This document shows positions 1 through 64,000 of a stretch of 64,000 bases of DNA, in pieces. The notes under the pieces are model-generated. The model was not told the DNA's origin. It ran no database searches and was given only the letters and a program-made list of their open reading frames with translations. Location: contig JBBISH010000005.1 of assembly GCA_037441385.1 (NCBI GenBank), forward strand, positions 1-64,000, given 5' to 3'. The stretch's first letter is position 1. The number at the start of each line of letters is the position of its first letter. The position numbers and the translations under genes are program-made. Source of the stretch: Myxococcales bacterium. GTDB taxonomy: Bacteria; Myxococcota_A; UBA9042.

Positions 1-95
1 ATTCTTCGGGCCCGAACCGGGGTCCCCGCCTGATTCTCGCCGGTTGCAGACCGGGTCAGAGGAACCGTACAGGCGTGAATCAGACGGGGTTCGTA
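1..95 (-). mobile_element. MITE-like repeat family A, copy truncated by the window edge
   Basis: Near-identical reverse complement of 14645-14739; ends in ...GGGGTTCGTA followed by TAA (TNA-type flank). Confidence 0.8.
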
Positions 96-110
96 TAACG
101 ACCGGGGCGC

Positions 111-1292
111 CTACTTCCAACGGGTCAGCACCAGCTCGCGTCGCCCAGCCAGGGTCGGTTCGGCTTGGGCCGTCCAGCCGGGCAGTTCGGCCGCTGAAGT
201 CCCCTTGATTTTTGCGCTTTTGCCCTGCTTCGTCTTGACGGGCGCCGTTGCGGCCGCCGTCGGGTCGCGTGTGGCTTTGCCGCTGCGGTCGATGAGCCAC
301 GCGCACGGTTGATCGCCGCACGTTCCTTCGGCGCGCCAGCCAGTTGCGTGGGGTCGCACGCTGCGCAGATCGTCCGACCCAGCCACGCTGATGTCGAGCA
401 GGGGGCGTTTTTGGCTGTCGAACACGACCATCCAGCCTTGGGCTTGGCCGGTGCGCGTCGATCGGCCGACCACGGCGGTCCCGTCGCTGCCCGTGACGAT
501 TGCCCGCGGTTCGTCGTCGGCGCCCGATCCCCACGTCATCTGGCCGCGTAGCCGGCCCGTATTGTCGACCCGGTACATATGCAACTTGTAGCCACCTTGC
601 TCGTGCAGGTTGGCGCGCGCCGCGATCCAACCACCGCCGTCGCTCGTGCGGGCGATGCCCACCGGGACCTCGTCGCCCGAGCCCGGCAGTCCGCGCCGCC
701 AAACCAGCCGCGGCGCCTTGGCTTTGGTGGGTGCCAGGCCCGCCTCTACGGTCATGAGCCACGCTGGCGGTGGCCCCCACATCGCCACGTTCGGCACGGC
801 AAAGTCGGTGAGAATCGACCGCAAGTGCTTGAGCGTCTGAGGCTTTCGCCCGGCGTCCAGGTCCGCGAGCATCAGTTCCGCTTCGGCCAGCGCATTGATC
901 CGCCGCTCCATAGCAATCCGTTGCGGCCCCGTCGCCGGATCCAAGATGGGCTTCCACTGCGCCACGGCCTCGTCCAAGCGGCCCACGGCCTCGAGCGCGA
1001 CCGCCCATTGGCGTCGCTCGGCTAAGGTGCGTTCACCGGCAAGTAGTTGCCAGCATTGGGCCGCCGCCAACCAGCGCTGCGCCTCGCCGGCTGCCTGGCA
1101 CTCGCTCGCCCGCACGGGCGGCAGGGGTGTGCGATCGGCCAGCGCCGCGCTTTGGGGCCGCTGTACTGGCGCCGGTTCGCTGGGTGGCGGCGCGGCTTGC
1201 TCCTGCTCGGGCACCAGCGGCGGTGGCGCGGCCTCGTCGGCCCAGGCAGGGACGGCCAACGCGAGTCCAATCGCCAAGATACGGGTGTTCAT
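111..1292 (-). CDS. Secreted hypothetical protein (signal peptide, TPR-like helices, C-terminal beta-rich/propeller-like region)
   Basis: 393-aa ORF, N-terminal signal MNTRILAIGLALAVPAWA, 3 bp downstream of the 5'-nucleotidase gene. Confidence 0.6.
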   Translation of the reverse strand: MNTRILAIGLALAVPAWADEAAPPPLVPEQEQAAPPPSEPAPVQRPQSAALADRTPLPPVRASECQAAGEAQRWLAAAQCWQLLAGERTLAERRQWAVALEAVGRLDEAVAQWKPILDPATGPQRIAMERRINALAEAELMLADLDAGRKPQTLKHLRSILTDFAVPNVAMWGPPPAWLMTVEAGLAPTKAKAPRLVWRRGLPGSGDEVPVGIARTSDGGGWIAARANLHEQGGYKLHMYRVDNTGRLRGQMTWGSGADDEPRAIVTGSDGTAVVGRSTRTGQAQGWMVVFDSQKRPLLDISVAGSDDLRSVRPHATGWRAEGTCGDQPCAWLIDRSGKATRDPTAAATAPVKTKQGKSAKIKGTSAAELPGWTAQAEPTLAGRRELVLTRWK

Positions 1293-1295
1293 GGC

Positions 1296-2783
1296 CTACA
1301 CGTCGTGCGGCAGCGTGCCGCGCAGCGACCGCAAGAAGACATAAGGCGTCTCCCACGCGAAATTCGACACCCGCGAAGTATAGGCGTCGGCGTGGCGCTC
1401 GACCATCCGCGCCAGCAGGCTCTTGTCGTTCCCGGTGCGCATCATCAGGCCCCAGAACGGGTTGTGCAGCGCGTTGGACTCGGCCACCAGCGGCGCAATT
1501 GCCGTGTCCAGGTCCACCAGCCGCTCGCGCAGGGTGTTCATGTAGTCTTGCAGGTCGTGCTGACCGGCCAGTACCGGCACCGGTCCGTGGTGCGACCGCT
1601 GCCGCTGCCGCAGCACGCGCAGTTGGCTAAAGGCGTGCTCCAGGCGCTCCTTTTCGGCCATCATCTCGTCGAGCAGGGCCTGGCCCTTGCGCCAGCCTTC
1701 CACGGCCTCGATCTCGTCCTCCAACTCGCGCAGGATCGCCACCGTGCGCCATTGCTGCAGCTTTTTGCTGGTATACGCGTCGCTGAGCATGTGGTCGCCC
1801 ACGTAGGCAATCTGGTCGCCATCCAGGCCGAGCGAGCGCTCCATCACCTCGGCCGAGCCGCCCGCGTAGATCTTGCCCGGCACCAGCCCATCGTTGTACG
1901 GCCGCAGCAGACCGTCGTCGCTCACCACCTCGTACAGCGGCTGAATACTCTGGAAGAACGCCGGTTTGCGCGACGAGACGATGATGATGTCGAAAAGATC
2001 ACGCCAGGTCATGCCCTCGGGCAGGTAGCGATCGAACGAATAGCCCATCATCGCGCGGGTATACGACCACTCGCTGTTGGTGACGAGCAGCAACTTCTTG
2101 CCCGACTCGCGCTGATCCAGCAGCGCCATCGGCAGATCCGGGTCCAGCTCCACGTACAAGTCGGGTTTGTCCAGGATCTCGGCCTTCAGCGCGCCTTCCA
2201 GGTGGGCGCGGTCCAGGGTGTAGCGCACCTTGCGGTACAGGTCCTCGTAGGTCGACAGGCCGGCCAGCTTGCCCTGATCGTACAAGTCGACCAGCTGGGC
2301 ATACATGCAGCCCTCGCTGATCTCGAACAGCGTATTCAAGAACATCCACCGCTGCGTGTCGGCCAGGTCGACCAGCGTGCGGCCGTACACCTCGCGCAGC
2401 TCATCTTGGCCCAGCATGCGCGTGCCGTGCATCGCCTGCTTGATGTAGCCAAAACGATTGGCCTTGATCAGGTTGCCTTTGCGCTTGTCGATCACCAACC
2501 CGCGCATCACACGGTCGGCGTCGAATTCCAAGGCCTGCACCGGCCAGCCCGCCGCTTCCAGGCGCTGCCGCAAGTGCGCGTAAGCACGGCCTTCCCAATC
2601 GCGCACTTTGTAGTGGACCAGCGTGTAGTCCATGTCGTAGCCCACGGCTTTGACGGCGCGGAAATTCAGCGTGCGGTTGCAGTAGACCTGGCGCGTCGCG
2701 GGCGGGTTGGCAAAGCGCTCCGAGATCGCGATCGGGTCGTCGTGGGCCAGATCGTTCAGATCCGGCAATTGGCTAGGGGTCAT
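1296..2783 (-). CDS. HAD-IG family 5'-nucleotidase (cN-II-like)
   Basis: Motifs VYCNRTLN, GYDMDYTLVHY, LLVTNSEWSY, SRKPAFF, YVGDH, ADAYTSRVSN. Confidence 0.9.
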   Translation of the reverse strand: MTPSQLPDLNDLAHDDPIAISERFANPPATRQVYCNRTLNFRAVKAVGYDMDYTLVHYKVRDWEGRAYAHLRQRLEAAGWPVQALEFDADRVMRGLVIDKRKGNLIKANRFGYIKQAMHGTRMLGQDELREVYGRTLVDLADTQRWMFLNTLFEISEGCMYAQLVDLYDQGKLAGLSTYEDLYRKVRYTLDRAHLEGALKAEILDKPDLYVELDPDLPMALLDQRESGKKLLLVTNSEWSYTRAMMGYSFDRYLPEGMTWRDLFDIIIVSSRKPAFFQSIQPLYEVVSDDGLLRPYNDGLVPGKIYAGGSAEVMERSLGLDGDQIAYVGDHMLSDAYTSKKLQQWRTVAILRELEDEIEAVEGWRKGQALLDEMMAEKERLEHAFSQLRVLRQRQRSHHGPVPVLAGQHDLQDYMNTLRERLVDLDTAIAPLVAESNALHNPFWGLMMRTGNDKSLLARMVERHADAYTSRVSNFAWETPYVFLRSLRGTLPHDV

Positions 2784-2831
2784 CCGTGGCTCCAGCAGGT
2801 GGGCAGGGTGGGGCAGTGTATGAGGGACGCT

Positions 2832-4040
2832 TCAACCCAGATCGGCAAGCAGACTTTGGCCCAGTCCCAGATCGCCGACCCGCCAGTTGGCGGCCAGGGT
2901 CTGCCCCAGGCAGGCGAAGCTCTGCAAGGTGCCATGATCGCGTCCGGTTTTGAAGCGGCGCGAGGCAAGAATCAGCGGCACGACCTCGCGGGTGTGATCG
3001 GTCGAGCCCATGTAGGTGGGATCATTGCCGTGATCCGCGGTCATGCACAGCAGGCCGTCTTCGCCCAGTGCATCCAGCAGCGCCGGCAACGCGTCGTCCA
3101 CTTCGGTCACGGCCTTGGCAAACCCTTGCGGGTTGCGGCGATGGCCCCACAGCGCGTCAAAGTCGACCAGATTGGTGAAGATGAGGCCGTCGCGTTCGCG
3201 GCAGGCCTGCAAGGTCAGCTGCAGTCCGTCGGTATTGCCTTCGCTGTGGATCGACGCGGGCACGCCGCAAGCTGCGAAAATATCTTGAATTTTTCCGATG
3301 CCGGTGACCATCACGCCGGCGGCTGTCAGCCGGTCCAGCAGCGTTCCGGGGGGCGGCGGCATCGAGAAATCCTTGCGGTTGTAGGTCCTTTTCCATTGGC
3401 CCGGTGTACCGACAAACGGCCGAGCGATCACCCGGCCGACGCGGTACGGATCCAGAACCTCGCGCGCAATCTGGCAAATGCGCCACAGTTCCTCGATCGG
3501 GATCACTTCTTCGTGCGCCGCCAACTGAAAGACACTATCCGCCGAGGTGTACAGGATCGGCTTGCCGGTGCGCAGGTGCTCGGGACCCAGTTCGTCCAGG
3601 ATCGCCGTGCCCGAGGCGACGCAGTTGCCCAGCACTTGGTAGCCCGAGCGCCGAGTGAACTCGTCGACGATCGCTTGCGGGAATCCGGGGTTGTACACCA
3701 CGAACGGCTCGGTGGTGCGCACGCCCACCATCTCCCAATGGCCCGTGGGCGTGTCCTTGCCGGCCGACACCTCGACCAAGCGCGCCAGGTGGCCCTGCGG
3801 CTGCGCGACCGGAGCCACGCCTTGCAAATCCAGCAGATTGCCCAGGCCCAGCGCCGCCAGGTTCGGTGCCTTGAGCCCACCCACCGCGCGCGCGCAGTTG
3901 CCCAGCGTGTTCACGGTCGGCGGATCGCCAAACTCGCCGCAGTCGGCGGCCGCGCCGATGCCAGCGCCGTCCAGGACCAAGATGCAGGCCTTGCGGAAGG
4001 GTCGAAGGGTTTCGCCTTGCGTTTTGCTCAATTGCGTCAC
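2832..4040 (-). CDS. deoB: Phosphopentomutase
   Basis: LVLDGAGIG, GKDTPTGHWEM, YTSADSVFQLAAHE, RVIARPFVG, NLVDFDALWGHRRN, TADHGNDP; GTG start at 4040 with AGGAG RBS. Confidence 0.93.
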   Translation of the reverse strand: MTQLSKTQGETLRPFRKACILVLDGAGIGAAADCGEFGDPPTVNTLGNCARAVGGLKAPNLAALGLGNLLDLQGVAPVAQPQGHLARLVEVSAGKDTPTGHWEMVGVRTTEPFVVYNPGFPQAIVDEFTRRSGYQVLGNCVASGTAILDELGPEHLRTGKPILYTSADSVFQLAAHEEVIPIEELWRICQIAREVLDPYRVGRVIARPFVGTPGQWKRTYNRKDFSMPPPPGTLLDRLTAAGVMVTGIGKIQDIFAACGVPASIHSEGNTDGLQLTLQACRERDGLIFTNLVDFDALWGHRRNPQGFAKAVTEVDDALPALLDALGEDGLLCMTADHGNDPTYMGSTDHTREVVPLILASRRFKTGRDHGTLQSFACLGQTLAANWRVGDLGLGQSLLADLG

Positions 4041-4372
4041 GTATTCTCCTGTGGCGGGCTGCCCAGATCGCCGCTGCGGGCGCGCTCGATCCAGCGGCGG
4101 AATTCTCGGTCGATGACTGCAACTCCACGATGTTGCAGCGGTCGCAGCAGCAGCGGCACTTCCAAGTCCAGCACTAGCCCATCGGCGCGCACCTCGAAGC
4201 GGCCGACCATCTTCAGGCCGCGCGCCTGGAACACCACCTCGGCGTGGCTGCTGTCGTGCCAGGTCAACTGCGGGTGAAAGCGCGCGAAACGCTTCATGTA
4301 CTCGGCGCAGGCCGCCTCGGCCGTGCGGCAAGCCAGCTCAAGGCCCAGGTTGTGATTCCAAGTGTGGCGCAT
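4037..4372 (-). CDS. Polyhydroxyalkanoic acid system family protein (PHA_gran_rgn-like)
   Basis: 111 aa, N-terminal HxLG motif and C-terminal VPLLLRP typical of the family; divergent from a phasin-like gene. Confidence 0.6.
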   Translation of the reverse strand: MRHTWNHNLGLELACRTAEAACAEYMKRFARFHPQLTWHDSSHAEVVFQARGLKMVGRFEVRADGLVLDLEVPLLLRPLQHRGVAVIDREFRRWIERARSGDLGSPPQENT

Positions 4373-4519
4373 GGACGGTCAGCGCCGGCGCCGGGGCCAG
4401 CGATGCTGCAGGGTAGCACCAGCAGGCCGCCTGCGCGAAGTTCGCCGTCTGTTTCGCCTATTCATTGTGCGTATAACATACGGATAATGATTGCAAATAG
4501 AAAGTTGTCCTGGAAAATA

Positions 4520-4570
4520 TTGTGCACCGCACAAAAAACTCTTGACGAGCCCGGACGGACGAACTATCTT
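4520..4570 (+). promoter_or_regulatory. Sigma70-like promoter (TTGACG-N17-TATCTT, 4542-4570) preceded by palindromic operator TTGTGC-N3-GCACAA (PhaR-like)
   Basis: Direct sequence reading in an AT-rich intergenic region upstream of the phasin-like gene. Confidence 0.55.
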
Positions 4571-4679
4571 TCTCTTGCGCGGTTGAGGAACGCTTCGCCG
4601 CGACGAGTCGAGACCGAACAGCCAACTTCATGTGCGTGTGCACAAACAACCGGCGGCCCGCCGCCACACCGAGGACACC

Positions 4680-5054
4680 ATGAGCGCCGACAAGACCGTG
4701 AACACCGCCGCGAACACTTCCACTCCCGAGACCAAGACCGTCGAGACGCCCTTTGGCAACTGGGCCATGCCCACCTTCGAGACCCTGAAGAACCTCCAGA
4801 ACCTGCAGAGCGTCCCCGGCTTCGAGGCGATGCAGAAGGCCACCCGCCAGCAGATCGACCAGCTCGAGTCGATGATCGACGAGTACGCCAAGCACGAGCA
4901 GAAGGCTCTGGAGCAGTCGCGTATGCTGATGGCCGAGATGACCCGCCTGAACCAGGCCAGCCTGGACTATGCCCTGTCGCTGCAGAGCGAGGCCCGCAAG
5001 CTGTGGCGCGCTCAGCTGCATGCCGCCGCCAAGCAGGTCATGCCGCAAGGCTAG
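4680..5054 (+). CDS. Phasin-like (PHA granule-associated) helical protein
   Basis: 124 aa amphipathic Ala/Gln/Glu-rich helices, GAGGA RBS before ATG 4680, neighbouring PHA-system gene. Confidence 0.55.
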   Translation: MSADKTVNTAANTSTPETKTVETPFGNWAMPTFETLKNLQNLQSVPGFEAMQKATRQQIDQLESMIDEYAKHEQKALEQSRMLMAEMTRLNQASLDYALSLQSEARKLWRAQLHAAAKQVMPQG

Positions 5055-5155
5055 TCGCCCGGCGTCCGTTGACCCCAGCGTCGAATGTGCACCTGCGAAA
5101 GCGGTGCGCGCTCGGCCTGGGGTTCGCGGCTTTTGGCGAAGAAATTGGCGGACTT

Positions 5156-6043
5156 CTACTTGGTCGCGGCCCGCAGTTTGTTGACCATCATCGCCGCTTG
5201 CTGCACCAGCGGGCTGTCTTTGGGCAGCACGCCTTGCGACTGGATGATGAAGGCCCGCAGCGCCGAGATCGCGCCGTCGCGGTTGCCCAGCTGCAGTTCG
5301 GCCGACGCCAAGTTGAAGTAGATCTGCGGCCTTGCCCGTGGCATCTGGCTGGCCGATTGCAGCTCTTCCTTGGCGCGATCCGGCCGGCCCAGGTCCAGCA
5401 TCACCAGACCCAGCGCCTCGCGCAGCTCGACCTGCTGCGGCGCAAACCGCAGGCCTTCTTGCAGCACCTTGCGCGCCTGCTCAAAGCCACCCACGTCCAC
5501 GTACAGCTGACCAAGCATTTGATAGGCCGGCGCAAAGCCCGGATCGCCCTGGATCGCTGCCCGCAGCTCCTGGTCCGCCGTCTTCTTGTCGCGGTTGGCC
5601 AACGCCATACGCGCCGCCAGCAAGTGCCCCTGCGGGTGGCCCGCGTCCAGCTTGAACAGGGCCTGCAGCGCGTCGCCAGCCTCCTTGAACTGCTTGTCTT
5701 CAAACAAGGCTTTGGCCAGCGCCAAATGGGCCTCGGCCCGGCCGGGATCGCCCACCACCGACGCGCGCAGGTGCTCGGCCGCCACTTTGTATTGGCTGGT
5801 GCGCACCGCAATCGTGCCCAGGTAGTAGTGGGCGTCAGCGTCGTCGGGCCGCAGCTTCAGGGCGTCTTTGAACAGGCCCTCGGCCGTGTCAAAGTCTTCG
5901 CGATCCAAGGCTTCTACGCCCCGGTTCGACAGGTCGACGAACTTCTTGTCCGTTTCGCCGCAACTCGCCAACAGGCCGAGGGCCAAGGCGGCGATCGCTA
6001 GCGCCACGTTTCGCCGCCGTGCTGCGGCGCGGTACATCGCCAT
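5156..6043 (-). CDS. Tetratricopeptide-repeat lipoprotein
   Basis: Lipobox LLASC, multiple TPRs (AHYYLG, AHLALAKAL, AYQMLGQLY, YFNLA). Confidence 0.8.
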   Translation of the reverse strand: MAMYRAAARRRNVALAIAALALGLLASCGETDKKFVDLSNRGVEALDREDFDTAEGLFKDALKLRPDDADAHYYLGTIAVRTSQYKVAAEHLRASVVGDPGRAEAHLALAKALFEDKQFKEAGDALQALFKLDAGHPQGHLLAARMALANRDKKTADQELRAAIQGDPGFAPAYQMLGQLYVDVGGFEQARKVLQEGLRFAPQQVELREALGLVMLDLGRPDRAKEELQSASQMPRARPQIYFNLASAELQLGNRDGAISALRAFIIQSQGVLPKDSPLVQQAAMMVNKLRAATK

Positions 6044-6046
6044 GGT

Positions 6047-7789
6047 CTAGCTCGACTTGAACTGGAAGGTCTTGTTGACCGTGGTGACGCCGCCGTTCTT
6101 GGCCTGCGGGAAGCGCATCAGCTTGATGATCGCCTCGATGCACTCGTCGACCTTGGCGTTGCCCAGCGTCGACGACTCGATCTTGACGCCCACCACCGCG
6201 CCGTTGGGCCCGATGACGAACTTGACCTTGACGGCGCCGCTCAGGTCGGGATTGCTCTGCAATTCGCGCTGATAGCACGCCTTGATCGCGCCTGACTTGT
6301 CGGCCAACACCTTCTTGATCACGTCGGGCGGTAGCTCGCCGTCGGCCGACTGCTGGCCACCCATGCGAATCACCTTCTGCGCCGGCGCTTTCACGTCTGC
6401 CGTCAGCTTGGGCCCTGGCCCGCCGGTGCCCTGCTTCTCTAGACCTGAGGCCACCTGCTTGCCGGCGTCGTTGGAACCGCCTACTTCTGGGCCCTTGCGC
6501 GGGCCGCCCGTGCTGCCATCGCCGGTGTCCAGCACCACCGCCGCGGCACTGCCGCCGGCCTTGACGTCGCTATCGGCCGCATCGCCCAGCGCCGCGAGCT
6601 TGGTGGTCGGCACGTTGTCCAGCGCTTGGTTGACCGCCTGGGTGGCCTTGTCCACTTCGGCCGCGACCAGCTTTTGCTTCATCTCTTCGCGCTGATCCGG
6701 GGTCGCCGAGTCCAGGGCCTTCTTGATCTCGTCGGCCTGCTTGTTGATTTGGGCCTGCTCGACTTTCTGCGGCTGGACCGGCTGCTCGGCCTTGTCTGGC
6801 TGCTTCTCCTCGGGCTTTTCTTCGGCCTTGTCTTCGGGCTTCTCTTCGATCTTGTTCTCGACCTCGATGATCTGCGCGACGCGCTCGTCCAGCTGCTCCA
6901 CGTAGTTCATCTTGCGGCGCGCGCGCGGGTCCGCCATCTGGAAGCTGGCGACGATCGGCCCCAAGATCACCAGGGCCGACAGCGCGAACGCAAACACCAA
7001 CAGCCAATCCTCTTTGTCCCACAGGCTGGGCTTGGCCGGCTTGGGCACGGCGCCGCGCGACAGCACGAACGTGAAGTCGCCAAACTCTACGAAAGCATGG
7101 GTCTTGGCCGTCAACGGCACGCGGTCTTTGGGCAGCGCCGTGGCGCCCGACTTGATGTCCGCGATGTTGTAAACATCCGAGCCCACGATGACCTGGCCGC
7201 GGATTGCCGTATTGCCCAGGGCCAGCGCAAACCCGTCCTTGGCGTCGGGCTGCACCAGCGTGTCGAGCTTCTTGCCGCCCATGACGTCGTCGGGCAGGGC
7301 AAAAACGCCATCCGCGCCAATCGTCACGGCCGTGGGCATCGGGAAGAAGCGCGCCTTGTGCATCTCGCCGGACCAGCGCATGACGATATCGAGGCCCAAG
7401 GCGCCCGTAGTCGGCACGCTGGGCTCTTGCTTGCTCGGATCGGTCTTGCCGGGGTCTTTGGGCAGCGGCGCCACGATGGTGTTGGCATTGGCCAGGCTGA
7501 CGGCCGACTTGGCTGCTACGGGCGGCGGCGGCAGCGGTCGGCTGGGCGGTGCTTGGTGGTTCAGCACCTTGGCCACTTCGGCGGCGTCGAGCATCGCTGT
7601 GGGCTCATCGCCGCTGGCATCGGTGGGCATACGCGTCACCATGGTGCCGTCGGGGTCCGAGGTCGACAAGGTCGGCACGCTCGCGGCTTCCGGCCCCGGC
7701 GGGCCCAGCTTCTGCGTGGCCGAGTCGATCACGGTCATGTTGGCGCGGTCGGCATCGCCCGGGATGGAACTCCGGCTCTTCTTGGACAT
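6047..7789 (-). CDS. AgmX/PglI C-terminal (TonB_C-like) domain protein, GltG-like
   Basis: Single TM (WLLVFAFALSALVILG), periplasmic coiled region, C-terminal IKACYQRELQSNPDLSGAVKVKFVIGPNG...CIEAIIK..RFP. Confidence 0.8.
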   Translation of the reverse strand: MSKKSRSSIPGDADRANMTVIDSATQKLGPPGPEAASVPTLSTSDPDGTMVTRMPTDASGDEPTAMLDAAEVAKVLNHQAPPSRPLPPPPVAAKSAVSLANANTIVAPLPKDPGKTDPSKQEPSVPTTGALGLDIVMRWSGEMHKARFFPMPTAVTIGADGVFALPDDVMGGKKLDTLVQPDAKDGFALALGNTAIRGQVIVGSDVYNIADIKSGATALPKDRVPLTAKTHAFVEFGDFTFVLSRGAVPKPAKPSLWDKEDWLLVFAFALSALVILGPIVASFQMADPRARRKMNYVEQLDERVAQIIEVENKIEEKPEDKAEEKPEEKQPDKAEQPVQPQKVEQAQINKQADEIKKALDSATPDQREEMKQKLVAAEVDKATQAVNQALDNVPTTKLAALGDAADSDVKAGGSAAAVVLDTGDGSTGGPRKGPEVGGSNDAGKQVASGLEKQGTGGPGPKLTADVKAPAQKVIRMGGQQSADGELPPDVIKKVLADKSGAIKACYQRELQSNPDLSGAVKVKFVIGPNGAVVGVKIESSTLGNAKVDECIEAIIKLMRFPQAKNGGVTTVNKTFQFKSS

Positions 7790-8103
7790 TACAGATCCTC
7801 AGCGGAACGAATCAGTTCTGCGAAGAAGTTCGTGCGGATGCGAATCAAGCTGGCGCGTTTGTTGTTTTTCAGGCCGTCGGTGACCGCCGTGTCGGGCCGC
7901 AGGTACTGGGTCTCGATCACGTCGTCTTCAAAGTTGTAGGTCTTTTCCTTCTTCTTCTTGGCCTTGTCGTCGGCCATCGCCGGGGCCGCTTGGCTGGCCA
8001 GCACAGCGCCCAGCGCGAGCGTACCCAGGGCGAGTACGGTCAAGCGACGCAACAGGCCGCGGCGCACGGTTCGGAGGGTGGGCAGGGAAGTGGAGGCAGA
8101 CAT
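7789..8103 (-). CDS. GltF/CglF-like small secreted gliding-motility protein
   Basis: Signal peptide then YNFEDDVIE...RPD...SLIRIRTNF..ELIRSAEDL, resembling the CglF/GltF signature; stop overlaps the start of the GltG-like gene. Confidence 0.7.
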   Translation of the reverse strand: MSASTSLPTLRTVRRGLLRRLTVLALGTLALGAVLASQAAPAMADDKAKKKKEKTYNFEDDVIETQYLRPDTAVTDGLKNNKRASLIRIRTNFFAELIRSAEDL

Positions 8104-8359
8104 GCGAACCTCGATCGACCGGGCAGGATGCCCACATTGCACCGCGGACCTTCAACGGGGTCGGCCTGGAGTGCGGCGGGGATCTCCGAGAAACCTCTTT
8201 AGCTTTGCGCGGTTTCGACTTGCTGGGTGGCGCCGCGACAAACTCCTGACGAAGACCCAACTTTGAGTATACGCAGAAGCGCACAGCCTCCGCAATCTAC
8301 TGCTTGGACGCCCGGTGCGGCATTTGGATCTTCGCCGAACCCGAACGCATAGGCGGCAC

Positions 8360-9811
8360 CTATGGCCCTTGCAGCGCCGCGACCAGCGCAGCAAGTAGGG
8401 CGACCTCGTCGGCGTGCCCGCGCCCAGCCCACAAGCTGCGCACATCCAGCCAGTAGTCGCCGTCGCTGACCCGACCCAGCAGCGGAGGGTGGCCGCGCAG
8501 GCCGCGATCCGCAAGATCCTGGGCAGTTGCGCCGTGACTCCGCACCGTCAAGGCGCGCGACGGCAGGCTGAGCAACGGGTGGGTGCCGCCGCCCACAAAG
8601 GTTTGGACGGCCTGGATTTGCACGTGAAACGCCGGCCCCAGGGCGGCTTGCAGGCTCGATGCCCAGCGCTCAGCGCGCCCCGCAACCTCGGCTTCGGCCT
8701 CGCGGCAAGCGGCCAGGACCGGCAACTGCTCGGCTTCGCCCAGCCAGTGCATGCGCAAGACCGCCTCGAGCGCCACGATCGTCAGACTGCCCGGCCGCAG
8801 CGCCCGCGCCAACGGGTCGGCGGCGAGTTGGCGCACCAGCTCTTGGCGCCCGACCAGCAGCCCCGCCTGTGGACCCCCCACCAACTTGTCGCCAGAAAAT
8901 GTAACCAGATCGGCACCTTGGCTGATGTGTTCTGCCACCGTCGGCTCGCCCAGATGCGGTTGACCTGGCAGGGGCTGCGGCCTGACCGGCAGCGGCGCCA
9001 GCGCCCCCGAGCCCAGATCGACGAGCAGCGGCAGGTGGTATTCGTGAGCCAGATCGGCAAGCTCGCGCAATTCGGGGCTGCTGGCAAAGCCGACCAGGGC
9101 AAAGTTCGAACGATGCACCCGCAAGATCGCCGCTGCGGGTCGCCCTTTGGCCGCCAGTTGCAGCAACGCGGCTCGGTAGTCGGCCGTGCGGGTGTGATTG
9201 GTGGTGCCCACCTCGACCAGCTCGGCGCCCGACGCCTCCAGGATGTCCGGGACGCGAAAACCGCCACCGATCTCGACCAATTCCCCGCGCGACACCAGCA
9301 CCGGGCGCCCCTGTGCCAGCGCGCGCAACGCCAAGAAGATCGCCGCCGCGCCGTTGTTCAGCACCAGGGCGTCCTCGGCGCCACTCAGCGCGCGCAGCAG
9401 CGGTCGGCAGTGATCTTGGCGACTTCCGCGTGTGCCCGTCTGAGCCTCGAGTTCCAGCGTAGTGTAGCCACCGGCGCACTCGGCCAGGGCTTGCACGGCC
9501 TGCGGCGGCAGTGGCGCGCGCCCCAGGTGAGTGTGAAGCAAGACCCCAGAACCGTTCAGGATCGGCCTTGCCGAAGCCACGGTTGCCGCCAAGACGCGCC
9601 TCTGCAGCGCGCCCGCCTGCACGGTTTGCAGATCGGCTTCGGCGCCAACCTGGCCAACGTCGATCGCGGCGCGCAACTCGGCGACGACTTGCCGCGCCTC
9701 GGCATTCCGCACAGATTCGGGCACGTTTGCGGGCCAAGCCGGGTCGGCGGCCAGCTTGTGGACCGCCGGAAGCTGTCGCAAAAGCGCAAGTTTGTCAGTG
9801 GCTCGCGTCAA
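8360..9811 (-). CDS. selA: L-seryl-tRNA(Sec) selenium transferase
   Basis: NGSGVLLHTHLGRAPL, NNGAAA, VSRGELVEIGGGFRVPD, EVGTTN, DLGSG, FSGDKLVGGPQAG; TTG start at 9811 overlaps upstream TGA. Confidence 0.92.
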   Translation of the reverse strand: MTRATDKLALLRQLPAVHKLAADPAWPANVPESVRNAEARQVVAELRAAIDVGQVGAEADLQTVQAGALQRRVLAATVASARPILNGSGVLLHTHLGRAPLPPQAVQALAECAGGYTTLELEAQTGTRGSRQDHCRPLLRALSGAEDALVLNNGAAAIFLALRALAQGRPVLVSRGELVEIGGGFRVPDILEASGAELVEVGTTNHTRTADYRAALLQLAAKGRPAAAILRVHRSNFALVGFASSPELRELADLAHEYHLPLLVDLGSGALAPLPVRPQPLPGQPHLGEPTVAEHISQGADLVTFSGDKLVGGPQAGLLVGRQELVRQLAADPLARALRPGSLTIVALEAVLRMHWLGEAEQLPVLAACREAEAEVAGRAERWASSLQAALGPAFHVQIQAVQTFVGGGTHPLLSLPSRALTVRSHGATAQDLADRGLRGHPPLLGRVSDGDYWLDVRSLWAGRGHADEVALLAALVAALQGP

Positions 9812-10779
9812 GGCAACACCTCTGGGCCCTCGTACCAGCCCGACACTACATCCAGAAGCGGCACGCTCGCCAGGGCAGCCCCAAGGCCTTGGCGGACCGC
9901 GAGCGCCAGCGCTTGTGTGCCGGCATCTTGACCCCCCGGTCGGTGTGGATTCAAGGTAATCGCAGACAGCGGCACAGGATTTTGCACCCAGAGCTGCAGG
10001 CCTGCCCGCTCCAGCAATTGCCGCCCGGTGTTGCTCAGCAGGATGCGACTGGGATCTTGGACGACCACATTCCGCAAGCTGGTTGGCCACTTCGCCGCAA
10101 GGCTGTCGGTCAGCGCCCCAGGCACCCTGCTAGCCTCGCCCTCGCCGCCTGGCCAAGTCGGCCGGCTCATCGCCCACAGGGTTGGTGTGGCCGCCTGCAC
10201 GGCCGACGGCGGATCATCGCCCAAGATCGCGCCCAAGCTGACGATCACGCGCTGCGCAACCGCCGGGTGCGCGGCAGCCTGGCGATGGTAGGCGCCATCG
10301 ACCACCACCCGGTCGGCACCGGATCGCTGCAAGGCCTGAACTGCCCTAATCAACTGGCCGCGATGGGCGATGCCCGCCAGCTGAACGGGTTGCGGTCCGC
10401 GCGCCCGGGCCACCACTGTCGGGCCCAGCGAACTGGCCATGCCCAAGTCGGCCACCACCTCGAACGACCGCTGCGCGACCAAGCTGGCTGCCGTGGCCAC
10501 CAAGGTGTCTTTCTCTAGATGGATCCATGGTTTAGGTGTGTCCAGCCAGGCGTCGCGGTCCTCGCCGTCCAGGCCAATCGACACCACCGCCGCCCGCTCG
10601 CCGCGCGCCGACAGGTCCGCTAGTAGAGCGTTCAAGGTCGTGGTTTTCCCCGAGTTCTTGCTGGTGCCGACCAACGCCGCCACCTGCACACCGGGCTGCC
10701 AAACGGCCTGCCCCAAGCGCTGCGCCGCCGCGGGTAAGGGCCGGGGACGCGAATCGGCTATAGCATCAAAAGCATTCAT
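9808..10779 (-). CDS. P-loop NTPase-like protein, resembles KamB-type (lysine 5,6-aminomutase reactivase subunit) family
   Basis: LVGTSKNSGKTTTLN, SIGLDGE..D....PKP.I, VVVDGA..R motifs. Confidence 0.5.
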   Translation of the reverse strand: MNAFDAIADSRPRPLPAAAQRLGQAVWQPGVQVAALVGTSKNSGKTTTLNALLADLSARGERAAVVSIGLDGEDRDAWLDTPKPWIHLEKDTLVATAASLVAQRSFEVVADLGMASSLGPTVVARARGPQPVQLAGIAHRGQLIRAVQALQRSGADRVVVDGAYHRQAAAHPAVAQRVIVSLGAILGDDPPSAVQAATPTLWAMSRPTWPGGEGEASRVPGALTDSLAAKWPTSLRNVVVQDPSRILLSNTGRQLLERAGLQLWVQNPVPLSAITLNPHRPGGQDAGTQALALAVRQGLGAALASVPLLDVVSGWYEGPEVLP

Positions 10780-11048
10780 GGATGTTCTGGCCTGTCGCCA
10801 CCGCCGCCCGACTTGGGACCGGGAATGCTTGGTTCGCTTGGCGTTGCGCTACCCAGATTCACGCGCGACTCGCTGAGACGCCTTGTCCTTTTGCCACTGC
10901 AGTTGCCAAGACGCCCAGAGCTTGAGACGTTTCCCACTGGTGTTCTAGCATGAGGTCTGCGCCTCTGTCTCTCGCAGGAATTGCCTTGTCGCCTTCGCCC
11001 TCCGCCCCCGCCGCTCCCGCTGCCGTTGCCGCCCAGGGCGACGGGGCG

Positions 11049-12857
11049 ATGATTCTCGCCTTTTTGCGCAGTTATGCCTGGCGCTACCGCGGCCAGTACG
11101 CGCTGGGGCTGCTGTTCTTGTTGGCGACCAACTTGCTCACCGTGGGCATCCCGTGGCTGCAGAAGCACGTTTTTGACGAGTTGACCGGTTCGCGCCGCGC
11201 GGACCGCGTGCATTTGTACGCGATCGCCATCGCCGTCGCCGCGCTACTCGTCATCGTGGTGCGCACGCTGAGCCGGGTCCTGTTCTTCAACCCGGGGCGG
11301 ACTATCGAGTTTCGCATCCGCAACGACATGTTGGCACGCCTTTTGCGCATGTCGCCCGCGTTCTTTCGCCGCTGGCCGATCGGCGACCTGATGGCGCGCG
11401 CCAGCGACGACGCAACCTATGTCCGCGCGCTGGTGGGGTTTTCTAGCATCATGGTCCTCAACATCGTGTTGGCGGCTGCCCTGTCGCTGGCGCAGATGCT
11501 GCAGACCGACGCCTGGCTCACGCTGTACTGCGTGCTGCCGCTCTTGCTGGCCGTCTGGTTGCTGCGCACCGGCGTGCGGCTGGCGATGGGCCTGATGCGC
11601 GACACACAGAAGCTGCTGGGCAAGGTCTCCAACGCCGTGCTCGAGAGCTACAAGGGGATCTCGGTCGTGCAGGGCGCCGCCGTCGAGTCCGCGTTCATCC
11701 GCCGTTTCGACGCCGCCAGCGATGCCTTTACCGACTTGAACATCCGCGGCGCCGCGCTGCGCACCTTCTTGATGCCGGTGGTCGGTGCGGTCGGAAACCT
11801 TTGTATTTTCTTGCTGCTGTACGTGGGTGGTCGCCACGTGGCCCAGGGGCAAATGTCGGTCGGCGACCTGGCGGCCTATGCGTCGTACCTGGCGGTGCTG
11901 GTGGGCTCGCTGGCCTCGGCCGGTTGGGTGGTGGGCGTCCTGCAGCGCGGCACGGTGTCGCTGCGGCGAGTTTGGGATGTGCTGGAACTGACTTCGGACT
12001 TGCCCAGCGGCGCGCAACCCCTTGCCGACCGTTCCAGCGGGGTGCACCTGCAGGTGCGCGGGCTCACCTACGCCCATCCGGGCGGCAGCGACCCGATTCT
12101 CCGCGACCTGAACCTGGACCTGCAGCCTGGGACGATCTTGGGCATTTCGGGGCCTGTCGGCTCCGGCAAGTCGACCTTGGTCGCTCTATTGGGTCGGCTT
12201 GCCCCGGCGCCCGAGGGGACGATCACTTGCGACGGTGTGGACTTGCAGAAGATCGCGGATACCGACCTGCGGCGTGCGCTGGCCGTCGTGCCCCAAGATG
12301 CGCTGCTGTTCTCGCGTTCGATTTACGAGAACGTGGGCTTTTTCGATCGCCGCGACCAGATCGATCGCCAACGGGTCGAGCAAGCGGCCGCTGCCGCGCA
12401 GCTGGATGGTGAGATCGCAAGAATGGCAGAGGGTTACCAAACCGTTGTCGGCGAAAAAGGCCTTACCCTTTCGGGCGGTCAGCGTCAGCGCGTCCAGCTT
12501 GCGCGCGCGTTCTACCGCGGTTTCCGGATGCTCATTTTGGACGACGTCCTCAGCGCCGTAGACCACGACACCGAAGAGCGGCTGCTCGGGGTCTTGCGCG
12601 CCCAGATCGCGGCACGGGGCACCACCGCGGTGATCGTTTCGCACCGCCTCTCGGCGCTGGCGCGGGCTGACCACATCGTGATGTTGGGCGACCCTGCAGG
12701 TCCGCAGCGCGGCCGCATCGTCGAGCAGGGCAGCCACGCCGAGCTGCTGGCCCAGGGCGGGATGTACGCGCATTTGTGGTCCGTCCAGCAAGAGCACCAC
12801 GATCAAGATGAACGTGCCGCACCTTCTGGCCAGGCTGCGATCGCCACGGCCGCCTAA
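11049..12857 (+). CDS. ABC exporter, fused permease/ATP-binding protein (MdlA/MsbA-like)
   Basis: N-terminal TM domain, Walker A GPVGSGKST, signature LSGGQRQR, Walker B ILDDVLSAVD, SHRLS. Confidence 0.9.
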   Translation: MILAFLRSYAWRYRGQYALGLLFLLATNLLTVGIPWLQKHVFDELTGSRRADRVHLYAIAIAVAALLVIVVRTLSRVLFFNPGRTIEFRIRNDMLARLLRMSPAFFRRWPIGDLMARASDDATYVRALVGFSSIMVLNIVLAAALSLAQMLQTDAWLTLYCVLPLLLAVWLLRTGVRLAMGLMRDTQKLLGKVSNAVLESYKGISVVQGAAVESAFIRRFDAASDAFTDLNIRGAALRTFLMPVVGAVGNLCIFLLLYVGGRHVAQGQMSVGDLAAYASYLAVLVGSLASAGWVVGVLQRGTVSLRRVWDVLELTSDLPSGAQPLADRSSGVHLQVRGLTYAHPGGSDPILRDLNLDLQPGTILGISGPVGSGKSTLVALLGRLAPAPEGTITCDGVDLQKIADTDLRRALAVVPQDALLFSRSIYENVGFFDRRDQIDRQRVEQAAAAAQLDGEIARMAEGYQTVVGEKGLTLSGGQRQRVQLARAFYRGFRMLILDDVLSAVDHDTEERLLGVLRAQIAARGTTAVIVSHRLSALARADHIVMLGDPAGPQRGRIVEQGSHAELLAQGGMYAHLWSVQQEHHDQDERAAPSGQAAIATAA

Positions 12858-12970
12858 CGCCCAGACCGCCTTTGGCTTGACCCCGGTGCCCGCATGCAGC
12901 GAAAATGCGCGGCGCGTCGCGCCGGTATCAAGTCGCGTCCGCCCCGAACCCACGTCCGTCTGGAGGCTCC

Positions 12971-14554
12971 ATGTCCGAGGCCATCATCCTGCTCGTCGGC
13001 GGCACCAAGGTGCTCGAGCGCGAACTGCAGAACGCCGCCAACCTGCCGCTGATCTCGGTGGCCACGATGGAAGAGGGCGTCAAGATCATGACCGAGAAGC
13101 CCACCGCGGCGATCATCCTTGGTCCCACGTTGCGGCGCGCGCTGGCGATGGTCTCGACCCTGCGCCGCGAAGGCCAGACCGAGCCCAAGCTGATGGTGGT
13201 GTACCGCGACGACCAGCGCGAAGAAGTCAAACGTCACCAGCGCGGCAAGTCGGTGGCCGACAGCTACATCGCGCAGTCGCGCATCCAGCGCGAGGTTGGC
13301 CCTGGGCTCCGCGAGCTGCTGGCGCAAAGCCAGATCACCCAGGTCAACCCTGACGACTTCGCCACGGACAACTCCACGCAGATGCTGGACTTGGCGACCA
13401 TCGAGATCGAGGAAGAGGAGCTGCCGCCCGCGCCGCCGGTCGAGATGGTCGGCGAGCTCGACGAGGCCGCGCTCGAGCCGATCGAAGAGCTGACCGACGA
13501 ATTGACCGACGAATTGACCGAGGAATTGACCGAGGAACTCACCGAAGAGCTGACCGCGGGCGAGATGGTCGAGGAAGTACTGCAAGAAGTCGAAGACGAG
13601 CTCATCGAGGATTTGGAACCCGAAGAAGCGGCCGCAGTCGAAGAGGTCGTTGCCCTGGACGCCGTCGAAGAGTTGACGGATCTGGTGCCGTCGGCCGACG
13701 TCGAGGCCCTGGAAGGCATCGACCTGGTCGAAGAAATCACCGACACCGTCGAACAGATCGCTGACCTAGATGCCATCGAATTCGACGACGAGATGGAACT
13801 GCCCGAGCAGTCGGTGGCCCCGACCACCGCCTCGACGCAAGAGGTGACCGCCATCGCCGCCGGTGTTTTGGAACTGCCCGAGGTGATTGCCGCGCTGGAG
13901 CCCACGCCCGAGCCCGTGGCTGCGCCCGTCGCCGAGCCCGAGCCGAAGCCGGCAGCCCCTGTCGCGGTCGCCGAGCCAGTCGCCTCGGACCCTGTGCCGG
14001 TGGCCGCAGCCCCTGTCGCTGCCGCTCCGGAGCCGGCGCCAGCCGCCGCCCTGCCGGTCGCTGCTCGCGCCGAGCCGGCTCCCGTCGAGGTGCCTCGCCC
14101 GGTGCAACGCGCGCCAAGCGGTGCGCACCATCAGATGTTCTCCGAGCTTGCCGGCTTCATGGAGCGCCTCCAGACCGCCGCCAGCGACATCAGCCGGCTC
14201 GAGTCCGAAAACGGTCAACTGCGCATCGAACTCGGCGAGGCCCAAGCTCAGGTCGCGGCCGCCGCGCGGTCAGCCGCCGCTGCCGGCGAGATCGAGCAAC
14301 TGCAGGGCCAGGTTCGCGATTTGCAGACCCGTTTGGTCGGCTCGGAAGAGGCGCGCAACGCCGCCGTCGAAGCTCGCATGCGCGCCGAGCAGCTGCAGGC
14401 CGGTCAGGCAGAGGAATTGGCCAAGCTGCGCGCTGAGTTGGCTGCTGTCCAGGCCCTGGCCGCCTCGACCGAGGCCCAGCTCGATGCCCGCCGCCGCATC
14501 TCGGCCGACTCGGTCAAGACGCTGCGGGCGATTGCCGCGCTGCTCGAAAGCTAG
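12971..14554 (+). CDS. Pseudo-receiver / acidic linker / coiled-coil protein (FrzS-like architecture)
   Basis: GGAGG RBS; degenerate receiver N-terminus, very acidic middle, Pro/Ala linker, C-terminal coiled coil. Confidence 0.6.
   Translation: MSEAIILLVGGTKVLERELQNAANLPLISVATMEEGVKIMTEKPTAAIILGPTLRRALAMVSTLRREGQTEPKLMVVYRDDQREEVKRHQRGKSVADSYIAQSRIQREVGPGLRELLAQSQITQVNPDDFATDNSTQMLDLATIEIEEEELPPAPPVEMVGELDEAALEPIEELTDELTDELTEELTEELTEELTAGEMVEEVLQEVEDELIEDLEPEEAAAVEEVVALDAVEELTDLVPSADVEALEGIDLVEEITDTVEQIADLDAIEFDDEMELPEQSVAPTTASTQEVTAIAAGVLELPEVIAALEPTPEPVAAPVAEPEPKPAAPVAVAEPVASDPVPVAAAPVAAAPEPAPAAALPVAARAEPAPVEVPRPVQRAPSGAHHQMFSELAGFMERLQTAASDISRLESENGQLRIELGEAQAQVAAAARSAAAAGEIEQLQGQVRDLQTRLVGSEEARNAAVEARMRAEQLQAGQAEELAKLRAELAAVQALAASTEAQLDARRRISADSVKTLRAIAALLES
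13487..13558 (+). repeat. Coding 12-bp tandem repeat (ELTD/ELTE, six units)
   Basis: GA(A/G)(T/C)TNACCGA(C/G/A) units read directly. Confidence 0.8.
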
Positions 14555-14850
14555 GGCACCGATCAGAAACCCAGTCCTGGGGGCAAACGTCGCGGCGGGT
14601 CGCGGCCCTGCTGGGCATCGTGGGGCCAGCTTGCGACCCACTGATACGAACCCCGTCTGATTCACGCCTGTACGGTTCCTCTGACCCGGTCTGCAACCGG
14701 CGAAAATCAGGCGGGGACCCCGGTTCGGGCCCGAAGAATTGCCGAAGCTTTCAAGCCGACTTGGACGGAAACCGTATGAGCGTCAACGAGTTTTCGTGAG
14801 CGAGTGGTCTCGTTGCTCTGAACCTCGGAGATTTGTGATTGGTGTTCTAG
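14551..14850. mobile_element. MITE-like repeat family B (CTAG-flanked, imperfect terminal inverted repeats) carrying a nested family-A element
   Basis: Ends CTAG-GGCACCGATCAGAAA ... TTTGTGATTGGTGTT-CTAG; homologous to 46077-46226. Confidence 0.75.
14645..14776 (+). mobile_element. MITE-like repeat family A, full 132-bp copy with TGA target-site duplication
   Basis: Ends TACGAACCCCGTC ... GACGGAAACCGTA, flanked by TGA (14642-44) and TGA (14777-79); absent from the homologous site at 46.15 kb. Confidence 0.8.
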
Positions 14851-14878
14851 AACACCAGCCCAGCTGGGCATCCTGGAA

Positions 14879-15781
14879 CTACCTGCCGGCCTTGGCCTTC
14901 TTGGCTTTCGCCGCTTCCGGCGCTGCCGGTGGCGGCGCGGCGGGGGCGTCGGTGGGCTCCACCTTGGGCGGTTGCGGCGCCGGGGTTGCGGGCCGACTCG
15001 TGCGCGCCTTCATGAACAACTGACGCGACAGCGTGGTGCCGTGGTGGGTGGTGGTCCCAGTGGGCTGGCCCGGCAGACCCAGCACGGCCACATCTTCGGG
15101 CTGCACCGACTGCAACACCCAGGCCGGCAGCGCTTGCTTGGCGTCGCGGGCGGCGTCGACGCGGTCGTCGTAGGCCAGTTTGGCGCGCACCACCCACCAC
15201 AATCCGCCAGCCACCAGCAGGCCAAGCAGCGTCATCACCAGCATTTGCTTGCGGTTCGACTTCTTGGACTCCAGCCGGAACATGACGCTGAAGTCTTGCA
15301 GCACTTGCTGCATTTGCACGCGCTTCTTGGTGCTTTCGACCGGGTCGGGCAGGGCGAACAACATTTGCCCCGAGCTGAGCTTTTCAAAGCTGGCGCTGGT
15401 CGGACGCTGCCGCGGTGCCGCAAAGAAACTGTCCGCTTCGTCGGGCACGGCGGGTGGCGCGGGCGGCGGCTCCTCTTCGAGGAGCTCCAGATCCGCTTCG
15501 GGCACCACGATTTGCGCCGGGGTGGGCGGGGCGCTTGGCCTCCGGCTGGGGGTAGCGACCGCGGGCTTGGGAGCCGCGTTCGCCCGCACAGCCAGGTCGA
15601 CCGCCGCCATGTCGACCTCGTGGTCGGGATCGATGACCGCCGTCAAGAAGTCGTCGGCACTGCGGGTGACGATGAGCCAGGTTTTGCAGGCTGCGCAACG
15701 CGTTCGCGTGTCGGTCCGTGTGCCGAACGCGCGGCGCGAGAGCTCGAATTCGCCGGCGCAAGCTGGGCAGGTGAACTGCAT
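14879..15781 (-). CDS. Zinc-ribbon (MJ0042-type) domain membrane protein
   Basis: N-terminal CPAC...CAAC, low-complexity linker, single TM (MLVMTLLGLLVAGGLWWVV). Confidence 0.7.
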   Translation of the reverse strand: MQFTCPACAGEFELSRRAFGTRTDTRTRCAACKTWLIVTRSADDFLTAVIDPDHEVDMAAVDLAVRANAAPKPAVATPSRRPSAPPTPAQIVVPEADLELLEEEPPPAPPAVPDEADSFFAAPRQRPTSASFEKLSSGQMLFALPDPVESTKKRVQMQQVLQDFSVMFRLESKKSNRKQMLVMTLLGLLVAGGLWWVVRAKLAYDDRVDAARDAKQALPAWVLQSVQPEDVAVLGLPGQPTGTTTHHGTTLSRQLFMKARTSRPATPAPQPPKVEPTDAPAAPPPAAPEAAKAKKAKAGR

Positions 15782-15888
15782 GAATCACTTCGGGCGACAG
15801 GGCACCCATCGCACAGCATCGCCGGCTGCTCCGGCGCCTGCAAGGCGTTCTTCACAGAAATTCGCAAACAGAGGGAGCGCCGATGGGG

Positions 15889-17712
15889 CTACATCGACTC
15901 CATCGAGCTGTTGTAGAAGCCGTCGAGCACGTCTTTGTACTTGCCCTCGACCACCTTGCGCTTGACCTTCAGGCTTTGGGTCAGCTCGCCGCCTTCCACG
16001 CTCAGATCCTGCGGCAGGACGGCAAAGCGCTTCACGGTGGAGTAGCTGGGCAGCTCGCCGTTGACCTTGTCCAGCGCGCCTTGCACCAGGCTCTGCAGTG
16101 CCGGCGCCTTCAGCAGCTCGCCGTACGAGCCGCTCAGGCCATTTTGACCGGCCCAGACCTTCAAGTCCTCTTCGGGGAAGCCGACCAAGGCCGAGCAGAA
16201 GTTGCGGTTGTTGCCGTGCACCAGCACCGACGCCGACAGCGGCAGGGCCACCTTCAGCTTGGACTCGATGAAGGCGGGCGCCACGTACTTGCCGCCCGAC
16301 GTCTTGATGAGCTCCTTGATGCGGTCGGTGATCTTCAAGAAGCCGTCGCCGTCGACCTCGCCCTTGTCGCCGGTCTTGAGCCAACGGGTACCGTCGGCGT
16401 CGACCACGATGCACTCGGCGGTGGCTTCGGGCATGTGGTGGTAGCCGCGCATGATGCCGCGGCCCGACAGCAGGATTTCGCCTGTCTCGGGGTCGATCTT
16501 GACGCCCGCGCCCGGCACCGGGATGCCCACCGTGCCAAACTTGTACTTGTCGCCGCGGTTGACAAAGGTCGCGGCCGACGACTCCGTCAGGCCGTAACCC
16601 TCCAGAATCAGGATGCCGGCGGCGTGGAAGAACTCGGCGATGTCGCGCGACAGCGGCGCCGAACCCGACACGAAGTAGCGCACGCGGCCGCCGAACAGGG
16701 TCTTGAGCTTGCTGAACACCAGCTTGTCGGCGATCTTGGCCTTGAGCGCCAGCAAGCCCGAGGGCGACTCGCCGCGCTGCACCAGCGACGACACCTGCCG
16801 GCCCACGCCAAAAGCCCACTGGAAGATTCCGTACTTCAAGCCACCGCCGGTCTTGGCGCCGCTGATGACCTTGTTGTAGACCTTCTCGAAAATGCGCGGC
16901 ACCGCGGCGATAAAGGTCGGCTTGACTACCGCGAGGTTGCCGACCAGCTTGTCGATGCGGCCGTCGATGGCCGTGGCAAAGCCGATGCGAATCTGGGCCG
17001 CTTCCAGCACCTTGCCAAACGAGTGCGCGAGCGGCAGCCAGAAGTACTGCAGATCGTCGGTCCGCAGCAGGTTCATGTCGTCAATGGCCTTGCCTTCAAA
17101 GACCCAGCAGTCGTGGGTCAGCTCCTCGCCCTTGGGCTGGCCCGTCGTGCCCGAGGTGTAGATCAAGGTCGCCAGATCTTCTGCCTCCACCTCACGGATG
17201 CCGTTCTCGTAGCCGCCCGCATTCGCCGCGTTCCACTCGTTGCCCTGCTTCTCCAGATCGGCGAACGACACCACAAAGCCGTCGTGACCGCTTTTGCCGT
17301 CCAGCGTCACCACGTAGCGCAGCGACGGCACCTGGTCGCGCACTTGCAGCAGCTTCTGCACCTGCTTGTCGTCCTCGGCGATGCACAGCACCGTCTCCGA
17401 ATCCTTCAGGATATAGGCGCACTCGTCCGGCGTGCTGGCCGGGTAGATGGTGGTGGTGGCGGCGCCCGCGCACATGATGGCCAGGTCGGCCAGCACCCAG
17501 TCCAGGCGCGTGTTGGCCAGGATCGCCACGCGCTCTTGCGACTTCACGCCCAGGGCCCGAAGACCACAGGCAATCCCGCGCACCCGCTCGCCCGTCTGAC
17601 CCCAGCTCAGCTGCTGCCACGTTTCGCCCACCGGGTGCAAGAACGCCAGATCACCCGGATGGTTGGTGACGCGATGCAGGAACGTTTCGGGAAGCGTGCG
17701 GAATTCGGCCAT
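15889..17712 (-). CDS. Long-chain fatty acid--CoA ligase (AMP-dependent synthetase)
   Basis: YTSGTTGQPKG, LPLAHSF, EGYGLTES, WLKTGDKG, ITDRIKELIKTSGGKYVAP, ELTQSLKVKR. Confidence 0.92.
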   Translation of the reverse strand: MAEFRTLPETFLHRVTNHPGDLAFLHPVGETWQQLSWGQTGERVRGIACGLRALGVKSQERVAILANTRLDWVLADLAIMCAGAATTTIYPASTPDECAYILKDSETVLCIAEDDKQVQKLLQVRDQVPSLRYVVTLDGKSGHDGFVVSFADLEKQGNEWNAANAGGYENGIREVEAEDLATLIYTSGTTGQPKGEELTHDCWVFEGKAIDDMNLLRTDDLQYFWLPLAHSFGKVLEAAQIRIGFATAIDGRIDKLVGNLAVVKPTFIAAVPRIFEKVYNKVISGAKTGGGLKYGIFQWAFGVGRQVSSLVQRGESPSGLLALKAKIADKLVFSKLKTLFGGRVRYFVSGSAPLSRDIAEFFHAAGILILEGYGLTESSAATFVNRGDKYKFGTVGIPVPGAGVKIDPETGEILLSGRGIMRGYHHMPEATAECIVVDADGTRWLKTGDKGEVDGDGFLKITDRIKELIKTSGGKYVAPAFIESKLKVALPLSASVLVHGNNRNFCSALVGFPEEDLKVWAGQNGLSGSYGELLKAPALQSLVQGALDKVNGELPSYSTVKRFAVLPQDLSVEGGELTQSLKVKRKVVEGKYKDVLDGFYNSSMESM

Positions 17713-17810
17713 GATCGTTACCTCGATGTTCGCGGCCGGGGCCGGCGAAGCGGTGGACAGGGCTATGGGGGGCTACCTGCGCGGCAATCTACGCCGAATC
17801 GCGGAAATTT

Positions 17811-18581
17811 TCAAAGCTCGAAGCGGCGCGCCATGTCGCCACCCGAGTTGCCGTTGTCCAGGCGTTCGGCGTCGGCGGCGATGTCGAATGGCCGCTCTTG
17901 CGCCGCCTCGCCCTTGGGCGCGGCCTGCCACACCTTGGGCCGGGCGATCAGCTTGGGCGAGAAGTCGGCGCCCGGCACGTCATCGGGGTGGGTGCCCTCG
18001 ACCACATAGGTGCGCCCCAGGCCGTTGTGCACGCTGGTCGCTTCGGGGCCGTACTTCAGGTCCCACGGGTCCTCGACCACCAGGCGCCGCAATTGCGCGC
18101 GCAGACGGCTCACGTAGTCCACCGTCCAAATCTGCACCGGCTCGATCGGCGGCACCTGAGCGCGGCGCGACTCGGCCAAGTCCTCGTTGTCGATCTCGCC
18201 GCCAATGCCCGCCTGGCGTTGCCACGGCATCGGGTCGTTCAAATCGACGGCCATCTCGTAGCGGCCGATGTTGCGCAGATTGAACTGCGGCATGGTGTCG
18301 TGGGCGATGGCATCGGCGGTTTTGTCGTTCAATTCCGAGTCGCGCGCCTCGCGGATCGGCCGCGCGTAGGTCTGCTCGAAGTTGTTGCGCTCGGTCACCC
18401 AACCGCTCAAACGGTCGGGTTGGAAGTCGTGCGCTACCATCACCGCAAACGTGTCTTTGCGGTACAGGTAGTCGAACATCAAAAAGCGTTTCTGGATGCG
18501 GCGATTGCGCTTGTCGAGCCGGCGCGCCAGCGGCCACGCGAGCGGCTGATGGAGCAAGTCCTGGGCGCGCGCTTCCTCCAT
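17811..18581 (-). CDS. Hypothetical protein
   Basis: 256-aa ORF with GC3-rich codons, 12 bp downstream of the DUF2997 gene; no family recognised. Confidence 0.65.
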   Translation of the reverse strand: MEEARAQDLLHQPLAWPLARRLDKRNRRIQKRFLMFDYLYRKDTFAVMVAHDFQPDRLSGWVTERNNFEQTYARPIREARDSELNDKTADAIAHDTMPQFNLRNIGRYEMAVDLNDPMPWQRQAGIGGEIDNEDLAESRRAQVPPIEPVQIWTVDYVSRLRAQLRRLVVEDPWDLKYGPEATSVHNGLGRTYVVEGTHPDDVPGADFSPKLIARPKVWQAAPKGEAAQERPFDIAADAERLDNGNSGGDMARRFEL

Positions 18582-18593
18582 CGCCCGCCTCTG

Positions 18594-18818
18594 CTACGAC
18601 TCGCCGGCCGGCGTGTCGCCTTCACCCGTGCCCACGGCCTGCACGTTCTCGGCCTGCGAGTAGAATTCGCTCGTGTGTGTGCGCTGTTGCACCACACCCA
18701 GCGCCAGCTCGATCTCGCGGGTCAAGCGCTCGCATTCGGCGCCTTTGACGCCCAGCACCTGGATCGACACTTCGCCGTTGTCATCGATGGTGAACTGGAT
18801 TTCCCGACGATTTGCCAT
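18594..18818 (-). CDS. DUF2997 domain protein
   Basis: IQFTIDDNGEVSIQVLGVKGAECERLTREIELALG...TSEFY. Confidence 0.85.
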   Translation of the reverse strand: MANRREIQFTIDDNGEVSIQVLGVKGAECERLTREIELALGVVQQRTHTSEFYSQAENVQAVGTGEGDTPAGES

Positions 18819-18829
18819 GTTGCCCTCCG

Positions 18830-19240
18830 CTAATCGCCCCAGCTCGAGACCTTGATGTGGACCTGCTGCTTCTCGTCGGTCGTCTCTTCTTCCAGTGTGT
18901 AGCCGCGCTTCTGCACTTCCTCTTTGACCGTGTGGTAGGCATAGCGCTGCATGATCTTGCGGTTGAACTCCTCCTGGTTGTACCCAGCAGTCAGTTCAAT
19001 GAATTCCCAGTCCGCCACAAAGCTGACGTTGCCGGTGGTGGCATCCACGTTGACGCCGATGTCATAGGTCTTGCTGGCGTGGATGACCATCTTGGCCTTG
19101 GCTTTTTGCCCCAAGTAGCCTTTGACGTGCAGCAGTTCCTCGGCCTCGGCCTTGCTGAAGGCGAACCCCAACTCCTTCAGCACCAATTCCAGGCGCATCA
19201 GGTTGTTGATCTTGGTCTGCACGGTAGTGAAGTGCGACAT
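18830..19240 (-). CDS. DUF1257 (Ycf35-like) domain protein
   Basis: MSHFTTVQTKI, YDIG, VADW, QRYAYHTV. Confidence 0.88.
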   Translation of the reverse strand: MSHFTTVQTKINNLMRLELVLKELGFAFSKAEAEELLHVKGYLGQKAKAKMVIHASKTYDIGVNVDATTGNVSFVADWEFIELTAGYNQEEFNRKIMQRYAYHTVKEEVQKRGYTLEEETTDEKQQVHIKVSSWGD

Positions 19241-19297
19241 GTGCGGCCAACTCCTGAGTTTCTTAGTCCGGGTGCGGTGCTACGGCCCTAGCGCCGC

Positions 19298-20953
19298 CTA
19301 CATCTCCAGTCTAGGCTGGCTCTCTTCGGCTGTCAGCGGCGTGTCGTCGGGCGGCGATGCGCGGCGCGCGCGCGACTTGGACCACTCGCGCATCTCGGCC
19401 AGGCGCTCGCGCATGGTCTGCGACAGCGGAATGACTTCGCGGCAGGCCGAGACCAGGCTGTTGGTGCCGATGTCGATGCTGCCCTGACCCTCGTCAAAGG
19501 TGTCGTACAGCGCACCCACCACCGCTTCTTCCAGTTCCGAGCCCGAAAAACCAGAAGTTGCGTCCAACAGTTGCTTCATGTCGAAGAGGCCAGGGTCGCG
19601 GTGGCGCTTCTTGAGCTGGATCGCCAAGATCTCTTCGCGCTCGTTGCGGTTGGGCAGGTCGACAAAGAAGATTTCGTCAAAACGGCCTTTGCGCAGCAGC
19701 TCGGGCGGCAGCATCGACACGTCGTTGGCGGTGGCAATCACGAACACCGGCGAGGTCTTCTCTTGCAGCCACGTCAGGAACGTAGCGAACACACGGGCGG
19801 TGGTACCACCGTCCGACTGCCCCGAGCTTTTGGTGCCCGAAAAGCCCTTCTCCAACTCGTCGAGCCACAGGATGGCCGGCGCCACCGCCTCGGCGGTCTT
19901 GATCGCCCGGCGCATGTTCTCTTCGGACGAACCGACCAGCGAGCCGAACACCTTGCCCACGTCCAAGCGCAGCAGCGGCATCTGCCAAGCTTGCGAAATC
20001 GCCTTAGCGCTCAGCGACTTGCCGCAACCTGGCACGCCCAGCAGTAGGATGCCCTTGGGCGCCGGCAGGCCGAATTCCTGCGCCGCCGGGGCAAACGCGT
20101 TGCGCCGCTTGTTCAGCCATTCCTTCATGTGGATCAGGCCGCCCACCGACTCCATGCCCAGCGCGGTCTCGTAGAATTCCAGAATGCCCGACTTGCGGAT
20201 GATGTGCTTCTTTTCCTGCAAAATCGTCTTGAGGTGGAAGCCCTTGTCGCGCACGGTGGTCTTGGCGAACACCTGGCGCGCTTCTTGCTCGGTCAAGCCC
20301 AGGGCGGCTTCAGCGATCTCGCGCTGCAGTTCGGGCGACTCGAGCACCTTTTGGAAATTCTTGCCAAAACGCTGCGACTTGGCGCCGTTGAACGCCATCT
20401 CGCGCACGATGTCTTCCATGGTCTGGCGATCGGGCAGGTCAAAGTCGACCACCACCGCGTCTTTCTCCAGTTCCATGGGAATCTTGACGATCGGCGACAA
20501 GAACACCACGGTGCGCTTGCACTGCGCGTCGGCAAAGGTATGGGGCAGGTCGCGGACGCGGCGCGCCACCATGGGATCATTGAAGAAGGGGTGGAAATCG
20601 CGGAGCACCACCACCGCGTCGCGGGTCAGGTTGTTCGACACCCAATCCAGCGCGCGGATCGGGTCGCGGATATCGCCCGGCACGTCGGCGGTGTCGCAGC
20701 GGAAACCCTGCGAGCACGACCACTTGATGAGCTGGCGCGGCTGCCAAGCGGTCACGTCCCAGCGATCGCGCAGCACCGGCGAGTCCAGCACGGCCAGGTC
20801 GCGGAGCCACTTTTCCACGCGCTCTTCTTCGGCCGAAACCACGTAGACCAGCTTGTACTGGGCGCGGATCAGGTAGTGCAGCTCGTCGACGGCCGGCGGA
20901 ACGGGGCGAAACGGCGAAGCCTCGGCAGCCTCGGTGATCATGTTGGTCGACAT
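19298..20953 (-). CDS. Ycf46-family AAA+ ATPase
   Basis: EEER, LRDFHPF, GVPGCGKSLSAK, LRLDVG, SSEENMR, WLDELEK, PPELLRKGRFDEIFFVDLP, PLSQTMRE. Confidence 0.9.
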   Translation of the reverse strand: MSTNMITEAAEASPFRPVPPAVDELHYLIRAQYKLVYVVSAEEERVEKWLRDLAVLDSPVLRDRWDVTAWQPRQLIKWSCSQGFRCDTADVPGDIRDPIRALDWVSNNLTRDAVVVLRDFHPFFNDPMVARRVRDLPHTFADAQCKRTVVFLSPIVKIPMELEKDAVVVDFDLPDRQTMEDIVREMAFNGAKSQRFGKNFQKVLESPELQREIAEAALGLTEQEARQVFAKTTVRDKGFHLKTILQEKKHIIRKSGILEFYETALGMESVGGLIHMKEWLNKRRNAFAPAAQEFGLPAPKGILLLGVPGCGKSLSAKAISQAWQMPLLRLDVGKVFGSLVGSSEENMRRAIKTAEAVAPAILWLDELEKGFSGTKSSGQSDGGTTARVFATFLTWLQEKTSPVFVIATANDVSMLPPELLRKGRFDEIFFVDLPNRNEREEILAIQLKKRHRDPGLFDMKQLLDATSGFSGSELEEAVVGALYDTFDEGQGSIDIGTNSLVSACREVIPLSQTMRERLAEMREWSKSRARRASPPDDTPLTAEESQPRLEM

Positions 20954-21047
20954 CGATCTTCTCCGGCGGCGCCGCGGCGCCACGTGCTAGTTCGTTGGCA
21001 TCGCTTGGGGAATTCGCAAACGGACCCGCGGAGGGTCGCCCAAGCTG

Positions 21048-22943
21048 CTAGTGCAGGCCAAGGTCTTGTTGCAGGGACTTGATCATGCGCTCTTGCATGC
21101 CCAGGTCTTGCGCCAGCACCACCGTGGCGTCCAGCACCAACTCGATCTGGTCGGCGAGCTCGCCCGTCTTGTCGCGCTGGCGGTTGAGCCGATCGGCGGT
21201 GTCGCGTGCCAACAAGGCATTGCGCTTGCTTGCCACGATCGCTTCGGCCAAATCGGCGATCTGCTCGCCCATCTCGGCGGTAATCGCGGGCCCAGCTTTG
21301 GCGCTGCCCGCTTCCATCAGTTCGGCGATGCGCCGTTCGGCGTCCTTGACCTGCTGTTCGGCGTGGTCGGCGCGCAGCTTGTGGCGGTCCAATTCCCCTT
21401 GCAGGGCGCGGGCATTGCCGCCCTCGGCCGCGGCGGCCTCTAGCTTGAGCTCGGCCTTGGCCAGATCGCGCTGCACCTGCTGCAATTCCTCGCGCATGCG
21501 CTCGATTTCGCGAACCTTGGCCTTGAATTCGGGGTGCTCGGTAAAGTCGATTTCCTTGGGCTTCTTGTCGGCCGCCGACTTGGCCGCGTCCAGGTCTTTG
21601 CGCAAGTTGTCGATCTGGCGGCTCTGCTCGTTGATGCGGTCGCCCAGTTCGTCGTTGCGCTTGATGGCGTTGTGGAAGTCTTGCAGCAGCTTGCGCTTTT
21701 CGTCTTCCAGGCCGCTGATGCCCACGCCCATCTGCGCTTGACGTAGCTCCAGCTCTTTGGCGCGCAACTCGGCCTTCTTCTCTTGGATCAGGTTCTCTTT
21801 CTCCTCGATGATTTCCTGGAGCATGTTGATCTTGCGCTCGTAGGAATTGTTCGAGAAGTTGCCGTCGTTGATGATCGACTCCAGCGACAGCACTTGGTCC
21901 TTCAGCGCTCGCGCCTCGTAGTCCAGCTGATCGTACTGCCGCTGCAGTTCTTCGATCTGGCGATCCTTTTGCGTGACGCGGACTTTCAGGCCGGCGATGC
22001 GCTCTTGGGCGTCGGCGCTTTTGTCTTCCGCTTCCTTGGCGCGCCGCTCCAGCTCGCGGACCTTGGCCTCGGACTCCAGCGCGTCGTTCTCTTTGTGCGA
22101 AAACTTCTCGCGCTCTTGCTCCAGCTGCCGGCTCAGCGTCTGGGCGTGTTCCTTGAGTTGCGAGTACTTGTCGTACAAGCCCTCGTCGGCCACCGCGTTG
22201 CGTTCCATGTCGCGGATGCGGTTTTCGGCCGCCAGCGCGCGCTGCAGCAGCTTGCCGTTTTCGGCCTGGATCTCGGCCAAGGTGCGGCGGAGCGAGTCCA
22301 TCTCGGCGTGGTTGACCTGGATGACCGGCATCGGCGCGCTGGCGTTGGGCACCTGCGGCGCCGACATGGCCGCCGAGGGCACGCGCGACATCTGTGCCGA
22401 CGCGGGGCGCTCCGCCGGGACGGGCGCCCGTTCTACCGGCCGTTCTGCGGGGCGCTCCAGGGGTGGGCGCTCGGCGTGGCCGCCGCGGTCCAGGTTGCGC
22501 AGCTCGGGCAGGGCGCTGCGGGCCTCCAACTGCTCGCGGAGCTGCTGGGCCATGCCGGGCTGATGCATGGTCGGCCCAGGCATGTGCTGGCGGGGCGCCG
22601 GGCCCGCAGCGGGGGCCGGGGCGCGGCTCTGGGCCGGGGCGTCGCCGGCGCGGGCATGGATCTCAAAGCGCTCGCCGCAGCGGACCACGTCGCCTTCGCG
22701 GATGCCAGCGCGCTTGACCTGCTTGCCGTTGACAAAGGTGCCGTTGGCCGAGCCGATGTCCTTGATGTAGTAGGTCCGGTCCTGGTCGTCGTAGCCAATG
22801 CGCCCGTGGTCGCGCGAGACCGTCGACTCATTCGAGAAGATCTTGGAAACGTTGGGCTTGCGGCCGATGGTGACCGGCTCGATGTCCTGGCTCATCTGCA
22901 ACTGCATGAGCTTGCCGTCGACGTCGCGCCACTCCAGGTACAT
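21048..22943 (-). CDS. FHA domain + long coiled-coil protein
   Basis: FHA motifs TIGR, VSRDH, DIGSANGTFVNG; ~400-aa heptad-rich C-terminal part. Confidence 0.85.
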   Translation of the reverse strand: MYLEWRDVDGKLMQLQMSQDIEPVTIGRKPNVSKIFSNESTVSRDHGRIGYDDQDRTYYIKDIGSANGTFVNGKQVKRAGIREGDVVRCGERFEIHARAGDAPAQSRAPAPAAGPAPRQHMPGPTMHQPGMAQQLREQLEARSALPELRNLDRGGHAERPPLERPAERPVERAPVPAERPASAQMSRVPSAAMSAPQVPNASAPMPVIQVNHAEMDSLRRTLAEIQAENGKLLQRALAAENRIRDMERNAVADEGLYDKYSQLKEHAQTLSRQLEQEREKFSHKENDALESEAKVRELERRAKEAEDKSADAQERIAGLKVRVTQKDRQIEELQRQYDQLDYEARALKDQVLSLESIINDGNFSNNSYERKINMLQEIIEEKENLIQEKKAELRAKELELRQAQMGVGISGLEDEKRKLLQDFHNAIKRNDELGDRINEQSRQIDNLRKDLDAAKSAADKKPKEIDFTEHPEFKAKVREIERMREELQQVQRDLAKAELKLEAAAAEGGNARALQGELDRHKLRADHAEQQVKDAERRIAELMEAGSAKAGPAITAEMGEQIADLAEAIVASKRNALLARDTADRLNRQRDKTGELADQIELVLDATVVLAQDLGMQERMIKSLQQDLGLH

Positions 22944-23231
22944 CCGCGCCTGCCTCCCCGCTCTCCGTACCACCGCCGCGGTACCAGCTGCGACCGCGTG
23001 CCGCAGTCACAGCGCCAGTCCAGCGCACAGTCGCGGCACCCGCCCTATGTTTCACTGGAAGCTGCAAACTTGCAACCCTGGGCACGCGGTCTGCGCAATT
23101 CCGACCGACTCCTTCGCCATGCGAGCGGGCAGAACGGCCAAGTCGCGCCGCGCAGCCGGTTCGCGCTTGATCCGACTTGGCTGGACGAGCGGCTGCGATC
23201 GTGGCGGCCGGGCTCTTGGGCTTGGGGTGGA

Positions 23232-24329
23232 TCAGAAGCCCTTGGCCATCACCGCCGGCATGCCGCGCTCGATCTCGCGCACCGACTGAGTCAGCACGGC
23301 CAGCGAGTGGCGATCGTACGCTTCGACCACGGTGGCCACGCCGATCTGCTCGTCCGGGAATTCCTTCAAGTTGCCCACGTCGCTACGCCGCAGACCGTCG
23401 CCGCGCCACATGATCTCGAACCGATTGCCCTTCTCCACACCGTCGTCGGCACCCTTGTCGATGTAGACGTAGTGGAACTGGCCCGCCGCCGTGGTCTCGT
23501 GGTGGAAGTCGACGATCGTGCCAAAGAGTTCGACCTTGTTCGGCGTCGGCTTGGTGAGCGTCAGCGGCTCGAACACGTTCGTCACCAGATCGCCGCGGCT
23601 GATTTCCGAGTACGACCGCGTCAGGAGCACGCTGGCGAGCGGCTTGTTGGTGCGCAGGACCTTGCCTTCGCCCAAGAAATTGATCTTGTAACCGATCACC
23701 TTGCCTGTCAGCGGATGGACCACCTCGCGCTCGACGCGATACAGCGTGTAGCGGTCGTTCTCTTTGACGCACGGGCCCACAAACGCGTCGGGGTCCTTCT
23801 CGCGCGCCTCGGGCGTGTCTTCGCTGCAGCGGCGCATCTGGAAGCGCACGTAGACTTCGTCCAGCGTGCCCAGCATGTTGCGCTCTTCGCGGCTGGCTTC
23901 CACGGCGCCGGATTCGCGGTAGTCGCGCGAGCTGATGTAGCCCACGCGGCGCACCAACTCAACCGGGGCGTTCTTGATCGGCTGGAACCGCGACGACGCG
24001 AAGGTGACGGCCTTTTGCGCCTGGGCTGGCGGGGCCTTGCGCGACAGGTACAGGACGTCGCCGGGGTAGATCTGGTGCGGATTGGTGATCTGCGGGTTGT
24101 AGGACCACAGCGATGGCCAGTACCAGGGATCATCGTACAACTGCTCGGCGATCGACCACAGCGTGTCACCTTGCTCCACCACGTAGATGCGCTCGCCGGT
24201 CTTGGCCGAGTCCTGCACCGCGATCGTCGGTTGCGATTTGTCGGGCAGCCACTGGGCCTGCGCCGCCCCAGCAACGGTCACTGCGGGCACGGCCACGGCC
24301 AGCGCAGCCAGCCAATACAGGTACTTCAT
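23232..24329 (-). CDS. LysM peptidoglycan-binding secreted protein (TsaP-like)
   Basis: Signal peptide; YVVEQGDTLWSIA..LYDDPWYWPSLWSYNPQITNPHQIYPGD; VYIDKGADDGV. Confidence 0.85.
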   Translation of the reverse strand: MKYLYWLAALAVAVPAVTVAGAAQAQWLPDKSQPTIAVQDSAKTGERIYVVEQGDTLWSIAEQLYDDPWYWPSLWSYNPQITNPHQIYPGDVLYLSRKAPPAQAQKAVTFASSRFQPIKNAPVELVRRVGYISSRDYRESGAVEASREERNMLGTLDEVYVRFQMRRCSEDTPEAREKDPDAFVGPCVKENDRYTLYRVEREVVHPLTGKVIGYKINFLGEGKVLRTNKPLASVLLTRSYSEISRGDLVTNVFEPLTLTKPTPNKVELFGTIVDFHHETTAAGQFHYVYIDKGADDGVEKGNRFEIMWRGDGLRRSDVGNLKEFPDEQIGVATVVEAYDRHSLAVLTQSVREIERGMPAVMAKGF

Positions 24330-25258
24330 GGTTCCGTCCGTGGCGGCCGATGGGCCAGGTCGTCACCGGCGCGCTTGGCCGCCGGCGTCCCCGGATAGTG
24401 TTTGCACAACTGGCGCAGCACATCGCCCGCACCGGCGTCGTCGCCAAGCTTCTCGTAGCTTTTGGCCAACTTGTACATGGCGTCGGGCACTTTGTTGCCG
24501 CGCGGGTATTCTTTGGCGACGCGCACGAAGTAGCCGGCGGCCTTGAGCCATTGCGACTGGGCGTACCAACTCTCGCCGATCCAATACAGGGCGTTGTCGG
24601 CCAGGTCGTGATCCGGGTGGGCCTGCAGCAGTTGCTCAAAGGCCGCGCGCGCGGCCGGCAGTTGCTCGCTGTCCAGCAGGGACTTGGCCTGGTTGTAGAG
24701 CACCACCGCCGGATCACCCTTGGGTTTTTGGTTGTCCAACTGCGGCGGCAGATCGCCGCCGGGGCCCGACGGACTGGGCGTGGGCGCGGGCACGGCTACC
24801 GCCACCGGCGTGTCCGGCAACTCGCCGCCGCCCTCTTCCTCGGCCTCGACCGCGCGCGGCGGCACCTGTGCGGGTCCAACGCGCACTGTGGGCAACTTGG
24901 GAATCCAGCTCGACTCTTTGCGCGATCGATCGACCCGGGCCGAATCCGCCTTCTCTTCGACCATCACCAGTCGGCTGCGCAGTTCATCGAACTGCACCCG
25001 CGAGGCCGCCTGGCTCCGCTTGAGCTCGTCCAGATCGTCGCGAAGGGCCTGAAGTTCGGATTCGAGCTGTTGAACCCGGGTCGAGCCGCATCCGGTCGCC
25101 AAGAGCAATGCGGCGCTGGCTGCCAAGCCGGGAATTGCAACTGCTTGCGGAAATAGGGGAAATCGCAAGCTCGCCTCGCTGGCCGGGACCATACCCAGCC
25201 GCCAATGCCGCGCGCCAGACCGTGGGGCCAGGATCGCGACGTCTAGACCGTACCGCAA
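24326..25258 (-). CDS. Tol-Pal-associated CpoB/YbgF-like TPR lipoprotein (start uncertain)
   Basis: Lipobox LATGC, N-terminal coiled coil, LADNALYWIGESWY, YPRGNKVPDAMYKLA, YPGTPAAKRA. Confidence 0.8.
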   Translation of the reverse strand: MRYGLDVAILAPRSGARHWRLGMVPASEASLRFPLFPQAVAIPGLAASAALLLATGCGSTRVQQLESELQALRDDLDELKRSQAASRVQFDELRSRLVMVEEKADSARVDRSRKESSWIPKLPTVRVGPAQVPPRAVEAEEEGGGELPDTPVAVAVPAPTPSPSGPGGDLPPQLDNQKPKGDPAVVLYNQAKSLLDSEQLPAARAAFEQLLQAHPDHDLADNALYWIGESWYAQSQWLKAAGYFVRVAKEYPRGNKVPDAMYKLAKSYEKLGDDAGAGDVLRQLCKHYPGTPAAKRAGDDLAHRPPRTEP

Positions 25259-25270
25259 GGGCCGCTCATG

Positions 25271-25672
25271 TCAACATTTCTGGCCGCGCCGCCGCACCTG
25301 CGCCCAGCCCGACCGCAGTGACGGCGCGACTTGGGCCCAGCCCAGACCCAGCCGCCGCAGCAACCACACGGGCAACCCGTGGTCCGGCCAACGCAGCACC
25401 AAGGGCCCCCAGCGCAGCGCCGCCAGCTTGCCCATGACCGCCAGGCGCGGCACGGGCGGGTCGGCGCGGTGGTTGGTGTCGCCACGGGTTTCCAGGCGAT
25501 CGCCGCGCACCGAAATCACGCGGTGCAGCACGAGAACTCCAGGGCGATCTGAAATAAAACCTATGATATCGCCAATTTCAAGCTCGTCGGCGGGCCGGAG
25601 TTGGACCTGAAACGGCGTCCGCAGCGGCCACATCGACGCGCCGTGCACGGGCCACCAGGTCGCCTCTGTCAT
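25271..25672 (-). CDS. S24/S26-family (signal-peptidase-like, Ser-His) peptidase
   Basis: GASMWP, GDII, VLHRV, TRGDTN..ADPP; start chosen at MTEATWW. Confidence 0.75.
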   Translation of the reverse strand: MTEATWWPVHGASMWPLRTPFQVQLRPADELEIGDIIGFISDRPGVLVLHRVISVRGDRLETRGDTNHRADPPVPRLAVMGKLAALRWGPLVLRWPDHGLPVWLLRRLGLGWAQVAPSLRSGWAQVRRRGQKC

Positions 25673-25726
25673 ACCAGTTCCGTCCCAATCGGATTGAAAA
25701 ATCCGGCGATTCTTCGGGCCCGAACT
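25672..25726 (-). mobile_element. Degenerate partial copy of MITE family A
   Basis: TACCAGTTCCGTCCCAATCGGATTGAAAAATCCGGCGATTCTTCGGGCCCGAAC aligns to the reverse complement of ~14722-14776. Confidence 0.65.
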
Positions 25727-25736
25727 TGGGTGCGCA

Positions 25737-26939
25737 TCATTCCACGTCACCCACGCGCACACCGCGGCCTTTCTGCGGGCGGTAGATGGGGAAGATGAAC
25801 TTGCCGGGGCGCGGCGGGTGGCTGCCGCCGTCTGGAATACTCGCCCAATCCTCTGCGGTTAGCTTGGCCCCGCGGGCCTGCTCGTAGCCGCGGAGCTCGG
25901 CGCGCGTGCGCGTGTGGAAGTGCGCGGGGGGCGTCTTGTAGTCACCGGTCGTCTTGTATGCCTCGCCGGGGCAATAGAAGCACATTCCGCTGCCCGCGCA
26001 GGTCATGCAGCCGTCGCGGTCCTTGTTCTTCCAATTCTGCAGTCCTTTGAGCTGCGGCGAGTTCTCCCAAATGTCGACCAACCGGTGCTCGCGCAGGTGG
26101 CCCAGCTCCATCGGGAACATGACGCAGGGCCACACCGCGCCGTCGGGCGAGATATAGAACTGGGTGCGACCAGCGCCGCACGGGCCTTCCTCGGGACGCT
26201 CGTGGATGGGCACCATGTTGTTGCCGATCGACTTGGCCGCGGCGTACGCCAGCGCCTTGGCCCGTTCGCGCTGCACGTCGCTCAGGTTCAGCAAGTCCAG
26301 GTCTTCGCGCGCCAGGTGGTCGCGGTAGATCGACGTGCCAAACTTGACGACCATGCCCTGACGCGTGAAGTGGCCAAAGAACTCGGGAATTTCCTCGATC
26401 GTCTCGGGCTGGACGATGAACTCGATCTCCACGGCCACGCCAGCCGCCTTCAGGCAGGCGATGCCGGCCATGGTCGCCACCCACGAGCCCGGCCGGCGCG
26501 TGAACCGATCATGCACGTCGGCCCGCAGGCTGTAGACCGAGATCTTGGCCTCCATCACGCCGGCCGCCGCCAGCCCTTGCGCGATGGCGGGGGTGATGGC
26601 GCCGGCATGGGTGCGAATCACCTGGCGGAATCCAAGCTTGGCCGCGGACTGAATCAGCTCCAGCAGGTCGGCCCGCTGGGTCACTTCGCCGCCGCTCCAG
26701 GCGACGAACCAAACGCCCAGCTCGGCCAACTGCTCTAGCACCGCCAGCCACTCCGCGGTCGTCAGCTCGGGCCAGGTGGTGCGGTTGTCCAGGTAGCAGT
26801 GCTGGCAATCCAACTCGCAGCGGTAGGTCACGTCGATTTGCACGCGCGCCGGCCGGCCGCTGCTCTGGTAGGCCGCGACCAGGCGGTCCAGGAAATCGTC
26901 CTGCTGCGGCGTATCTTGTTGAGCCATTCCCAATTCCAT
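25737..26939 (-). CDS. Radical SAM / SPASM-domain peptide maturase
   Basis: CELDCQHC (CxxxCxxC), SGGE, SPASM CGAG..FYISPDGAVWPC and CMTC...C..CPG. Confidence 0.9.
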   Translation of the reverse strand: MELGMAQQDTPQQDDFLDRLVAAYQSSGRPARVQIDVTYRCELDCQHCYLDNRTTWPELTTAEWLAVLEQLAELGVWFVAWSGGEVTQRADLLELIQSAAKLGFRQVIRTHAGAITPAIAQGLAAAGVMEAKISVYSLRADVHDRFTRRPGSWVATMAGIACLKAAGVAVEIEFIVQPETIEEIPEFFGHFTRQGMVVKFGTSIYRDHLAREDLDLLNLSDVQRERAKALAYAAAKSIGNNMVPIHERPEEGPCGAGRTQFYISPDGAVWPCVMFPMELGHLREHRLVDIWENSPQLKGLQNWKNKDRDGCMTCAGSGMCFYCPGEAYKTTGDYKTPPAHFHTRTRAELRGYEQARGAKLTAEDWASIPDGGSHPPRPGKFIFPIYRPQKGRGVRVGDVE

Positions 26940-26957
26940 CCCGTCGCAGTGCGGCGA

Positions 26958-27746
26958 CTACTCCCAGAGCACCCTCTCTAGTAGCGGGAGCGGGGTGTCC
27001 AGGCAATGCGACAAGGAGTAACTGGGCACGCTGCCCAGCAAATTGACCAAGTGCTCCGTCATGCGATGGGTAACCCACGGAGTCGCGTAGTAGGTCTGTT
27101 CCAGCAGTCGCTGCACGGACCACGTCAGGGGCAGCGGCTCTTTGGCGGTGCTGCTGCGGTCGGGTCCCAACGTGAAAATTCGCCGCAGCGGCGCAACGAA
27201 CGGATGGTCGCCTGGCCCGGCGCGGTGGATGTTTTGGAACCACACCTGCCAGCCGTCGTCGCCGGGCATCAGCAAGCTGGTGTCGTCGTGCAGATAGCGG
27301 CCGTGGAAGCGCCGGGCCAGCGTTGACTTGCCCGCTCCAGACTGGCCGCAAACCACCACCGCCTCGTTGGCGCGCCGAAGGGTCGCGCCGTGCAGCAGAA
27401 TACCGCCGCGACGCAAGGCCAGTGCCAGCATGGTCGCCAGGGCGGTCGAGCTGCGCAAGTCCAGCTGATCATAGGGGCTCTCTGGCACAGGCCAGTGCCA
27501 AACCGCAGTCATCGAGGGCCAGTCGATGTCTACCGCCGTGCGCCGGGCAACGATGCGACAGCCGCTGTCGGTCCACGTCATGAATTGTGCGTAGTCTTCG
27601 TCGCTGGGCGGCGCGTCAAAGGGCAGCAGATCGACCTGCAGCCGCTGTCCTTGCCGCGCCGGGCGTTCGCCGCAGCCAAGGGGAAACCAGGCCTGGCCGT
27701 GGGTGTTCACCGCGACGTCCAGCGGTCCAAGCTGCCAGCCGTACAC
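26958..27746 (-). CDS. HPr-kinase-related P-loop protein (RiPP-cluster kinase-like)
   Basis: LLHGA...VVCGQSGAGKSTLA...LHDD motif set. Confidence 0.7.
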   Translation of the reverse strand: MYGWQLGPLDVAVNTHGQAWFPLGCGERPARQGQRLQVDLLPFDAPPSDEDYAQFMTWTDSGCRIVARRTAVDIDWPSMTAVWHWPVPESPYDQLDLRSSTALATMLALALRRGGILLHGATLRRANEAVVVCGQSGAGKSTLARRFHGRYLHDDTSLLMPGDDGWQVWFQNIHRAGPGDHPFVAPLRRIFTLGPDRSSTAKEPLPLTWSVQRLLEQTYYATPWVTHRMTEHLVNLLGSVPSYSLSHCLDTPLPLLERVLWE

Positions 27747-27755
27747 AGCAAAGAC

Positions 27756-27950
27756 TCAGCAGGGATCGCCAAAGCCCGCCGTTGGGCACGCGACCGTGTC
27801 GGGGCAGCTGTTTTGCGTGCAGCCCGACTGGATCAGGCCCTGCAGCAGCCCGCGCTGCGAGTGCAACGTCGGCGCCGAGTAGGCTCGCCGCTGCTTGGTC
27901 TGCTCCGCAGGTTTGGCGTTGGCCTTTGCGTGCGTCTGTGTTTTCTGCAT
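27756..27950 (-). CDS. Putative RiPP precursor peptide (64 aa)
   Basis: AGGGAG RBS; leader with RRAYSAPTL (YxxPxL); core GCTQNSCPDTVACPTAGFGDPC; adjacent to kinase, rSAM and near PqqD. Confidence 0.75.
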   Translation of the reverse strand: MQKTQTHAKANAKPAEQTKQRRAYSAPTLHSQRGLLQGLIQSGCTQNSCPDTVACPTAGFGDPC

Positions 27951-28007
27951 AGGTCGTCTCCCTGCAAGTCTTCGCTGGGCGCGGGGCTTGTGCCGCGGGC
28001 GCCGCTG

Positions 28008-31000
28008 TTAGTACACCACCACCAAGCTGCCGTCCGTCGAGCCGATGACCAGGTCGGCCACGCCGTCGCCGTTGAAGTCGCCCACCGGCGCGAAGCTGAG
28101 TGGCACGAGCGCTGCGGTCGACACCACACCCCAGTTGGTCTTGGTGTTGTTGGCTGGGTCGTAGATGGCGATGTCGCTGTTGATGAACGAAACCTCGTTC
28201 GGAATGGCCGAACCGGGCCGCTGAACGCCCAGTCGCACGATTACGCGGTTGCTGCCGCCCGTATCGGCGGCCGACGACCGGCCGTGCACGAGGTCGATGA
28301 TCGGGTTGGCCGTGACCGGGCGGTCGGCAAAGTTGCCGATGGACTTGATGCCAAAATGCCAATCGCGCAGCCGGTAGCCACCGGGGACCAGGAATAGGTT
28401 GCTGGTACCGGCGATAGCCACCTCGGTGCCCATCGGCACCACCTTGCCCAGGTTGTCCTTCAGGTAGGCGCCGTGTAGCCAGTAGATGCCGCCACCGCCC
28501 TTGGCTGCCAAGCCCGAGTAGTGCTGCACCGCCAGGTCCGGAATGGCGTCGTTGTCCAGGTTGACGACCTCGGTGAACATGCCAAAGCCGCTGGTCGACA
28601 CGTTCAAGTTGCCCAGCACCTGCACCGCCGTGGAGTCCGCGCTACCCGTAGTCATCGCCTTGGACAGCCCAAGATCCTGGGCGCCCACCAGCGGACGGCC
28701 CTTGATGATCCACAGCGCTTGGTTGGCGCTGGGGGTGAACTGGCCAATCGCCAAGTCGTCGTACTGCTTGTTGCCCGCGTCGGCGAGCATGTTGCCCACG
28801 CCGAACGGGAACGCGAAGTAGGCCGCGCCCACCTGATCCACCAGGTGAATGGTGGCTACGTTGTTGGTCGCCAAGCTGGCCGGGTTGTCGATGTCGATGA
28901 GCGTGGGCGTGGTCTCGTTCCAGGCCGGGTTGCCCGGAATCACCACCACGCGATCGTAGGTCAACGTCGACTGCAGCGCCGAGATGGCGATGTCTTGGAT
29001 GGGCTTGCCGGCAGCGGTCACGTCGCCGTTGAAGTTGCCGATGGCGTTGGCGCGCACCACGCCGTCGCCAAGCGGGTTAGTGACTTTGCTGACGATGACC
29101 GCCGGGTTGGCCGCGATCGCCGCGCCCTTCTTGCCCAAGTAGACGTGGACGTAGCGCGGGTTCGACGTCCCTGCTCCCACGCCGACGATCATGTCGTCCA
29201 CCCCGTCGCCGTTGACGTCGCCGCTCTTGCCCACCGGCATGCCCAGGCCGCCCGCGTTCGTCAGGCACACGTGGCTTGGGTAGGCCGACGGGTTCGACAA
29301 GTCGATGTCAGTCAAGTTGAACTTGACACGCCCGTACACCACGCACAGCGGAGCGGTCGCGCCGCCGCCCAAGGCAAAGTCGCCCAGGCCGTCGCCGTTG
29401 AGATCGCCCACCGCGGCCACGCGCTGGCGCACGTCGGCCACGTTTTGCGCGCCGCCCAGGAGCAGGTTGGCGTAGTGCAGGCGCAACGCGTTGGTCGACA
29501 GCACGTTCGACAGCGGCGAAGCGTTGCCGGCGGCGTCCAGCGCCTCGACCGCGAAGTAGTACGCCGACGAGCCATTGTCGATCATCGGAGCAAACTTGCA
29601 CGGATCGGCCAGATCGCGCTCGTCCGGGCCCTCGACGAAGACCGCGTCCGCCTGACCCGCCGCCTTGGGGGCACCAATCGTCGAGAACAACACCTTGCTG
29701 CCATCGCAGGCCGCGTCAAAGTCGGCCTGGGTGTTGATCGGTGCCTTGCTGTAGCGCACAGCGTAGGTCTTGGCCGTGCCCACTGTGCCGTTGTCGCCCA
29801 CGGCCGTGAAGTTCAGCTTGGCCATCGGCCGGCGTGGGTTCAGGTCCGAGGTCAAGAAGTCGGCCAACGTCACCTTGGCCGGCGCAGTCCAGTCGACCAG
29901 GACGATCACGCTGGCCTTGCCGGTGTTGCCGGCGGCATCGACCACGGTCGCCGTCACGGTGTTGGTGGCGTCCTCGGTCAGCGTGGCGAACTGGATTTCA
30001 ACGCTTTGGCTGGTGCCGCTCAGGGCCACCGGCAGGGTCGGCGCCGTGGCTGCCAGCGCGCCGGTGGTGCTGCCCACGGTGTTGGTCAGCGTGGTGAGCT
30101 TGCCGCCAGCCAAGCCGCTGTCGGTCGCGCTGAGTTTGAGGTGCAGCTGGTGACCGGGGCTACCGTTGAGGTCGCGCGCTTTGCCCAGCAGGTTGACGGT
30201 GCTGCCACCGGCCGGCGTGTTGACCCCGAGTACCTGGTCGGCCACGAAGGCAACCTTGGGGTTGGTCAGGTCGGCCTTGAGGGGCAGGGCACCCGAGCTG
30301 CCGGCCACGGCGGCCGTGGCGTCCAGCGCCAACGCCTCGACCGTGGTGTTGTCGCCGTCGGCCACGGTCAGGCTGAAGGTTGCCTTGCCGTCCGCCGTGG
30401 GCGCGGCCTTGCCGACCTCGGTGCTGCCCTTCTTGAGCTGCAAATTGGCGACCGCGCCGCACGGCCCCACAAAGGCCGCGGTCACGCTGACCGTCACGCT
30501 CGCGCAGTCGCTGCCCGCGGTGGCGCAGTTCTGGGTGTTGTAGCTGCCCGAGCTGCTCAGGCCCTGCAGCGACACCAGGCAGCCGGTCAAAGCGACCTCA
30601 AAGTCGCGGTCGGCCGTGGTCACGTTGCCATTGACGTCGGTACCCGTGAGCCGCGCCTTGTAGAAGTTGCCATTGCCGAAGGGGATCGTCACCAAGACGG
30701 CCGGCTCCAAGCCGCCCGGGTTGGCGACGTTGCCGCTGGCCACCGCCTTGAAGCTGCCGCAGTTCGCAAAGTTGCTGTCGCAGCCCGTGGCCAGGTCCAG
30801 GCTCCAGGTCGCGGCGTCGGTGGTGCTGAAAGCCACCTGCACTTGGTAGCCGCCTTGGCTCGGCGCCGCATCGTCCTTGTCGCCAAACTTGGCGGCCTGC
30901 GCCGGTGCGGTAATGGCGAGCGTGGGCGGCAGCAGGTCGACCGTGACCTTGCTGGGGGTCGTGCCAAAGACGCCCGTGTTGCCGCAGACGTCGCTCAGGT

Positions 31001-34000
31001 CGGCGGTCAGGGTGTGGTCGCCTTGGCTGAGCAGCTTCCACTTGGCATCGGCGAACATGGCCTGGCCGCCGCTCATGGTCTCGTTGGCCTTGCTCACACC
31101 GCCGTCTTTGATCAAGACGCTGGCGCCGTCCACGTCGTTGGCGGTCGAGGTGACCATCACGTCGAGCGGCGAGCCGACGATGATCTTACTGCTCGAGGGC
31201 GACGCGAAACCGCCGGTCGGCTTCTGGGTGTCGACGACCAAGGGGTTCAACGTCTTGACCACGCTGGTATTGCCCACCAGATCGGTGGCGGTGGCGGCGA
31301 ACACTTGCGTGCCTTCGCCGGCCAACGTCACTGCCAGGCCGCTGGCCGTGCTGGTCGAGTTGCCCGTGGCCAGCTTGGCGCCATTGCCCACGATCACCAC
31401 GCTGGCGGCCTCCGACGTGGCCACGCTGAAGGTGAACGTGCCGCCCGGCGCCGCCGAGTCGGGCGCAGACTGGCTGGCCTCGTTCAAGCAGGCCGCCGTG
31501 GCTCCGGGTGCCGCCGGCGGATCGAACGTGGTCACGACCGGCGCCACCGTGTCGATGAGGATGGTGCGCTGCTTAGCCCAGCTCTGCAGGCTCGAAAGGC
31601 TGGAAGTGGGCGCGATCAAAGTGCCAAACGAGACCTCGGCCATGAAGGTATACAGGCCGTCGGGGATGGTGGCCGGGATGGAGTAGTTCATGACCTGGCC
31701 AGTGATGGTCAGATTGACAACCTCTTTGTAGCCCGCCGTGGCGCAGGCCGCGCCGGTGATGCCCGGCGACTTGCTGCAGATACGCAGCGTGCCGCCAATC
31801 GGTACGCCGGCAATGTTCACCGAGCCGCTGCGCGGCGCGCCCTTGTTCATGCCAGCTACGCACGTGCTCTGATAGCACAGGCCCAGCGGGCAGTTGGCGT
31901 TGCTGGTGCAGCTGGTGCCCTCGGCCACGTTGCTGGGGGTGTTCATGTCGACGCGGGCTTGCTGCGCCTTGACGGACGCCGTGATGGTCGCCGTCCCCAC
32001 ATTGCCGTTCTGGTCGGTGATGGAAAGCGACAGCTGTACCTTGTCGCCGTCGGGCAGGCTGACCAAGCCGAACGCAACGTTGGCGCCGACCGTGTCGGTC
32101 GCGTCGGACTGGGCGGTGCCGGTGAACGTCCCGGTGACCTTGCCGGTGTCGTCTTTGATGACCAGGGTGGCCGTCGCGCCCTTGTTGACGCCGAAGACCT
32201 GCATGATCACGTTGGTCAACACCGAACTATCCGTCGGGTCGCCGACGTCGTCGGCCGCGACAAAGTACAGCGCTTTCTTGGTCTTGCCGGTGGGGAAGAC
32301 CAAGTCGTCGAACACGGGCGCCACGCGGTCGACCACCACGCTCACGGCGCTGCTCGTCGCGACCTGGCCGGCGCTGTCGGTCACGGAGGCCACCAGGGTG
32401 CACGTGCTCTGGTCGGCCAGCGTGATTGCCTGGAACGTAAAGGTATTGCCGCTGCTCTTGCCGGTGTACGACTGCGGAGCCGCCGTGCCGCAAGCCACGT
32501 CGAGCTTGATGGGGCTGCCGTCTTCCACGTCGGTCACGCTGACGGTGGCCGTGGTGGCGCAATCCTGCGCACCGGCCAAGCACTCGCCGGACTTCAAGTT
32601 GAAGGTCGCTCCAGCCGCGGGCGCCGTGATCGCAATGGCCGGCTTGGCCGCCTTGTAGGTCACGGTGATCACGATGCTGTAACCGGTCGCGTCGGGCTGA
32701 GCACCCGGCGCCGCTGCGCTCATCTGCACGGTCGTGCTCGGCTTGGCCGACAGACCCGCCACGACGAACGTGTACGTGCCCGCACTCGTTTCGCTCACAT
32801 CCACCGCAGCCGCCACGCCGTCCACCAGAACTTGCACCGTCGCGCTGGTCACAGGCGCACCGCCCACTTGCGTCACTTCGGCGGTGAAGCTCAGGCTGTC
32901 TTGGGTGGTGGTCACGTTGCCCTTGGGCGAAACCAGCTTGACGATCGGGGCCTGCGAGACCAGCGTGACCACCAACGGGGCGGCGATCGTGGGATTGCCG
33001 ACGCTGTCCGTGGCGGTGGCGTTGACCACGTTGACGCCCGGATCCAGCGTCACGGCGGCAAAGGTGACGGAAGTGTCGCTGGCCGCCGTGTTCTTGCACA
33101 GCTTTTCGCCGGTCGACGACGCGATGCACACCTGGGCGGCGTCGGCGATCGACAGGGTCACGTCGGTCTGATAGCCGGGGATCTGCGGGCTGACGTCAAA
33201 ATCCTCAAAGGTGGTCAGTGTCGCCTTGTTGGGCAGCGAGAACGCAATCGCCGGGCCGGTCGTGTCGATGTGGACAACGCGGCTGACATCGCCGCACAGG
33301 CCCACCGCCGCGCTGTCCGAGGCCTTGTTGCCAAAGTCGTCGACCGCCTCGAACGAAATCACGTAGGTACCGTCGGCCAAGTTGCCCGCGGCGGCCAGCT
33401 TGAGCGTGCCGGTCAGGCCAATGGCCGACAGGGTGCCCAGGGTCTGCGGGTCGCTTGCCACCCCTTGATCCGAGACGATGGTCGCAATGGCCGCAGCCCC
33501 CTTGAGGTTTTGGGTGGCCAGCGTGATCGGCAGTTCGTGCGTGGTCACGGTCAACTCGGCCGCTGGCGAGACGAAGTTCAGGCAGGGCGCTGGGACCGCA
33601 ACGGTGGCCGTAATTTCTTCCGAAAGCGCAGCGTTAGGCGCTGCGAAGTCGCCGTAGCCGTCGGTGACGCGGCAGGTGATGGCGGTACCGACAAGGATGG
33701 TGTCGATGGCGACGGGGATGGTCAGCGTGCCGTCGCCGGTCACGGTCGCTTTGCCGATCGGCTGGTCCGGCCAGTTGATGCCTACGCCCGATTTGCGGCA
33801 GAACACGGCCACTTCCGAGTCGACCGTGCCCTGCTTGACGTCGACGGCGAACTTGGTCTCGTAGGTGCCGTTCGTGCCAAAGTTCTGGTCGTCTTTGGCC
33901 AGCAGCACGGCGCCCGCCGTTGGCGAGTTGATGGCCAAGGTGGCCTGGTCGACAAACGCTTGCACCGGCCAAGACGCCGACGTGCTCAGCCCGCAGGCGT

Positions 34001-35174
34001 TGGTTGCCTTGACGGCGACGTTGTAGGTCTTGCTGGTGGTGAGCGACAGGGTCAGGGGGAAGGTGCCGTCCGCGCCGATCGTGGCCGTGCTGGCGGTTCC
34101 GCCGTCGAGCTTGTACTCCACACTGGCACCGATCCCCAAGGTGCTGGCTGTGCCGGTCGAAACCACTTGAATGCCAGGCGTTTGCGGGTCGGAGTCGTTG
34201 CCCAGGGTCACGGCCTTGGGCAGCTGCACGGCCAGCGACGGCGCCTCGGTCGACAGCGTGACCGCCAGGGGAGCGGACGGCTGCGAGCCGCGCTCGGGGT
34301 GCTGGCTGTCGACGACCACGGCCACGATGTTCAGCTTGACGCCGTCCAGTCCGCCGCTCTGGCTCGAGAGGGTCGCGGTGATCGGGGTCGAGCTGGCGCC
34401 GCCGAGCGACACTTTCTCGGTGGTGACCGACTTGCCTTCTGCATCGGTGAACTGCAAGAACGCGTCAGTGCAGCCGGTCGACGTGGTGGTGACGGTAAAG
34501 GTGTACTGGAAGCCGGCGTCGCTGTTGCCGTCCGTGGTGATGCAGGGCGTGTCGATCGCCGCAATGGTCGCCTGGCACGCGGCACCACAATCCAGCACCA
34601 GCGACTTGGTTTTTTCGCCGCTTTGGGTGTTGGCCGTCACGGTGGCGGTCAGGTTCACCCCGGTTTGTCCGCAAGCGATGGTGACGCCCTTGAAGTCGGC
34701 CTTGCCACCCTGCAAGACCACCGGGCCCAAGCTGGAGTTGCCCACCTTCAAGGTGACTTGCGAGCCATCCGCCGCCTGCGCCGCGGTGACCACGACGTTG
34801 ACTTGCACACCAACCGTTGCCGGATCCAAATCTGCGTCCGCGCTGATCTTGGCGCTGGTGGCCACGTCTTCCAGGGCGTTGCCCACCGCGGTCTCTACGT
34901 ACAGGTTCACCACTGGCACGGGCGGCGGGACGTCGGCCGTGTCGCCGGTCCCGATGTCCTCGGCATCGGCCAGGGTGGTGTCCGTGTCCGTCACGGCATC
35001 CGGGCACGGCCCAAAGATGTCATTGCCGCACTTGGGGCCCACCACGGGGATGTCTGCGTCGCAACTACTCAGGGCGAGCAGCGACAAGGCGAGTGCGAGC
35101 AGGCCGGGCCAGCGACTAGCGAACAGGGGCTGGCGGCGGACCGGGGTCTGGTTGGCGGTGGAGGGGCGGTTCAT
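28008..35174 (-). CDS. Giant surface lipoprotein with tandem Ig-like repeats, FN3-like domain and C-terminal FG-GAP beta-propeller
   Basis: AGGAG RBS before ATG 35174; lipobox LSSC; repeated DxxGN and (V/I)DxxxP Ig junctions; GDLNGDGLGD, GDVNGDGVDD, GDFNGDGVAD repeats. Confidence 0.85.
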   Translation of the reverse strand: MNRPSTANQTPVRRQPLFASRWPGLLALALSLLALSSCDADIPVVGPKCGNDIFGPCPDAVTDTDTTLADAEDIGTGDTADVPPPVPVVNLYVETAVGNALEDVATSAKISADADLDPATVGVQVNVVVTAAQAADGSQVTLKVGNSSLGPVVLQGGKADFKGVTIACGQTGVNLTATVTANTQSGEKTKSLVLDCGAACQATIAAIDTPCITTDGNSDAGFQYTFTVTTTSTGCTDAFLQFTDAEGKSVTTEKVSLGGASSTPITATLSSQSGGLDGVKLNIVAVVVDSQHPERGSQPSAPLAVTLSTEAPSLAVQLPKAVTLGNDSDPQTPGIQVVSTGTASTLGIGASVEYKLDGGTASTATIGADGTFPLTLSLTTSKTYNVAVKATNACGLSTSASWPVQAFVDQATLAINSPTAGAVLLAKDDQNFGTNGTYETKFAVDVKQGTVDSEVAVFCRKSGVGINWPDQPIGKATVTGDGTLTIPVAIDTILVGTAITCRVTDGYGDFAAPNAALSEEITATVAVPAPCLNFVSPAAELTVTTHELPITLATQNLKGAAAIATIVSDQGVASDPQTLGTLSAIGLTGTLKLAAAGNLADGTYVISFEAVDDFGNKASDSAAVGLCGDVSRVVHIDTTGPAIAFSLPNKATLTTFEDFDVSPQIPGYQTDVTLSIADAAQVCIASSTGEKLCKNTAASDTSVTFAAVTLDPGVNVVNATATDSVGNPTIAAPLVVTLVSQAPIVKLVSPKGNVTTTQDSLSFTAEVTQVGGAPVTSATVQVLVDGVAAAVDVSETSAGTYTFVVAGLSAKPSTTVQMSAAAPGAQPDATGYSIVITVTYKAAKPAIAITAPAAGATFNLKSGECLAGAQDCATTATVSVTDVEDGSPIKLDVACGTAAPQSYTGKSSGNTFTFQAITLADQSTCTLVASVTDSAGQVATSSAVSVVVDRVAPVFDDLVFPTGKTKKALYFVAADDVGDPTDSSVLTNVIMQVFGVNKGATATLVIKDDTGKVTGTFTGTAQSDATDTVGANVAFGLVSLPDGDKVQLSLSITDQNGNVGTATITASVKAQQARVDMNTPSNVAEGTSCTSNANCPLGLCYQSTCVAGMNKGAPRSGSVNIAGVPIGGTLRICSKSPGITGAACATAGYKEVVNLTITGQVMNYSIPATIPDGLYTFMAEVSFGTLIAPTSSLSSLQSWAKQRTILIDTVAPVVTTFDPPAAPGATAACLNEASQSAPDSAAPGGTFTFSVATSEAASVVIVGNGAKLATGNSTSTASGLAVTLAGEGTQVFAATATDLVGNTSVVKTLNPLVVDTQKPTGGFASPSSSKIIVGSPLDVMVTSTANDVDGASVLIKDGGVSKANETMSGGQAMFADAKWKLLSQGDHTLTADLSDVCGNTGVFGTTPSKVTVDLLPPTLAITAPAQAAKFGDKDDAAPSQGGYQVQVAFSTTDAATWSLDLATGCDSNFANCGSFKAVASGNVANPGGLEPAVLVTIPFGNGNFYKARLTGTDVNGNVTTADRDFEVALTGCLVSLQGLSSSGSYNTQNCATAGSDCASVTVSVTAAFVGPCGAVANLQLKKGSTEVGKAAPTADGKATFSLTVADGDNTTVEALALDATAAVAGSSGALPLKADLTNPKVAFVADQVLGVNTPAGGSTVNLLGKARDLNGSPGHQLHLKLSATDSGLAGGKLTTLTNTVGSTTGALAATAPTLPVALSGTSQSVEIQFATLTEDATNTVTATVVDAAGNTGKASVIVLVDWTAPAKVTLADFLTSDLNPRRPMAKLNFTAVGDNGTVGTAKTYAVRYSKAPINTQADFDAACDGSKVLFSTIGAPKAAGQADAVFVEGPDERDLADPCKFAPMIDNGSSAYYFAVEALDAAGNASPLSNVLSTNALRLHYANLLLGGAQNVADVRQRVAAVGDLNGDGLGDFALGGGATAPLCVVYGRVKFNLTDIDLSNPSAYPSHVCLTNAGGLGMPVGKSGDVNGDGVDDMIVGVGAGTSNPRYVHVYLGKKGAAIAANPAVIVSKVTNPLGDGVVRANAIGNFNGDVTAAGKPIQDIAISALQSTLTYDRVVVIPGNPAWNETTPTLIDIDNPASLATNNVATIHLVDQVGAAYFAFPFGVGNMLADAGNKQYDDLAIGQFTPSANQALWIIKGRPLVGAQDLGLSKAMTTGSADSTAVQVLGNLNVSTSGFGMFTEVVNLDNDAIPDLAVQHYSGLAAKGGGGIYWLHGAYLKDNLGKVVPMGTEVAIAGTSNLFLVPGGYRLRDWHFGIKSIGNFADRPVTANPIIDLVHGRSSAADTGGSNRVIVRLGVQRPGSAIPNEVSFINSDIAIYDPANNTKTNWGVVSTAALVPLSFAPVGDFNGDGVADLVIGSTDGSLVVVY

Positions 35175-35263
35175 TTCACTCCTGCTGGTCGCGGCCTGGC
35201 GAGTCACTTTGCGTGTGCGGCTCCAGGCCATCGTTCGTCGGCGGACGGGTGCCGCCGGCTGGC

Positions 35264-35695
35264 TCAATTCTTGTGCCGGGTAGCCGTGTTGGCTTCTCCG
35301 GCGGGACCCATGGGTGCTCCACGTGCGGTTGCGCCAAGCGACACTTGCGGCGGCGTGCTCGCCAAGGTAGTCGGCTTTGCGGAACTAGACAGGGGGACGG
35401 CCGCGATTGGCTCACATTCCACGGCAATTCGCCGCTCGACCAGCTCGTTCACGAACCGGTCCAAGTCACTGGCGGCCTGTTCCCACTCGACCTCAAAGTC
35501 TTCGACCAATTGCGCGATCAGGGTGTCGCGACGTGCCGGGCCGGCCATGAGGCTGCGAAAAATCGCGACGGCCGTGGGCACCTCTAGGCGGTGCAGGCCG
35601 CGATCGTCGGTGACTACGAAGATCTCGCCGGCAACCTCGCGTGCCGCAGCAGCGGGGTGCATGGTGTAGGCGGTGTTCGCTGGCAGTAGGGGCAT
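35264..35695 (-). CDS. PqqD-family RiPP recognition element (RRE) protein
   Basis: REVAGEIFVV...TAVAIF...LIAQLVEDFEVEWEQAASDLDRFVNELVERRI. Confidence 0.85.
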   Translation of the reverse strand: MPLLPANTAYTMHPAAAAREVAGEIFVVTDDRGLHRLEVPTAVAIFRSLMAGPARRDTLIAQLVEDFEVEWEQAASDLDRFVNELVERRIAVECEPIAAVPLSSSAKPTTLASTPPQVSLGATARGAPMGPAGEANTATRHKN

Positions 35696-35788
35696 CGGGT
35701 CGTTGGCTCACAGGGCGGCGTGAAAGGGCCGGCTGGTCTCTTGGTTGCCGCCGGTTTGCGCAAAGTTGCTTTGCGTTCCCAATTCCAT

Positions 35789-35804
35789 CGCGAAGAACGT
35801 GCCG
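35789..35804 (-). promoter_or_regulatory. Possible sigma54 (-24/-12) promoter for the RiPP-like operon
   Basis: Minus strand CGGCACGTTCTTCGCG = GG-N10-GC, ~95 bp upstream of the PqqD gene. Confidence 0.3.
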
Positions 35805-36134
35805 GCTCCGGCTTCAGGTACGTACTTGGCGCGATGGGCGAAAATTCCTTGTCGAATCACTGAGCTCGCTGTCCCGGACCGCTGAGCAACAACCCCAGAT
35901 TGTGCCGAATCTCCTCGTTTGACGCAAGGTGCCTGCACCCGTGCGGGGGGACAGCGCGCGCACCAGCGGCAACAAGTGCGTGCAAATGCTTGGTTCGTTC
36001 AACATACCCAAGCGGCACCCTGCCTCCGTGAAAATCCTTCTGGCGAACGACGAGACCGTGCCTGCGGCCGTGCGCGGGGCTCGCAGGAGGCGGGATTCCC
36101 AGAGTGCGCGGCGCGCCCCCTTGGCATTCCTTGC

Positions 36135-37043
36135 CTAGATGCTCGTGTCCGGCTCGACAAACGACCAGCGGACGTCGGGGTAGCGGTCGTGTAGCCGCTG
36201 CTCAAATGCATTGATCGTCGCGACTACCGCCGCGGTGTCCAGCCCGTCGGCCAGCCGCAGCTTGCAGGCCACCAAGACTTCGCTGGGACCCTTCTGCACC
36301 GTGATCGACTTCAACACCTCTAGAATCCTTGGATCTTCTGCGGCCGCCGCGGCGATCGCCTGGTCCACGGCCGGATCGGCGCGCTCGCCAACCAGAAGGC
36401 TTTTGATTTCAACCGCTAGCATCGCTGCCACCGCCATCAAGATGGCGCCGATCGCCAGGGAACCCACGGCATCCCAAACCGAGCTACCGGTTAGTGACGA
36501 CACCGTGAGAGCCACCGCCGCCACCACCAATCCCAGCACCGCCGCGCTATTTTCACCAAAGACCACAATCAGATCCGAGTCCTTGGTCGCCTTGAGGTAG
36601 GGCCAGAACGGCACGGCGCCGCGGCGGCGATGCAGCTCGGCCACGTTGCCGTACAAGGACCAGCCCTCCAGTGCCAGCGACCCCATCAGGATCGCCATGG
36701 CCAGACGGATGTCGCCCACCGGCTCCGGCTCGCGGAGTTTGTGCAGTCCCTCATAGATCGAGAACAGACCGCCTCCGGAAAACAGCAGCAGCGCCACCAG
36801 GAAGGACCAGAAGTACAGGGCCGCGCCATAGCCAAGCGGGTGGGCGGCATCGGCGGGGCGATGGGCGCGGCGGACACCCAGCAGCAACAGCAATTGGTTG
36901 CCGGAGTCGGCGAACGAGTGCAGCGTCTCGGCCAGCATCGAGCCAGAGCCAGAAACCACAGCCGCGATCAGCTTACCCACCGAAATAATGAGATTTACCG
37001 CCAGGGATTGCAGGATGTGCCGGGTGTCGTGTTGATCTGCCAT
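36135..37043 (-). CDS. Cation diffusion facilitator family transporter
   Basis: SGSGSMLAETLHSFADSGNQ, HPLGYG..YFW, GENSAA, WDAVGSLAIG, EIKSLLVGE, FVEPD. Confidence 0.9.
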   Translation of the reverse strand: MADQHDTRHILQSLAVNLIISVGKLIAAVVSGSGSMLAETLHSFADSGNQLLLLLGVRRAHRPADAAHPLGYGAALYFWSFLVALLLFSGGGLFSIYEGLHKLREPEPVGDIRLAMAILMGSLALEGWSLYGNVAELHRRRGAVPFWPYLKATKDSDLIVVFGENSAAVLGLVVAAVALTVSSLTGSSVWDAVGSLAIGAILMAVAAMLAVEIKSLLVGERADPAVDQAIAAAAAEDPRILEVLKSITVQKGPSEVLVACKLRLADGLDTAAVVATINAFEQRLHDRYPDVRWSFVEPDTSI

Positions 37044-37284
37044 GCCCGCAGTTTCGACGATCGCCCGGTGGCAGGCAACCTGACGGGGTCGCGCAGGCGA
37101 TGGCCGAAGCACGGCGACAAAGGACGACGCGGAAATCACACCTGAATCTGACGCAAGATCGGCAACTGGGGCATGGCAACCCCAGCCGGTGCGGCCGCCG
37201 AACAAGTGCGGTTGACAGTCGCAGCCCGCTGGCGCACTTTGAATGCGAATGTGGCCACTTCGCGCCCGGCCGCAGGAGGACGTC

Positions 37285-38217
37285 ATGAGCAGCCCAGAGA
37301 AGGTCAAGGCCGTCAAAGCTGAAGCCAAAACGGACATCAACAAGATCCAAAAGAAGGCCGAAGCCGACGTCCAAGCCGTCAAGAAGACGGAGGCCGCCGC
37401 CGTCAAGTCGGGCCAAAAGGCCAAGAAAGACGCCGCGGCAGACACCAAGAAGCAGGGCGAGGTGATCGTCGACGTGGCCACGGGCGAGATCCTGGCGCGC
37501 AACGAACAAGCCAAGGCCGTGCTCAAGGCCGAGTACAAGGCCATCGAGATCAAGCCGACCACGGCGACCGGCAAAGACGGCGCGGCGGCGGGCGCCAGCG
37601 ATGGCAGCGGCGGGGCGACCACGGCGGGCAGTCTGGATGCCGACTTGGCCGACCTGGACTTGGCGGCGGCAGCGGCTGGTGCGGCGCTGATTGCCGTGGC
37701 GGCGGCGGCCGTGGATTTCATCTTGGACTTGGCCTTTGGCAAGAGCACTGCGGCGGCCAAGGCGCCCCAGGAGTCGAGCACGGCCAACCGTTCGTTCGAC
37801 TACCGCGGCAACTTCAATTTCCGCATCGAAGTCGGCGGCATCGCAGCGGGCGCCTTCCGCGCCGTGGACGGCCTGTCCACCTCGACGGAACTCATCGAGT
37901 ACCAGGGCGGCGGCGACATGTACGCGCGGCAGATCCCTGGCCGGCCCAAGATTGCCCCGGTGACCTTGAAGAAGGGCTGGGTGGTCAGCGCGGCGCTGTG
38001 GCAGTGGATGCAGGACACGATGGAAGGGCGCTTCTCGTTCCACAACGTGTCCGTGGTGCTGATGGATGACGACGGCCAGACCGATGTGGCGCGGTATGAA
38101 CTGTCGCAGTGCTGGCCTTCGTCGTGGAAGGGCTTCCAGCTCGACGGCATGGGCAACGAGGCGATGGTCGAAGAGCTTGAGCTGCAGGTTCGCGGCATCT
38201 CGCGCGTCGCGCCCTAG
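37285..38217 (+). CDS. Phage tail tube (T4 gp19-like / eCIS tube) domain protein with long N-terminal extension
   Basis: AGGAGG RBS; C-terminal FNFRIEV..AF..VDGL...IEY..G...PGR.K...VTLKKG...LWQW...WPS.W.G..LD...VEELEL. Confidence 0.85.
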   Translation: MSSPEKVKAVKAEAKTDINKIQKKAEADVQAVKKTEAAAVKSGQKAKKDAAADTKKQGEVIVDVATGEILARNEQAKAVLKAEYKAIEIKPTTATGKDGAAAGASDGSGGATTAGSLDADLADLDLAAAAAGAALIAVAAAAVDFILDLAFGKSTAAAKAPQESSTANRSFDYRGNFNFRIEVGGIAAGAFRAVDGLSTSTELIEYQGGGDMYARQIPGRPKIAPVTLKKGWVVSAALWQWMQDTMEGRFSFHNVSVVLMDDDGQTDVARYELSQCWPSSWKGFQLDGMGNEAMVEELELQVRGISRVAP

Positions 38218-38437
38218 CGACGCGACCAATTCCAGCTGATTTGTTCTGGAATGGCCTCTTGCGGCTACGTCCACAGCCCCAAGTGGGGGGCGCGCCACTA
38301 GGTCCGTTCCCCAAGTGGCGCCGGCCCTCCACCCTGGTTGCGCCGGTGCGAGGCGCACGCAGACGTAAACCCGCCTGTGTGGAAAACCTATACGGATCGA
38401 CTTCTTAGCCGGTGCGTTCCCAGCCCTCGTCAATTCC

Positions 38438-39352
38438 GTGAGCAACACCACCTCCAACCCAGACTCGGACCCTTCCCAAGCGGCGGCCAGCACGCTGCCT
38501 CCGGAGGATCTGCGCGCCATCGAGCGAGCCGTCGCCTACCTTGAAGACCCTAGCTTCTTGATGCGGATCGCGAACTTGGTCGGGCGTCCGGCGGACACAC
38601 TGCTGGAGCGGATGCCCGAGCGCGCGCGAAAAATGGTCGCCAAAGCGTCGGAGGCGGCGCTGCGCAAGGCGCTGGACTGGGCCATCGCTTCGCTGGGCGA
38701 CGATGGAGCAACCCCGGGGGTCCACTCCGCTTCTGCCGGTGCGCTGGGCGGACTGGGCGGGTTTTTGGGCTTGGCAGCGCTGCCTATCGAGCTGCCGGCC
38801 ACGACAGTCGTGATGCTGCGCTCGATTGCGGCCATCGCCCGCGCCGAGGGGGCCGACCTGAACGACCCCGAAGTGCGCCTGGAGTGCTTGTCCGTGTTGG
38901 CGATGGGCGGCCAGATGCCGTCGCCGATCGACGCCCGCTTCGAAGGCGAAGAAAGTCCGCTTGCCGACATGGAATCTAGCTACTGGACGGCGCGCCTGGG
39001 GATGGCGATGGCCCTGCGCTCGGCGGCGCGGCAGCTGGGCGGTCTGACGGGCCGGCAGCTCGCGAGCGAAATGGCGGCCGGGGCGACCCCAATGCTGGCT
39101 CGGCTGCTGGGCATGGTGGCGGCGCGGTTCCAGGTGGTGGTGGGCGAAAAGGCGGTGGCGCAAGCTGTGCCGGTGGTGGGCGCGGCCGCAGGCGCCGCTC
39201 TGAATGTCGCCTTCGCCGAGCACTTCAGCATGGTTGCCCGGCATCACTTTGTGCTGCGTCGGCTGGAAAGGCAGCGCGGAGCTGCCGCAGTGCAAGCGGC
39301 CTACGCCCGCGCGCTGGAGCAGCACCGGCAGAAAAAGCTGCAAACCGCTTGA
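38438..39352 (+). CDS. EcsC family protein
   Basis: GALGGLGGFLGLAALPIELPATTVVMLRSIAAIARAEG.DL, KAVAQAVPVVGA..GA.LN..F..HF. Confidence 0.85.
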   Translation: MSNTTSNPDSDPSQAAASTLPPEDLRAIERAVAYLEDPSFLMRIANLVGRPADTLLERMPERARKMVAKASEAALRKALDWAIASLGDDGATPGVHSASAGALGGLGGFLGLAALPIELPATTVVMLRSIAAIARAEGADLNDPEVRLECLSVLAMGGQMPSPIDARFEGEESPLADMESSYWTARLGMAMALRSAARQLGGLTGRQLASEMAAGATPMLARLLGMVAARFQVVVGEKAVAQAVPVVGAAAGAALNVAFAEHFSMVARHHFVLRRLERQRGAAAVQAAYARALEQHRQKKLQTA

Positions 39353-39394
39353 CGATCGCTGGGAGCCCGTGTACGGTACTGAACAGATGTTCTG
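39349..39394 (+). promoter_or_regulatory. lexA promoter (TTGACG-N17-TACGGT) and SOS box CTGAACAGATGTTCTG (39379-39394)
   Basis: Direct reading; near-palindrome also present upstream of recA. Confidence 0.7.
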
Positions 39395-39403
39395 TGGTGA
39401 ACC

Positions 39404-40423
39404 ATGCTCCCTCCTCCTCGCGACATTCGTTCCAAAGGCTCCAATAGCTCGGCGAGAAAGCCCGGCGGCACCCCTAGCACAGACACCCCTAGCACAGACA
39501 CCCCTAGCACAGACACCCCTAGCGCTGGCAGCCCTAGCGCAGGCAAGCCTGGCGCAAGTGTTGGTGGCGATTCGGCCAATGCGGCCGGCCAGCCCCCCAG
39601 CGGCGAAATCCGTGAGGGAGTCGCGCGCGAAGTGGCAGGGCTGACCGAGCGGCAGGACAAGATTCTGCGCTACGTGCAGGAGTTTCAGGTCCAGAACGGC
39701 TTTCCGCCGTCGATCCGCGAGATTGGCGAGTACTTTGGGATCCGCTCGACCAACGGGGTCTCGGATCACCTGCGGGCCTTGGAGCGCAAGGGTTTTCTGC
39801 AACGTTCTGGCCATTTGTCGCGCAGCTTGACCGTTGTGCGTGGAGCCGACGAAGTCGTGGATTCGCGGCCCGAAGTGGTGCCGTACGACCTGCGCGAGCC
39901 CGAGGTGCGCGAGCGGGTCATCCAGCGTGATGACGACGCGGAACTGTCGGGCGGTGACCTGCCCGCCAACGTCCGGCGGCTGCGGCCGGATCGCCAGGTT
40001 CGCCCAACGGTTCCGGACAGCCATGCGCAGAGCCAGATGGTGCCGGTGCTTGGCAAGGTGGCCGCCGGCCTGCCGCTCCTTGCCGTGGAAGAGGCCGAAG
40101 AGACGCTGGTCGTCGACCGCTTCTTGCTGGGTGGCGGACCGGGCGAGGTCTTTGCCTTGCGCGTGGTGGGCGAGTCGATGATCGAAGCCGGCATTCTGCC
40201 CGGCGACTACCTGTTCGTTCGCCGGCGCGACACGGCACAAAACGGCGAAATTGCGGTGGTTTTGCTTAACGGCGAGGCGACCGTCAAGCGCTGGTTCCCA
40301 GAGGGCGACGTCATTCGCCTGCAGCCCGAGAATCGCACGATGCAGCCCATCTATGTCCGGCGCGGCGACCATAGCCAGTGCCGCGTGGTGGGTGTGGTCG
40401 CGGGCGTGTACCGCCGTATGTAG
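39404..40423 (+). CDS. lexA: SOS transcriptional repressor LexA (alternative start GTG 39632)
   Basis: LTERQ..IL, GFPPSIREIG..FGIRSTNGVSDHLRALERKG, VAAG cleavage site, VVGESM, ATVKR, LQPEN. Confidence 0.93.
   Translation: MLPPPRDIRSKGSNSSARKPGGTPSTDTPSTDTPSTDTPSAGSPSAGKPGASVGGDSANAAGQPPSGEIREGVAREVAGLTERQDKILRYVQEFQVQNGFPPSIREIGEYFGIRSTNGVSDHLRALERKGFLQRSGHLSRSLTVVRGADEVVDSRPEVVPYDLREPEVRERVIQRDDDAELSGGDLPANVRRLRPDRQVRPTVPDSHAQSQMVPVLGKVAAGLPLLAVEEAEETLVVDRFLLGGGPGEVFALRVVGESMIEAGILPGDYLFVRRRDTAQNGEIAVVLLNGEATVKRWFPEGDVIRLQPENRTMQPIYVRRGDHSQCRVVGVVAGVYRRM
39469..39558 (+). repeat. 15-bp tandem repeat CACCCCTAGCACAGA (3 exact + 3 degenerate units)
   Basis: Direct reading; translates as TPSTD repeats in the lexA frame. 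Confidence 0.85.
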
Positions 40424-40432
40424 AGTAGCGGC

Positions 40433-41167
40433 TCAGGCAGCAGCTGGCGGGCCACGGCGGTCGATGGCTTCTAGAGCCAAGTCGGGCGCCGTCCAGCCCT
40501 TGGCGATTTCGGCCTCGCTCGCCGCCAAGTAGGCGGGCATGACCGACAGGGCCGGCCCGGCTTCGCCTGCGCACGCCAGCAGCCAGCGCGCCTTGGGCTG
40601 GATGTTTGTGGCGCTCACCTGCAAACCTAGCTGATCCACAACCGTTTCGGGCCAAGCCCCCGCGGCGAGCGCGCCTTGGTGCGGGCGCAGCGCCACCCAC
40701 GCAGGCAGTTCCGTGTCGGCGACCACGGCATGCTCGGCCACGGCCGCGCCGGTGCCGCAGCCGACGTACCACCAGCCGCGCCGCGCCGGCACCAGCGAAA
40801 AGACCCGCGCCGACGGTTGGTCCGTGCTGGCCTCCGCGGCCAGCGCCGCCAGCGACGTGACCGAGGCCAGCGGAAGTTGACTGGCCCAAGCCAGCGCCCG
40901 CACCGTGGCCAACCCCATGCGAAGACTGGTAAACGACCCTGGCCCGCTGTCGACCACCACGCCAGAGAGAGCCGAGATCGCGGTTTCGGCCTGCGTCAGC
41001 AGCAGCTCGATGGCCCCCAGCAGGTCGCGGGCATGGCCGCGCGGTGCCTGCAGTTCCACCTCGCGACCGCCCACGCCGTTCCGCGGACCCACGTACACGC
41101 TCCAGAGCGGCCCAGAAGTGGTCACGGCCAGCCAGAGATCCTTGTTGACTTGCTTTGGTGGATTCAT
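40433..41167 (-). CDS. tsaB: tRNA threonylcarbamoyladenosine biosynthesis protein TsaB
   Basis: LAVTTS, HARDLL..I, GPGSFTSLRMG..TVRALA, VTSLAALA, PAYL. Confidence 0.8.
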   Translation of the reverse strand: MNPPKQVNKDLWLAVTTSGPLWSVYVGPRNGVGGREVELQAPRGHARDLLGAIELLLTQAETAISALSGVVVDSGPGSFTSLRMGLATVRALAWASQLPLASVTSLAALAAEASTDQPSARVFSLVPARRGWWYVGCGTGAAVAEHAVVADTELPAWVALRPHQGALAAGAWPETVVDQLGLQVSATNIQPKARWLLACAGEAGPALSVMPAYLAASEAEIAKGWTAPDLALEAIDRRGPPAAA

Positions 41168-41170
41168 GGC

Positions 41171-43036
41171 TTACTGCATCAAGACGCGTTGGAGATCGTT
41201 CTTCATCACCACCAAGAACAAGATCCCCAGGAAGGTGAGCCCGGCGTAGGCCGCCAGTTGGCGGGTCCGCAGCGACGCCGGCCGGCGGCGCACGCCCTCG
41301 ATCGCCAGGAACAGCAGGTGACCGCCGTCGACTAGCGGAATCGGCAGCAGGTTCAAAATGCCCAGGTTGATGCTGAGCCAGGCGATCAACCGCAACACCG
41401 CTTCGGCGCCGTGATCGGCTGCTTCGCTGGTCATTTGGGCCATGCGCACCACTCCGCCGACCTCTTTGACCGGCACGTTGCCGCGGAACAGCTCGCGCAC
41501 CGTGACCAAGATGACCGTGGCGCCCCGCAGGAACTCCTCGCCGGCCACCTGCATGGCGTGGCGAACCGGACGCGGGTTGCTGACCATCTCGGGTGTGTTG
41601 CGGTCGACCAGGCTCGCCAAGTCCAGCGCCAAATCGGGGCGATCGTTCTTGTCGAGCTGGACCTTGAGCTGCCACTGCGCTGGCCTATCCCACCAGCCGC
41701 GCTCGACCCACATCCGCGCGCTGGGTTGACCCACGAGCCACTTCTCGGTCACGCTGACCGGCTTGGTAGTGCCCAGGACCAGCGCAAGCAGCCGAGTTCG
41801 CTCTACTTCTCGCACCTGGTGGCGCACCAGCAGGGTGTGCGGCACCGCGGCCGCCTGCAGGTGGCTCTGCCGCTGGTCCGGCGACCAGCCCTTGTAGTCC
41901 GGCGAAACCAGCACCGCCTCCAAGGGTCTTTTCTGCCGCTCGATGGCGTCCTCCAGGCTGCCGATGTCGGCGCCGTCCAACTGCAGCAACTCGTCGCCCG
42001 GCTGCAGGCCCACGTGCGTGTCTTCTTGGCTACCTTGAACGATGGGGCCCACCAAGCGATAGCCCGGCCGAAGCCCCAGCTTTGGGGCACTGAACGGCTC
42101 GGGCAAGGTCGCGAAGTTTGCCGTCTTCTCGGCGCCCTTGTGGGCGCTGCGGAACGATTCACGCCATTGGCTCCGCGGCACGGCGCCTTGCAGGGCCAAA
42201 GGCGTGTAGCCAATGGCGAGGTCGCGACCAGGCCCTGCGTTGGCGATGCGCCGCTCCAGCTCGCTCCAGCTCTGCACGGGCTCGCCGTTCACGCTGCGGA
42301 TGCGGTCGCCCGAGCGGATGCCGATCCGATAGGCAAGCGAGTCTTGCTCGACGGCCACGGTGGGCACCATCTCGCCGGGATACAACAGGATCCGGCCCAC
42401 GCGCTCGACCAAACCCACCTCGGCGGCGGCGGCATTGACCACCTCGCGTGGCGTCACGGTACGGGTCTCGACCTTGCCCGCCCGCTCGAACACGACGGGC
42501 GTGGGTTGACCGGCGTGCTTGCTGACTTCGCGCACCAAGTCGTCAAAGCTCTCTACCGGGACTCCACCAAAACTCTGAATACGGTCGCCGGCTTGCAGAC
42601 CGATCTCTGCCGCTGGCCCGCCGGGCACCACGGTCCCGACCCGTGTCGACACCAACTCGTTCTCGTACACGAGCGCGCTACCGAACAAGACGAGCAGCGG
42701 CAACACGAAATTGAACAGCGGCCCGGCGGCGATGATCAGCGAGCGCCGCCACACCGGCTTGTTCTGGAACGCCATGGGATCACGGGCCACTTCCTCGTCG
42801 ATCGGCGCCATCGGGTCGTCGCCCAGCATCCGGACGAAGCCGCCCAAGGGGAGCCAGCGAATGGCATATTCGGTATCGCCGCGCCGCCAGGCCACGAGCG
42901 TGGGGCCAAAGCCGATCGAAAAGGCCAGCACCTTGACGCCCATCCAGCGCGCCACGATGAAGTGCCCGAACTCGTGAAACACCACGAGCAAGCCGAACAC
43001 CAAGATCATGAGGGCTGGCTTGGCAAAAAAATCCAT
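41171..43036 (-). CDS. rseP: RIP metalloprotease RseP with PDZ domains
   Basis: HEFGHF, FSIGFGP, LPLGGFVRM, AGPLFN, PDZ repeats, NLLPIPLVDGGH. Confidence 0.9.
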   Translation of the reverse strand: MDFFAKPALMILVFGLLVVFHEFGHFIVARWMGVKVLAFSIGFGPTLVAWRRGDTEYAIRWLPLGGFVRMLGDDPMAPIDEEVARDPMAFQNKPVWRRSLIIAAGPLFNFVLPLLVLFGSALVYENELVSTRVGTVVPGGPAAEIGLQAGDRIQSFGGVPVESFDDLVREVSKHAGQPTPVVFERAGKVETRTVTPREVVNAAAAEVGLVERVGRILLYPGEMVPTVAVEQDSLAYRIGIRSGDRIRSVNGEPVQSWSELERRIANAGPGRDLAIGYTPLALQGAVPRSQWRESFRSAHKGAEKTANFATLPEPFSAPKLGLRPGYRLVGPIVQGSQEDTHVGLQPGDELLQLDGADIGSLEDAIERQKRPLEAVLVSPDYKGWSPDQRQSHLQAAAVPHTLLVRHQVREVERTRLLALVLGTTKPVSVTEKWLVGQPSARMWVERGWWDRPAQWQLKVQLDKNDRPDLALDLASLVDRNTPEMVSNPRPVRHAMQVAGEEFLRGATVILVTVRELFRGNVPVKEVGGVVRMAQMTSEAADHGAEAVLRLIAWLSINLGILNLLPIPLVDGGHLLFLAIEGVRRRPASLRTRQLAAYAGLTFLGILFLVVMKNDLQRVLMQ

Positions 43037-43278
43037 GTATCTCCGTACATTGCCCGGCGTCTGCGGAGGGACGCGCCGGGAGAGGGATGGGTGCCGACCC
43101 GCGCCGTGCGCCGACCCCCGTTGCAGTTTGAGCGACGCCCGGCACTGACGCAAGCGCCAAGCCGCGCTGGGGCAACGTAATCCGCGGTGGCCGTTGCGCA
43201 AGTCGGGTCTCAGGCGTACCCTTTGACGGTTGCGGCCGCCGCTTGGCGAGCCAAGAGCACAGGGAGAAACGGGCCAGC

Positions 43279-45117
43279 ATGTCGATGAAACTCTTGAATA
43301 GGTCGAGTCGCCAACCCTTGCGGACGCCGCTGCGCTCGGCGATCGTGCTGCTGCTTGCGGCCAGCGGATGCGCCGACGCGATCCCCGAGGCCAACCAGGA
43401 CCAAGGTGGCATCGGCCTTTGGTTTGCGGCCCTGGCCGACGGCACGTGCAGCGCGACCACCAACGGCACCAAGCAAGTGCCGGCCGGCGTAGAGACGCTG
43501 GTGGCGCAATGGACCGCCCTTGTCCAAGAGAACGGCGGCGTGGTCAAGAAGACCGGCACCGCCAAGGCCACCAAAGCCCAAGCGGCCGACTCTCGCTGGG
43601 AGATCAAGAACATCCCGGCGACGGATAACCTCCAGATCGACATCTACGGCTGCGGCGCGGACAAGAAGCTCGCCTATGCCGGGCGGACCGACGGCGTGCA
43701 AATCCAGTCGGGCAAGAAGCAGACCGCGCATGTCTTTATGGCGCCGGTGGGCGATTTGGGGTGCGCCGGCAGCCCGCTGGGGGCCGCCAAGCTGGTCGCG
43801 CCGCGCTCGATGGCGGGCTGGGCGGTGTTGCCGACCGGCGACGTGGTGGTGGCCGGCGGTATGGGCACCTGGGACAAGGATCAGGCCGAAGGGGCCGGCT
43901 CGAACGCCCTGGACTACTATGACCAGCGCGCCGGCCACTTCAAGCCGGGCTGGAATGCGCACTTGGGTGTGGCCCGCATTCAGCCGCATGTGCTGCCTTT
44001 GGGCGCCGACAGCAGCCACGTGCTGGTCGTGGGCGGCTGGCTCAAAGCCAAGCGCTTGAGCGGTGATGCTCAGCTGGCGATGCCGCTGCTGGGGCCACCG
44101 TCGCTCAAAGAAGCGCTGCCCGCCACCAAGGCCGAGCTGGTCACCGTCACCGACCCGCCCTCGTCGACGGCGAGCCCGGTCGATCCGGGTGTCGGCACGG
44201 CGGTGCTGTCGTCGTCCGTGTCGACCGGCAAGTCGATCCTTTTCGTGGGCGGCCAGCAGCAAGGTGGCCAAATCATGGATGTTGCCACGCGGCTCCGCGA
44301 CTTGCCTGGGGTGGCGAAGGGAGGCGCAGGCATCACAGAGAGCAACATCAAGCTCAACGTCCCGCGGCTCAAGCCGGCGCTGATGACGTTCCCAGGGGAC
44401 GAAACCGTCCTTGTTTGGGGCGGTATGGCCCCGGCCGGCACAACCGGCGGCAACGTCAACATGGGCGAGTTGGTGTTGGACACCAACCAGGCCCAGCTCT
44501 TGAAGCTTGCGGGGAACGCCGCGCTGATCGCCGACCCGAACCTGAACACGATCGCCCCCAGCGCGACCTACCTGAACCGTGCGGCGGGCGTGGTCACGTT
44601 CCTGGTGGCGGGCGGCGTGCAAAAGTCCAGCCTTAGCGCGGACAAAGCGCTGACGTACCTGGTCCGCGTGGACAAGGCGGCGGGTACGGCCGAGCTGCGG
44701 CCTTTCAACATCGCGGGCGGGACGGCGGTGCGCGCTGGCCTATTTGGCATGGCCGTGCCCCTGGACGGCCGCCGCGTGCTGGTGGGGGGCGGGTTGATGT
44801 CGGTGACCGGTGCCGTCCCGGGCGTCTGCGATACTTTGGGCGCGGGCGAAGACTGCGCGCTGGGATCGACTTGGGTGGTGCGCGCGCCCGCGGACCTGCC
44901 CGCTGGCGACGGCGCAGTCGACCTGGAAGTGCTGGCCACCCAGGCGCTTGCCACGGCTCGCTTTGGTATGGTGGGCGCGCCCCTGCCGTTGGGCGTGCTG
45001 CTGGCTGCCGGCCAGAAGACCACCACGGGTGCCAGCGATGCCGCGACCCTGTCCGACGTGGGCGCCGTGCTCACCGTGGTGCCGCCGGATCTGGACGCGA
45101 CCGCAATTTGCAAGTAG
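43279..45117 (+). CDS. Hypothetical lipoprotein with Kelch-like propeller repeats
   Basis: Lipobox ASGC; repeated VVVAGG/VLVVGG/ILFVGG/VLVWGG motifs. Confidence 0.65.
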   Translation: MSMKLLNRSSRQPLRTPLRSAIVLLLAASGCADAIPEANQDQGGIGLWFAALADGTCSATTNGTKQVPAGVETLVAQWTALVQENGGVVKKTGTAKATKAQAADSRWEIKNIPATDNLQIDIYGCGADKKLAYAGRTDGVQIQSGKKQTAHVFMAPVGDLGCAGSPLGAAKLVAPRSMAGWAVLPTGDVVVAGGMGTWDKDQAEGAGSNALDYYDQRAGHFKPGWNAHLGVARIQPHVLPLGADSSHVLVVGGWLKAKRLSGDAQLAMPLLGPPSLKEALPATKAELVTVTDPPSSTASPVDPGVGTAVLSSSVSTGKSILFVGGQQQGGQIMDVATRLRDLPGVAKGGAGITESNIKLNVPRLKPALMTFPGDETVLVWGGMAPAGTTGGNVNMGELVLDTNQAQLLKLAGNAALIADPNLNTIAPSATYLNRAAGVVTFLVAGGVQKSSLSADKALTYLVRVDKAAGTAELRPFNIAGGTAVRAGLFGMAVPLDGRRVLVGGGLMSVTGAVPGVCDTLGAGEDCALGSTWVVRAPADLPAGDGAVDLEVLATQALATARFGMVGAPLPLGVLLAAGQKTTTGASDAATLSDVGAVLTVVPPDLDATAICK

Positions 45118-45141
45118 TGCGGCACCGGGCGAAGTTGGAAC

Positions 45142-46080
45142 ATGCGAATTTCAGTCGAAAAGACGGCGCTTCTCCGCCAGCGCCAGGGCGGTGCTCGCCA
45201 GCGCCTGCCCGAGTGGCTGCGCGCCCCACTTCCAGGCGGCGAGCGCTATGCCGGCATCAAGGCGCGCTTGCGCGACCGAGGCCTGCACACCGTTTGCGAA
45301 GAGGCGCAGTGCCCCAACATCGGCGAGTGCTGGAACGAGGGCACCGCGACCATGATGCTCATGGGCGACACCTGTACCCGCACGTGCCGCTTTTGTGCCA
45401 TCAAATCCAGTCCGCGGCCGGCCTCGCTGGACCCGCGCGAGCCCCAGCAGGCCGCCGAGCAAGTCGCGCTGATGGGGCTGGACTACGTTGTGCTGACCAG
45501 CGTGAACCGCGACGACCTGCCCGATGGGGGCGCCGAGCATTTTGCCCAGACCGTGCGCGCCATTGCGGCCCGTTCGCCGGCGACGCTCATCGAAGTGCTC
45601 ACCCCCGACTTTGAAGGCCACCTGGACGACGTCGCGACCGTGGTTCGCGCTGGGCCCCATGTGTTCGCCCACAATGTCGAGGTCGTACAGGAACTGCAGG
45701 GGCTCATCCGCGACCGCCGCGCCACTTGGCGGCAGAGCCTGGCTGTGCTGGCGCACGCCAAGCAGGTTCGCCCGGACGTGGTGACCAAGACCTCGATCAT
45801 GTTGGGGATTGGCGAGGAAGCCGAGCAAGTGGAGGCGGCCCTGGTCGCGCTGCGCGCGCACGCGGTCGACGCCGTGACCTTTGGCCAGTACTTGCGGCCA
45901 AGTCCGTGGCACGCCGAGGTGCGCCGCTTTGTCGAGCCCAGCGAGTTTGATCACTGGCGGCAGCGGGCGAGCGACCTTGGCTTTGCCTATTGCGCCTCGG
46001 GGCCCCTGGTGCGGTCGAGCTATCGCGCGGGCGAGCACTACTTGCGTTCGGTGGTCGCTCAACGGGCTGACGGCGACTAG
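45142..46080 (+). CDS. lipA: Lipoyl synthase
   Basis: LHTVCEEAQCPNIGECW, CTRTCRFC, VLTSVNRDDL, GQYLRP, PLVRSSY. Confidence 0.95.
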   Translation: MRISVEKTALLRQRQGGARQRLPEWLRAPLPGGERYAGIKARLRDRGLHTVCEEAQCPNIGECWNEGTATMMLMGDTCTRTCRFCAIKSSPRPASLDPREPQQAAEQVALMGLDYVVLTSVNRDDLPDGGAEHFAQTVRAIAARSPATLIEVLTPDFEGHLDDVATVVRAGPHVFAHNVEVVQELQGLIRDRRATWRQSLAVLAHAKQVRPDVVTKTSIMLGIGEEAEQVEAALVALRAHAVDAVTFGQYLRPSPWHAEVRRFVEPSEFDHWRQRASDLGFAYCASGPLVRSSYRAGEHYLRSVVAQRADGD

Positions 46081-46226
46081 CGCACCGATCAGAAACCCGA
46101 ACCTGCGGACCAACGTCGCGGCGGGTCGCGCTGGCGCCCGCTTGCGACCCACTGAGCATCAACGAGTTTTCGCAAGCGGGTCGCTCCGTTGCTCTGAACC
46201 TTAAGAATTTGTGGTTGCTGTTCTAA
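46077..46226. mobile_element. MITE-like repeat family B, copy without nested insert
   Basis: CTAG-CGCACCGATCAGAAA ... TTTGTGGTTGCTGTT-CTAA; homologous to 14551-14850 minus the family-A insert. Confidence 0.75.
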
Positions 46227-46229
46227 CAG

Positions 46230-46934
46230 CTATAGAAGCCGAATTTCTTTGACCTCTGGGTCCGGCTGCAGGCATTCGGGCCCTTCGTGCCGCGCGTCAT
46301 TGACGTAGCGCGCCAGCCGGGTCGACTCAAAGAAGTCTGGCAACGGGCGCAGAAATTCCTGGAGATCACTGGCCGCCAGCGGCCCGGACTGCAGCCAGCG
46401 CGACCACGCTTGCTCCGGTAACACCACCGGCATGCGATCGTGAATTTGCGCAATCGGCTCGGCCGCGGCGCAGGTCAGCAGGCACGTGGTCCAAAGCGGC
46501 GGCGGCGGCTCCGCGTGCTCGCCCGGCGGCGTCCAGCGCTCGTACAAGGCCGCGACGGCAAAAGGCTCGCCAGTAGGTCGTCGAAAGTAATAGGGAACTT
46601 TGACCCGACCCTCGGTCGCCCACTCGAAGAAACCGTCCATCAGCAGCAGGCCCCGGCGGCGCTGCAAGGCCTCGCGAAAGGCCGGCTTCTCGGCCGCCGT
46701 CTCCGAGCGACCATTGGCCAACCGTGCGCCGATGCTGGGGTCTTTCGCCCAGCGCGGCACCAGACCCCACTGCATCACGGCGGCGCGGCGCGGCCCCGGC
46801 ACACTGGGCACCACCAGCACCGGCGATTGCGGCGCCACGTTGAAGCGATCGCCCAGGTCGGCCGGCAGCTCGGACAACTCGAATGCGCGCGCCAGCTCCT
46901 CGGGAGAGGTCTTTTGGGTAAAGCGACCACACAT
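46230..46934 (-). CDS. SOS response-associated peptidase (SRAP, YedK/HMCES family)
   Basis: MCGRF, FNVAP, WGLVP.W, NGRSET, FFEW, IHDRMPV. Confidence 0.92.
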   Translation of the reverse strand: MCGRFTQKTSPEELARAFELSELPADLGDRFNVAPQSPVLVVPSVPGPRRAAVMQWGLVPRWAKDPSIGARLANGRSETAAEKPAFREALQRRRGLLLMDGFFEWATEGRVKVPYYFRRPTGEPFAVAALYERWTPPGEHAEPPPPLWTTCLLTCAAAEPIAQIHDRMPVVLPEQAWSRWLQSGPLAASDLQEFLRPLPDFFESTRLARYVNDARHEGPECLQPDPEVKEIRLL

Positions 46935-47681
46935 CTAGGCGTGCCCGTCGTGGTTTCGGTTCACGACCCGCCACGCGCCACTCTCAAGGCGCTGGTGCGG
47001 CAAGTAGCCGGCCTTGTAGCGCATGGCCCGGCTCTCATCGATCACAAAGCCCAGGTACAGGTAGGGCAAGTGCCACTGGCGGCACAACTCAAGATGGACC
47101 ATCACGGAGAACACGCCGATCGAGAGGCCAGGCACATCGGGCTGGTAGTGGCAATAGACGGCGGACAGCGCGTCGTCGGCACGGTCAAAGATGGCCACAC
47201 CGACCAGCTGTTCACCCAAGTAGTAGCTGAGCTCCCAGGTGTCGGCGCACGACTCGACCAAGAAGGAGGAGTACTCCAGCTCGCCGATCGGGTCATCGCC
47301 GTGGTCCAGTCCGCGCAGACTGCGGTGGCGGTTGTACAAAGCAACCCGTTCGGCGTCGGCCTGGGGGCGCTGCAGCACCACCCGCAACCGGTTGCGGCCA
47401 CTGCGAAAAGCCCGCATTTGGGCGCTGCTCGGCTCGAACTTGGCCACCTCGATGCGGATCGGCGTGCAAGCGCGGCAATCTTGGCAGGCCGGCCGATACA
47501 ACAGCACGCCCTGCCGGCGATCGCCTTGGGCCAGGAGTTCGGCAAACTCGGCCGAGGCTACCCGCCGCACGGGCAGGCGCATGGGAAGGGTCGCCTCGCG
47601 GCCCGGCAAGTAAGGGCACGGATGGGGCGAAGCGTCGACCACCACTTGGGGCGGGCCGTCAAATGGGGTGCCAATGTCCAC
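46935..47681 (-). CDS. Arginyltransferase-family (Ate/Bpt aminoacyl-tRNA--protein transferase)
   Basis: HPCPYLPG, GDRRQG..LYRPAC..C.AC.PIRI, LSAVY, YLYLGF, MRYKA.Y.P. Confidence 0.88.
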   Translation of the reverse strand: MDIGTPFDGPPQVVVDASPHPCPYLPGREATLPMRLPVRRVASAEFAELLAQGDRRQGVLLYRPACQDCRACTPIRIEVAKFEPSSAQMRAFRSGRNRLRVVLQRPQADAERVALYNRHRSLRGLDHGDDPIGELEYSSFLVESCADTWELSYYLGEQLVGVAIFDRADDALSAVYCHYQPDVPGLSIGVFSVMVHLELCRQWHLPYLYLGFVIDESRAMRYKAGYLPHQRLESGAWRVVNRNHDGHA

Positions 47682-47685
47682 GCGG

Positions 47686-49122
<1,437 letters not shown>

Positions 49123-49149
49123 GCGCTCCCTCGCGTGGACGGGCTTATG

Positions 49150-50019
49150 TTACGAGGTTCTGTGGTCCTTGCCCAGGGCGGCCGCCGTCAAAGTGCGCGG
49201 GGTATGGTCTTGCAGACCCATCGCGAGGGCCGCCCATTGGGCATTGTCGAGCTCCTCGGCCCGCGCAGTGGGGCTGAGGCCAAGCGAATGCAACCCGTCG
49301 CGCACCGGCGCCGCCGGCCAGCCTGCCGTGGTCAAAGCGTTGACCAGGGTCTTGCGCCGCAGGGCAAAGCCGTCGCCAATGAGTTGCGACGCGATGGACC
49401 ACTCTGGCAGGGGCCATGGGCTCGGCCGCGGCCGCAGGACCACCACCGCGCTGTCCACGTTGGGCGGGGGCTGGAACGCGCCGCGACCGACCCGAAACGC
49501 CAGCTCGACCTCGGCGCGCAGTTGCAGTTTGACCGAGACTTGACCGCGATCGCCTCCGCGCGGCCCGGCCGCCATGCGCTCGGCCACCTCGCGCTGCACC
49601 ATGACCACCACTCGCTCGGGCTGCCGCGGGCTGTCGAGCAGGGCAAACACGATCGGCATGGCCGCGTAGTAGGGCAAGTTGCCGACCACGCTGGGTTGTG
49701 CGCCCAACTTGCCCAGCAACCCAGGCCAATCGACCGCCGCCGCATCGCCCATGTGCAGGGCAAACCGATCGCCAAAGCGCTGACGCAGCACTTCGGGCGT
49801 GCGCTGATCCACCTCGATGAGCAGCAGCGGGGGCGGCGGCTGGCGGCGATCCATGGCCGCAATCAGGTGTTCCGTCAGGTTGCCCGTACCGGGTCCGATC
49901 TCGACCACGCCGGTCGTGGCCGCGGTCATCGCCAAGTCGGCAATGCGCGCCAGCACGCGCTGATCGTGCAGGAAGTGCTGACCCAGGGACTTCTTGGGCG
50001 CGAGCGCCGGGTGGACCAT
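49150..50019 (-). CDS. rsmA: 16S rRNA dimethyladenosine transferase
   Basis: KKSLGQHFL, VEIGPGTG, VGNLPYY, MVQREVAER, FQPPPNVDSAV, RAEEL. Confidence 0.93.
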   Translation of the reverse strand: MVHPALAPKKSLGQHFLHDQRVLARIADLAMTAATTGVVEIGPGTGNLTEHLIAAMDRRQPPPPLLLIEVDQRTPEVLRQRFGDRFALHMGDAAAVDWPGLLGKLGAQPSVVGNLPYYAAMPIVFALLDSPRQPERVVVMVQREVAERMAAGPRGGDRGQVSVKLQLRAEVELAFRVGRGAFQPPPNVDSAVVVLRPRPSPWPLPEWSIASQLIGDGFALRRKTLVNALTTAGWPAAPVRDGLHSLGLSPTARAEELDNAQWAALAMGLQDHTPRTLTAAALGKDHRTS

Positions 50020-50074
50020 GCGGGCCTCGTTCTTGCTGGCCTGGGACCGTCGGGCGCGATCCGCTGGACCACGT

Positions 50075-51178
50075 TCAGGCGGCGCCGGCGGCCAATCGGC
50101 GCACTTCGCCTGTGGCCAGGGCGTCGAGTTTGCGCGGATCGTCGCGCAAACCCAACTGCAGCAGGGACTCGCCCAACCCGGCGACCATCGCCCCGTTGTC
50201 TGTGCAATAGGCCGGGGGGACGGGCCAAAATCGCACGCGCTGGCGTTGGCACGCCGCCGCGAGCGCCTGTCGCAACGCCGAATTGGCCGCGACGCCGCCC
50301 GCAAGCACCAGATCGCGCAGGCCATGCCGTTGGGTATTGGCCAACGTGACTCGCACCAGCTGCTCTAGGATGGCCGCCTGGAACGCCGCGCACAGGTCGC
50401 GGGTCGCTTGCTCGCGCTCGGGCGCCGGCAGCCCGGCCGGTAGCTCGGCCAGGGCCAGGCGTGCCGCGGTCTTGAGACCCGAAAACGAGTAGGCCCCGTC
50501 GTCGCGCCCGAGCATGCCGCGAGGCAAACGGAAACGCGCCGGATTTCCCAACGCGGCCGCACGCTCGACGTTTGGACCGCCCGGATAGGGGATGTCCAGG
50601 AGTTTGGCCAGTTTGTCGAAGGCCTCGCCGGCAGCGTCATCCAGGCTGCGTCCCAGCAGCTCGAATCGGTCGGGGCCACGCACGGCGTAGAGGCTGGTAT
50701 GGCCGCCCGAAACCGCCAGCGCCGCGAAGGGCAGCCGCGGCACCGGCCAGCGGTCGGTCGTGTCCAGTGGAGGTCGCAGAAAAGTGGCCCAAACATGGGC
50801 ATGGATGTGGTCCACGCCGATCAGCGGCTTGTTCCAGGTCCAAGCCAGCGCCTTGGCCGTTTGGACGCCCACCAGCAGCGCCCCGATTAGCCCGGGGCGG
50901 TTGGTCACGGCGATGCCGGTGAGTTGCTGGGGCTGCAGCGCGGCGTCGGTCAGCACGGCTTGGATCGTCGGCAGCACGGTCAGCAGGTGATTGCGGGCCG
51001 CGACTTCGGGCACCACCCCGCCAAACCGCTGATGGATGGGCACCTGGCTCGCCACCCGGTGGGCCAACACCACGCCACCGTGAACCACGGCTGCGGCCGT
51101 CTCGTCGCACGACGTCTCGAGCCCAAGGACCGGGCCAAGCGTGAAACCAACGGAAATAGCAGAAGTGTCGGCTGCCAA
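50075..51178 (-). CDS. tsaD: tRNA N6-adenosine threonylcarbamoyltransferase (start approximate)
   Basis: LGLETSCDETA, GGVVPEVAAR, PGLIGAL, HIHAH, VSGGHT, DDAAGEAFDK, SFSGLKT, CTDNGAM. Confidence 0.93.
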   Translation of the reverse strand: MAADTSAISVGFTLGPVLGLETSCDETAAAVVHGGVVLAHRVASQVPIHQRFGGVVPEVAARNHLLTVLPTIQAVLTDAALQPQQLTGIAVTNRPGLIGALLVGVQTAKALAWTWNKPLIGVDHIHAHVWATFLRPPLDTTDRWPVPRLPFAALAVSGGHTSLYAVRGPDRFELLGRSLDDAAGEAFDKLAKLLDIPYPGGPNVERAAALGNPARFRLPRGMLGRDDGAYSFSGLKTAARLALAELPAGLPAPEREQATRDLCAAFQAAILEQLVRVTLANTQRHGLRDLVLAGGVAANSALRQALAAACQRQRVRFWPVPPAYCTDNGAMVAGLGESLLQLGLRDDPRKLDALATGEVRRLAAGAA

Positions 51179-51207
51179 AGTCGCCCCAGAGATCGGCGAA
51201 GTCGCCG

Positions 51208-53349
51208 CTACAGGCCGGCGGCCGGACCGGCGGCGGTCGGCGGCGCACCAAAGACGTGGTGATAGAGGCGGCGGGCGCGGTCGCGGTGCTGGGCGTCGCT
51301 GCGCGTCAGGTACGACGAGAGTTCGCGCTGACTGGCCACAAAGTCCTTGGCCTCGATGTCGAGCACGGCCAGGTGCAGCAGAGTCTCGGCCGGAGCCTGG
51401 GGCTCGCCGGCCAGTTCGCGCAGTTGGGTGCGCGCGCGGTCGCTGTGGCCGTTGTCGATGAGCTCGATCGCTGCGTGATAGCGCTGCAGCTGCGGCGAAG
51501 TGCTCTGGCTCGAGCTGTGCGGAATCACCAACCACACGACAACCGAGAGCGCGAGCACGGCTGCCACCACCCACGGCCAATTCTTGGGCTTGAGGAGAGG
51601 ATTTTGCTTGGGCGCTGGCGGCTCGGGCGTCTCTTCGTCCAACTGTGCCGTGGGAATCCACGCATAGGGTCGCTCGCTGCCGCGCAGGTCGCCGGGACCC
51701 GGCTGGGCACTCGAGATCCTTGCGCCCGCCGCCGGGCCTGCCACCAGGCGGTCGCCATCCATGTTTCGGTCGACGACGCGCACACTGGAGTGGGCGCGGC
51801 GCCCATCCATGGTCGGGGGTACCTCGGCTTCGTTGGCCTCGCCCGAGGCGACGCCGAACCAACCCGTCACCGGACCTGGTTTGCGCGCGCTGGCCGTTGC
51901 CAAGAGCGACGAGGCTGGGCGGCTGCGCAGCACCGTCTCGGGCTGGATTCCCCGTACCGTGGTGGCGTCTTGCGAGAAGTCGCCCGAGGCGTGCCGCCGA
52001 CCTGGCAGCGAGTCGGGGATCCGGTCGCCTTGGGGTGCCGGCGTGTATTGCGGAGTGACGGGCTTGTAGTTGGGCGTGGCGAACGCCGCGGTCGGGTCGG
52101 CCGGTACCGGGGCAGCCGTCGTTCCGTGCGGCGCCGTTGTGCGGACGGCGCTTCCAGGAGCGGCCGCGGGGCCCGGCAGATCCGGCACCGCGGATTCGGC
52201 GGCGGTGGGGGGCACCGGGTCGGTCACGCGGTACAAGTTGGTGCTGGGGTGCGAGTGCTTGCGTTCAGGGAGCTGCGCCCCTTGAATCATCGCGGTTTGC
52301 GCGGTCTCGAACCCGCCGGACGCCCCCGGCCGCCGCATGCCGGCCAGCAAGCTGGTAGGGGGGGCGACTTCTGGCGCCGCCGCGACCTTGGAGGCGGGTT
52401 CGACCAGCGGCACCACGGCGCCGCGCTTGATGCGTGCCTCTAGGGCTGCAAAGGCCTCGAGTTCGTCGTCGCCCTCGCCGGCGATCGCGTCGCCCAGAGT
52501 CAGACCCGTGGCGATGCGGCGAAACAGTGCTTCGGCCACCACCGGCAGGGGGCGGACCCGCTCCCATCGCACCGTGCAGACGCTGTCCAAGTACGGGAGG
52601 TTCAGGCGGGCTTCGTCGACGCGGCGTGCGTACTCTTGCGCCACCGCGAGCAAGGCGAGCGAAGAGCCGGCGAGGCTGGGTTGGCCGCCCCAGGCGGTCG
52701 CGTCCAGCGCAAAGCTGCCGTGCTTCCAGGTCGCGATCCGTTCAAGGGCGTGGCGGCCGGCGGCATCGTCGACCTCGGCGTGGACCAGCACACCTTCGAC
52801 CAGCGCGACCATGCCCTGACGATCGCCCGAGGACAAGTGGATGGTGGCGGTGCGCCCGGCGCCGGGGCGCGGGATGCGATCGATCAGCCCGCCCAACAGG
52901 TCTAGAAGATTCTCGTTTTGCAGATCGCCGGTGCGCAGCTCGCGCGACACGGACGAGGGACGCTCGGCGGCGGCAGACACCAGATCAACAAGATCTTCGG
53001 CGGTTACTGGGCGTACCGCGACGCCAGCCCAGCCGTTGCTGTCGATGTACTTGGCTGCCGTATCCCGCTGACTGCGCAGCACCACCGCGACAAAGGCCGG
53101 GGCCGGCGGCACGCTCTGCAGCGACTCCCATAGCCCAACCGCCTGAGATAGCTCACGAAACGCGGCAACCACCACGACGGCGTGGGTAGCCTGCCCGTGC
53201 AATTCGGCGATCTGTTGCACCGCCGCCGCGGCATCGCGCACAGCATGGGCCGGCGCGCCCGCCTGGACCAAATCCAACGCGAGCATCCCCGCTTCGATAG
53301 GATCATCAGCAACGACGATAACTTGCAGATTGGATGGAAGCGGCGACAT
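51208..53349 (-). CDS. Pseudo-receiver + DUF4388 domain membrane protein with C-terminal TPR
   Basis: Degenerate receiver, GDL...LLDLL...G.LVHAE...G..AL..I..W..G.F, low-complexity linker, TM, TPR. Confidence 0.7.
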   Translation of the reverse strand: MSPLPSNLQVIVVADDPIEAGMLALDLVQAGAPAHAVRDAAAAVQQIAELHGQATHAVVVVAAFRELSQAVGLWESLQSVPPAPAFVAVVLRSQRDTAAKYIDSNGWAGVAVRPVTAEDLVDLVSAAAERPSSVSRELRTGDLQNENLLDLLGGLIDRIPRPGAGRTATIHLSSGDRQGMVALVEGVLVHAEVDDAAGRHALERIATWKHGSFALDATAWGGQPSLAGSSLALLAVAQEYARRVDEARLNLPYLDSVCTVRWERVRPLPVVAEALFRRIATGLTLGDAIAGEGDDELEAFAALEARIKRGAVVPLVEPASKVAAAPEVAPPTSLLAGMRRPGASGGFETAQTAMIQGAQLPERKHSHPSTNLYRVTDPVPPTAAESAVPDLPGPAAAPGSAVRTTAPHGTTAAPVPADPTAAFATPNYKPVTPQYTPAPQGDRIPDSLPGRRHASGDFSQDATTVRGIQPETVLRSRPASSLLATASARKPGPVTGWFGVASGEANEAEVPPTMDGRRAHSSVRVVDRNMDGDRLVAGPAAGARISSAQPGPGDLRGSERPYAWIPTAQLDEETPEPPAPKQNPLLKPKNWPWVVAAVLALSVVVWLVIPHSSSQSTSPQLQRYHAAIELIDNGHSDRARTQLRELAGEPQAPAETLLHLAVLDIEAKDFVASQRELSSYLTRSDAQHRDRARRLYHHVFGAPPTAAGPAAGL

Positions 53350-53528
53350 CGCACCCGGACGGAGTTCCACACTCCGGGCGCGGATCATGCCCGAATTTGC
53401 AGCCCGGTGCAAAAACACCAAAACCGCGAGCGCAGCTAGGGCAACTCGCGGTTTGGTTTGGACGAAGCGCCGTCGAACCTAGATTCCGGCAACTGGGAGC
53501 CGGTCTGGTTCGACGCGGACCGCTTTGC

Positions 53529-53876
53529 TTACTTGACCAGCGTGTCGATCTTGCCCGACAGGATGAACGCGATCACCAGCGAGTAGATGACCAGCGATTC
53601 GATCAGCGCGAGCGAGAGGAGCAAGGGAGTGAACAGTTCCTTGCTGGCGGCGGGGTTGCGGCCGATGCCCTCGAGAGCGGCGGCGGCAGCCTTGCCCTGA
53701 CCCAGCGCGCCACCGATGGCGGCGAGGCCCAGGCCCAGACCAGCCGACAGCGCCAAAGCGGCGGCGACAGTCTCTTTGTTGTCGGCAGCGCCGCCATCAG
53801 CAAAGGCGGTGCTGGCGAACAGCAGCATGGTGGCGACGAACGTCAGGGCGGCCGTCAGATTGCGCTTGAACATCAT
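53529..53876 (-). CDS. atpE: ATP synthase F0 subunit c
   Basis: GLGLGLAAIGGALGQG..AALEGIGRNP...LALIESLVIY; GGAGG RBS. Confidence 0.95.
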   Translation of the reverse strand: MMFKRNLTAALTFVATMLLFASTAFADGGAADNKETVAAALALSAGLGLGLAAIGGALGQGKAAAAALEGIGRNPAASKELFTPLLLSLALIESLVIYSLVIAFILSGKIDTLVK

Positions 53877-53946
53877 CAGAATCCTCCAGATACGGACGGC
53901 CGCAGCCGTCGCAGGGGTAGCCAGGCAGAGCCCTTCTGCCGTGCGT

Positions 53947-55002
53947 TTAGTGGTGGGAATGACCCTCACCGTGATCGTGACCATGGTCGTCGTGGACCGC
54001 GACGGCCATCGACAGGTACACCGTCGTCAGCAGCGTGAACACCACGGTCTGCACGACGACCACCACCATACCCAGCGCCATCACGGGCAACGGCACCAGG
54101 GGCAGGTGGAAGTTCAAGAAATTCTCCATGACCTTGTGGTCGCCGTACATGTTGCCCAGCAGACGCAGCGACAGCGACATGGGGCGCACACAGTGCGACA
54201 CGATCTCGATGATGACCATGAGCGGCGCCAGGAAGATCACCGGGCCGGCGAAGTGCTTGGCGTAGTTGACCACGCCCTGCACCCGGATGCCCGAGATGTG
54301 GGTGGCGAAGAACACCGTCAAGCCCATGACGATATTGGTGTTCAGGTTGTCCGTGGCCGGGTCACCCAGCGGCAGCAAGGCTAGGGCGTTCATGGTGAAG
54401 ATGTAGAGCGCCAGGGTCGCCACCAGCGGGAAGTGCCGGCGGGCTTCCACTTCGCCCATCATACCTTTCATCATGTTCCAGACGGCGCCGATGACGTACT
54501 CGAAGAACAGCGTCATGCCGATCTTGCGCTCGGGCAGCACGCCGACGTCGGGGTTGGCATTGAGCCGGCCGCGCACGGCAAACGCGCCGCCCAGCAGGAT
54601 CAGCACGGCGATGAAGGCGAAGAACACGTGGGTGACGTGGCCGTCGGTCGAGAAGGGCTGGCCGTCGATGAGCGTCTTTTCGAAGGCCGTGCCACGCAGG
54701 GCGTCTTCGATCTTGCCGCGCAGGGCCACAGTGCCGTCGTGCTCGGCGTTCTTGCCCAGGATCAGCGAGAGCACCGTAAAGGGCTCGGGGTGAGCGTGGC
54801 GGTGCTCGCCGTGGCCCGCCTGGTGGCCGCCTTGCTCGCCCGCTGCGTGCTCGGTGGCGGGGGCGCCATGCTCGGGCGCTTGTTCTGCGACCGCGAGTCC
54901 GCTGCCGAGCATCAGCGCGGTGGCCAGCAAGGGCGCGAGCCAGCGGCGCAGGCCAAAGAAGGTGCTAGTATTGAGCCGTTGCGTCATGGATGGCATCCCC
55001 AA
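53947..55002 (-). CDS. atpB: ATP synthase F0 subunit a
   Basis: PATDNLN, IEIVSHCVRPMSLSLRLLGNM.GDH, QTVVFTLLTTVY. Confidence 0.93.
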   Translation of the reverse strand: MGMPSMTQRLNTSTFFGLRRWLAPLLATALMLGSGLAVAEQAPEHGAPATEHAAGEQGGHQAGHGEHRHAHPEPFTVLSLILGKNAEHDGTVALRGKIEDALRGTAFEKTLIDGQPFSTDGHVTHVFFAFIAVLILLGGAFAVRGRLNANPDVGVLPERKIGMTLFFEYVIGAVWNMMKGMMGEVEARRHFPLVATLALYIFTMNALALLPLGDPATDNLNTNIVMGLTVFFATHISGIRVQGVVNYAKHFAGPVIFLAPLMVIIEIVSHCVRPMSLSLRLLGNMYGDHKVMENFLNFHLPLVPLPVMALGMVVVVVQTVVFTLLTTVYLSMAVAVHDDHGHDHGEGHSHH

Positions 55003-55006
55003 TCGC

Positions 55007-55396
55007 TCAAGGCTGCGAGGGCGGCGTAGCGCCCGGCGTGCGGGTTTGAAGGGTGGCGGCCAGGAGCAAGCCCAGCGGCGCCCCCGAGAATCCGACCAAG
55101 AAGCCGATGAGCGGCATGGGCACCAGGTAGATCGTCAAGCCCACCACTGCGCACAGCGCCGCGAGCTTGACAGCCAGCAGCAAAACCGCGCGGTTGCGAG
55201 CGCTGGGATCCCCTTCGACCAGGCGCTTGGCCACCCACGTCAACACCAGGATGTTCGCCGCACCGATCAGCGCACCCACCGCGATCGCCAGCGTCCAGCG
55301 CGGACCGCCCAACCAGCCGCCCAGCGACGCAAACAGCAGCGACGCCAGGACATGCTGGCGCAGTGTTGCGGGGAGGATGGTCTGCAGGTCGGGCAT
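55007..55396 (-). CDS. atpI: ATP synthase subunit I
   Basis: Four-TM 129-aa protein immediately upstream of atpB. Confidence 0.7.
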   Translation of the reverse strand: MPDLQTILPATLRQHVLASLLFASLGGWLGGPRWTLAIAVGALIGAANILVLTWVAKRLVEGDPSARNRAVLLLAVKLAALCAVVGLTIYLVPMPLIGFLVGFSGAPLGLLLAATLQTRTPGATPPSQP

Positions 55397-55959
55397 GGGA
55401 CTCGCGGGCTTGGGGTGGATGATCGCGGGCCGACCGCTGCGCTGGGCCTGGGCGGCGGCGGTGTTGATCGACGATGACCAGAATAAGTGTAGAGGTCTTG
55501 CGTAGTTGCGTGGTCAGGTGATCAGCCGAGACACCCTTTGACGCCGCCAATCCGGCCGGAAACTTGCGGCGTCGTCACAACCCAGTCACCGGGTTTTGGC
55601 TGTTCAACTCCACAGAACTGCGCTTATTTTTCCTTGGCTGCCGGGGCAAACCCAGCTGCGCGCGGCCGGCTTCGTACCATGCAGACGCGGTGCGGTCAAG
55701 GTGCCGCGCCCGCCCCGATCCGCCGCCTTGGGCGCAACTCGGCGTTGCTGCGTTGCTACTCTTCATGCGGCGACTGCTAGGTCGCCTCAGTCGCTCCGCT
55801 TCTTGCGCCCTGATTTGCATCTCAAATCGGCGGCCGGGGCGAATTTCGGTGGTGGATCCTGGCCCGAGCGTTGAATCGCGGCGGCCGAAAATGCGTATAC
55901 TTGCGGTGCGCCAACTCGATGGAACCGGACCGCGAGCATCGGCGCCTTTGGAGGATCGG

Positions 55960-56982
55960 ATGTTCACCAGCGTCTCTTGGAACCCCCTGACCCGTCGGCC
56001 GGTAGCCTTGGCCGCCGTGTTGCTGCTTGCGAGCGTGCTGGGCGGCTGTGTGTCGCAGCAGACCGGCAAGTCTGGCCTGCTCAAGTTCACCTATGCGGCG
56101 GACGACGACGTGCTCGACTTCAACAAGCCCATCGCGGTGGGGGCCAAGCTGGACCTGGTGATTACCGCGGTAGACGGCGGCAAGGCCGCGACCGTGCAAG
56201 CTGCCACGTCGACGGACCCAACCTCGCTGTCCATCGTCGGGTTCTCGGGCAACAAGGTCACCGTGCAGTCCAACGCCGTGGGCAACGCCACCATCAACGT
56301 CAGCGCACGCACCTCGGCCGGCAAGGACGTGACCGATTCCATCGACATGCGCACCGGCAAAGCGCTGAGCGTCAAGCTCACCACGGGATGCGGCGGGACC
56401 GGGACGCCGCTCTACCTGACGGGGCGGAACATCTTTGTGCCGTACGATCTGTTCGGTGCCAACAATACCCCTGCGATTGGCTACGGTTACCACCCCTTGA
56501 CCATCGCGCCGGCGGCCGGCCTGGCCCTGGATGCGACGAGCACGGCTCAGTGGGCCTACGCGTACCGCACCGGCAACACGCCGGGCACGGTGACGCTGTC
56601 CAGCACCCTGGACAAGAACAGCTGGGCGCTGCAGTTGGTCGACGAAGGCGCGATCGACGGCGCCAAGCTGGATATGCCGACGAACACGCTGGTTTTGGCC
56701 GGGACCACCGCGATTGTCTACGCGCGGCCTACGGTGGGCGGCCAGCCGCTGTGCCAAGCCGACGCCACCTTTGCCGTCAAGACGCAGACGACAGACATTT
56801 GCGAGGTCAAAGCCGCCGGCCAGCAGCCCACTTCGCAGAGCATTGACGGTTGGAGCTTCGTCGAGGTCAAAGGACTGGCGGTGGGCGTGTGCAAGTTCGA
56901 CGTGACGTGGCAGAACGCCAAGGGCGGCGCCGGGATCACCCAGACTTTGCAGGTCGACGTGGGCAAGGTGCAAAAGCCCTGA
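55960..56982 (+). CDS. Hypothetical beta-rich (Ig-like) lipoprotein
   Basis: GGAGG RBS before ATG 55960; lipobox LGGC; Thr/Gly/Val-rich. Confidence 0.7.
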   Translation: MFTSVSWNPLTRRPVALAAVLLLASVLGGCVSQQTGKSGLLKFTYAADDDVLDFNKPIAVGAKLDLVITAVDGGKAATVQAATSTDPTSLSIVGFSGNKVTVQSNAVGNATINVSARTSAGKDVTDSIDMRTGKALSVKLTTGCGGTGTPLYLTGRNIFVPYDLFGANNTPAIGYGYHPLTIAPAAGLALDATSTAQWAYAYRTGNTPGTVTLSSTLDKNSWALQLVDEGAIDGAKLDMPTNTLVLAGTTAIVYARPTVGGQPLCQADATFAVKTQTTDICEVKAAGQQPTSQSIDGWSFVEVKGLAVGVCKFDVTWQNAKGGAGITQTLQVDVGKVQKP

Positions 56983-57046
56983 TGGCAGCCCCAGTTCGAG
57001 TCCAGGGAACTTCTCGGCGACGCTGACCGATTTCGATGGACGCCTG

Positions 57047-57730
57047 ATGATTCGCCTGCAGACGCCGCCCCTGGCTGGCAAGCCCCGTATCGATGAGTTG
57101 GAACTCTGGTGTCGCAGCCAGGGGTTGTGGCCTGTGCTGGGAACCGACGAGGTCGGGCGCGGACCGCTGGCGGGGCCGGTGGTGGCGGCGGCGGTCGTGC
57201 TGGGCGACGAGGTGCCGCCGGGGCTGAACGACAGCAAGAAACTGTCTGAGATGGCACGTGAAAGGCTGGTTCCCCAGATCGAGGCCAGCGCGCTGGCCTG
57301 GGCGATCGAGCCGGCGTGGCCCGCCGAGATCGACGAAAAGAACATCCTGGGCGCGTCGCTGGCGGCGATGCAGCGCGCCTGTGACCGTGTTATCGCGGAC
57401 CTGGAAGAGCGCGGGCTGGAACTGCCGGCCGTCTTGCTGATCGACGGCAATCAGCCGCTGCGGCAGTGGCAGGTGTCGGCGCAGGCGACGGCGGTGCAGG
57501 GCGACGGGCGTTCGCTGGCCATCGCCGCGGCGTCGGTGTTGGCCAAGGTGTGGCGCGACCGCCACATGGTCGAGGCCGAAAGCCACTATCCCGGCTACGG
57601 TTTCGCGCAGCACAAAGGCTACCCCACGCCGGTGCATCTGGCGGCGCTGCAGAAGCTGGGACCGTGTCCGCTGCACCGCCGCTCTTTTGCGCCGGTGCGG
57701 CAGCAGGGGCTGTTTGGCGATGGCGCCTGA
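57047..57730 (+). CDS. rnhB: Ribonuclease HII
   Basis: GTDEVGRGPLAGPVVAAAV, LNDSKKL, LIDGN, IAAASVLAKVWRD, HKGYPT, HRRSF. Confidence 0.95.
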   Translation: MIRLQTPPLAGKPRIDELELWCRSQGLWPVLGTDEVGRGPLAGPVVAAAVVLGDEVPPGLNDSKKLSEMARERLVPQIEASALAWAIEPAWPAEIDEKNILGASLAAMQRACDRVIADLEERGLELPAVLLIDGNQPLRQWQVSAQATAVQGDGRSLAIAAASVLAKVWRDRHMVEAESHYPGYGFAQHKGYPTPVHLAALQKLGPCPLHRRSFAPVRQQGLFGDGA

Positions 57731-58121
57731 GGTTTCGCCGAGCCGGGCGCGCAAGCTCGCCGATCACGAAACCGGTCGCCGCGGTGAAGAGCTGGCCCTG
57801 CAGGTGGCGCGCGCGCGCGGCTGGCAGCCGTGGCAGCGGCAAGTCCGCGAGGGCAGGACCGAAATTGACTTGGCGCTGGTTCGCGACGAGGCGGACGGCC
57901 GGCACCTGTTGCTGATCGAGGTCAAGACCACCCGCGGCGCCGGCATCGATCACGCGCTGCGCTGGGGCCCGGCCCAACGGCGGCGGCTGTGGCGTGCGGC
58001 GGAACCGCTGATGCGGCAAGCCAATGCCTGCGAAGTATCCGTGGCGCTGGTGTTGGTGCGGCTGGCGCGCGATCACCACACCTTGACGTGGCTGGACGCG
58101 CCGCCCGACCTGGGCTTCTAA
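57720..58121 (+). CDS. YraN (UPF0102) family protein
   Basis: GRRGEELA, EIDL, IEVKT; conserved position after rnhB. Confidence 0.8.
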   Translation: MAPEVSPSRARKLADHETGRRGEELALQVARARGWQPWQRQVREGRTEIDLALVRDEADGRHLLLIEVKTTRGAGIDHALRWGPAQRRRLWRAAEPLMRQANACEVSVALVLVRLARDHHTLTWLDAPPDLGF

Positions 58122-58151
58122 GCGCGCCGCCTTCGCGGTAGCCTGACGACC

Positions 58152-58769
58152 ATGCGCATCCTGGTCGAAACTCCTGAATTCTTCGCCATCGACAAGCCCG
58201 CGGGCCTACCGACCATCCCGGATCGGATGGGCTCGGCCAGCGTCCACAACCTTTTTGAGGCGGAAGTGGGGCAGAAGCTCTGGATCGTGCACCGGCTGGA
58301 CCGCGAAGTGACCGGGGTTCTGCTCTTTGCCCGCACGGCCGACAGCCATCGGGCGCTGTCGCTCGCGTTCGAGCACGGCCGGGCTCACAAGACCTACCAG
58401 GCCTGGACCAGCGGCTTGGAGCCGGATCAGCGGCAGTTTCGCTGGCAGGACAAGCTGTTGCGTGGCAAGAAGCGGGCCTATGCCCACCCGGCGGGCAAGG
58501 ATGCGATCACGCTGGCCGAATTCAGCGGGCCGGCGCCGCAGCCGGGTCTGTGGCAGTGGCAGCTGCAGCCGCTGACGGGGCGAAATCATCAACTGCGGGT
58601 GCACCTTGCCTCGCGCGGCTGGCCGATTGCCGGCGATCTGCTCTACGGCAGCCCGGTAACCTGGCGTCCGGGCGAAATCGCTTTGCGCGCCGTGCGTTTG
58701 CAGCTGGAGCCGGCGGTGCTTGGCCGGCCGATCGCCGTCGAAGCGGGGCCGATCGAAAGTTTTTCTTGA
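58152..58769 (+). CDS. RluA-family pseudouridine synthase
   Basis: [38 protein letters not shown]. Confidence 0.9.
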
Positions 58770-58802
58770 CAGCCGCCGTTGGATACCTGAACATCTGTCC
58801 AG
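58766..58802 (+). promoter_or_regulatory. recA promoter (-35 TTGACA) with SOS box CTGAACATCTGTCCAG (58787-58802)
   Basis: Near-palindrome matching the lexA box on the opposite strand. Confidence 0.7.
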
Positions 58803-58823
58803 TTGTCGGGCCGTGAGTCCGAG

Positions 58824-58926
<103 letters not shown>

Positions 58927-58959
58927 CTTACTCATCCATCGTTGTCTACAGGAGTCACC

Positions 58960-60057
<1,098 letters not shown>

Positions 60058-60177
60058 GCTCCGGGTGGCCGCGCGACCTCGCGCGAAATCGACGTAGTTT
60101 TCGCTAGTAGAAAATGCCCTGCATCTTGTGGCAGGCTCCGCCGGTCCGCACCTACCTCGACGGACCCGGAGTTGCCC

Positions 60178-60837
60178 ATGTCGCCCAAGCCGTATCAGAA
60201 GAACCCTGCCGCGCCCGCCGCCTCGGCCGACAAGGCCGCGAGCAAACCGACCTCGAAGCCTGCGGGCAGTTCGGCTGGCAAGCCCGCGCCCAAGCCTGCG
60301 AAGCCCGCCGCCAAAGCGCCGCTCAAGCGAGCGCCGGCCCATGAAGGGTGGTTGGCCACGGTGCTCGGCTTCCTGGACGCCGACGGTTGGCCGCACGAGA
60401 CGGCCGAGGACGGGACCGCCGTCCTCACAGGGTACCAAGGCGAGAACGGCGTGTTGGCGCTGACGATCGAAGTTGAAGAAAGTGTCGGGCTTTTGGTGGC
60501 TCACGCCGTCTTGCCGGTCGGCTTTGGTCCGGCCGAGGGCGAAGAGAGCGACGAAGTTCCCGAGGGCGCTGAAGAAGCTGTGTCGGCAGTCGCCGAGCTG
60601 TGTCTGCGGCTGAACGCGGGCCTGCCAGTCGGCAGCTTCGACTTCGATCTGGACCAGACCGAACTGCGCTTCCGCATCGGTTTCTTGTTCGACGGCGTGG
60701 ATCCCCAGCCGCAGATCGTCCGCAACGCCCTGTATACGGTGGTGGATTCGGCCGACCGCTACTTGCCGCTGCTCGCGGCCGTCGCTTCGGGCCAGGCCGA
60801 CGTCGAGAGCGCGATGGACATGCTCAACGAAGAATAG
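60178..60837 (+). CDS. YbjN-domain (T3SS-chaperone-like) protein with Lys/Pro/Ala-rich N-terminus
   Basis: FLDADGWP, GYQGENG, AELCLRLNAGLPVGSFDFDLD...RF. Confidence 0.7.
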   Translation: MSPKPYQKNPAAPAASADKAASKPTSKPAGSSAGKPAPKPAKPAAKAPLKRAPAHEGWLATVLGFLDADGWPHETAEDGTAVLTGYQGENGVLALTIEVEESVGLLVAHAVLPVGFGPAEGEESDEVPEGAEEAVSAVAELCLRLNAGLPVGSFDFDLDQTELRFRIGFLFDGVDPQPQIVRNALYTVVDSADRYLPLLAAVASGQADVESAMDMLNEE

Positions 60838-60849
60838 CTCAAAGGTCGC

Positions 60850-62502
60850 TTACTTGCGCGGGCTGCACACGCCGGCGCGCAGCGACTGCACCTCGGCCTT
60901 CAGGCTGTCGATCTGCTGCTGCTGGGTCTGCAGGGTCGCCACCGTCATCGATAAATAACCATACAGATCAACCATGTCGCGCTGGGCGTCCACGGCGGGG
61001 CTCTGCGGATCGTCGTCGATGATGAAGCCGAGCTGGCGCTTGCCCTGCGGCCCGGCGGCCGTGTAGCGGTACGTGGCGAGCTTGGTGGCAAGCAGGCGCT
61101 GCGACAGCTGCTGCTCGGCCTGGCCGTCCAGGTAGTGGATGTCGGTCTTGTACTTGGCGCGCGAAATCGGGCAGCCACCCGCGTTCAGCTTGGGATCCTT
61201 GTCCGTGCACTTGAGCAGCGCGCCGCAGGGGTCTTTGGGATCGCACACCGCGCCGGGGCTGCTGCAGGCGGCGCCGAGCTTCTCGGTCGTGCAGAGCGGG
61301 ACGTCGGCCTTGGGCGACCAGCCCTTGCACACCGGGTCGCCGCACGTGGCAAACCACGAGGTGGCGGCCACGATGCAGTCGCCCTTGTAGTTGACGTTTT
61401 GGCCGGCGCCGGCTGCCTCGCAGTCGTTGCCGTAGGTCTTGCCGTCGCAGCCGCACACCGGCATGTAAAAGGCTGGGCAGACTTCGCTTTTGGCGGCACA
61501 GGTGCCTTGGCCGCCGCAGACGCCCATGCCGGTGGACTTGCAGTACTGGCCGGCCGCGCAGCCCTTCTGGCTGGCCACGTCGCAGCCGCCGGTCGAGCTG
61601 CATTCGCCTGCGCTGGCTACGACTTGCCCGTCGCCGGCCGCGGAGCATGCGTTCCCATAGGTCTTGCCGTTGCAGCCGCACACGGGGGCGTACTCCATGG
61701 TGCACGCCTCTGGCTTCTTGGCGCACGTGCCCATGCCGCTGCACTGGCCGGCGGCTGCGGAGCAGAAGTTGCCCGTGCCGCACATCTCGTTGACGCCGAC
61801 CTTGCACTCGCCCGTGGCCTTGCATTCGCCGGTGTACGCCACGCTGGCGCCGGCCGCGGCGGCCATGCAGGTGTTGCTGTAGGTGATGCCGTTGCAGCCG
61901 CATACCGGCATCAATTCCTTTGTGCAGCCACTGGGTTTGGTGCTACAGGCGCCCGTGGTCGAGCACTGGCCCTGGGTCTTGGCGCAGTACTGATCACTTG
62001 CGCAGTCGTTGCTGCTGCTGCAGCCACCGGGGCTGGCATCGGTGCTGCCGGCGTCGTCGCAATAGCCGGGCGGCAACATGCAAGCGTCGGTGGCGTAGCA
62101 GGCCCAGCTGCCGCCGCTGCAGGTGCAGACCGTAGAGGGATAGCACTTGCCGCAGCAGCACTCTTGGCCCCACTCGCACTTCAGGCCGGCGTCGGTGCAC
62201 TTGCCGCCGATCGGCGGATCTTTGGGGCAGTTGCTGGGGGACGTGTCAGCCACGGCGCCATCCACCGCCGCGGCCGAGTCGGCCACATCGGCCGGGCTGG
62301 CATCGGCGCTGCTCGTGTCCGCTTTGGCCGTGTCGGTTGCACTCGCGTCGCCCTGGGCGGCATCGCTCAAACTGCCGGTATCGGTTGCCGTATCCGGGGT
62401 AGCGGCGGGCGCGCCGCCGGGGCTGTTCTCGCAACCGGCCGCCGCCGCCAGGGCCAGCGCGGCGAGCCAAAGGTCCCATCCAAATCGTTTGCTGGTGCGC
62501 AT
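60850..62502 (-). CDS. Cys-rich lipoprotein with three Kazal-like repeats and C-terminal peptidase S74 (intramolecular chaperone) domain
   Basis: Lipobox AAGC; C....PVCGC(N/D)G.TY.N.C x3; SRAKYKTDI, YRY, LGFIIDD, VDLYGY + coiled coil. Confidence 0.8.
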   Translation of the reverse strand: MRTSKRFGWDLWLAALALAAAAGCENSPGGAPAATPDTATDTGSLSDAAQGDASATDTAKADTSSADASPADVADSAAAVDGAVADTSPSNCPKDPPIGGKCTDAGLKCEWGQECCCGKCYPSTVCTCSGGSWACYATDACMLPPGYCDDAGSTDASPGGCSSSNDCASDQYCAKTQGQCSTTGACSTKPSGCTKELMPVCGCNGITYSNTCMAAAAGASVAYTGECKATGECKVGVNEMCGTGNFCSAAAGQCSGMGTCAKKPEACTMEYAPVCGCNGKTYGNACSAAGDGQVVASAGECSSTGGCDVASQKGCAAGQYCKSTGMGVCGGQGTCAAKSEVCPAFYMPVCGCDGKTYGNDCEAAGAGQNVNYKGDCIVAATSWFATCGDPVCKGWSPKADVPLCTTEKLGAACSSPGAVCDPKDPCGALLKCTDKDPKLNAGGCPISRAKYKTDIHYLDGQAEQQLSQRLLATKLATYRYTAAGPQGKRQLGFIIDDDPQSPAVDAQRDMVDLYGYLSMTVATLQTQQQQIDSLKAEVQSLRAGVCSPRK

Positions 62503-62626
62503 CTTCGCCTCCGCCGCGGCCCAACCAGGGTCGGCACGCCCACTAGCATAGCACAAATCGTGCCGGGCGCACGCCGCCGCAACCAGCTGAAAAGCAGAGT
62601 CATCCGCGAATTTCGCGGTGACGTTT

Positions 62627-62664
62627 GTGTGGAAAATATCTACACGTGTCGAAAATTACCACAC
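62627..62664. promoter_or_regulatory. Two tandem 19-bp imperfect palindromes (GTGT.GAAAAT....ACAC), putative operators
   Basis: GTGTGGAAAATATCTACAC / GTGTCGAAAATTACCACAC in the divergent intergenic region before hutU. Confidence 0.4.
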
Positions 62665-62777
62665 TGGCGCCGGCCGGGGCGCCGCAACGGCTTGGTCACG
62701 CGGCCCCTTTGCCCAGGCGCGCCGCTGTGCTACCAAGGCGCACGCATGCCACCCTGGTGGCGCCGAGGTTCCTGCCC

Positions 62778-64000
<1,223 letters not shown>

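Follow-up and report, generated by a model that had tools for sequence, protein, structure and literature searches.

An uncharacterised ScmC-related candidate RiPP cassette with a conserved giant lipoprotein gene in Myxococcota

Introduction

A series of minus-strand genes in an uncultured Myxococcales bacterium raises the question of what a peptide-maturation cassette is doing around the gene of a giant surface protein. The series encodes a PqqD/RRE protein, an Ig/FG-GAP lipoprotein, a 64-aa peptide, a P-loop protein, a radical SAM/SPASM enzyme and an S26-type peptidase, and lies in the stretch of DNA analysed here, referred to as the window (64,000 nt; assembly GCA_037441385.1, contig JBBISH010000005.1, positions 1-64,000). 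The reading favoured here, which we place just on the probable side, is that these genes represent an uncharacterised RiPP cassette related to SynChlorMet/ScmC, probably making a crosslinked peptide, which is paired with the giant lipoprotein. No paper on this cassette was found in the literature, and in an NCBIfam profile search every one of its components scored below all model cutoffs.

Gene content of the locus

All six co-oriented genes proposed in the initial annotation were recovered, with their domains or motifs confirmed (Table 1). GC content at the third codon position (0.76-0.89) indicates that the minus strand is the coding one; a plus-strand ORF of 2,382 aa (28521-35669) failed the same filter. 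No terminator-like sites were found on the minus strand within the cassette. As had been claimed at first, lasso cyclase and B2 protease domains are absent from the scanned ORFs of the window. No exporter is linked to the cassette either, which counts against the partnership of a cytoplasmically matured peptide with a surface lipoprotein, and for this reason the cassette cannot demonstrably be called complete, as it initially was.

Table 1. Features of the locus, in window positions
Feature	Position	Strand	Details
Soluble S26B-type (Ser-His) peptidase, putative leader peptidase	25271..25672	-	133 aa from Met31
Hypervariable block: giant C-terminus (last ~350 aa), precursor, P-loop gene, radical SAM gene	25500..29100	-	DNA identity against L002
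Radical SAM/SPASM maturase, no fused RRE	25737..26939	-	400 aa; Pfam Radical_SAM 68.5 bits, SPASM 43.6 bits
ScmC-like P-loop protein, putative ATP-dependent modifying enzyme	26958..27746	-	262 aa; P-loop GQSGAGKST
Precursor peptide	27756..27950	-	64 aa; motif YSAPTLHS, Cys44, Shine-Dalgarno-like site
Giant surface lipoprotein	28008..35267	-	2,419 aa from TTG; Pfam Big_13 and FG-GAP
C-terminal 620 aa of the giant protein: Ig-like domain and beta-propeller	28011..29870	-	AlphaFold2 model
PqqD-family RRE, peptide-recognition chaperone	35264..35695	-	143 aa; Pfam PqqD 30.9 bits (cutoff 23.4)

The RRE protein consists of a PqqD domain (approximately residues 1-95) followed by a low-complexity tail, and its top NCBIfam match, lasso_PqqD_Strm, reaches 22.7 bits, below the cutoff of 70. 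The radical SAM enzyme, whose database homologues begin 4 codons downstream (giving 396 aa), carries a CX3CX2C motif and six other cysteines that are invariant in 35/35 sequences; its closest PDB relatives in a profile search are SkfB (E 2.4e-33) and PqqE (6c8v, E 1.1e-26). Its family is distinct, with 68 clusters at or above 315 bits and the following match at 192 bits. The trusted cutoff of no characterised-maturase model in NCBIfam is reached, and QhpD is not among the 25 best NCBIfam matches listed. On the initial check for kinship with cofactor-biosynthesis enzymes, no model of such an enzyme reaches its cutoff, the scores being 131 bits for NirJ2 (cutoff 500), 105 for PqqE (381) and 82.5 for MftC (265).

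The P-loop protein takes a PEPCK/HPr-kinase fold in its AlphaFold2 model (pLDDT 92.2), with Foldseek matches to ATP-PEPCK (E 6.5e-7) and HprK/P (1knx, E 1.4e-4), and His119, Gly134, Gly139, Lys140 and Thr142 are invariant in 22/22 sequences. Pfam PF27840 (ScmC) is precomputed on the window's own protein and, in the Atlas, ScmC is found on 29 of its 30 nearest clusters; the NCBIfam ScmC model gives 27.9 bits against a cutoff of 125. Alternatively, its role could be that of a scaffold, or of an ATPase without kinase activity. As for the peptidase, its start is probably Met31 of the longest ORF (25271-25762, 163 aa), because its orthologues measure 128-137 aa. The GxSMxP, GD, HR and GD boxes are invariant in 16/16 aligned sequences, a profile search of the PDB ranks SEC11A/C first (E 2.5e-5), NCBIfam sigpep_I_arch reaches 30.9 bits (below the cutoff of 51.85), and in a reading of the translated sequence the catalytic Ser has no hydrophobic segment ahead of it.

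The precursor family

The window precursor is organised as a variable N-terminal leader with the YSAPTLHS motif, a short helix, Cys44 and a core of 20 residues that holds three further cysteines, and a Shine-Dalgarno-like GGGAGA is located 7 nt upstream of its ATG. Across the family, the leader motif takes the form [YW]xxPx[VIL]x[ST], a short helix separates it from an invariant Cys, and the tail beyond the Cys is short and variable; Pro27 and Cys44 are conserved in 23/23 aligned sequences. The family matches no Pfam domain and bears only the database name "hypothetical protein". Another initial check, whether homologues of the radical SAM enzyme adjoin a short conserved precursor ORF, had a positive outcome: such an ORF, carrying motif and Cys, lies between the giant and P-loop genes in 33/33 close loci holding that region, and a precursor with motif and Cys is present in 12/14 more distant loci (radical SAM identity 31-36%), where the invariance of the Cys is partly by construction, since the screen of these loci demanded a Cys after the motif. 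The term "Cys-rich" given to the precursor at first suits the window peptide, which has four cysteines, but not the family, since 16/34 close-family precursors (counted by eye) have a single one; the family trait is the one invariant Cys. The cores are highly variable, comprise 7-25 residues and surround the Cys with many Asp, Glu and Pro residues. Ala, Gly or Ser directly precedes the first Cys in only 30/46 precursors (counted by eye), which lends limited weight to the leader cleavage site proposed there.

The giant lipoprotein

An alternative start at Met32 (~35174; ~2,388 aa) matches the signal peptide of the giant protein better than the TTG does. The signal peptide and lipobox (LSSC, downstream of a hydrophobic stretch) are followed by numerous Ig-like domains and, at the C-terminus, by an FG-GAP propeller resembling that of integrin alpha, and a lipobox pattern is found in 25/32 full-length orthologues. 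The window protein has 37 cysteines (34-45 in orthologues), and the Pfam scan identified no haem or redox domain in it. The model of the C-terminal 620 aa has a pLDDT of 90.7 and a pTM of 0.91, with integrin alpha headpieces (3nid_A, E 2.4e-7) and PL11 rhamnogalacturonan lyase as the top Foldseek matches in the PDB.

Conservation of the cassette and of the giant gene

The order RRE-giant-peptide-P-loop-radical SAM-peptidase is syntenic across 34 Myxococcota MAG loci (radical SAM identity 40-82%), with orthologues of the peptidase in 34/34, of the giant and P-loop proteins in 33/34 each and of the RRE in 31/34; the missing genes fall at contig ends. Judged from sequence, this arrangement is conserved far beyond chance in the 34 related loci, and the genes form the coherent set that one would expect of the RiPP-type maturation cassette initially proposed. 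Nevertheless, synteny by itself is weak evidence in the close loci, since unrelated flanking genes (TPR, LysM, FHA, AAA) are syntenic as well.

In distant loci, large Ig/FG-GAP genes occupy the position of the giant gene. The order RRE-giant-peptide is complete in four of them (L036, L039, L046, L048), in five further ones the cassette directly abuts either a large gene or a match resembling the giant, and loci as distant as the Bradymonadia-type ones still have the giant gene between RRE and peptide; the other genes that flank the cassette in the window are absent from L036, L038, L046 and L048. Two loci (L037, L047) hold a compact cassette devoid of the giant gene, which points to RRE, peptide, P-loop protein, radical SAM enzyme and peptidase as the functional core and to a cassette able to work without the giant gene. 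Pairs of M16 peptidase genes are situated upstream in the compact loci. S26-like, PqqD, radical SAM and ScmC-like genes are clustered in Omnitrophota loci as well.

A hypervariable block

When the window is compared with the close relative L002, DNA identity is 90-95% in the flanks, 46-67% over 25.5-27.9 kb, 64-68% over 27.9-29.1 kb and 78-85% across most of the remaining giant gene, and synonymous divergence in the block (0.99-1.03 vs 0.35-0.48 in the flanks) is 2-3 times the flank level. In the pair L019/L028, cassette dS is well under that of the flanks (P-loop gene, 0.02 vs 0.27-0.46), indicating that the module has been exchanged between lineages. An AU test on the radical SAM tree did not reject a vertical grouping of the window, L001 and L002 (p 0.339), and dN/dS is <1 for all genes, so that positive selection is not evident.

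With the giant N-terminal part and LysM controlled for, identity over the last 350 aa of the giant protein follows that of the radical SAM enzyme (partial r 0.53, p 0.0005) and of the P-loop protein (partial r 0.43, p 0.0005). The giant N-terminal part displays no matching co-divergence (0.04, p 0.27), and the peptidase, direct neighbour of the radical SAM gene, reaches only 0.22. These regions adjoin one another, and recombination tracts could therefore have carried the propeller along, its co-divergence being due to hitch-hiking. As far as genome comparison can indicate, the giant gene is a conserved, co-diverging component of the locus, and not the incidental insertion that its first description as an "embedded adhesin-like gene" implied.

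Relation to known systems

The nearest named relatives are the SynChlorMet/ScmC and HPr-kinase-related systems, as the initial annotation had suggested. SynChlorMet is defined by bioinformatics only (NCBIfam TIGR04248-04251, that is, ScmC, ScmD, ScmE and ScmF; Pfam PF27840), and we know of no product. It shares with the present cassette a ScmC-like P-loop protein, a PqqD-family chaperone and a PqqE-like radical SAM/SPASM enzyme. However, the Scm models stay below cutoff here (ScmC as above; ScmE, 103.5 against 400), the NCBIfam ScmD model matches nothing in the window RRE, there is one radical SAM enzyme instead of two, and the cassette additionally has a peptidase of the S26 type, a recognisable family of precursors and, within the operon, the gene of a giant lipoprotein. 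As with the HPr-kinase homologues of phosphorylated, paeninodin-type lasso systems and with the NCBIfam HPr-rel-A/B systems, a protein of HprK/PEPCK fold has as neighbours an RRE of the PqqD family and a precursor whose leader is of the YxxP type. In phosphorylated lasso peptides, the kinase phosphorylates the precursor ahead of further maturation (PMC8498205). The lasso systems differ in having the lasso cyclase and B2 protease, and their kinases target a C-terminal Ser, whereas the window precursor ends in Cys and family C-termini vary; likewise, HprK_rel_A and HprK_rel_B give the window protein only 23.1 and 21.3 bits (cutoffs 200).

Sacti-/ranthipeptide and QhpD-type systems (SkfB, AlbA, PapB, CteB, QhpD) resemble the cassette in combining a radical SAM/SPASM enzyme and an RRE with a Cys-bearing core, with Asp, Glu or Thr near the Cys. 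Unlike in these, no equivalog cutoff is reached (StsB 97.8/625, SkfB 65.7/300, AlbA 59.1/850), the RRE is separate, many cores have a single Cys and the putative leader peptidase is of the S26 type. A term search of a 2023 review of RiPP leader proteases (PMC10885120) gave 0 mentions of "signal peptidase", "S26", "S24" or "SipW".

Proposed maturation and alternative explanations

In the favoured reading, the RRE would bind the 64-aa precursor through its leader motif and hand it to the radical SAM enzyme, and the core would be modified at or from the invariant Cys, most likely, by analogy with the chemistry of the family, into a thioether crosslink such as those found in sacti-/ranthipeptides or made by QhpD. 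The ScmC-like protein may contribute an ATP-dependent step, most simply phosphorylation to judge from its fold, and the soluble peptidase would cut off the leader near the small residues ahead of the Cys. The product would then act with the giant lipoprotein, probably as ligand or bound partner of the integrin-like propeller, given that propeller, precursor, P-loop gene and radical SAM gene make up one block whose parts diverge and recombine together. QHNDH offers a precedent: there the peptide QhpC, crosslinked by the radical SAM enzyme QhpD, becomes a partner of periplasmic proteins encoded alongside it (PMC7876137).

Alternatively, the product could be a free diffusible RiPP (antibiotic or signal) and the giant lipoprotein a syntenic passenger, inserted once and vertically inherited thereafter. 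This would account for the compact cassettes and for the synteny of the whole region, unrelated flanks included, in close loci, and is an unlikely explanation of still appreciable weight: the giant gene persists between RRE and precursor where the flanks differ (L036, L038, L046, L048), the last 350 aa of its product co-diverge with the radical SAM and P-loop genes once the rest of the protein and species distance are controlled for, and the directly adjacent peptidase co-diverges less than the propeller. The idea that the enzymes modify the giant lipoprotein itself, the small ORF being an accessory or decoy, draws on its many cysteines, on the RRE gene abutting its gene and on the known case of a Cys-rich protein crosslinked by a SPASM enzyme, ranthionine links put on a protein substrate by such an enzyme being reported in PMC13692751. 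It strikes us as very improbable, given that a Sec/lipoprotein signal implies export in an unfolded state, that compact loci have the RRE directly ahead of the small precursor and that the RRE-type leader motif of the small ORF is kept in 45 other loci.

A permanent association is also conceivable, in which the giant protein would incorporate the peptide as a structural or cofactor-like subunit instead of binding it as a reversible ligand. The model for this is QHNDH, whose thioether-crosslinked gamma subunit sits between propeller and Ig-like domains. QHNDH maturation involves the radical SAM enzyme QhpD, a leader protease and co-encoded partner proteins (PMC7876137). The propeller-plus-Ig architecture of the giant protein and the Asp/Glu/Pro-rich cores fit such a scheme, which we nonetheless consider quite improbable, as the radical SAM enzyme is not near QhpD, the cores are very short and highly variable, and an ABC exporter, a Trp for a quinone and a haem or redox domain are all missing. 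Finally, a PQQ- or mycofactocin-like redox cofactor for cytoplasmic or periplasmic enzymes, unconnected with the surface protein, would explain the similar parts (PqqD, PqqE-like enzyme, small peptide, peptidase) and the M16 pairs of the compact loci. We give it hardly any credence: precursors of cofactors show high conservation, but the present cores are hypervariable even among close relatives, no PqqB/PqqC or MftD-like gene is present, and PqqE and MftC score far under cutoff.

Returning to the pairing of a RiPP with the giant lipoprotein, agrBDC and comQXP are polymorphic peptide-receptor ("pherotype") loci. As in these, conserved sequence surrounds a hypervariable block that is exchanged between lineages and in which the gene of a modified peptide lies together with its modifying enzyme(s) and the adjoining part of a putative binding protein; in contrast to them, the cassette has no histidine kinase or regulator, and a 2,400-aa lipoprotein bearing an integrin-like propeller would be the partner. 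That the tip of a huge surface protein changes along with the peptide suggests a matched peptide-partner pair.

The cassette and its setting

The cassette lies in chromosomal surroundings of high GC content (0.62–0.70 in the window) with housekeeping genes, among them those for RecA, LexA, ATP synthase a/c/I, an RseP-like M50 protease, LipA, TsaB/TsaD and RNase HII. Its six co-oriented ORFs are separated by small gaps or overlap, and a third-position GC of 0.76–0.89 favours this strand as the coding one; a long frame antisense to the giant lipoprotein gene was rejected as a high-GC artefact, having failed the codon-position GC filter that the giant gene itself passed. A Shine–Dalgarno-like GGGAGA is found 7 nt 5' of the peptide ATG, and terminator-like sites on the minus strand are absent within the cassette. 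A scan for σ70-like promoters returned 0 sites, such a consensus scan being uninformative for this phylum, and the window gave neither Rfam matches nor tRNAs.

Coordinates of the cassette genes, of other features of the window and of segments of related loci (L handles)
Feature	Coordinates	Strand	Description
Cassette	25271–35695	−	six ORFs
RRE protein	35264–35695	−	PqqD domain
Giant lipoprotein	28008–35267	−	2,419 aa, Ig/FG-GAP
Second identity dip in giant gene	31500–32400		comparison with L002
Antisense frame	28521–35669	+	2,382 aa, rejected
Precursor peptide	27756–27950	−	64 aa
P-loop protein	26958–27746	−	262 aa, ScmC-like
rSAM/SPASM enzyme	25737–26939	−
S26-type peptidase	25271–25672	−	~133 aa
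Nearest ABC exporter gene	10950–12857
DUF1257, AAA ATPase and FHA genes	18830–22973	−	AAA 561 aa, FHA 641 aa
Tail-tube-like ORF	37243–38217	+	324 aa
Kazal-domain protein	60850–62556	−	568 aa
L037, compact locus	5964–8826
L044, two modules	426–6765		6.8-kb contig
L047, compact locus	3003–8815
L052, Omnitrophota	6080–12221

The domain calls of the initial annotation were borne out by profile searches: PqqD scored above its Pfam cutoff, Radical_SAM and SPASM were both recovered, the giant protein carries Big_13 and FG-GAP domains, the 262-aa protein has a P-loop, and the last ORF is weakly similar to archaeal/ER-type signal peptidases. A defence function was also considered and rejected: PADLOC linked the rSAM to pVip only through generic similarity of its core (33 bits), and none of the remaining five queries gave a match.

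Several other genes of the window deserve mention in their own right. The tail-tube-like ORF, an isolated gene next to EcsC-like and LexA genes, owes its name to its last 130 aa, which score 111 bits with the family of the T4 tail-tube protein gp19; the window ORFs scanned include no further genes for phage tails or contractile injection systems. The genes for the DUF1257 protein, the AAA ATPase and the FHA protein lie downstream of genes for a LysM protein and a CpoB-like TPR lipoprotein. In the closest MAGs the AAA and LysM proteins show 97–99% identity, and their synteny extends to most of the tier-1 loci defined below. Finally, the Kazal-domain protein carries several domains of this serine-protease-inhibitor type (75 bits), which is uncommon in bacteria.

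Distribution and gene order

The rSAM family is sharply bounded, with 68 clusters scoring 315–933 bits at 39–100% identity and the next match at 192 bits; where organism names are given for their sources, these are all Myxococcota or 'Deltaproteobacteria' MAGs. An alignment of 35 of the 68 clusters (A1), picked to span the identity range, was used to scan one genome per species and yielded 72 loci, all of which contain an rSAM by construction. Tier 1 comprises 34 loci (L001–L033 and L035; rSAM identity 40–82%) and tier 2 comprises 14 loci from Myxococcota and Bradymonadia (L034 and L036–L048; 31–36%), the remainder of the 72 having remoter rSAMs. When searched with the window proteins (tblastn/blastp), tier 1 contained the RRE in 31/34 loci, the giant, P-loop and TPR proteins in 33/34 each and the peptidase in 34/34, always in the gene order of the window and with misses only at contig ends. 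Six of these records (L013, L014, L028, L029, L030 and L033) are titled Klebsiella pneumoniae or 'uncultured Enterobacteriaceae', yet they carry a Myxococcota-type locus whose flanking genes are 62–86% identical to those of the window; their organism names look wrong.

In tier 2, tier-1 HMMs recovered the full order RRE–giant–peptide–P-loop–rSAM in L036, L039, L046 and L048 (giant proteins of 1,581, 2,356, 2,327 and 1,850 aa, respectively), and the same giant-containing order, its upstream part lost at a contig end, in L034, L038 and L042. L043 and L044 have giant-like matches next to the cassette, and L045 is cut at the peptide. The other architecture is compact: in L037 and L047 the RRE gene is located directly 5' of the peptide gene, without a giant gene, and is preceded by an S41 protease (CARDB/DUF11) and a pair of M16 peptidases. 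Taken together, the two architectures indicate that RRE–peptide–P-loop–rSAM–peptidase is the core of the cassette, and that the giant gene was added inside the operon long ago and is often present. Plain inherited synteny is argued against by L036, L038, L046 and L048, in which no other gene flanking the cassette in the window has a match (E ≤ 1e-3).

Some of these loci show features of their own. The M16 pair of L047 and L037 is translationally coupled to the RRE gene, stops and starts overlapping in L047, where the protein preceding the pair is a 1,001-aa S41 protease with PDZ, CARDB and DUF11 domains; the M16/S41 genes are possibly an alternative processing or partner module that replaces the giant lipoprotein. 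In L044, two convergent copies of the P-loop/rSAM module occupy one contig, one copy being accompanied by a precursor with the motif and by a fragment of a giant-like gene. More remotely, the Omnitrophota loci L049, L052 and L055 combine S26-like, PqqD, rSAM and ScmC-like genes without any ORF bearing the precursor motif. Their components score below NCBIfam cutoffs, except for the L052 peptidase, which just passes the archaeal signal-peptidase model (sigpep_I_arch, 55 bits); L052 also encodes NTP_transf_5 and two rSAMs, between which lies a gene for a 23S-rRNA-intervening-sequence protein.

The precursor family

A tblastn search with the window peptide matched L001 alone (59% identity). An unfiltered listing of ORFs in the gap between the giant and P-loop genes, however, revealed a small ORF in all 33 tier-1 loci that hold this region, and 12 of the 14 tier-2 loci have the same type of ORF directly 5' of the P-loop gene, as found by a regex screen that demanded the motif and a later Cys, so that the Cys is there partly by construction. 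The common plan begins with a variable, polar N-terminal part, whose last residues are usually a basic one and Pro, and continues with the motif [YW]xxPx[VIL]x[ST], about 8–12 residues whose hydrophobic positions are spaced as in a helix, a turn rich in Ser/Thr, a Cys, and a tail of 7–25 residues enriched in Asp, Glu, Pro, Thr and Gly. In the 23 precursors aligned (A4), Pro27 and Cys44 never vary. By eye, among 34 tier-1 precursors, a set that takes in the window's, 16 have that Cys alone; the window peptide has four. The motif appears similar to the segments through which lasso leaders and PqqA bind RREs.

Database copies of the precursors (8 clusters) are without Pfam domains and are named 'hypothetical protein' throughout. 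That the precursor might itself be a lipoprotein was considered and rejected, since most of the sequences preceding the Cys are unlike a lipobox and a long hydrophobic segment is lacking. The family provides the adjacent short precursor, with conserved leader and variable core, that characterises RRE-dependent rSAM/SPASM RiPP systems.

The predicted maturation enzymes

Two further hallmarks of such systems, an rSAM/SPASM enzyme and a recognition element, are likewise present. In Pfam the rSAM scores 68.5 bits with Radical_SAM and 43.6 bits with SPASM, and all 35 sequences aligned keep its CX3CX2C motif (Cys37, Cys41, Cys44) together with six more Cys. It has no fused RRE; the RRE is free-standing (PqqD, 30.9 bits versus a cutoff of 23.4) and accompanies the enzyme in nearly all close loci. 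By profile, the nearest solved structures to the rSAM are SkfB (E 2.4e-33), PqqE (1.1e-26) and the SuiB-type 5v1q (2.7e-19). The initial annotation had held that clustering with cofactor-biosynthesis enzymes (PqqE, NirJ/Ahb) would speak against its RiPP reading; such clustering was not seen, nor was clustering with any characterised maturase, as no NCBIfam cutoff was reached by the rSAM (score/cutoff: NirJ2 130.9/500, AhbD 127.7/500, PqqE 105.2/381, ScmE 103.5/400, StsB 97.8/625, mycofactocin rSAM 82.5/265).

The P-loop protein has a His and GxxGxGK[ST]T (His119 preceding Walker A) that are invariant in 22/22 sequences picked for ORF lengths near 262–295 aa (A2). Its AlphaFold2 model (pLDDT 92.2) matched ATP-PEPCK (E 6.5e-7) and the HprK/P structures 1knx (1.4e-4) and 1kkl (1.2e-3) in Foldseek, and it thus shows the Walker A with preceding His and the PEPCK-like fold typical of the HprK/P–PEPCK group; the Pfam scan gave no Hpr_kinase_C match. 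As regards its family, the protein bears the precomputed label PF27840 in a protein collection, a family absent from the matches of the direct Pfam scan; the Atlas names PF27840 ScmC, which is found in 29 of the 30 nearest clusters (score 0.96). With the NCBIfam ScmC model (TIGR04249) it scored 27.9 bits versus a cutoff of 125, and with HprK_rel_A and HprK_rel_B 23.1 and 21.3 bits versus cutoffs of 200, so that it does not belong to HPr-rel-A/B as these are defined. A search of 1.84 billion representatives with its profile recovered 9,636 proteins with E ≤ 1e-10, of which 177 reach E ≤ 1e-30; the named ones are almost all 'hypothetical protein'.

Orthologous ORFs of the peptidase are as short as 128–137 aa. 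The GxSMxP, GD, HR and GD boxes are invariant in 16/16 sequences (A3), including the catalytic Ser and His of S26 enzymes, and the best profile matches were SEC11A/C (E 2.5e-5), bacterial SPase I being matched as well; with sigpep_I_arch the window peptidase scored 30.9 bits, below the cutoff of 51.85. Reading of the sequence revealed no hydrophobic anchor before the catalytic Ser and, given the catalytic boxes, the enzyme looks like a soluble Ser–His peptidase of the S26B type.

The giant lipoprotein

The signal peptide of the giant protein ends in a lipobox, a pattern found in 25 of 32 full-length orthologues and approximated by the remaining ones; the protein is thus a predicted lipoprotein. 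Orthologues contain 34–45 Cys. The last 620 aa, modelled from an alignment of 29 of the 32 full-length sequences (A6), form an Ig-like domain and a propeller (pLDDT 90.7, pTM 0.91). In the PDB, the propeller was matched best by integrin alpha headpieces (E 2.4e-7 for 3nid_A; TM-scores of 0.36–0.42, taken on the query) and by PL11 lyase, and FG-GAP families were assigned in the Atlas with a borderline score of 0.90. Pfam FG-GAP matches and the model agree on an integrin-alpha-like propeller.

A variable block that co-diverges with the tip of the giant protein

Comparison with the close relative L002 revealed that the cassette has diverged unevenly. The flanking AAA, FHA and LysM proteins are 96–99% identical, as opposed to 71% for the peptidase, 55% for the rSAM, 42% for the P-loop protein and 66% for the RRE; in the giant protein, the last 350 aa are 61% identical and the remainder 76%. 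At the DNA level, identity drops from 90–95% in the flanks to 46–67% at 25.5–27.9 kb and 64–68% at 27.9–29.1 kb, and returns to 78–85% across most of the giant gene. The pair L035/L032 behaves similarly (TPR 89%, peptidase 79%, RRE 71%, giant N-terminal part 69%; rSAM 41%, P-loop 32%, giant C-terminal end 40%), and the same block pattern is seen in L006/L007 and L009/L023. Far from the peptide module, a second dip within the giant gene (57–61% versus ~80% around it, in the L002 comparison) may correspond to another variable surface-exposed domain.

A partial Mantel analysis of 28 loci (378 pairs), controlled for the giant N-terminal part and LysM and omitting L008, L012, L018, L019, L026, L028 and L031, each of which is without one of the nine proteins, showed that identity in the last 350 aa of the giant protein tracks that of the rSAM (partial r 0.53) and the P-loop protein (0.43; both p 0.0005), while the giant N-terminal part gave 0.04 (p 0.27). 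Such co-divergence could arise from contiguity alone; the peptidase, despite adjoining the rSAM, gave 0.22, and the RRE gave 0.19. Synonymous divergence differs from that of the flanks in both directions: between the window and L002, dS is 0.99–1.03 for the rSAM and P-loop genes versus 0.35–0.48 for the flanks, and between L019 and L028 it is 0.02 and 0.11 versus 0.27–0.46. The history of the module therefore differs from that of its surroundings. The rSAM tree gives horizontal replacement of that gene no support, as an AU test does not reject the window, L001 and L002 as one clade (p 0.339); the differing history is read from the DNA identity and dS profiles, and no donor is claimed. Nor is positive selection supported: all dN/dS values stay under 1, whichever gene and pair is considered (flanks 0.01–0.16, cassette 0.05–0.74), and over-long ORF starts may inflate those of the RRE and the peptidase.

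Relation to known systems and proposed mechanism

As judged from its genes, the system would operate as RiPP pathways of the RRE-dependent rSAM/SPASM kind do. Among named systems it is nearest to the SynChlorMet/ScmC and HPr-kinase-related cassettes; none of the curated NCBIfam membership cutoffs tested is reached by the window cassette. SynChlorMet has two rSAM/SPASM enzymes (ScmE and ScmF) and ScmD, whereas the cassette has one rSAM and an RRE without a ScmD match (E ≤ 0.01) and, besides a co-diverging giant lipoprotein, brings a defined family of precursors and a peptidase of the S26 type. A lasso peptide pathway does not fit, since the window ORFs scanned against Pfam contain neither an Asn-synthetase-like cyclase nor a transglutaminase-like B2 protease, and the lasso PqqD model gave 22.7 bits versus a cutoff of 70 on the window RRE. 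Nor does PQQ or mycofactocin biosynthesis, PqqB/PqqC-type domains being absent from the scanned window ORFs and the PqqE and MftC equivalogs remaining below cutoff. Publications on this gene combination were not found among open-licence PMC and bioRxiv papers, a set in which work from subscription journals could be missed.

The RRE would guide the rSAM to modify the precursor at its invariant Cys, most likely by a thioether, as family knowledge of SkfB, PapB and QhpD suggests. The fold of the ScmC-like protein points to an ATP-dependent step; in lasso clusters, homologues of HPr kinase phosphorylate the precursor prior to maturation (PMC8498205). The leader would be removed by the S26-type peptidase. 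Directly before the first Cys, A, G or S is found in 30 of 46 precursors (by eye), and the sequences hint faintly at an AxA-like cleavage site there. No transporter is linked to the cassette, the nearest ABC exporter gene being ~12 kb away. The mature product may then partner with the propeller of the giant protein. A precedent is QHNDH, whose crosslinked peptide is cleaved in the cytoplasm and, after export, joins proteins encoded alongside it (PMC7876137); a SPASM enzyme that crosslinks a whole protein has also been described (PMC13692751).

Carried further, these elements would form a polymorphic lock-and-key, in which an rSAM-crosslinked, perhaps phosphorylated peptide is the key and the integrin-like tip propeller of the giant protein the lock, both being swapped together with the tailoring enzymes as one allelic module among related Myxococcota. 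We regard this as a speculative and rather improbable reading. If true, it would provide specificity types for cell–cell recognition, adhesion or signalling, a RiPP-based analogue of the agr/comQXP pherotypes on a surface adhesin.

Implications

A concrete, conserved precursor family with its leader motif is now available for a ScmC-type cassette; the ScmC-type P-loop group is large, and nearly all of its members are annotated as 'hypothetical'. The soluble S26-type peptidase is an added candidate among RiPP leader proteases; a term search in a 2023 review of such proteases (PMC10885120) finds no signal peptidase, S26, S24 or SipW. Moreover, a RiPP module is here tied to a giant surface protein by both gene linkage and shared evolution. 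Should peptide and propeller prove to be matched partners, they would represent a new bacterial way to generate recognition specificity, as well as a route to new crosslinked peptide chemistry in uncultured freshwater Myxococcota.

Follow-up and report, generated by a model that had tools for sequence, protein, structure and literature searches.

Linear polyphosphorylated peptides (LPP) of Bacillota, first described in 2026, are the closest described system to the locus considered here. Their genes, lppA-K-B-S-D-N, were reported from Paenibacillus alginolyticus and other Bacillota, where the HprK-like kinase LppK polyphosphorylates Ser3 of the core, and the SpI-like peptidase LppS cleaves after T-1 with the assistance of an RRE (Popov et al., Nat Commun 2026, PMC13381572). 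Cleavage of the LPP precursor is poor as long as it is unphosphorylated. The article text describes the pathway as restricted to Bacillota, with a patchy, transfer-driven distribution, and the RRE-binding role of the [Y/W]xxPx[V/L/I] motif has been demonstrated for both lasso and LPP leaders (PMC13381572).

The locus lies in the window, that is, the whole 64,000-nucleotide stretch of DNA from a Myxococcales bacterium that was analysed, and forms a six-gene unit on the minus strand, encoding a discrete RRE, a giant FG-GAP lipoprotein, a small precursor peptide, an HprK-like kinase, a radical SAM/SPASM enzyme and a signal-peptidase-like protease. As far as the LPP components are described in the article text, the two systems agree in a precursor whose YxxPxV-type leader is followed by a variable C-terminus, in a discrete RRE of PqqD type, and in a soluble signal peptidase I of archaeal/Sec11 type bearing a Ser/His/Asp triad (LppS by description only). 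A further candidate counterpart is the HprK-like kinase, recognised in the cassette by motifs, fold and an hhalign match to a lasso-cluster kinase, and in LppK by description. In both systems, a Ser stands 18 residues after the leader Tyr, namely from Y-16 to S+3 in LppA, and from Y24 to S42 in the precursor. The remainder of the LPP consensus (LxHQxIxFET) is absent from the cassette peptides, which, unlike those of LPP, carry an obligatory Cys beside the Ser. The words 'radical' and 'SPASM' have no occurrence in the text of PMC13381572, and LPP clusters as described there are without a radical SAM enzyme, whereas the cassette has one of the radical SAM/SPASM type. Conversely, the LPP core cluster, which has no further primary modifying enzyme, includes the nucleotidyltransferase LppN and the MsbA-like exporter LppD, neither of which is present in the cassette operon, while only the latter has a giant lipoprotein gene inside it. 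The HprK-like gene is found in 34 of 36 genomes of one family, with the cassette in single copy, as against the patchy occurrence of LPP in Bacillota.

Clusters of phosphorylated, paeninodin-type lasso peptides, made up of C, HprK-like kinase, B1 (PqqD), B2 and NTP_transf_5 genes, have in common with the cassette a [Y/W]xxPxL leader, a discrete RRE and an HprK-like tailoring kinase, which in the lasso cluster of Paenibacillus violae neighbours Asn_synthase, PqqD, Transglut_core3 and NTP_transf_5. These clusters possess a macrolactam synthetase and a B2 protease, whereas the cassette is without both, and has an S26-type leader peptidase and a radical SAM/SPASM enzyme. Sactipeptides and ranthipeptides, such as the SkfB system, resemble the cassette in having a SPASM-type radical SAM enzyme beside a small Cys-bearing precursor, and Asp, Thr and Asn, in which the cassette tails are rich, are ranthipeptide acceptor residues. 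They differ in that the RRE of the cassette is encoded by a separate gene 7.5 kb away instead of being fused N-terminally to the radical SAM enzyme, in the extra kinase and S26-type peptidase, and in the conservation of only one Cys, any thioether of the cassette being a putative one. The SynChlorMet (SCM) cassette (ScmC TIGR04249, ScmE TIGR04250), defined by comparative genomics only, also combines an HprK-like protein with a PqqE-like radical SAM/SPASM enzyme, but has two radical SAM enzymes where the present cassette has one. ScmC is the best NCBIfam match of the P-loop protein and ScmE is among the matches of the radical SAM enzyme, both falling short of the equivalog cut-offs (27.9 against 125 bits for ScmC; 103.5 against 400 bits for ScmE). 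No paper mentioning the SynChlorMet cassette was found, and hence there is no known product for comparison. The combination of a radical SAM/SPASM enzyme, an HPr kinase, a signal peptidase and an RRE yielded no description in the literature searched, which comprised few of the subscription journals and the main text of PMC13381572.

The precursor gene and its family

The precursor gene (27756..27950, minus strand) encodes 64 aa, and its minus-strand translation is identical to the peptide given in the initial annotation, with the ATG at 27950 and the stop codon at 27756..27758. Other particulars of that annotation also hold: a good ribosome-binding site, GGGAGA, lies 6 nt upstream of the ATG, the YSAPTL segment comprises residues 24-29, and the Cys residues, at 44, 49, 55 and 64, are spaced C-x4-C-x5-C-x8-C, the last residue being Cys. 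GC contents at codon positions 1, 2 and 3 are 0.585, 0.569 and 0.831, compared with a GC3 of 0.76-0.89 in neighbouring genes and a GC of 66.4% for the window; with a GC3 of coding type, the frame looks coding. A hairpin in the intergenic stretch between the giant gene and the peptide gene was no better than in shuffled sequences (z -0.15). The sequencing runs that contain the sequence are DNA runs of one study, with no RNA run among those listed.

The peptide matches no family in Pfam or NCBIfam, both of which were searched. A word-based homologue search with the single peptide matched only itself, and a profile search was therefore needed. In a representative library, the profile returned 54 proteins at E<=1e-3, of which 52 are peptides carrying the same motif, 48-128 aa in length; the remaining two, of 3357 aa and 338 aa, match through internal repeats and were dropped as not belonging to the family. 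With these small relatives in the library, and the exact peptide already in a collection of 5.8 billion proteins, the expectation that gene callers would often miss so short an ORF was not borne out. In each of the 20 relatives fetched, the giant gene and the HprK-like gene flank a homologous small ORF, and the precursor ORF is a real, conserved gene. Identity to the peptide of the closest relative (G005) amounts to 59%; 15 codons show synonymous changes only, against 26 with non-synonymous changes, the latter concentrated in residues 1-22. To judge from such codon comparisons between close pairs, the leader motif and core are under purifying selection. In sister-family loci, a related peptide with [Y/W]xxPx[VIL]x[ST] is present in 13 of 14, followed in most by ..FE..L.[ST].C.

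Across the 61 distinct peptides over which the layout was counted, the family signature reads R-x-P-[Y/W]-x-x-P-x-[V/L/I]-x-[S/T], followed by L..LL, a Ser/Thr at Tyr+17 to +19, a Cys and a short, variable tail with an abundance of Pro, Thr, Asp and Gly. Taking Y/W as position 1, the counts are 54 for R(-3), 61 each for Y/W1, P4, V/L/I/M6 and S/T8, 55 for L13 and 50 for S19. The YxxPxL segment singled out in the initial annotation is the most conserved feature of the family; in this precursor, it is encoded as Y24-S-A-P-T-L29 at 27864..27881 (minus strand), the presumed RRE-binding segment. The codon of Ser42 (27825..27827, minus strand), at Tyr+18, is a candidate phosphorylation site by its conserved register and its LppA-like spacing. 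In that register, the residue is Ser in 50 and Ser or Thr in 53 of the 61 peptides, and a Ser or Thr occurs somewhere at positions 18-20 in every one.

The minimal core extends from C44 to C64 (27759..27821, minus strand) as a variable Cys/Pro/Thr/Asp-rich tail. All 61 tails contain at least one Cys, which is the only residue kept in every tail, and the first Cys stands at Tyr+20 in 36 peptides. The number of tail Cys is one in 32 peptides, two in 6, three in 16 and four in 7, and the length after the first Cys ranges from 1 to 24 residues, with only 4-9 in many members. The four-Cys core that had first attracted notice is thus a feature of some lineages and not a family trait, a single Cys being conserved family-wide. 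Since the Cys count varies from one to four, the chemistry conserved in the family cannot be that of four fixed thioethers, and since the tail length varies as well, no single ring topology is conserved.

A different product could be envisaged for such a precursor. Cut before Cys44, its core would have Asp at position 8 and four Cys, which we take to resemble class I lasso cores; together with the YxxPxL leader and the discrete PqqD RRE, this would suit a class I-like lasso peptide with a macrolactam from Cys44 to Asp51 and the four Cys paired in two disulfides. The gene content contradicts such a product. The B2 protease (PF13471) has no match in the window's genome, which is 90.9% complete, none of the 8 Asn synthase matches (PF00733) in that genome is on the window's contig, and the operon, which has no cyclase and whose ORFs all have other assignments, holds a radical SAM enzyme and an S26-like peptidase instead. 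The family cores, moreover, are often too short (CTDPDPA, CSTTD) and have a single Cys. Because neither a B2 protease nor a cyclase is present in the operon, the product is not a lasso peptide, and we consider the lasso reading hardly credible. What stands of the lasso-like leader proposed in the initial annotation is the YxxPxL motif and the discrete RRE, in a RiPP-type precursor outside any lasso system.

The operon and its enzymes

The order peptide, kinase, radical SAM enzyme, peptidase is held in 20 of 20 loci, and among the 33 family genomes with both genes, 31 have the RRE gene 7.5-8.3 kb upstream of the HprK-like one, sharing its contig and strand. For a natural-product cluster, the distribution and fixed order of the cassette are unusual. 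The giant surface lipoprotein gene (28008..35267, minus strand), situated between those of the RRE and the precursor, is an ORF of 2419 aa with Ig-like domains and, at its C-terminus, an FG-GAP region (Pfam Big_13, FG-GAP). Its N-terminal signal, ending ..LLALSSC, can be read as a lipobox, and in relatives its C-terminal sequence (..GDFNGDG..DLVIGS.DGSLVVVY) can be recognised ahead of the peptide ORF. A scan for promoters and terminators gave no promoter-like (sigma-70-like) site and no minus-strand terminator pattern between the operon genes, and a single terminator-like site, on the plus strand within the giant gene, shuffled sequences giving more; as weak evidence, this is compatible with one transcription unit. 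Neither an exporter, nor an LppN-type nucleotidyltransferase, nor an immunity gene was found among the operon ORFs.

Adjoining the precursor gene are the genes of the putative kinase and of the radical SAM enzyme. The former (26958..27746, minus strand) encodes a P-loop protein of 262 aa with an N-terminal beta domain and a PEPCK/HprK-type nucleotide-binding domain. Its NCBIfam matches are all below cut-off (ScmC 1.4e-6; HprK_rel_A and HprK_rel_B 3e-5 and 1e-4), and no curated HprK model of Pfam or NCBIfam is exceeded (27.9 against 125 bits for ScmC, and 23 against 200 for HprK_rel_A). Residues invariant in the family alignment include H119, G134, S136, G139, K140 and T142. The AF2 model (pLDDT 91.4) has as Foldseek neighbours PEPCK at E 2e-6 and the HprK/P structures 1knx, 1ko7 and 1kkl at E 4e-4 to 9e-4. 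Aligned by hhalign with the lasso-cluster kinase of Paenibacillus violae, the kinase family scores 96.9% probability (E 1.6e-10). Related loci were sought with a 7-row kinase alignment, and the matches listed are distant kinases from other phyla.

The radical SAM/SPASM enzyme (25737..26939, minus strand; 400 aa) is without an N-terminal RRE domain and matches PF04055 at 1e-18 and PF13186 at 3.6e-11, while no NCBIfam model is above cut-off. C41, C45 and C48, as well as C254, C272, C311, C314, C320 and C323, are conserved in 21 of 21 sequences. PqqE, SkfB and SuiB are its best PDB sequence matches, SkfB being second-best with E 8e-15. The reaction is not readable from the sequence; the closest solved relatives catalyse the formation of C-C, thioether and Lys-Trp links. 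For this enzyme, PADLOC returned nothing beyond generic viperin-type matches, and it had none for the other proteins.

The fourth gene of this group (25271..25672, minus strand) encodes, from an ATG at 25672, a soluble signal-peptidase-I-like protease of 133 aa (S26, Sec11/SipW type), recognised by motifs and predicted fold and presumed to be the leader peptidase. It matches TIGR02228 (sigpep_I_arch) at 2.2e-7, below cut-off. S13, H50 and D65 are invariant and D71 is at least 90% conserved in 16 orthologues. The AF2 model (pLDDT 90.9) has no predicted N-terminal membrane helix, and its top Foldseek matches are LexA, SpsB and human SEC11 (TMq 0.47-0.54, E about 1e-2), pointing to an S24/S26-type fold. 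For both this peptidase and the kinase, we infer the assignment from sub-threshold family scores, motifs and predicted folds.

With a signal-peptidase-type fold and a lipoprotein both encoded in the operon, the L-L-A-S-G-C type segment before the first Cys, which has small residues at -3 and -1, invites comparison with a lipobox. The peptide would then be a small secreted protein or lipoprotein, with ..LLxSGC as its lipobox or as the end of a signal peptide at which the signal-peptidase-like enzyme cuts, and the enzymes encoded nearby would have nothing to do with it. We consider this very improbable, as the stretch of 35-40 residues preceding the Cys is polar and charged and contains no hydrophobic h-region of the usual length, many members have Gln, Thr or Val at -1, and the S26-like protein itself is modelled as lacking an N-terminal membrane helix. 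Furthermore, such a reading would give no role to the RRE, to the radical SAM enzyme or to the [Y/W]xxP motif, strictly conserved as it is.

Presumed leader recognition and the proposed pathway

The RRE expected for such a leader belongs to the precursor's own operon, as a discrete PqqD-family gene (35264..35695, minus strand; PF05402, 30.9 bits against a cut-off of 23.4) encoding 143 aa, with a wHTH domain of about 95 aa and a Pro/Ala-rich tail. Orthologues are present in 35 of 36 same-family genomes. Compared with solved structures, the family profile matches PbaB1 (9x90_B) at E 6e-4 and LppB (9x8z_B) at E 0.013, as well as TbiB1 and TfuB1. By sequence profile, the RRE has its nearest solved relatives in lasso B1 and LPP RREs, which bind leaders of the [Y/W]xxP type. 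In a co-fold of RRE residues 1-98 with the precursor, the score was 0.40, compared with 0.02 for the best of 3 controls, with at least 95% of contacts agreeing between runs and a partner pLDDT of at least 47. Of 157 solved complexes, 116 attained the pass mark, as did 2 of 215 mismatched pairs, but at scores of 0.60 or less it was attained by only 18 of the 157 solved complexes, along with both passing mismatches. The structure prediction suggested in the initial annotation lends weak support to binding of the YSAPTL segment by the RRE, and, since similar complexes have been solved, the pass may reflect likeness only.

With a conserved leader motif, an RRE in the operon and tailoring-type enzymes adjacent, the peptide has the make-up of a RiPP-type precursor, as had been proposed, and we hold with considerable confidence that the ORF encodes the precursor of its own six-gene cassette. 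The 64-aa peptide is thus most likely a substrate for chemical tailoring by the four neighbouring enzymes. In the proposed pathway, the leader segment R-R-A-Y24-S-A-P-T-L29 would first dock as a beta-strand on the discrete PqqD-type RRE. The HprK-like kinase would then phosphorylate Ser42, 18 residues after Tyr24 like the phospho-Ser of LppA. The scattered Ser and Thr of the core had earlier been put forward as kinase targets; by its conservation just before the first Cys and its spacing from the Tyr, Ser42 is preferred as the most likely target. The radical SAM/SPASM enzyme would next modify Cys44 and, in this lineage, Cys49, Cys55 and Cys64, the product most likely being a thioether cross-link from Cys to a nearby Asp/Asn/Thr-type residue. 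Finally, the Ser/His/Asp signal-peptidase-like enzyme may remove the leader either after Leu39, as the LPP spacing would have it, or just before Cys44, where small residues stand at -3 and -1; the cleavage site is ambiguous. A lanthionine route, by elimination of phospho-Ser and subsequent addition of Cys, was set aside because no lyase or cyclase is present, and because Ser and Cys are only 1-2 residues apart.

The same precursor and cassette could, however, carry out other chemistry. The P-loop protein might be an ATP-dependent scaffold or an adenylating/activating enzyme and not a Ser kinase, and the radical SAM enzyme might form no thioether, acting on the conserved Ser-x-Cys site in some other way, such as epimerisation, oxidation of the Cys, cross-linking through C-C or C-N bonds, or a reaction on phospho-Ser. 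This would accord with the scores of the HprK-like protein far below the curated cut-offs of every HprK-related model, with the lead of PEP carboxykinases among its structural neighbours, with the three different reaction types catalysed by the nearest solved relatives of the radical SAM enzyme, and with the little ring room left in single-Cys tails of only 4-7 following residues. On the other side, the conservation of P-loop block, His and acidic motif follows that of HprK/P-type kinases, the P-loop block is covered by the hhalign match to paeninodin-type lasso-cluster kinases, the invariable Ser/Thr at Tyr+17 to +19 matches the spacing of the phospho-site described for LPP, and Cys is the sole residue kept in every tail. 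We regard such other chemistry as unlikely, yet deserving attention. As to the whole chain of RRE docking, Ser42 phosphorylation, radical SAM modification of Cys and leader removal, its chemistry is read from gene content, conservation and folds, and we give it an even chance of being correct.

Meaning for the family

To judge by gene order, the mature peptide, acidic and rich in Pro, Thr and Asp, probably has the giant FG-GAP lipoprotein as its partner; a RiPP pathway coupled to a giant adhesin-like protein has not been described before. Tentatively, and as a possibility well short of the probable, the cassette may represent a new RiPP class, in which LPP-type Ser phosphorylation is joined to radical SAM chemistry on the adjacent Cys. 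In place of a diffusible antibiotic, the cassette would then yield a modified peptide of housekeeping-like character, inherited vertically and working with the giant lipoprotein as, for example, a bound ligand, cofactor or maturation factor. If the proposed steps are true, the pathway would be a hybrid of a kinase and signal-peptidase-like leader removal, following the LPP logic, with radical SAM chemistry, and LPP-like pathways would be extended beyond Bacillota. The precursor family, with its 61 distinct sequences, invariant Pro and aromatic residue, Ser/Thr-x-Cys site and hypervariable tail, offers an experimental handle on these steps. The cassette is single-copy, near-universal in one family, fixed in gene order and wrapped around the giant lipoprotein, and therefore points to a role at the cell surface or envelope, not in warfare.

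The precursor gene and its family

The precursor lies at 27756..27950 (-), and translation of the minus strand of window 27756..27980 yields MQKTQTHAKANAKPAEQTKQRRAYSAPTLHSQRGLLQGLIQSGCTQNSCPDTVACPTAGFGDPC and then a stop codon, a peptide of 64 residues identical letter for letter to that of the initial annotation. YSAPTL occupies residues 24-29, and the cysteines stand at 44, 49, 55 and 64, in the C-x4-C-x5-C-x8-C spacing originally read. The end of a ribosome-binding-type motif, GGGAGA, is located 6 nt 5' of the ATG, and GC by codon position is 0.585/0.569/0.831, a third-position bias equal to that of the neighbouring genes (GC3 0.76-0.89; window 66.4% GC). Overlapping ORFs also occur in other frames at the locus, as commonly happens in GC-rich DNA. 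Family scans found no Pfam or NCBIfam model covering the precursor. An ORF this short had been expected to be often missed by gene callers; the precursor and its relatives are present in the protein collections searched.

A word-based search starting from this one peptide returned no match except itself. When 61 related genomes were searched in six frames, G005, the closest related genome, gave a 59%-identical copy (E 7e-22), and many weak matches proved to lie immediately 5' of the HprK-like gene in their respective genomes. Between the window and G005 copies, 23 codons are identical, 15 differ only synonymously and 26 non-synonymously; in close pairs the leader motif and tail are conserved, while the first ~22 residues drift. 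At all 20 loci fetched from the six-frame matches for gene-order comparison, the interval separating the giant gene's end from the HprK-like gene holds a small motif-bearing ORF (Trp replacing Tyr in one peptide), and the order peptide, HprK-like, radical SAM (rSAM)/SPASM, S26-like, CpoB/YbgF and LysM protein is kept in 18. Homologous peptides beside related rSAM genes, which the initial annotation had suggested looking for, were found by the six-frame search and the fetched loci. Loci L043 and L045 have no LysM match, the FHA match coming straight after CpoB, and some fetched loci end before the FHA protein. In the window, 19298..25258 (-) encodes CpoB/YbgF-like TPR, LysM, FHA coiled-coil and AAA ATPase proteins, in an order kept in most fetched relatives; conservation of these downstream genes far exceeds that of the cassette (LysM 97% versus kinase 42-63% identity in the two closest genomes).

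Searching 1.84 billion representative proteins with a profile of the 20 peptides produced 54 matches at E<=1e-3 (11 at <=1e-10), 52 of them peptides 48-128 aa long that share this layout. Matches of 3357 and 338 aa were dropped from the family, since they match via internal repeats. In the former (P0013, from another organism) the leader profile matched six times, through the repeat ..PYVDPDLATF.DDLTAVLDDA.., which was judged a repeat-driven chance likeness rather than a fusion. Among 61 distinct peptides, numbered from the motif Tyr as position 1, Pro at position 4, V/L/I/M at 6 and Ser/Thr at 8 occur in all, and position 1 is Tyr in 59 and Trp in 2. Arg precedes at -3 (54/61) and Pro at -1 (45/61), whereas Leu follows at positions 13 (55/61), 16 (50/61) and 17 (51/61). 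Position 19 is Ser in 50 and Ser/Thr in 53, and Ser/Thr is present within positions 18-20 in all 61. The first Cys ranges over positions 18-28 and in 36 peptides occupies position 21; tails carry one Cys in 32, two in 6, three in 16 and four in 7, none being without Cys. The 1-24 residues past the first Cys are mostly Pro, Thr, Asp and Gly, with Lys/Arg nearly absent.

Within the window's own family, 19 of the 23 genomes sampled match the profile, as does one sister-family genome, making 21 of the 301 genomes sampled including the window's own; no match was obtained in the remaining sampled genomes of the phylum. A more distant peptide, reading [Y/W]xxPx[VIL]x[ST] and in most cases also ..FE..L.[ST].C, lies upstream of the HprK-like gene in 13 of 14 sister-family loci. 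These peptides (L120-L133) have F-E at Tyr+11/12 and usually two Cys, e.g. ..PYEPPQVTSGPAFEKVVLFSGC.., and the pair recalls the F-E-T that ends the leader of the linear polyphosphorylated peptides (LPP). Since the precursor is conserved in relatives, profile matches and sister families, the gene is real and its family is wider than one genus.

Companion genes of the cassette

A genome-wide PqqD search uncovered a discrete PqqD-type RRE of 143 aa (35264..35695, -; PF05402 30.9 bits versus a cut-off of 23.4) directly upstream of the giant ORF (28008..35267, -), its stop overlapping the listed TTG start of the latter. It lies ~7.5 kb upstream of the precursor, with the giant gene between, and is easily overlooked among immediate neighbours. 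Of 36 family genomes, 35 have an orthologue. The RRE and HprK-like genes are both present in 33; in 31 of these one contig carries them on one strand, the RRE being 7.5-8.3 kb upstream, so that the giant gene always lies between, and in the remaining two they fall on separate contigs. Two sister-family genomes match this spacing. The giant protein combines a lipoprotein-type signal, with a true lipobox (..LALSSC), Ig-like domains and a C-terminal FG-GAP region, and gene order suggests that it may have a role in the cassette. A pattern scan found no promoter-like or minus-strand terminator-like pattern within the unit. Elsewhere in the window's genome (L097, contig C37, about 407..1725, -), a second PqqD-family protein of 91 aa (PF05402 E 4e-12) is directly followed by a 348-aa ORF, ATP-grasp-like by eye, and the pair may be another peptide-modification locus.

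The 262-aa P-loop protein (26958..27746, -) is HprK-like: ScmC and HprK-related kinases A and B are its best family matches, with scores well under the cut-offs; membership of the SynChlorMet cassette was rejected on such low family scores. Its block GG.LLHG...G.A.VV.G.SGAGKSTLA.RF....LHDD is conserved in 20 sequences, with H119, G134, S136, G139, K140 and T142 invariant. The AlphaFold2 model (pLDDT 91.4) matches PEP carboxykinases (E from 2e-6) and the HPr kinase/phosphorylases 1knx, 1ko7 and 1kkl (E 4e-4 to 9e-4). Named relatives among the matches listed from public genomes include Bacillota genes, and five of six relative loci examined show the order Asn_synthase, Hpr_kinase_C, PqqD, Transglut_core3, NTP_transf_5, which is that of a paeninodin-type lasso cluster; hhalign against one kinase of such a cluster gave 96.9% probability (E 1.6e-10, 59 columns). 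The 400-aa enzyme at 25737..26939 (-) is identified by Pfam as radical SAM/SPASM. All 21 sequences compared retain its C41-x3-C45-x2-C48 and Cys 254, 272, 311, 314, 320 and 323; the enzyme passes no curated NCBIfam model, and among solved structures its best sequence matches are PqqE, SkfB and SuiB. It has no fused RRE, as the radical SAM domain begins at about residue 27. The 133-aa S26-like protein (ATG at 25672, -) carries the signal-peptidase-like motifs G-x-S-M-W-P-L, H-R-V and R-G-D-T...D, with S13, H50 and D65 invariant and D71 at least 90% conserved in 16 sequences, and matches archaeal-type signal peptidase I below the cut-off. The fold predicted for it (pLDDT 90.9) has LexA, SpsB and human SEC11 as top PDB matches (TMq 0.47-0.54, E about 1e-2) and lacks an N-terminal helix. 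The protein bears no N-terminal membrane anchor, but in the model ends in a long basic helix of 33 residues (100-132; window 25271..25372, -), which could be a membrane-surface or partner-binding element. Kinase and peptidase are thus putative identities, drawn from motifs, folds and sub-threshold scores.

Proposed leader recognition and processing

The peptide's division into variable N-terminus, conserved recognition block and hypervariable tail, and its grouping with an RRE, two modifying enzymes and a protease, amount to the anatomy of a RiPP pathway, every chemical step of which we infer. The [Y/W]xxP leader motif would be recognised by the discrete RRE, whose family profile is closest to RREs solved with [Y/W]xxP leaders (PbaB1 9x90, E 6e-4; LppB 9x8z, E 0.013; also TbiB1 and TfuB1). 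In those solved complexes two pockets accommodate the Tyr/Trp, the Pro and the aliphatic residue after them, and the residues beyond add to the beta-sheet (PMC13381572). Structure prediction of the RRE-leader complex, proposed in the initial annotation, was carried out by co-folding RRE residues 1-98 with the precursor, using a 20-row alignment each. The score was 0.40 against 0.02 for the best of three controls, rated as weak support for the predicted complex; 116 of 157 solved complexes attain the mark, as do 2 of 215 mismatched pairs, but at 0.60 or under only 18 of the 157 do, along with both passing mismatches. Runs share at least 95% of contacts, with partner pLDDT at least 47. As similar complexes are solved, the result indicates likeness, not proof.

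The initial annotation had called the leader lasso-like. Cut before Cys44, the window tail would give Asp at position 8 and four Cys, which superficially recalls class I lasso cores and may explain that impression. The lasso reading does not hold: the window's genome (90.9% complete) has no PF13471 protease, none of its eight Asn-synthase matches is on the window's contig, and many tails in the family have too few residues to form a ring.

Returning to the RiPP reading with a kinase and an rSAM enzyme, the LPP paper states that the HprK-like LppK puts several phosphates on core Ser3, that the SpI-like LppS cuts after T-1 in an RRE-dependent manner, cutting the unphosphorylated precursor poorly, and that in LppA the Tyr (-16) and Ser (+3) are 18 residues apart (PMC13381572). 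The conserved Ser of the precursor family is likewise 18 residues past the Tyr (Y24 to S42 in the window). Because this spacing equals that of the phosphorylated Ser as described for LppA, Ser42 is, by analogy, the proposed site of the HprK-like kinase. The leader would be cut either after Leu39, the LPP register, or just before Cys44. Residues 39-44, L-I-Q-S-G-C (window 27819..27836, -; family consensus L-L-A-S-G-C), look like a lipobox or signal-peptidase site, small residues occurring at -3 and -1 of the first Cys in many, not all, members; this may be coincidence or a cleavage-site hint. That the segment marks a lipoprotein or secreted protein is unlikely, since it has no proper hydrophobic region and the RRE, motif and rSAM enzyme would be left unexplained. 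Within the proposed RiPP pathway, the Cys beside Ser42 is the likely rSAM target, as no other residue is retained in all tails. SPASM enzymes acting on Cys peptides most commonly form a thioether to an Asp/Asn/Thr side chain or alpha-carbon, and the product here could be such a link to a nearby residue.

Relation to LPP

A literature search, most subscription journals and the LPP supplements lying outside it, found no paper combining the cassette's components. The nearest described system is LPP (2026), stated to be restricted to Bacillota (PMC13381572). The two share the leader motif, a discrete RRE and the Tyr-Ser spacing, and probably also an HprK-like kinase and a Sec11/SipW-type leader peptidase, both assigned here by motifs, fold and sub-threshold scores. 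In contrast to LPP as described, the cassette adds a radical SAM/SPASM enzyme and an obligatory Cys, has the giant lipoprotein gene inside its operon, and lacks LppN and LppD. Furthermore, whereas LPP is described as patchy, the cassette is near-universal, single-copy and syntenic in one bacterial family.
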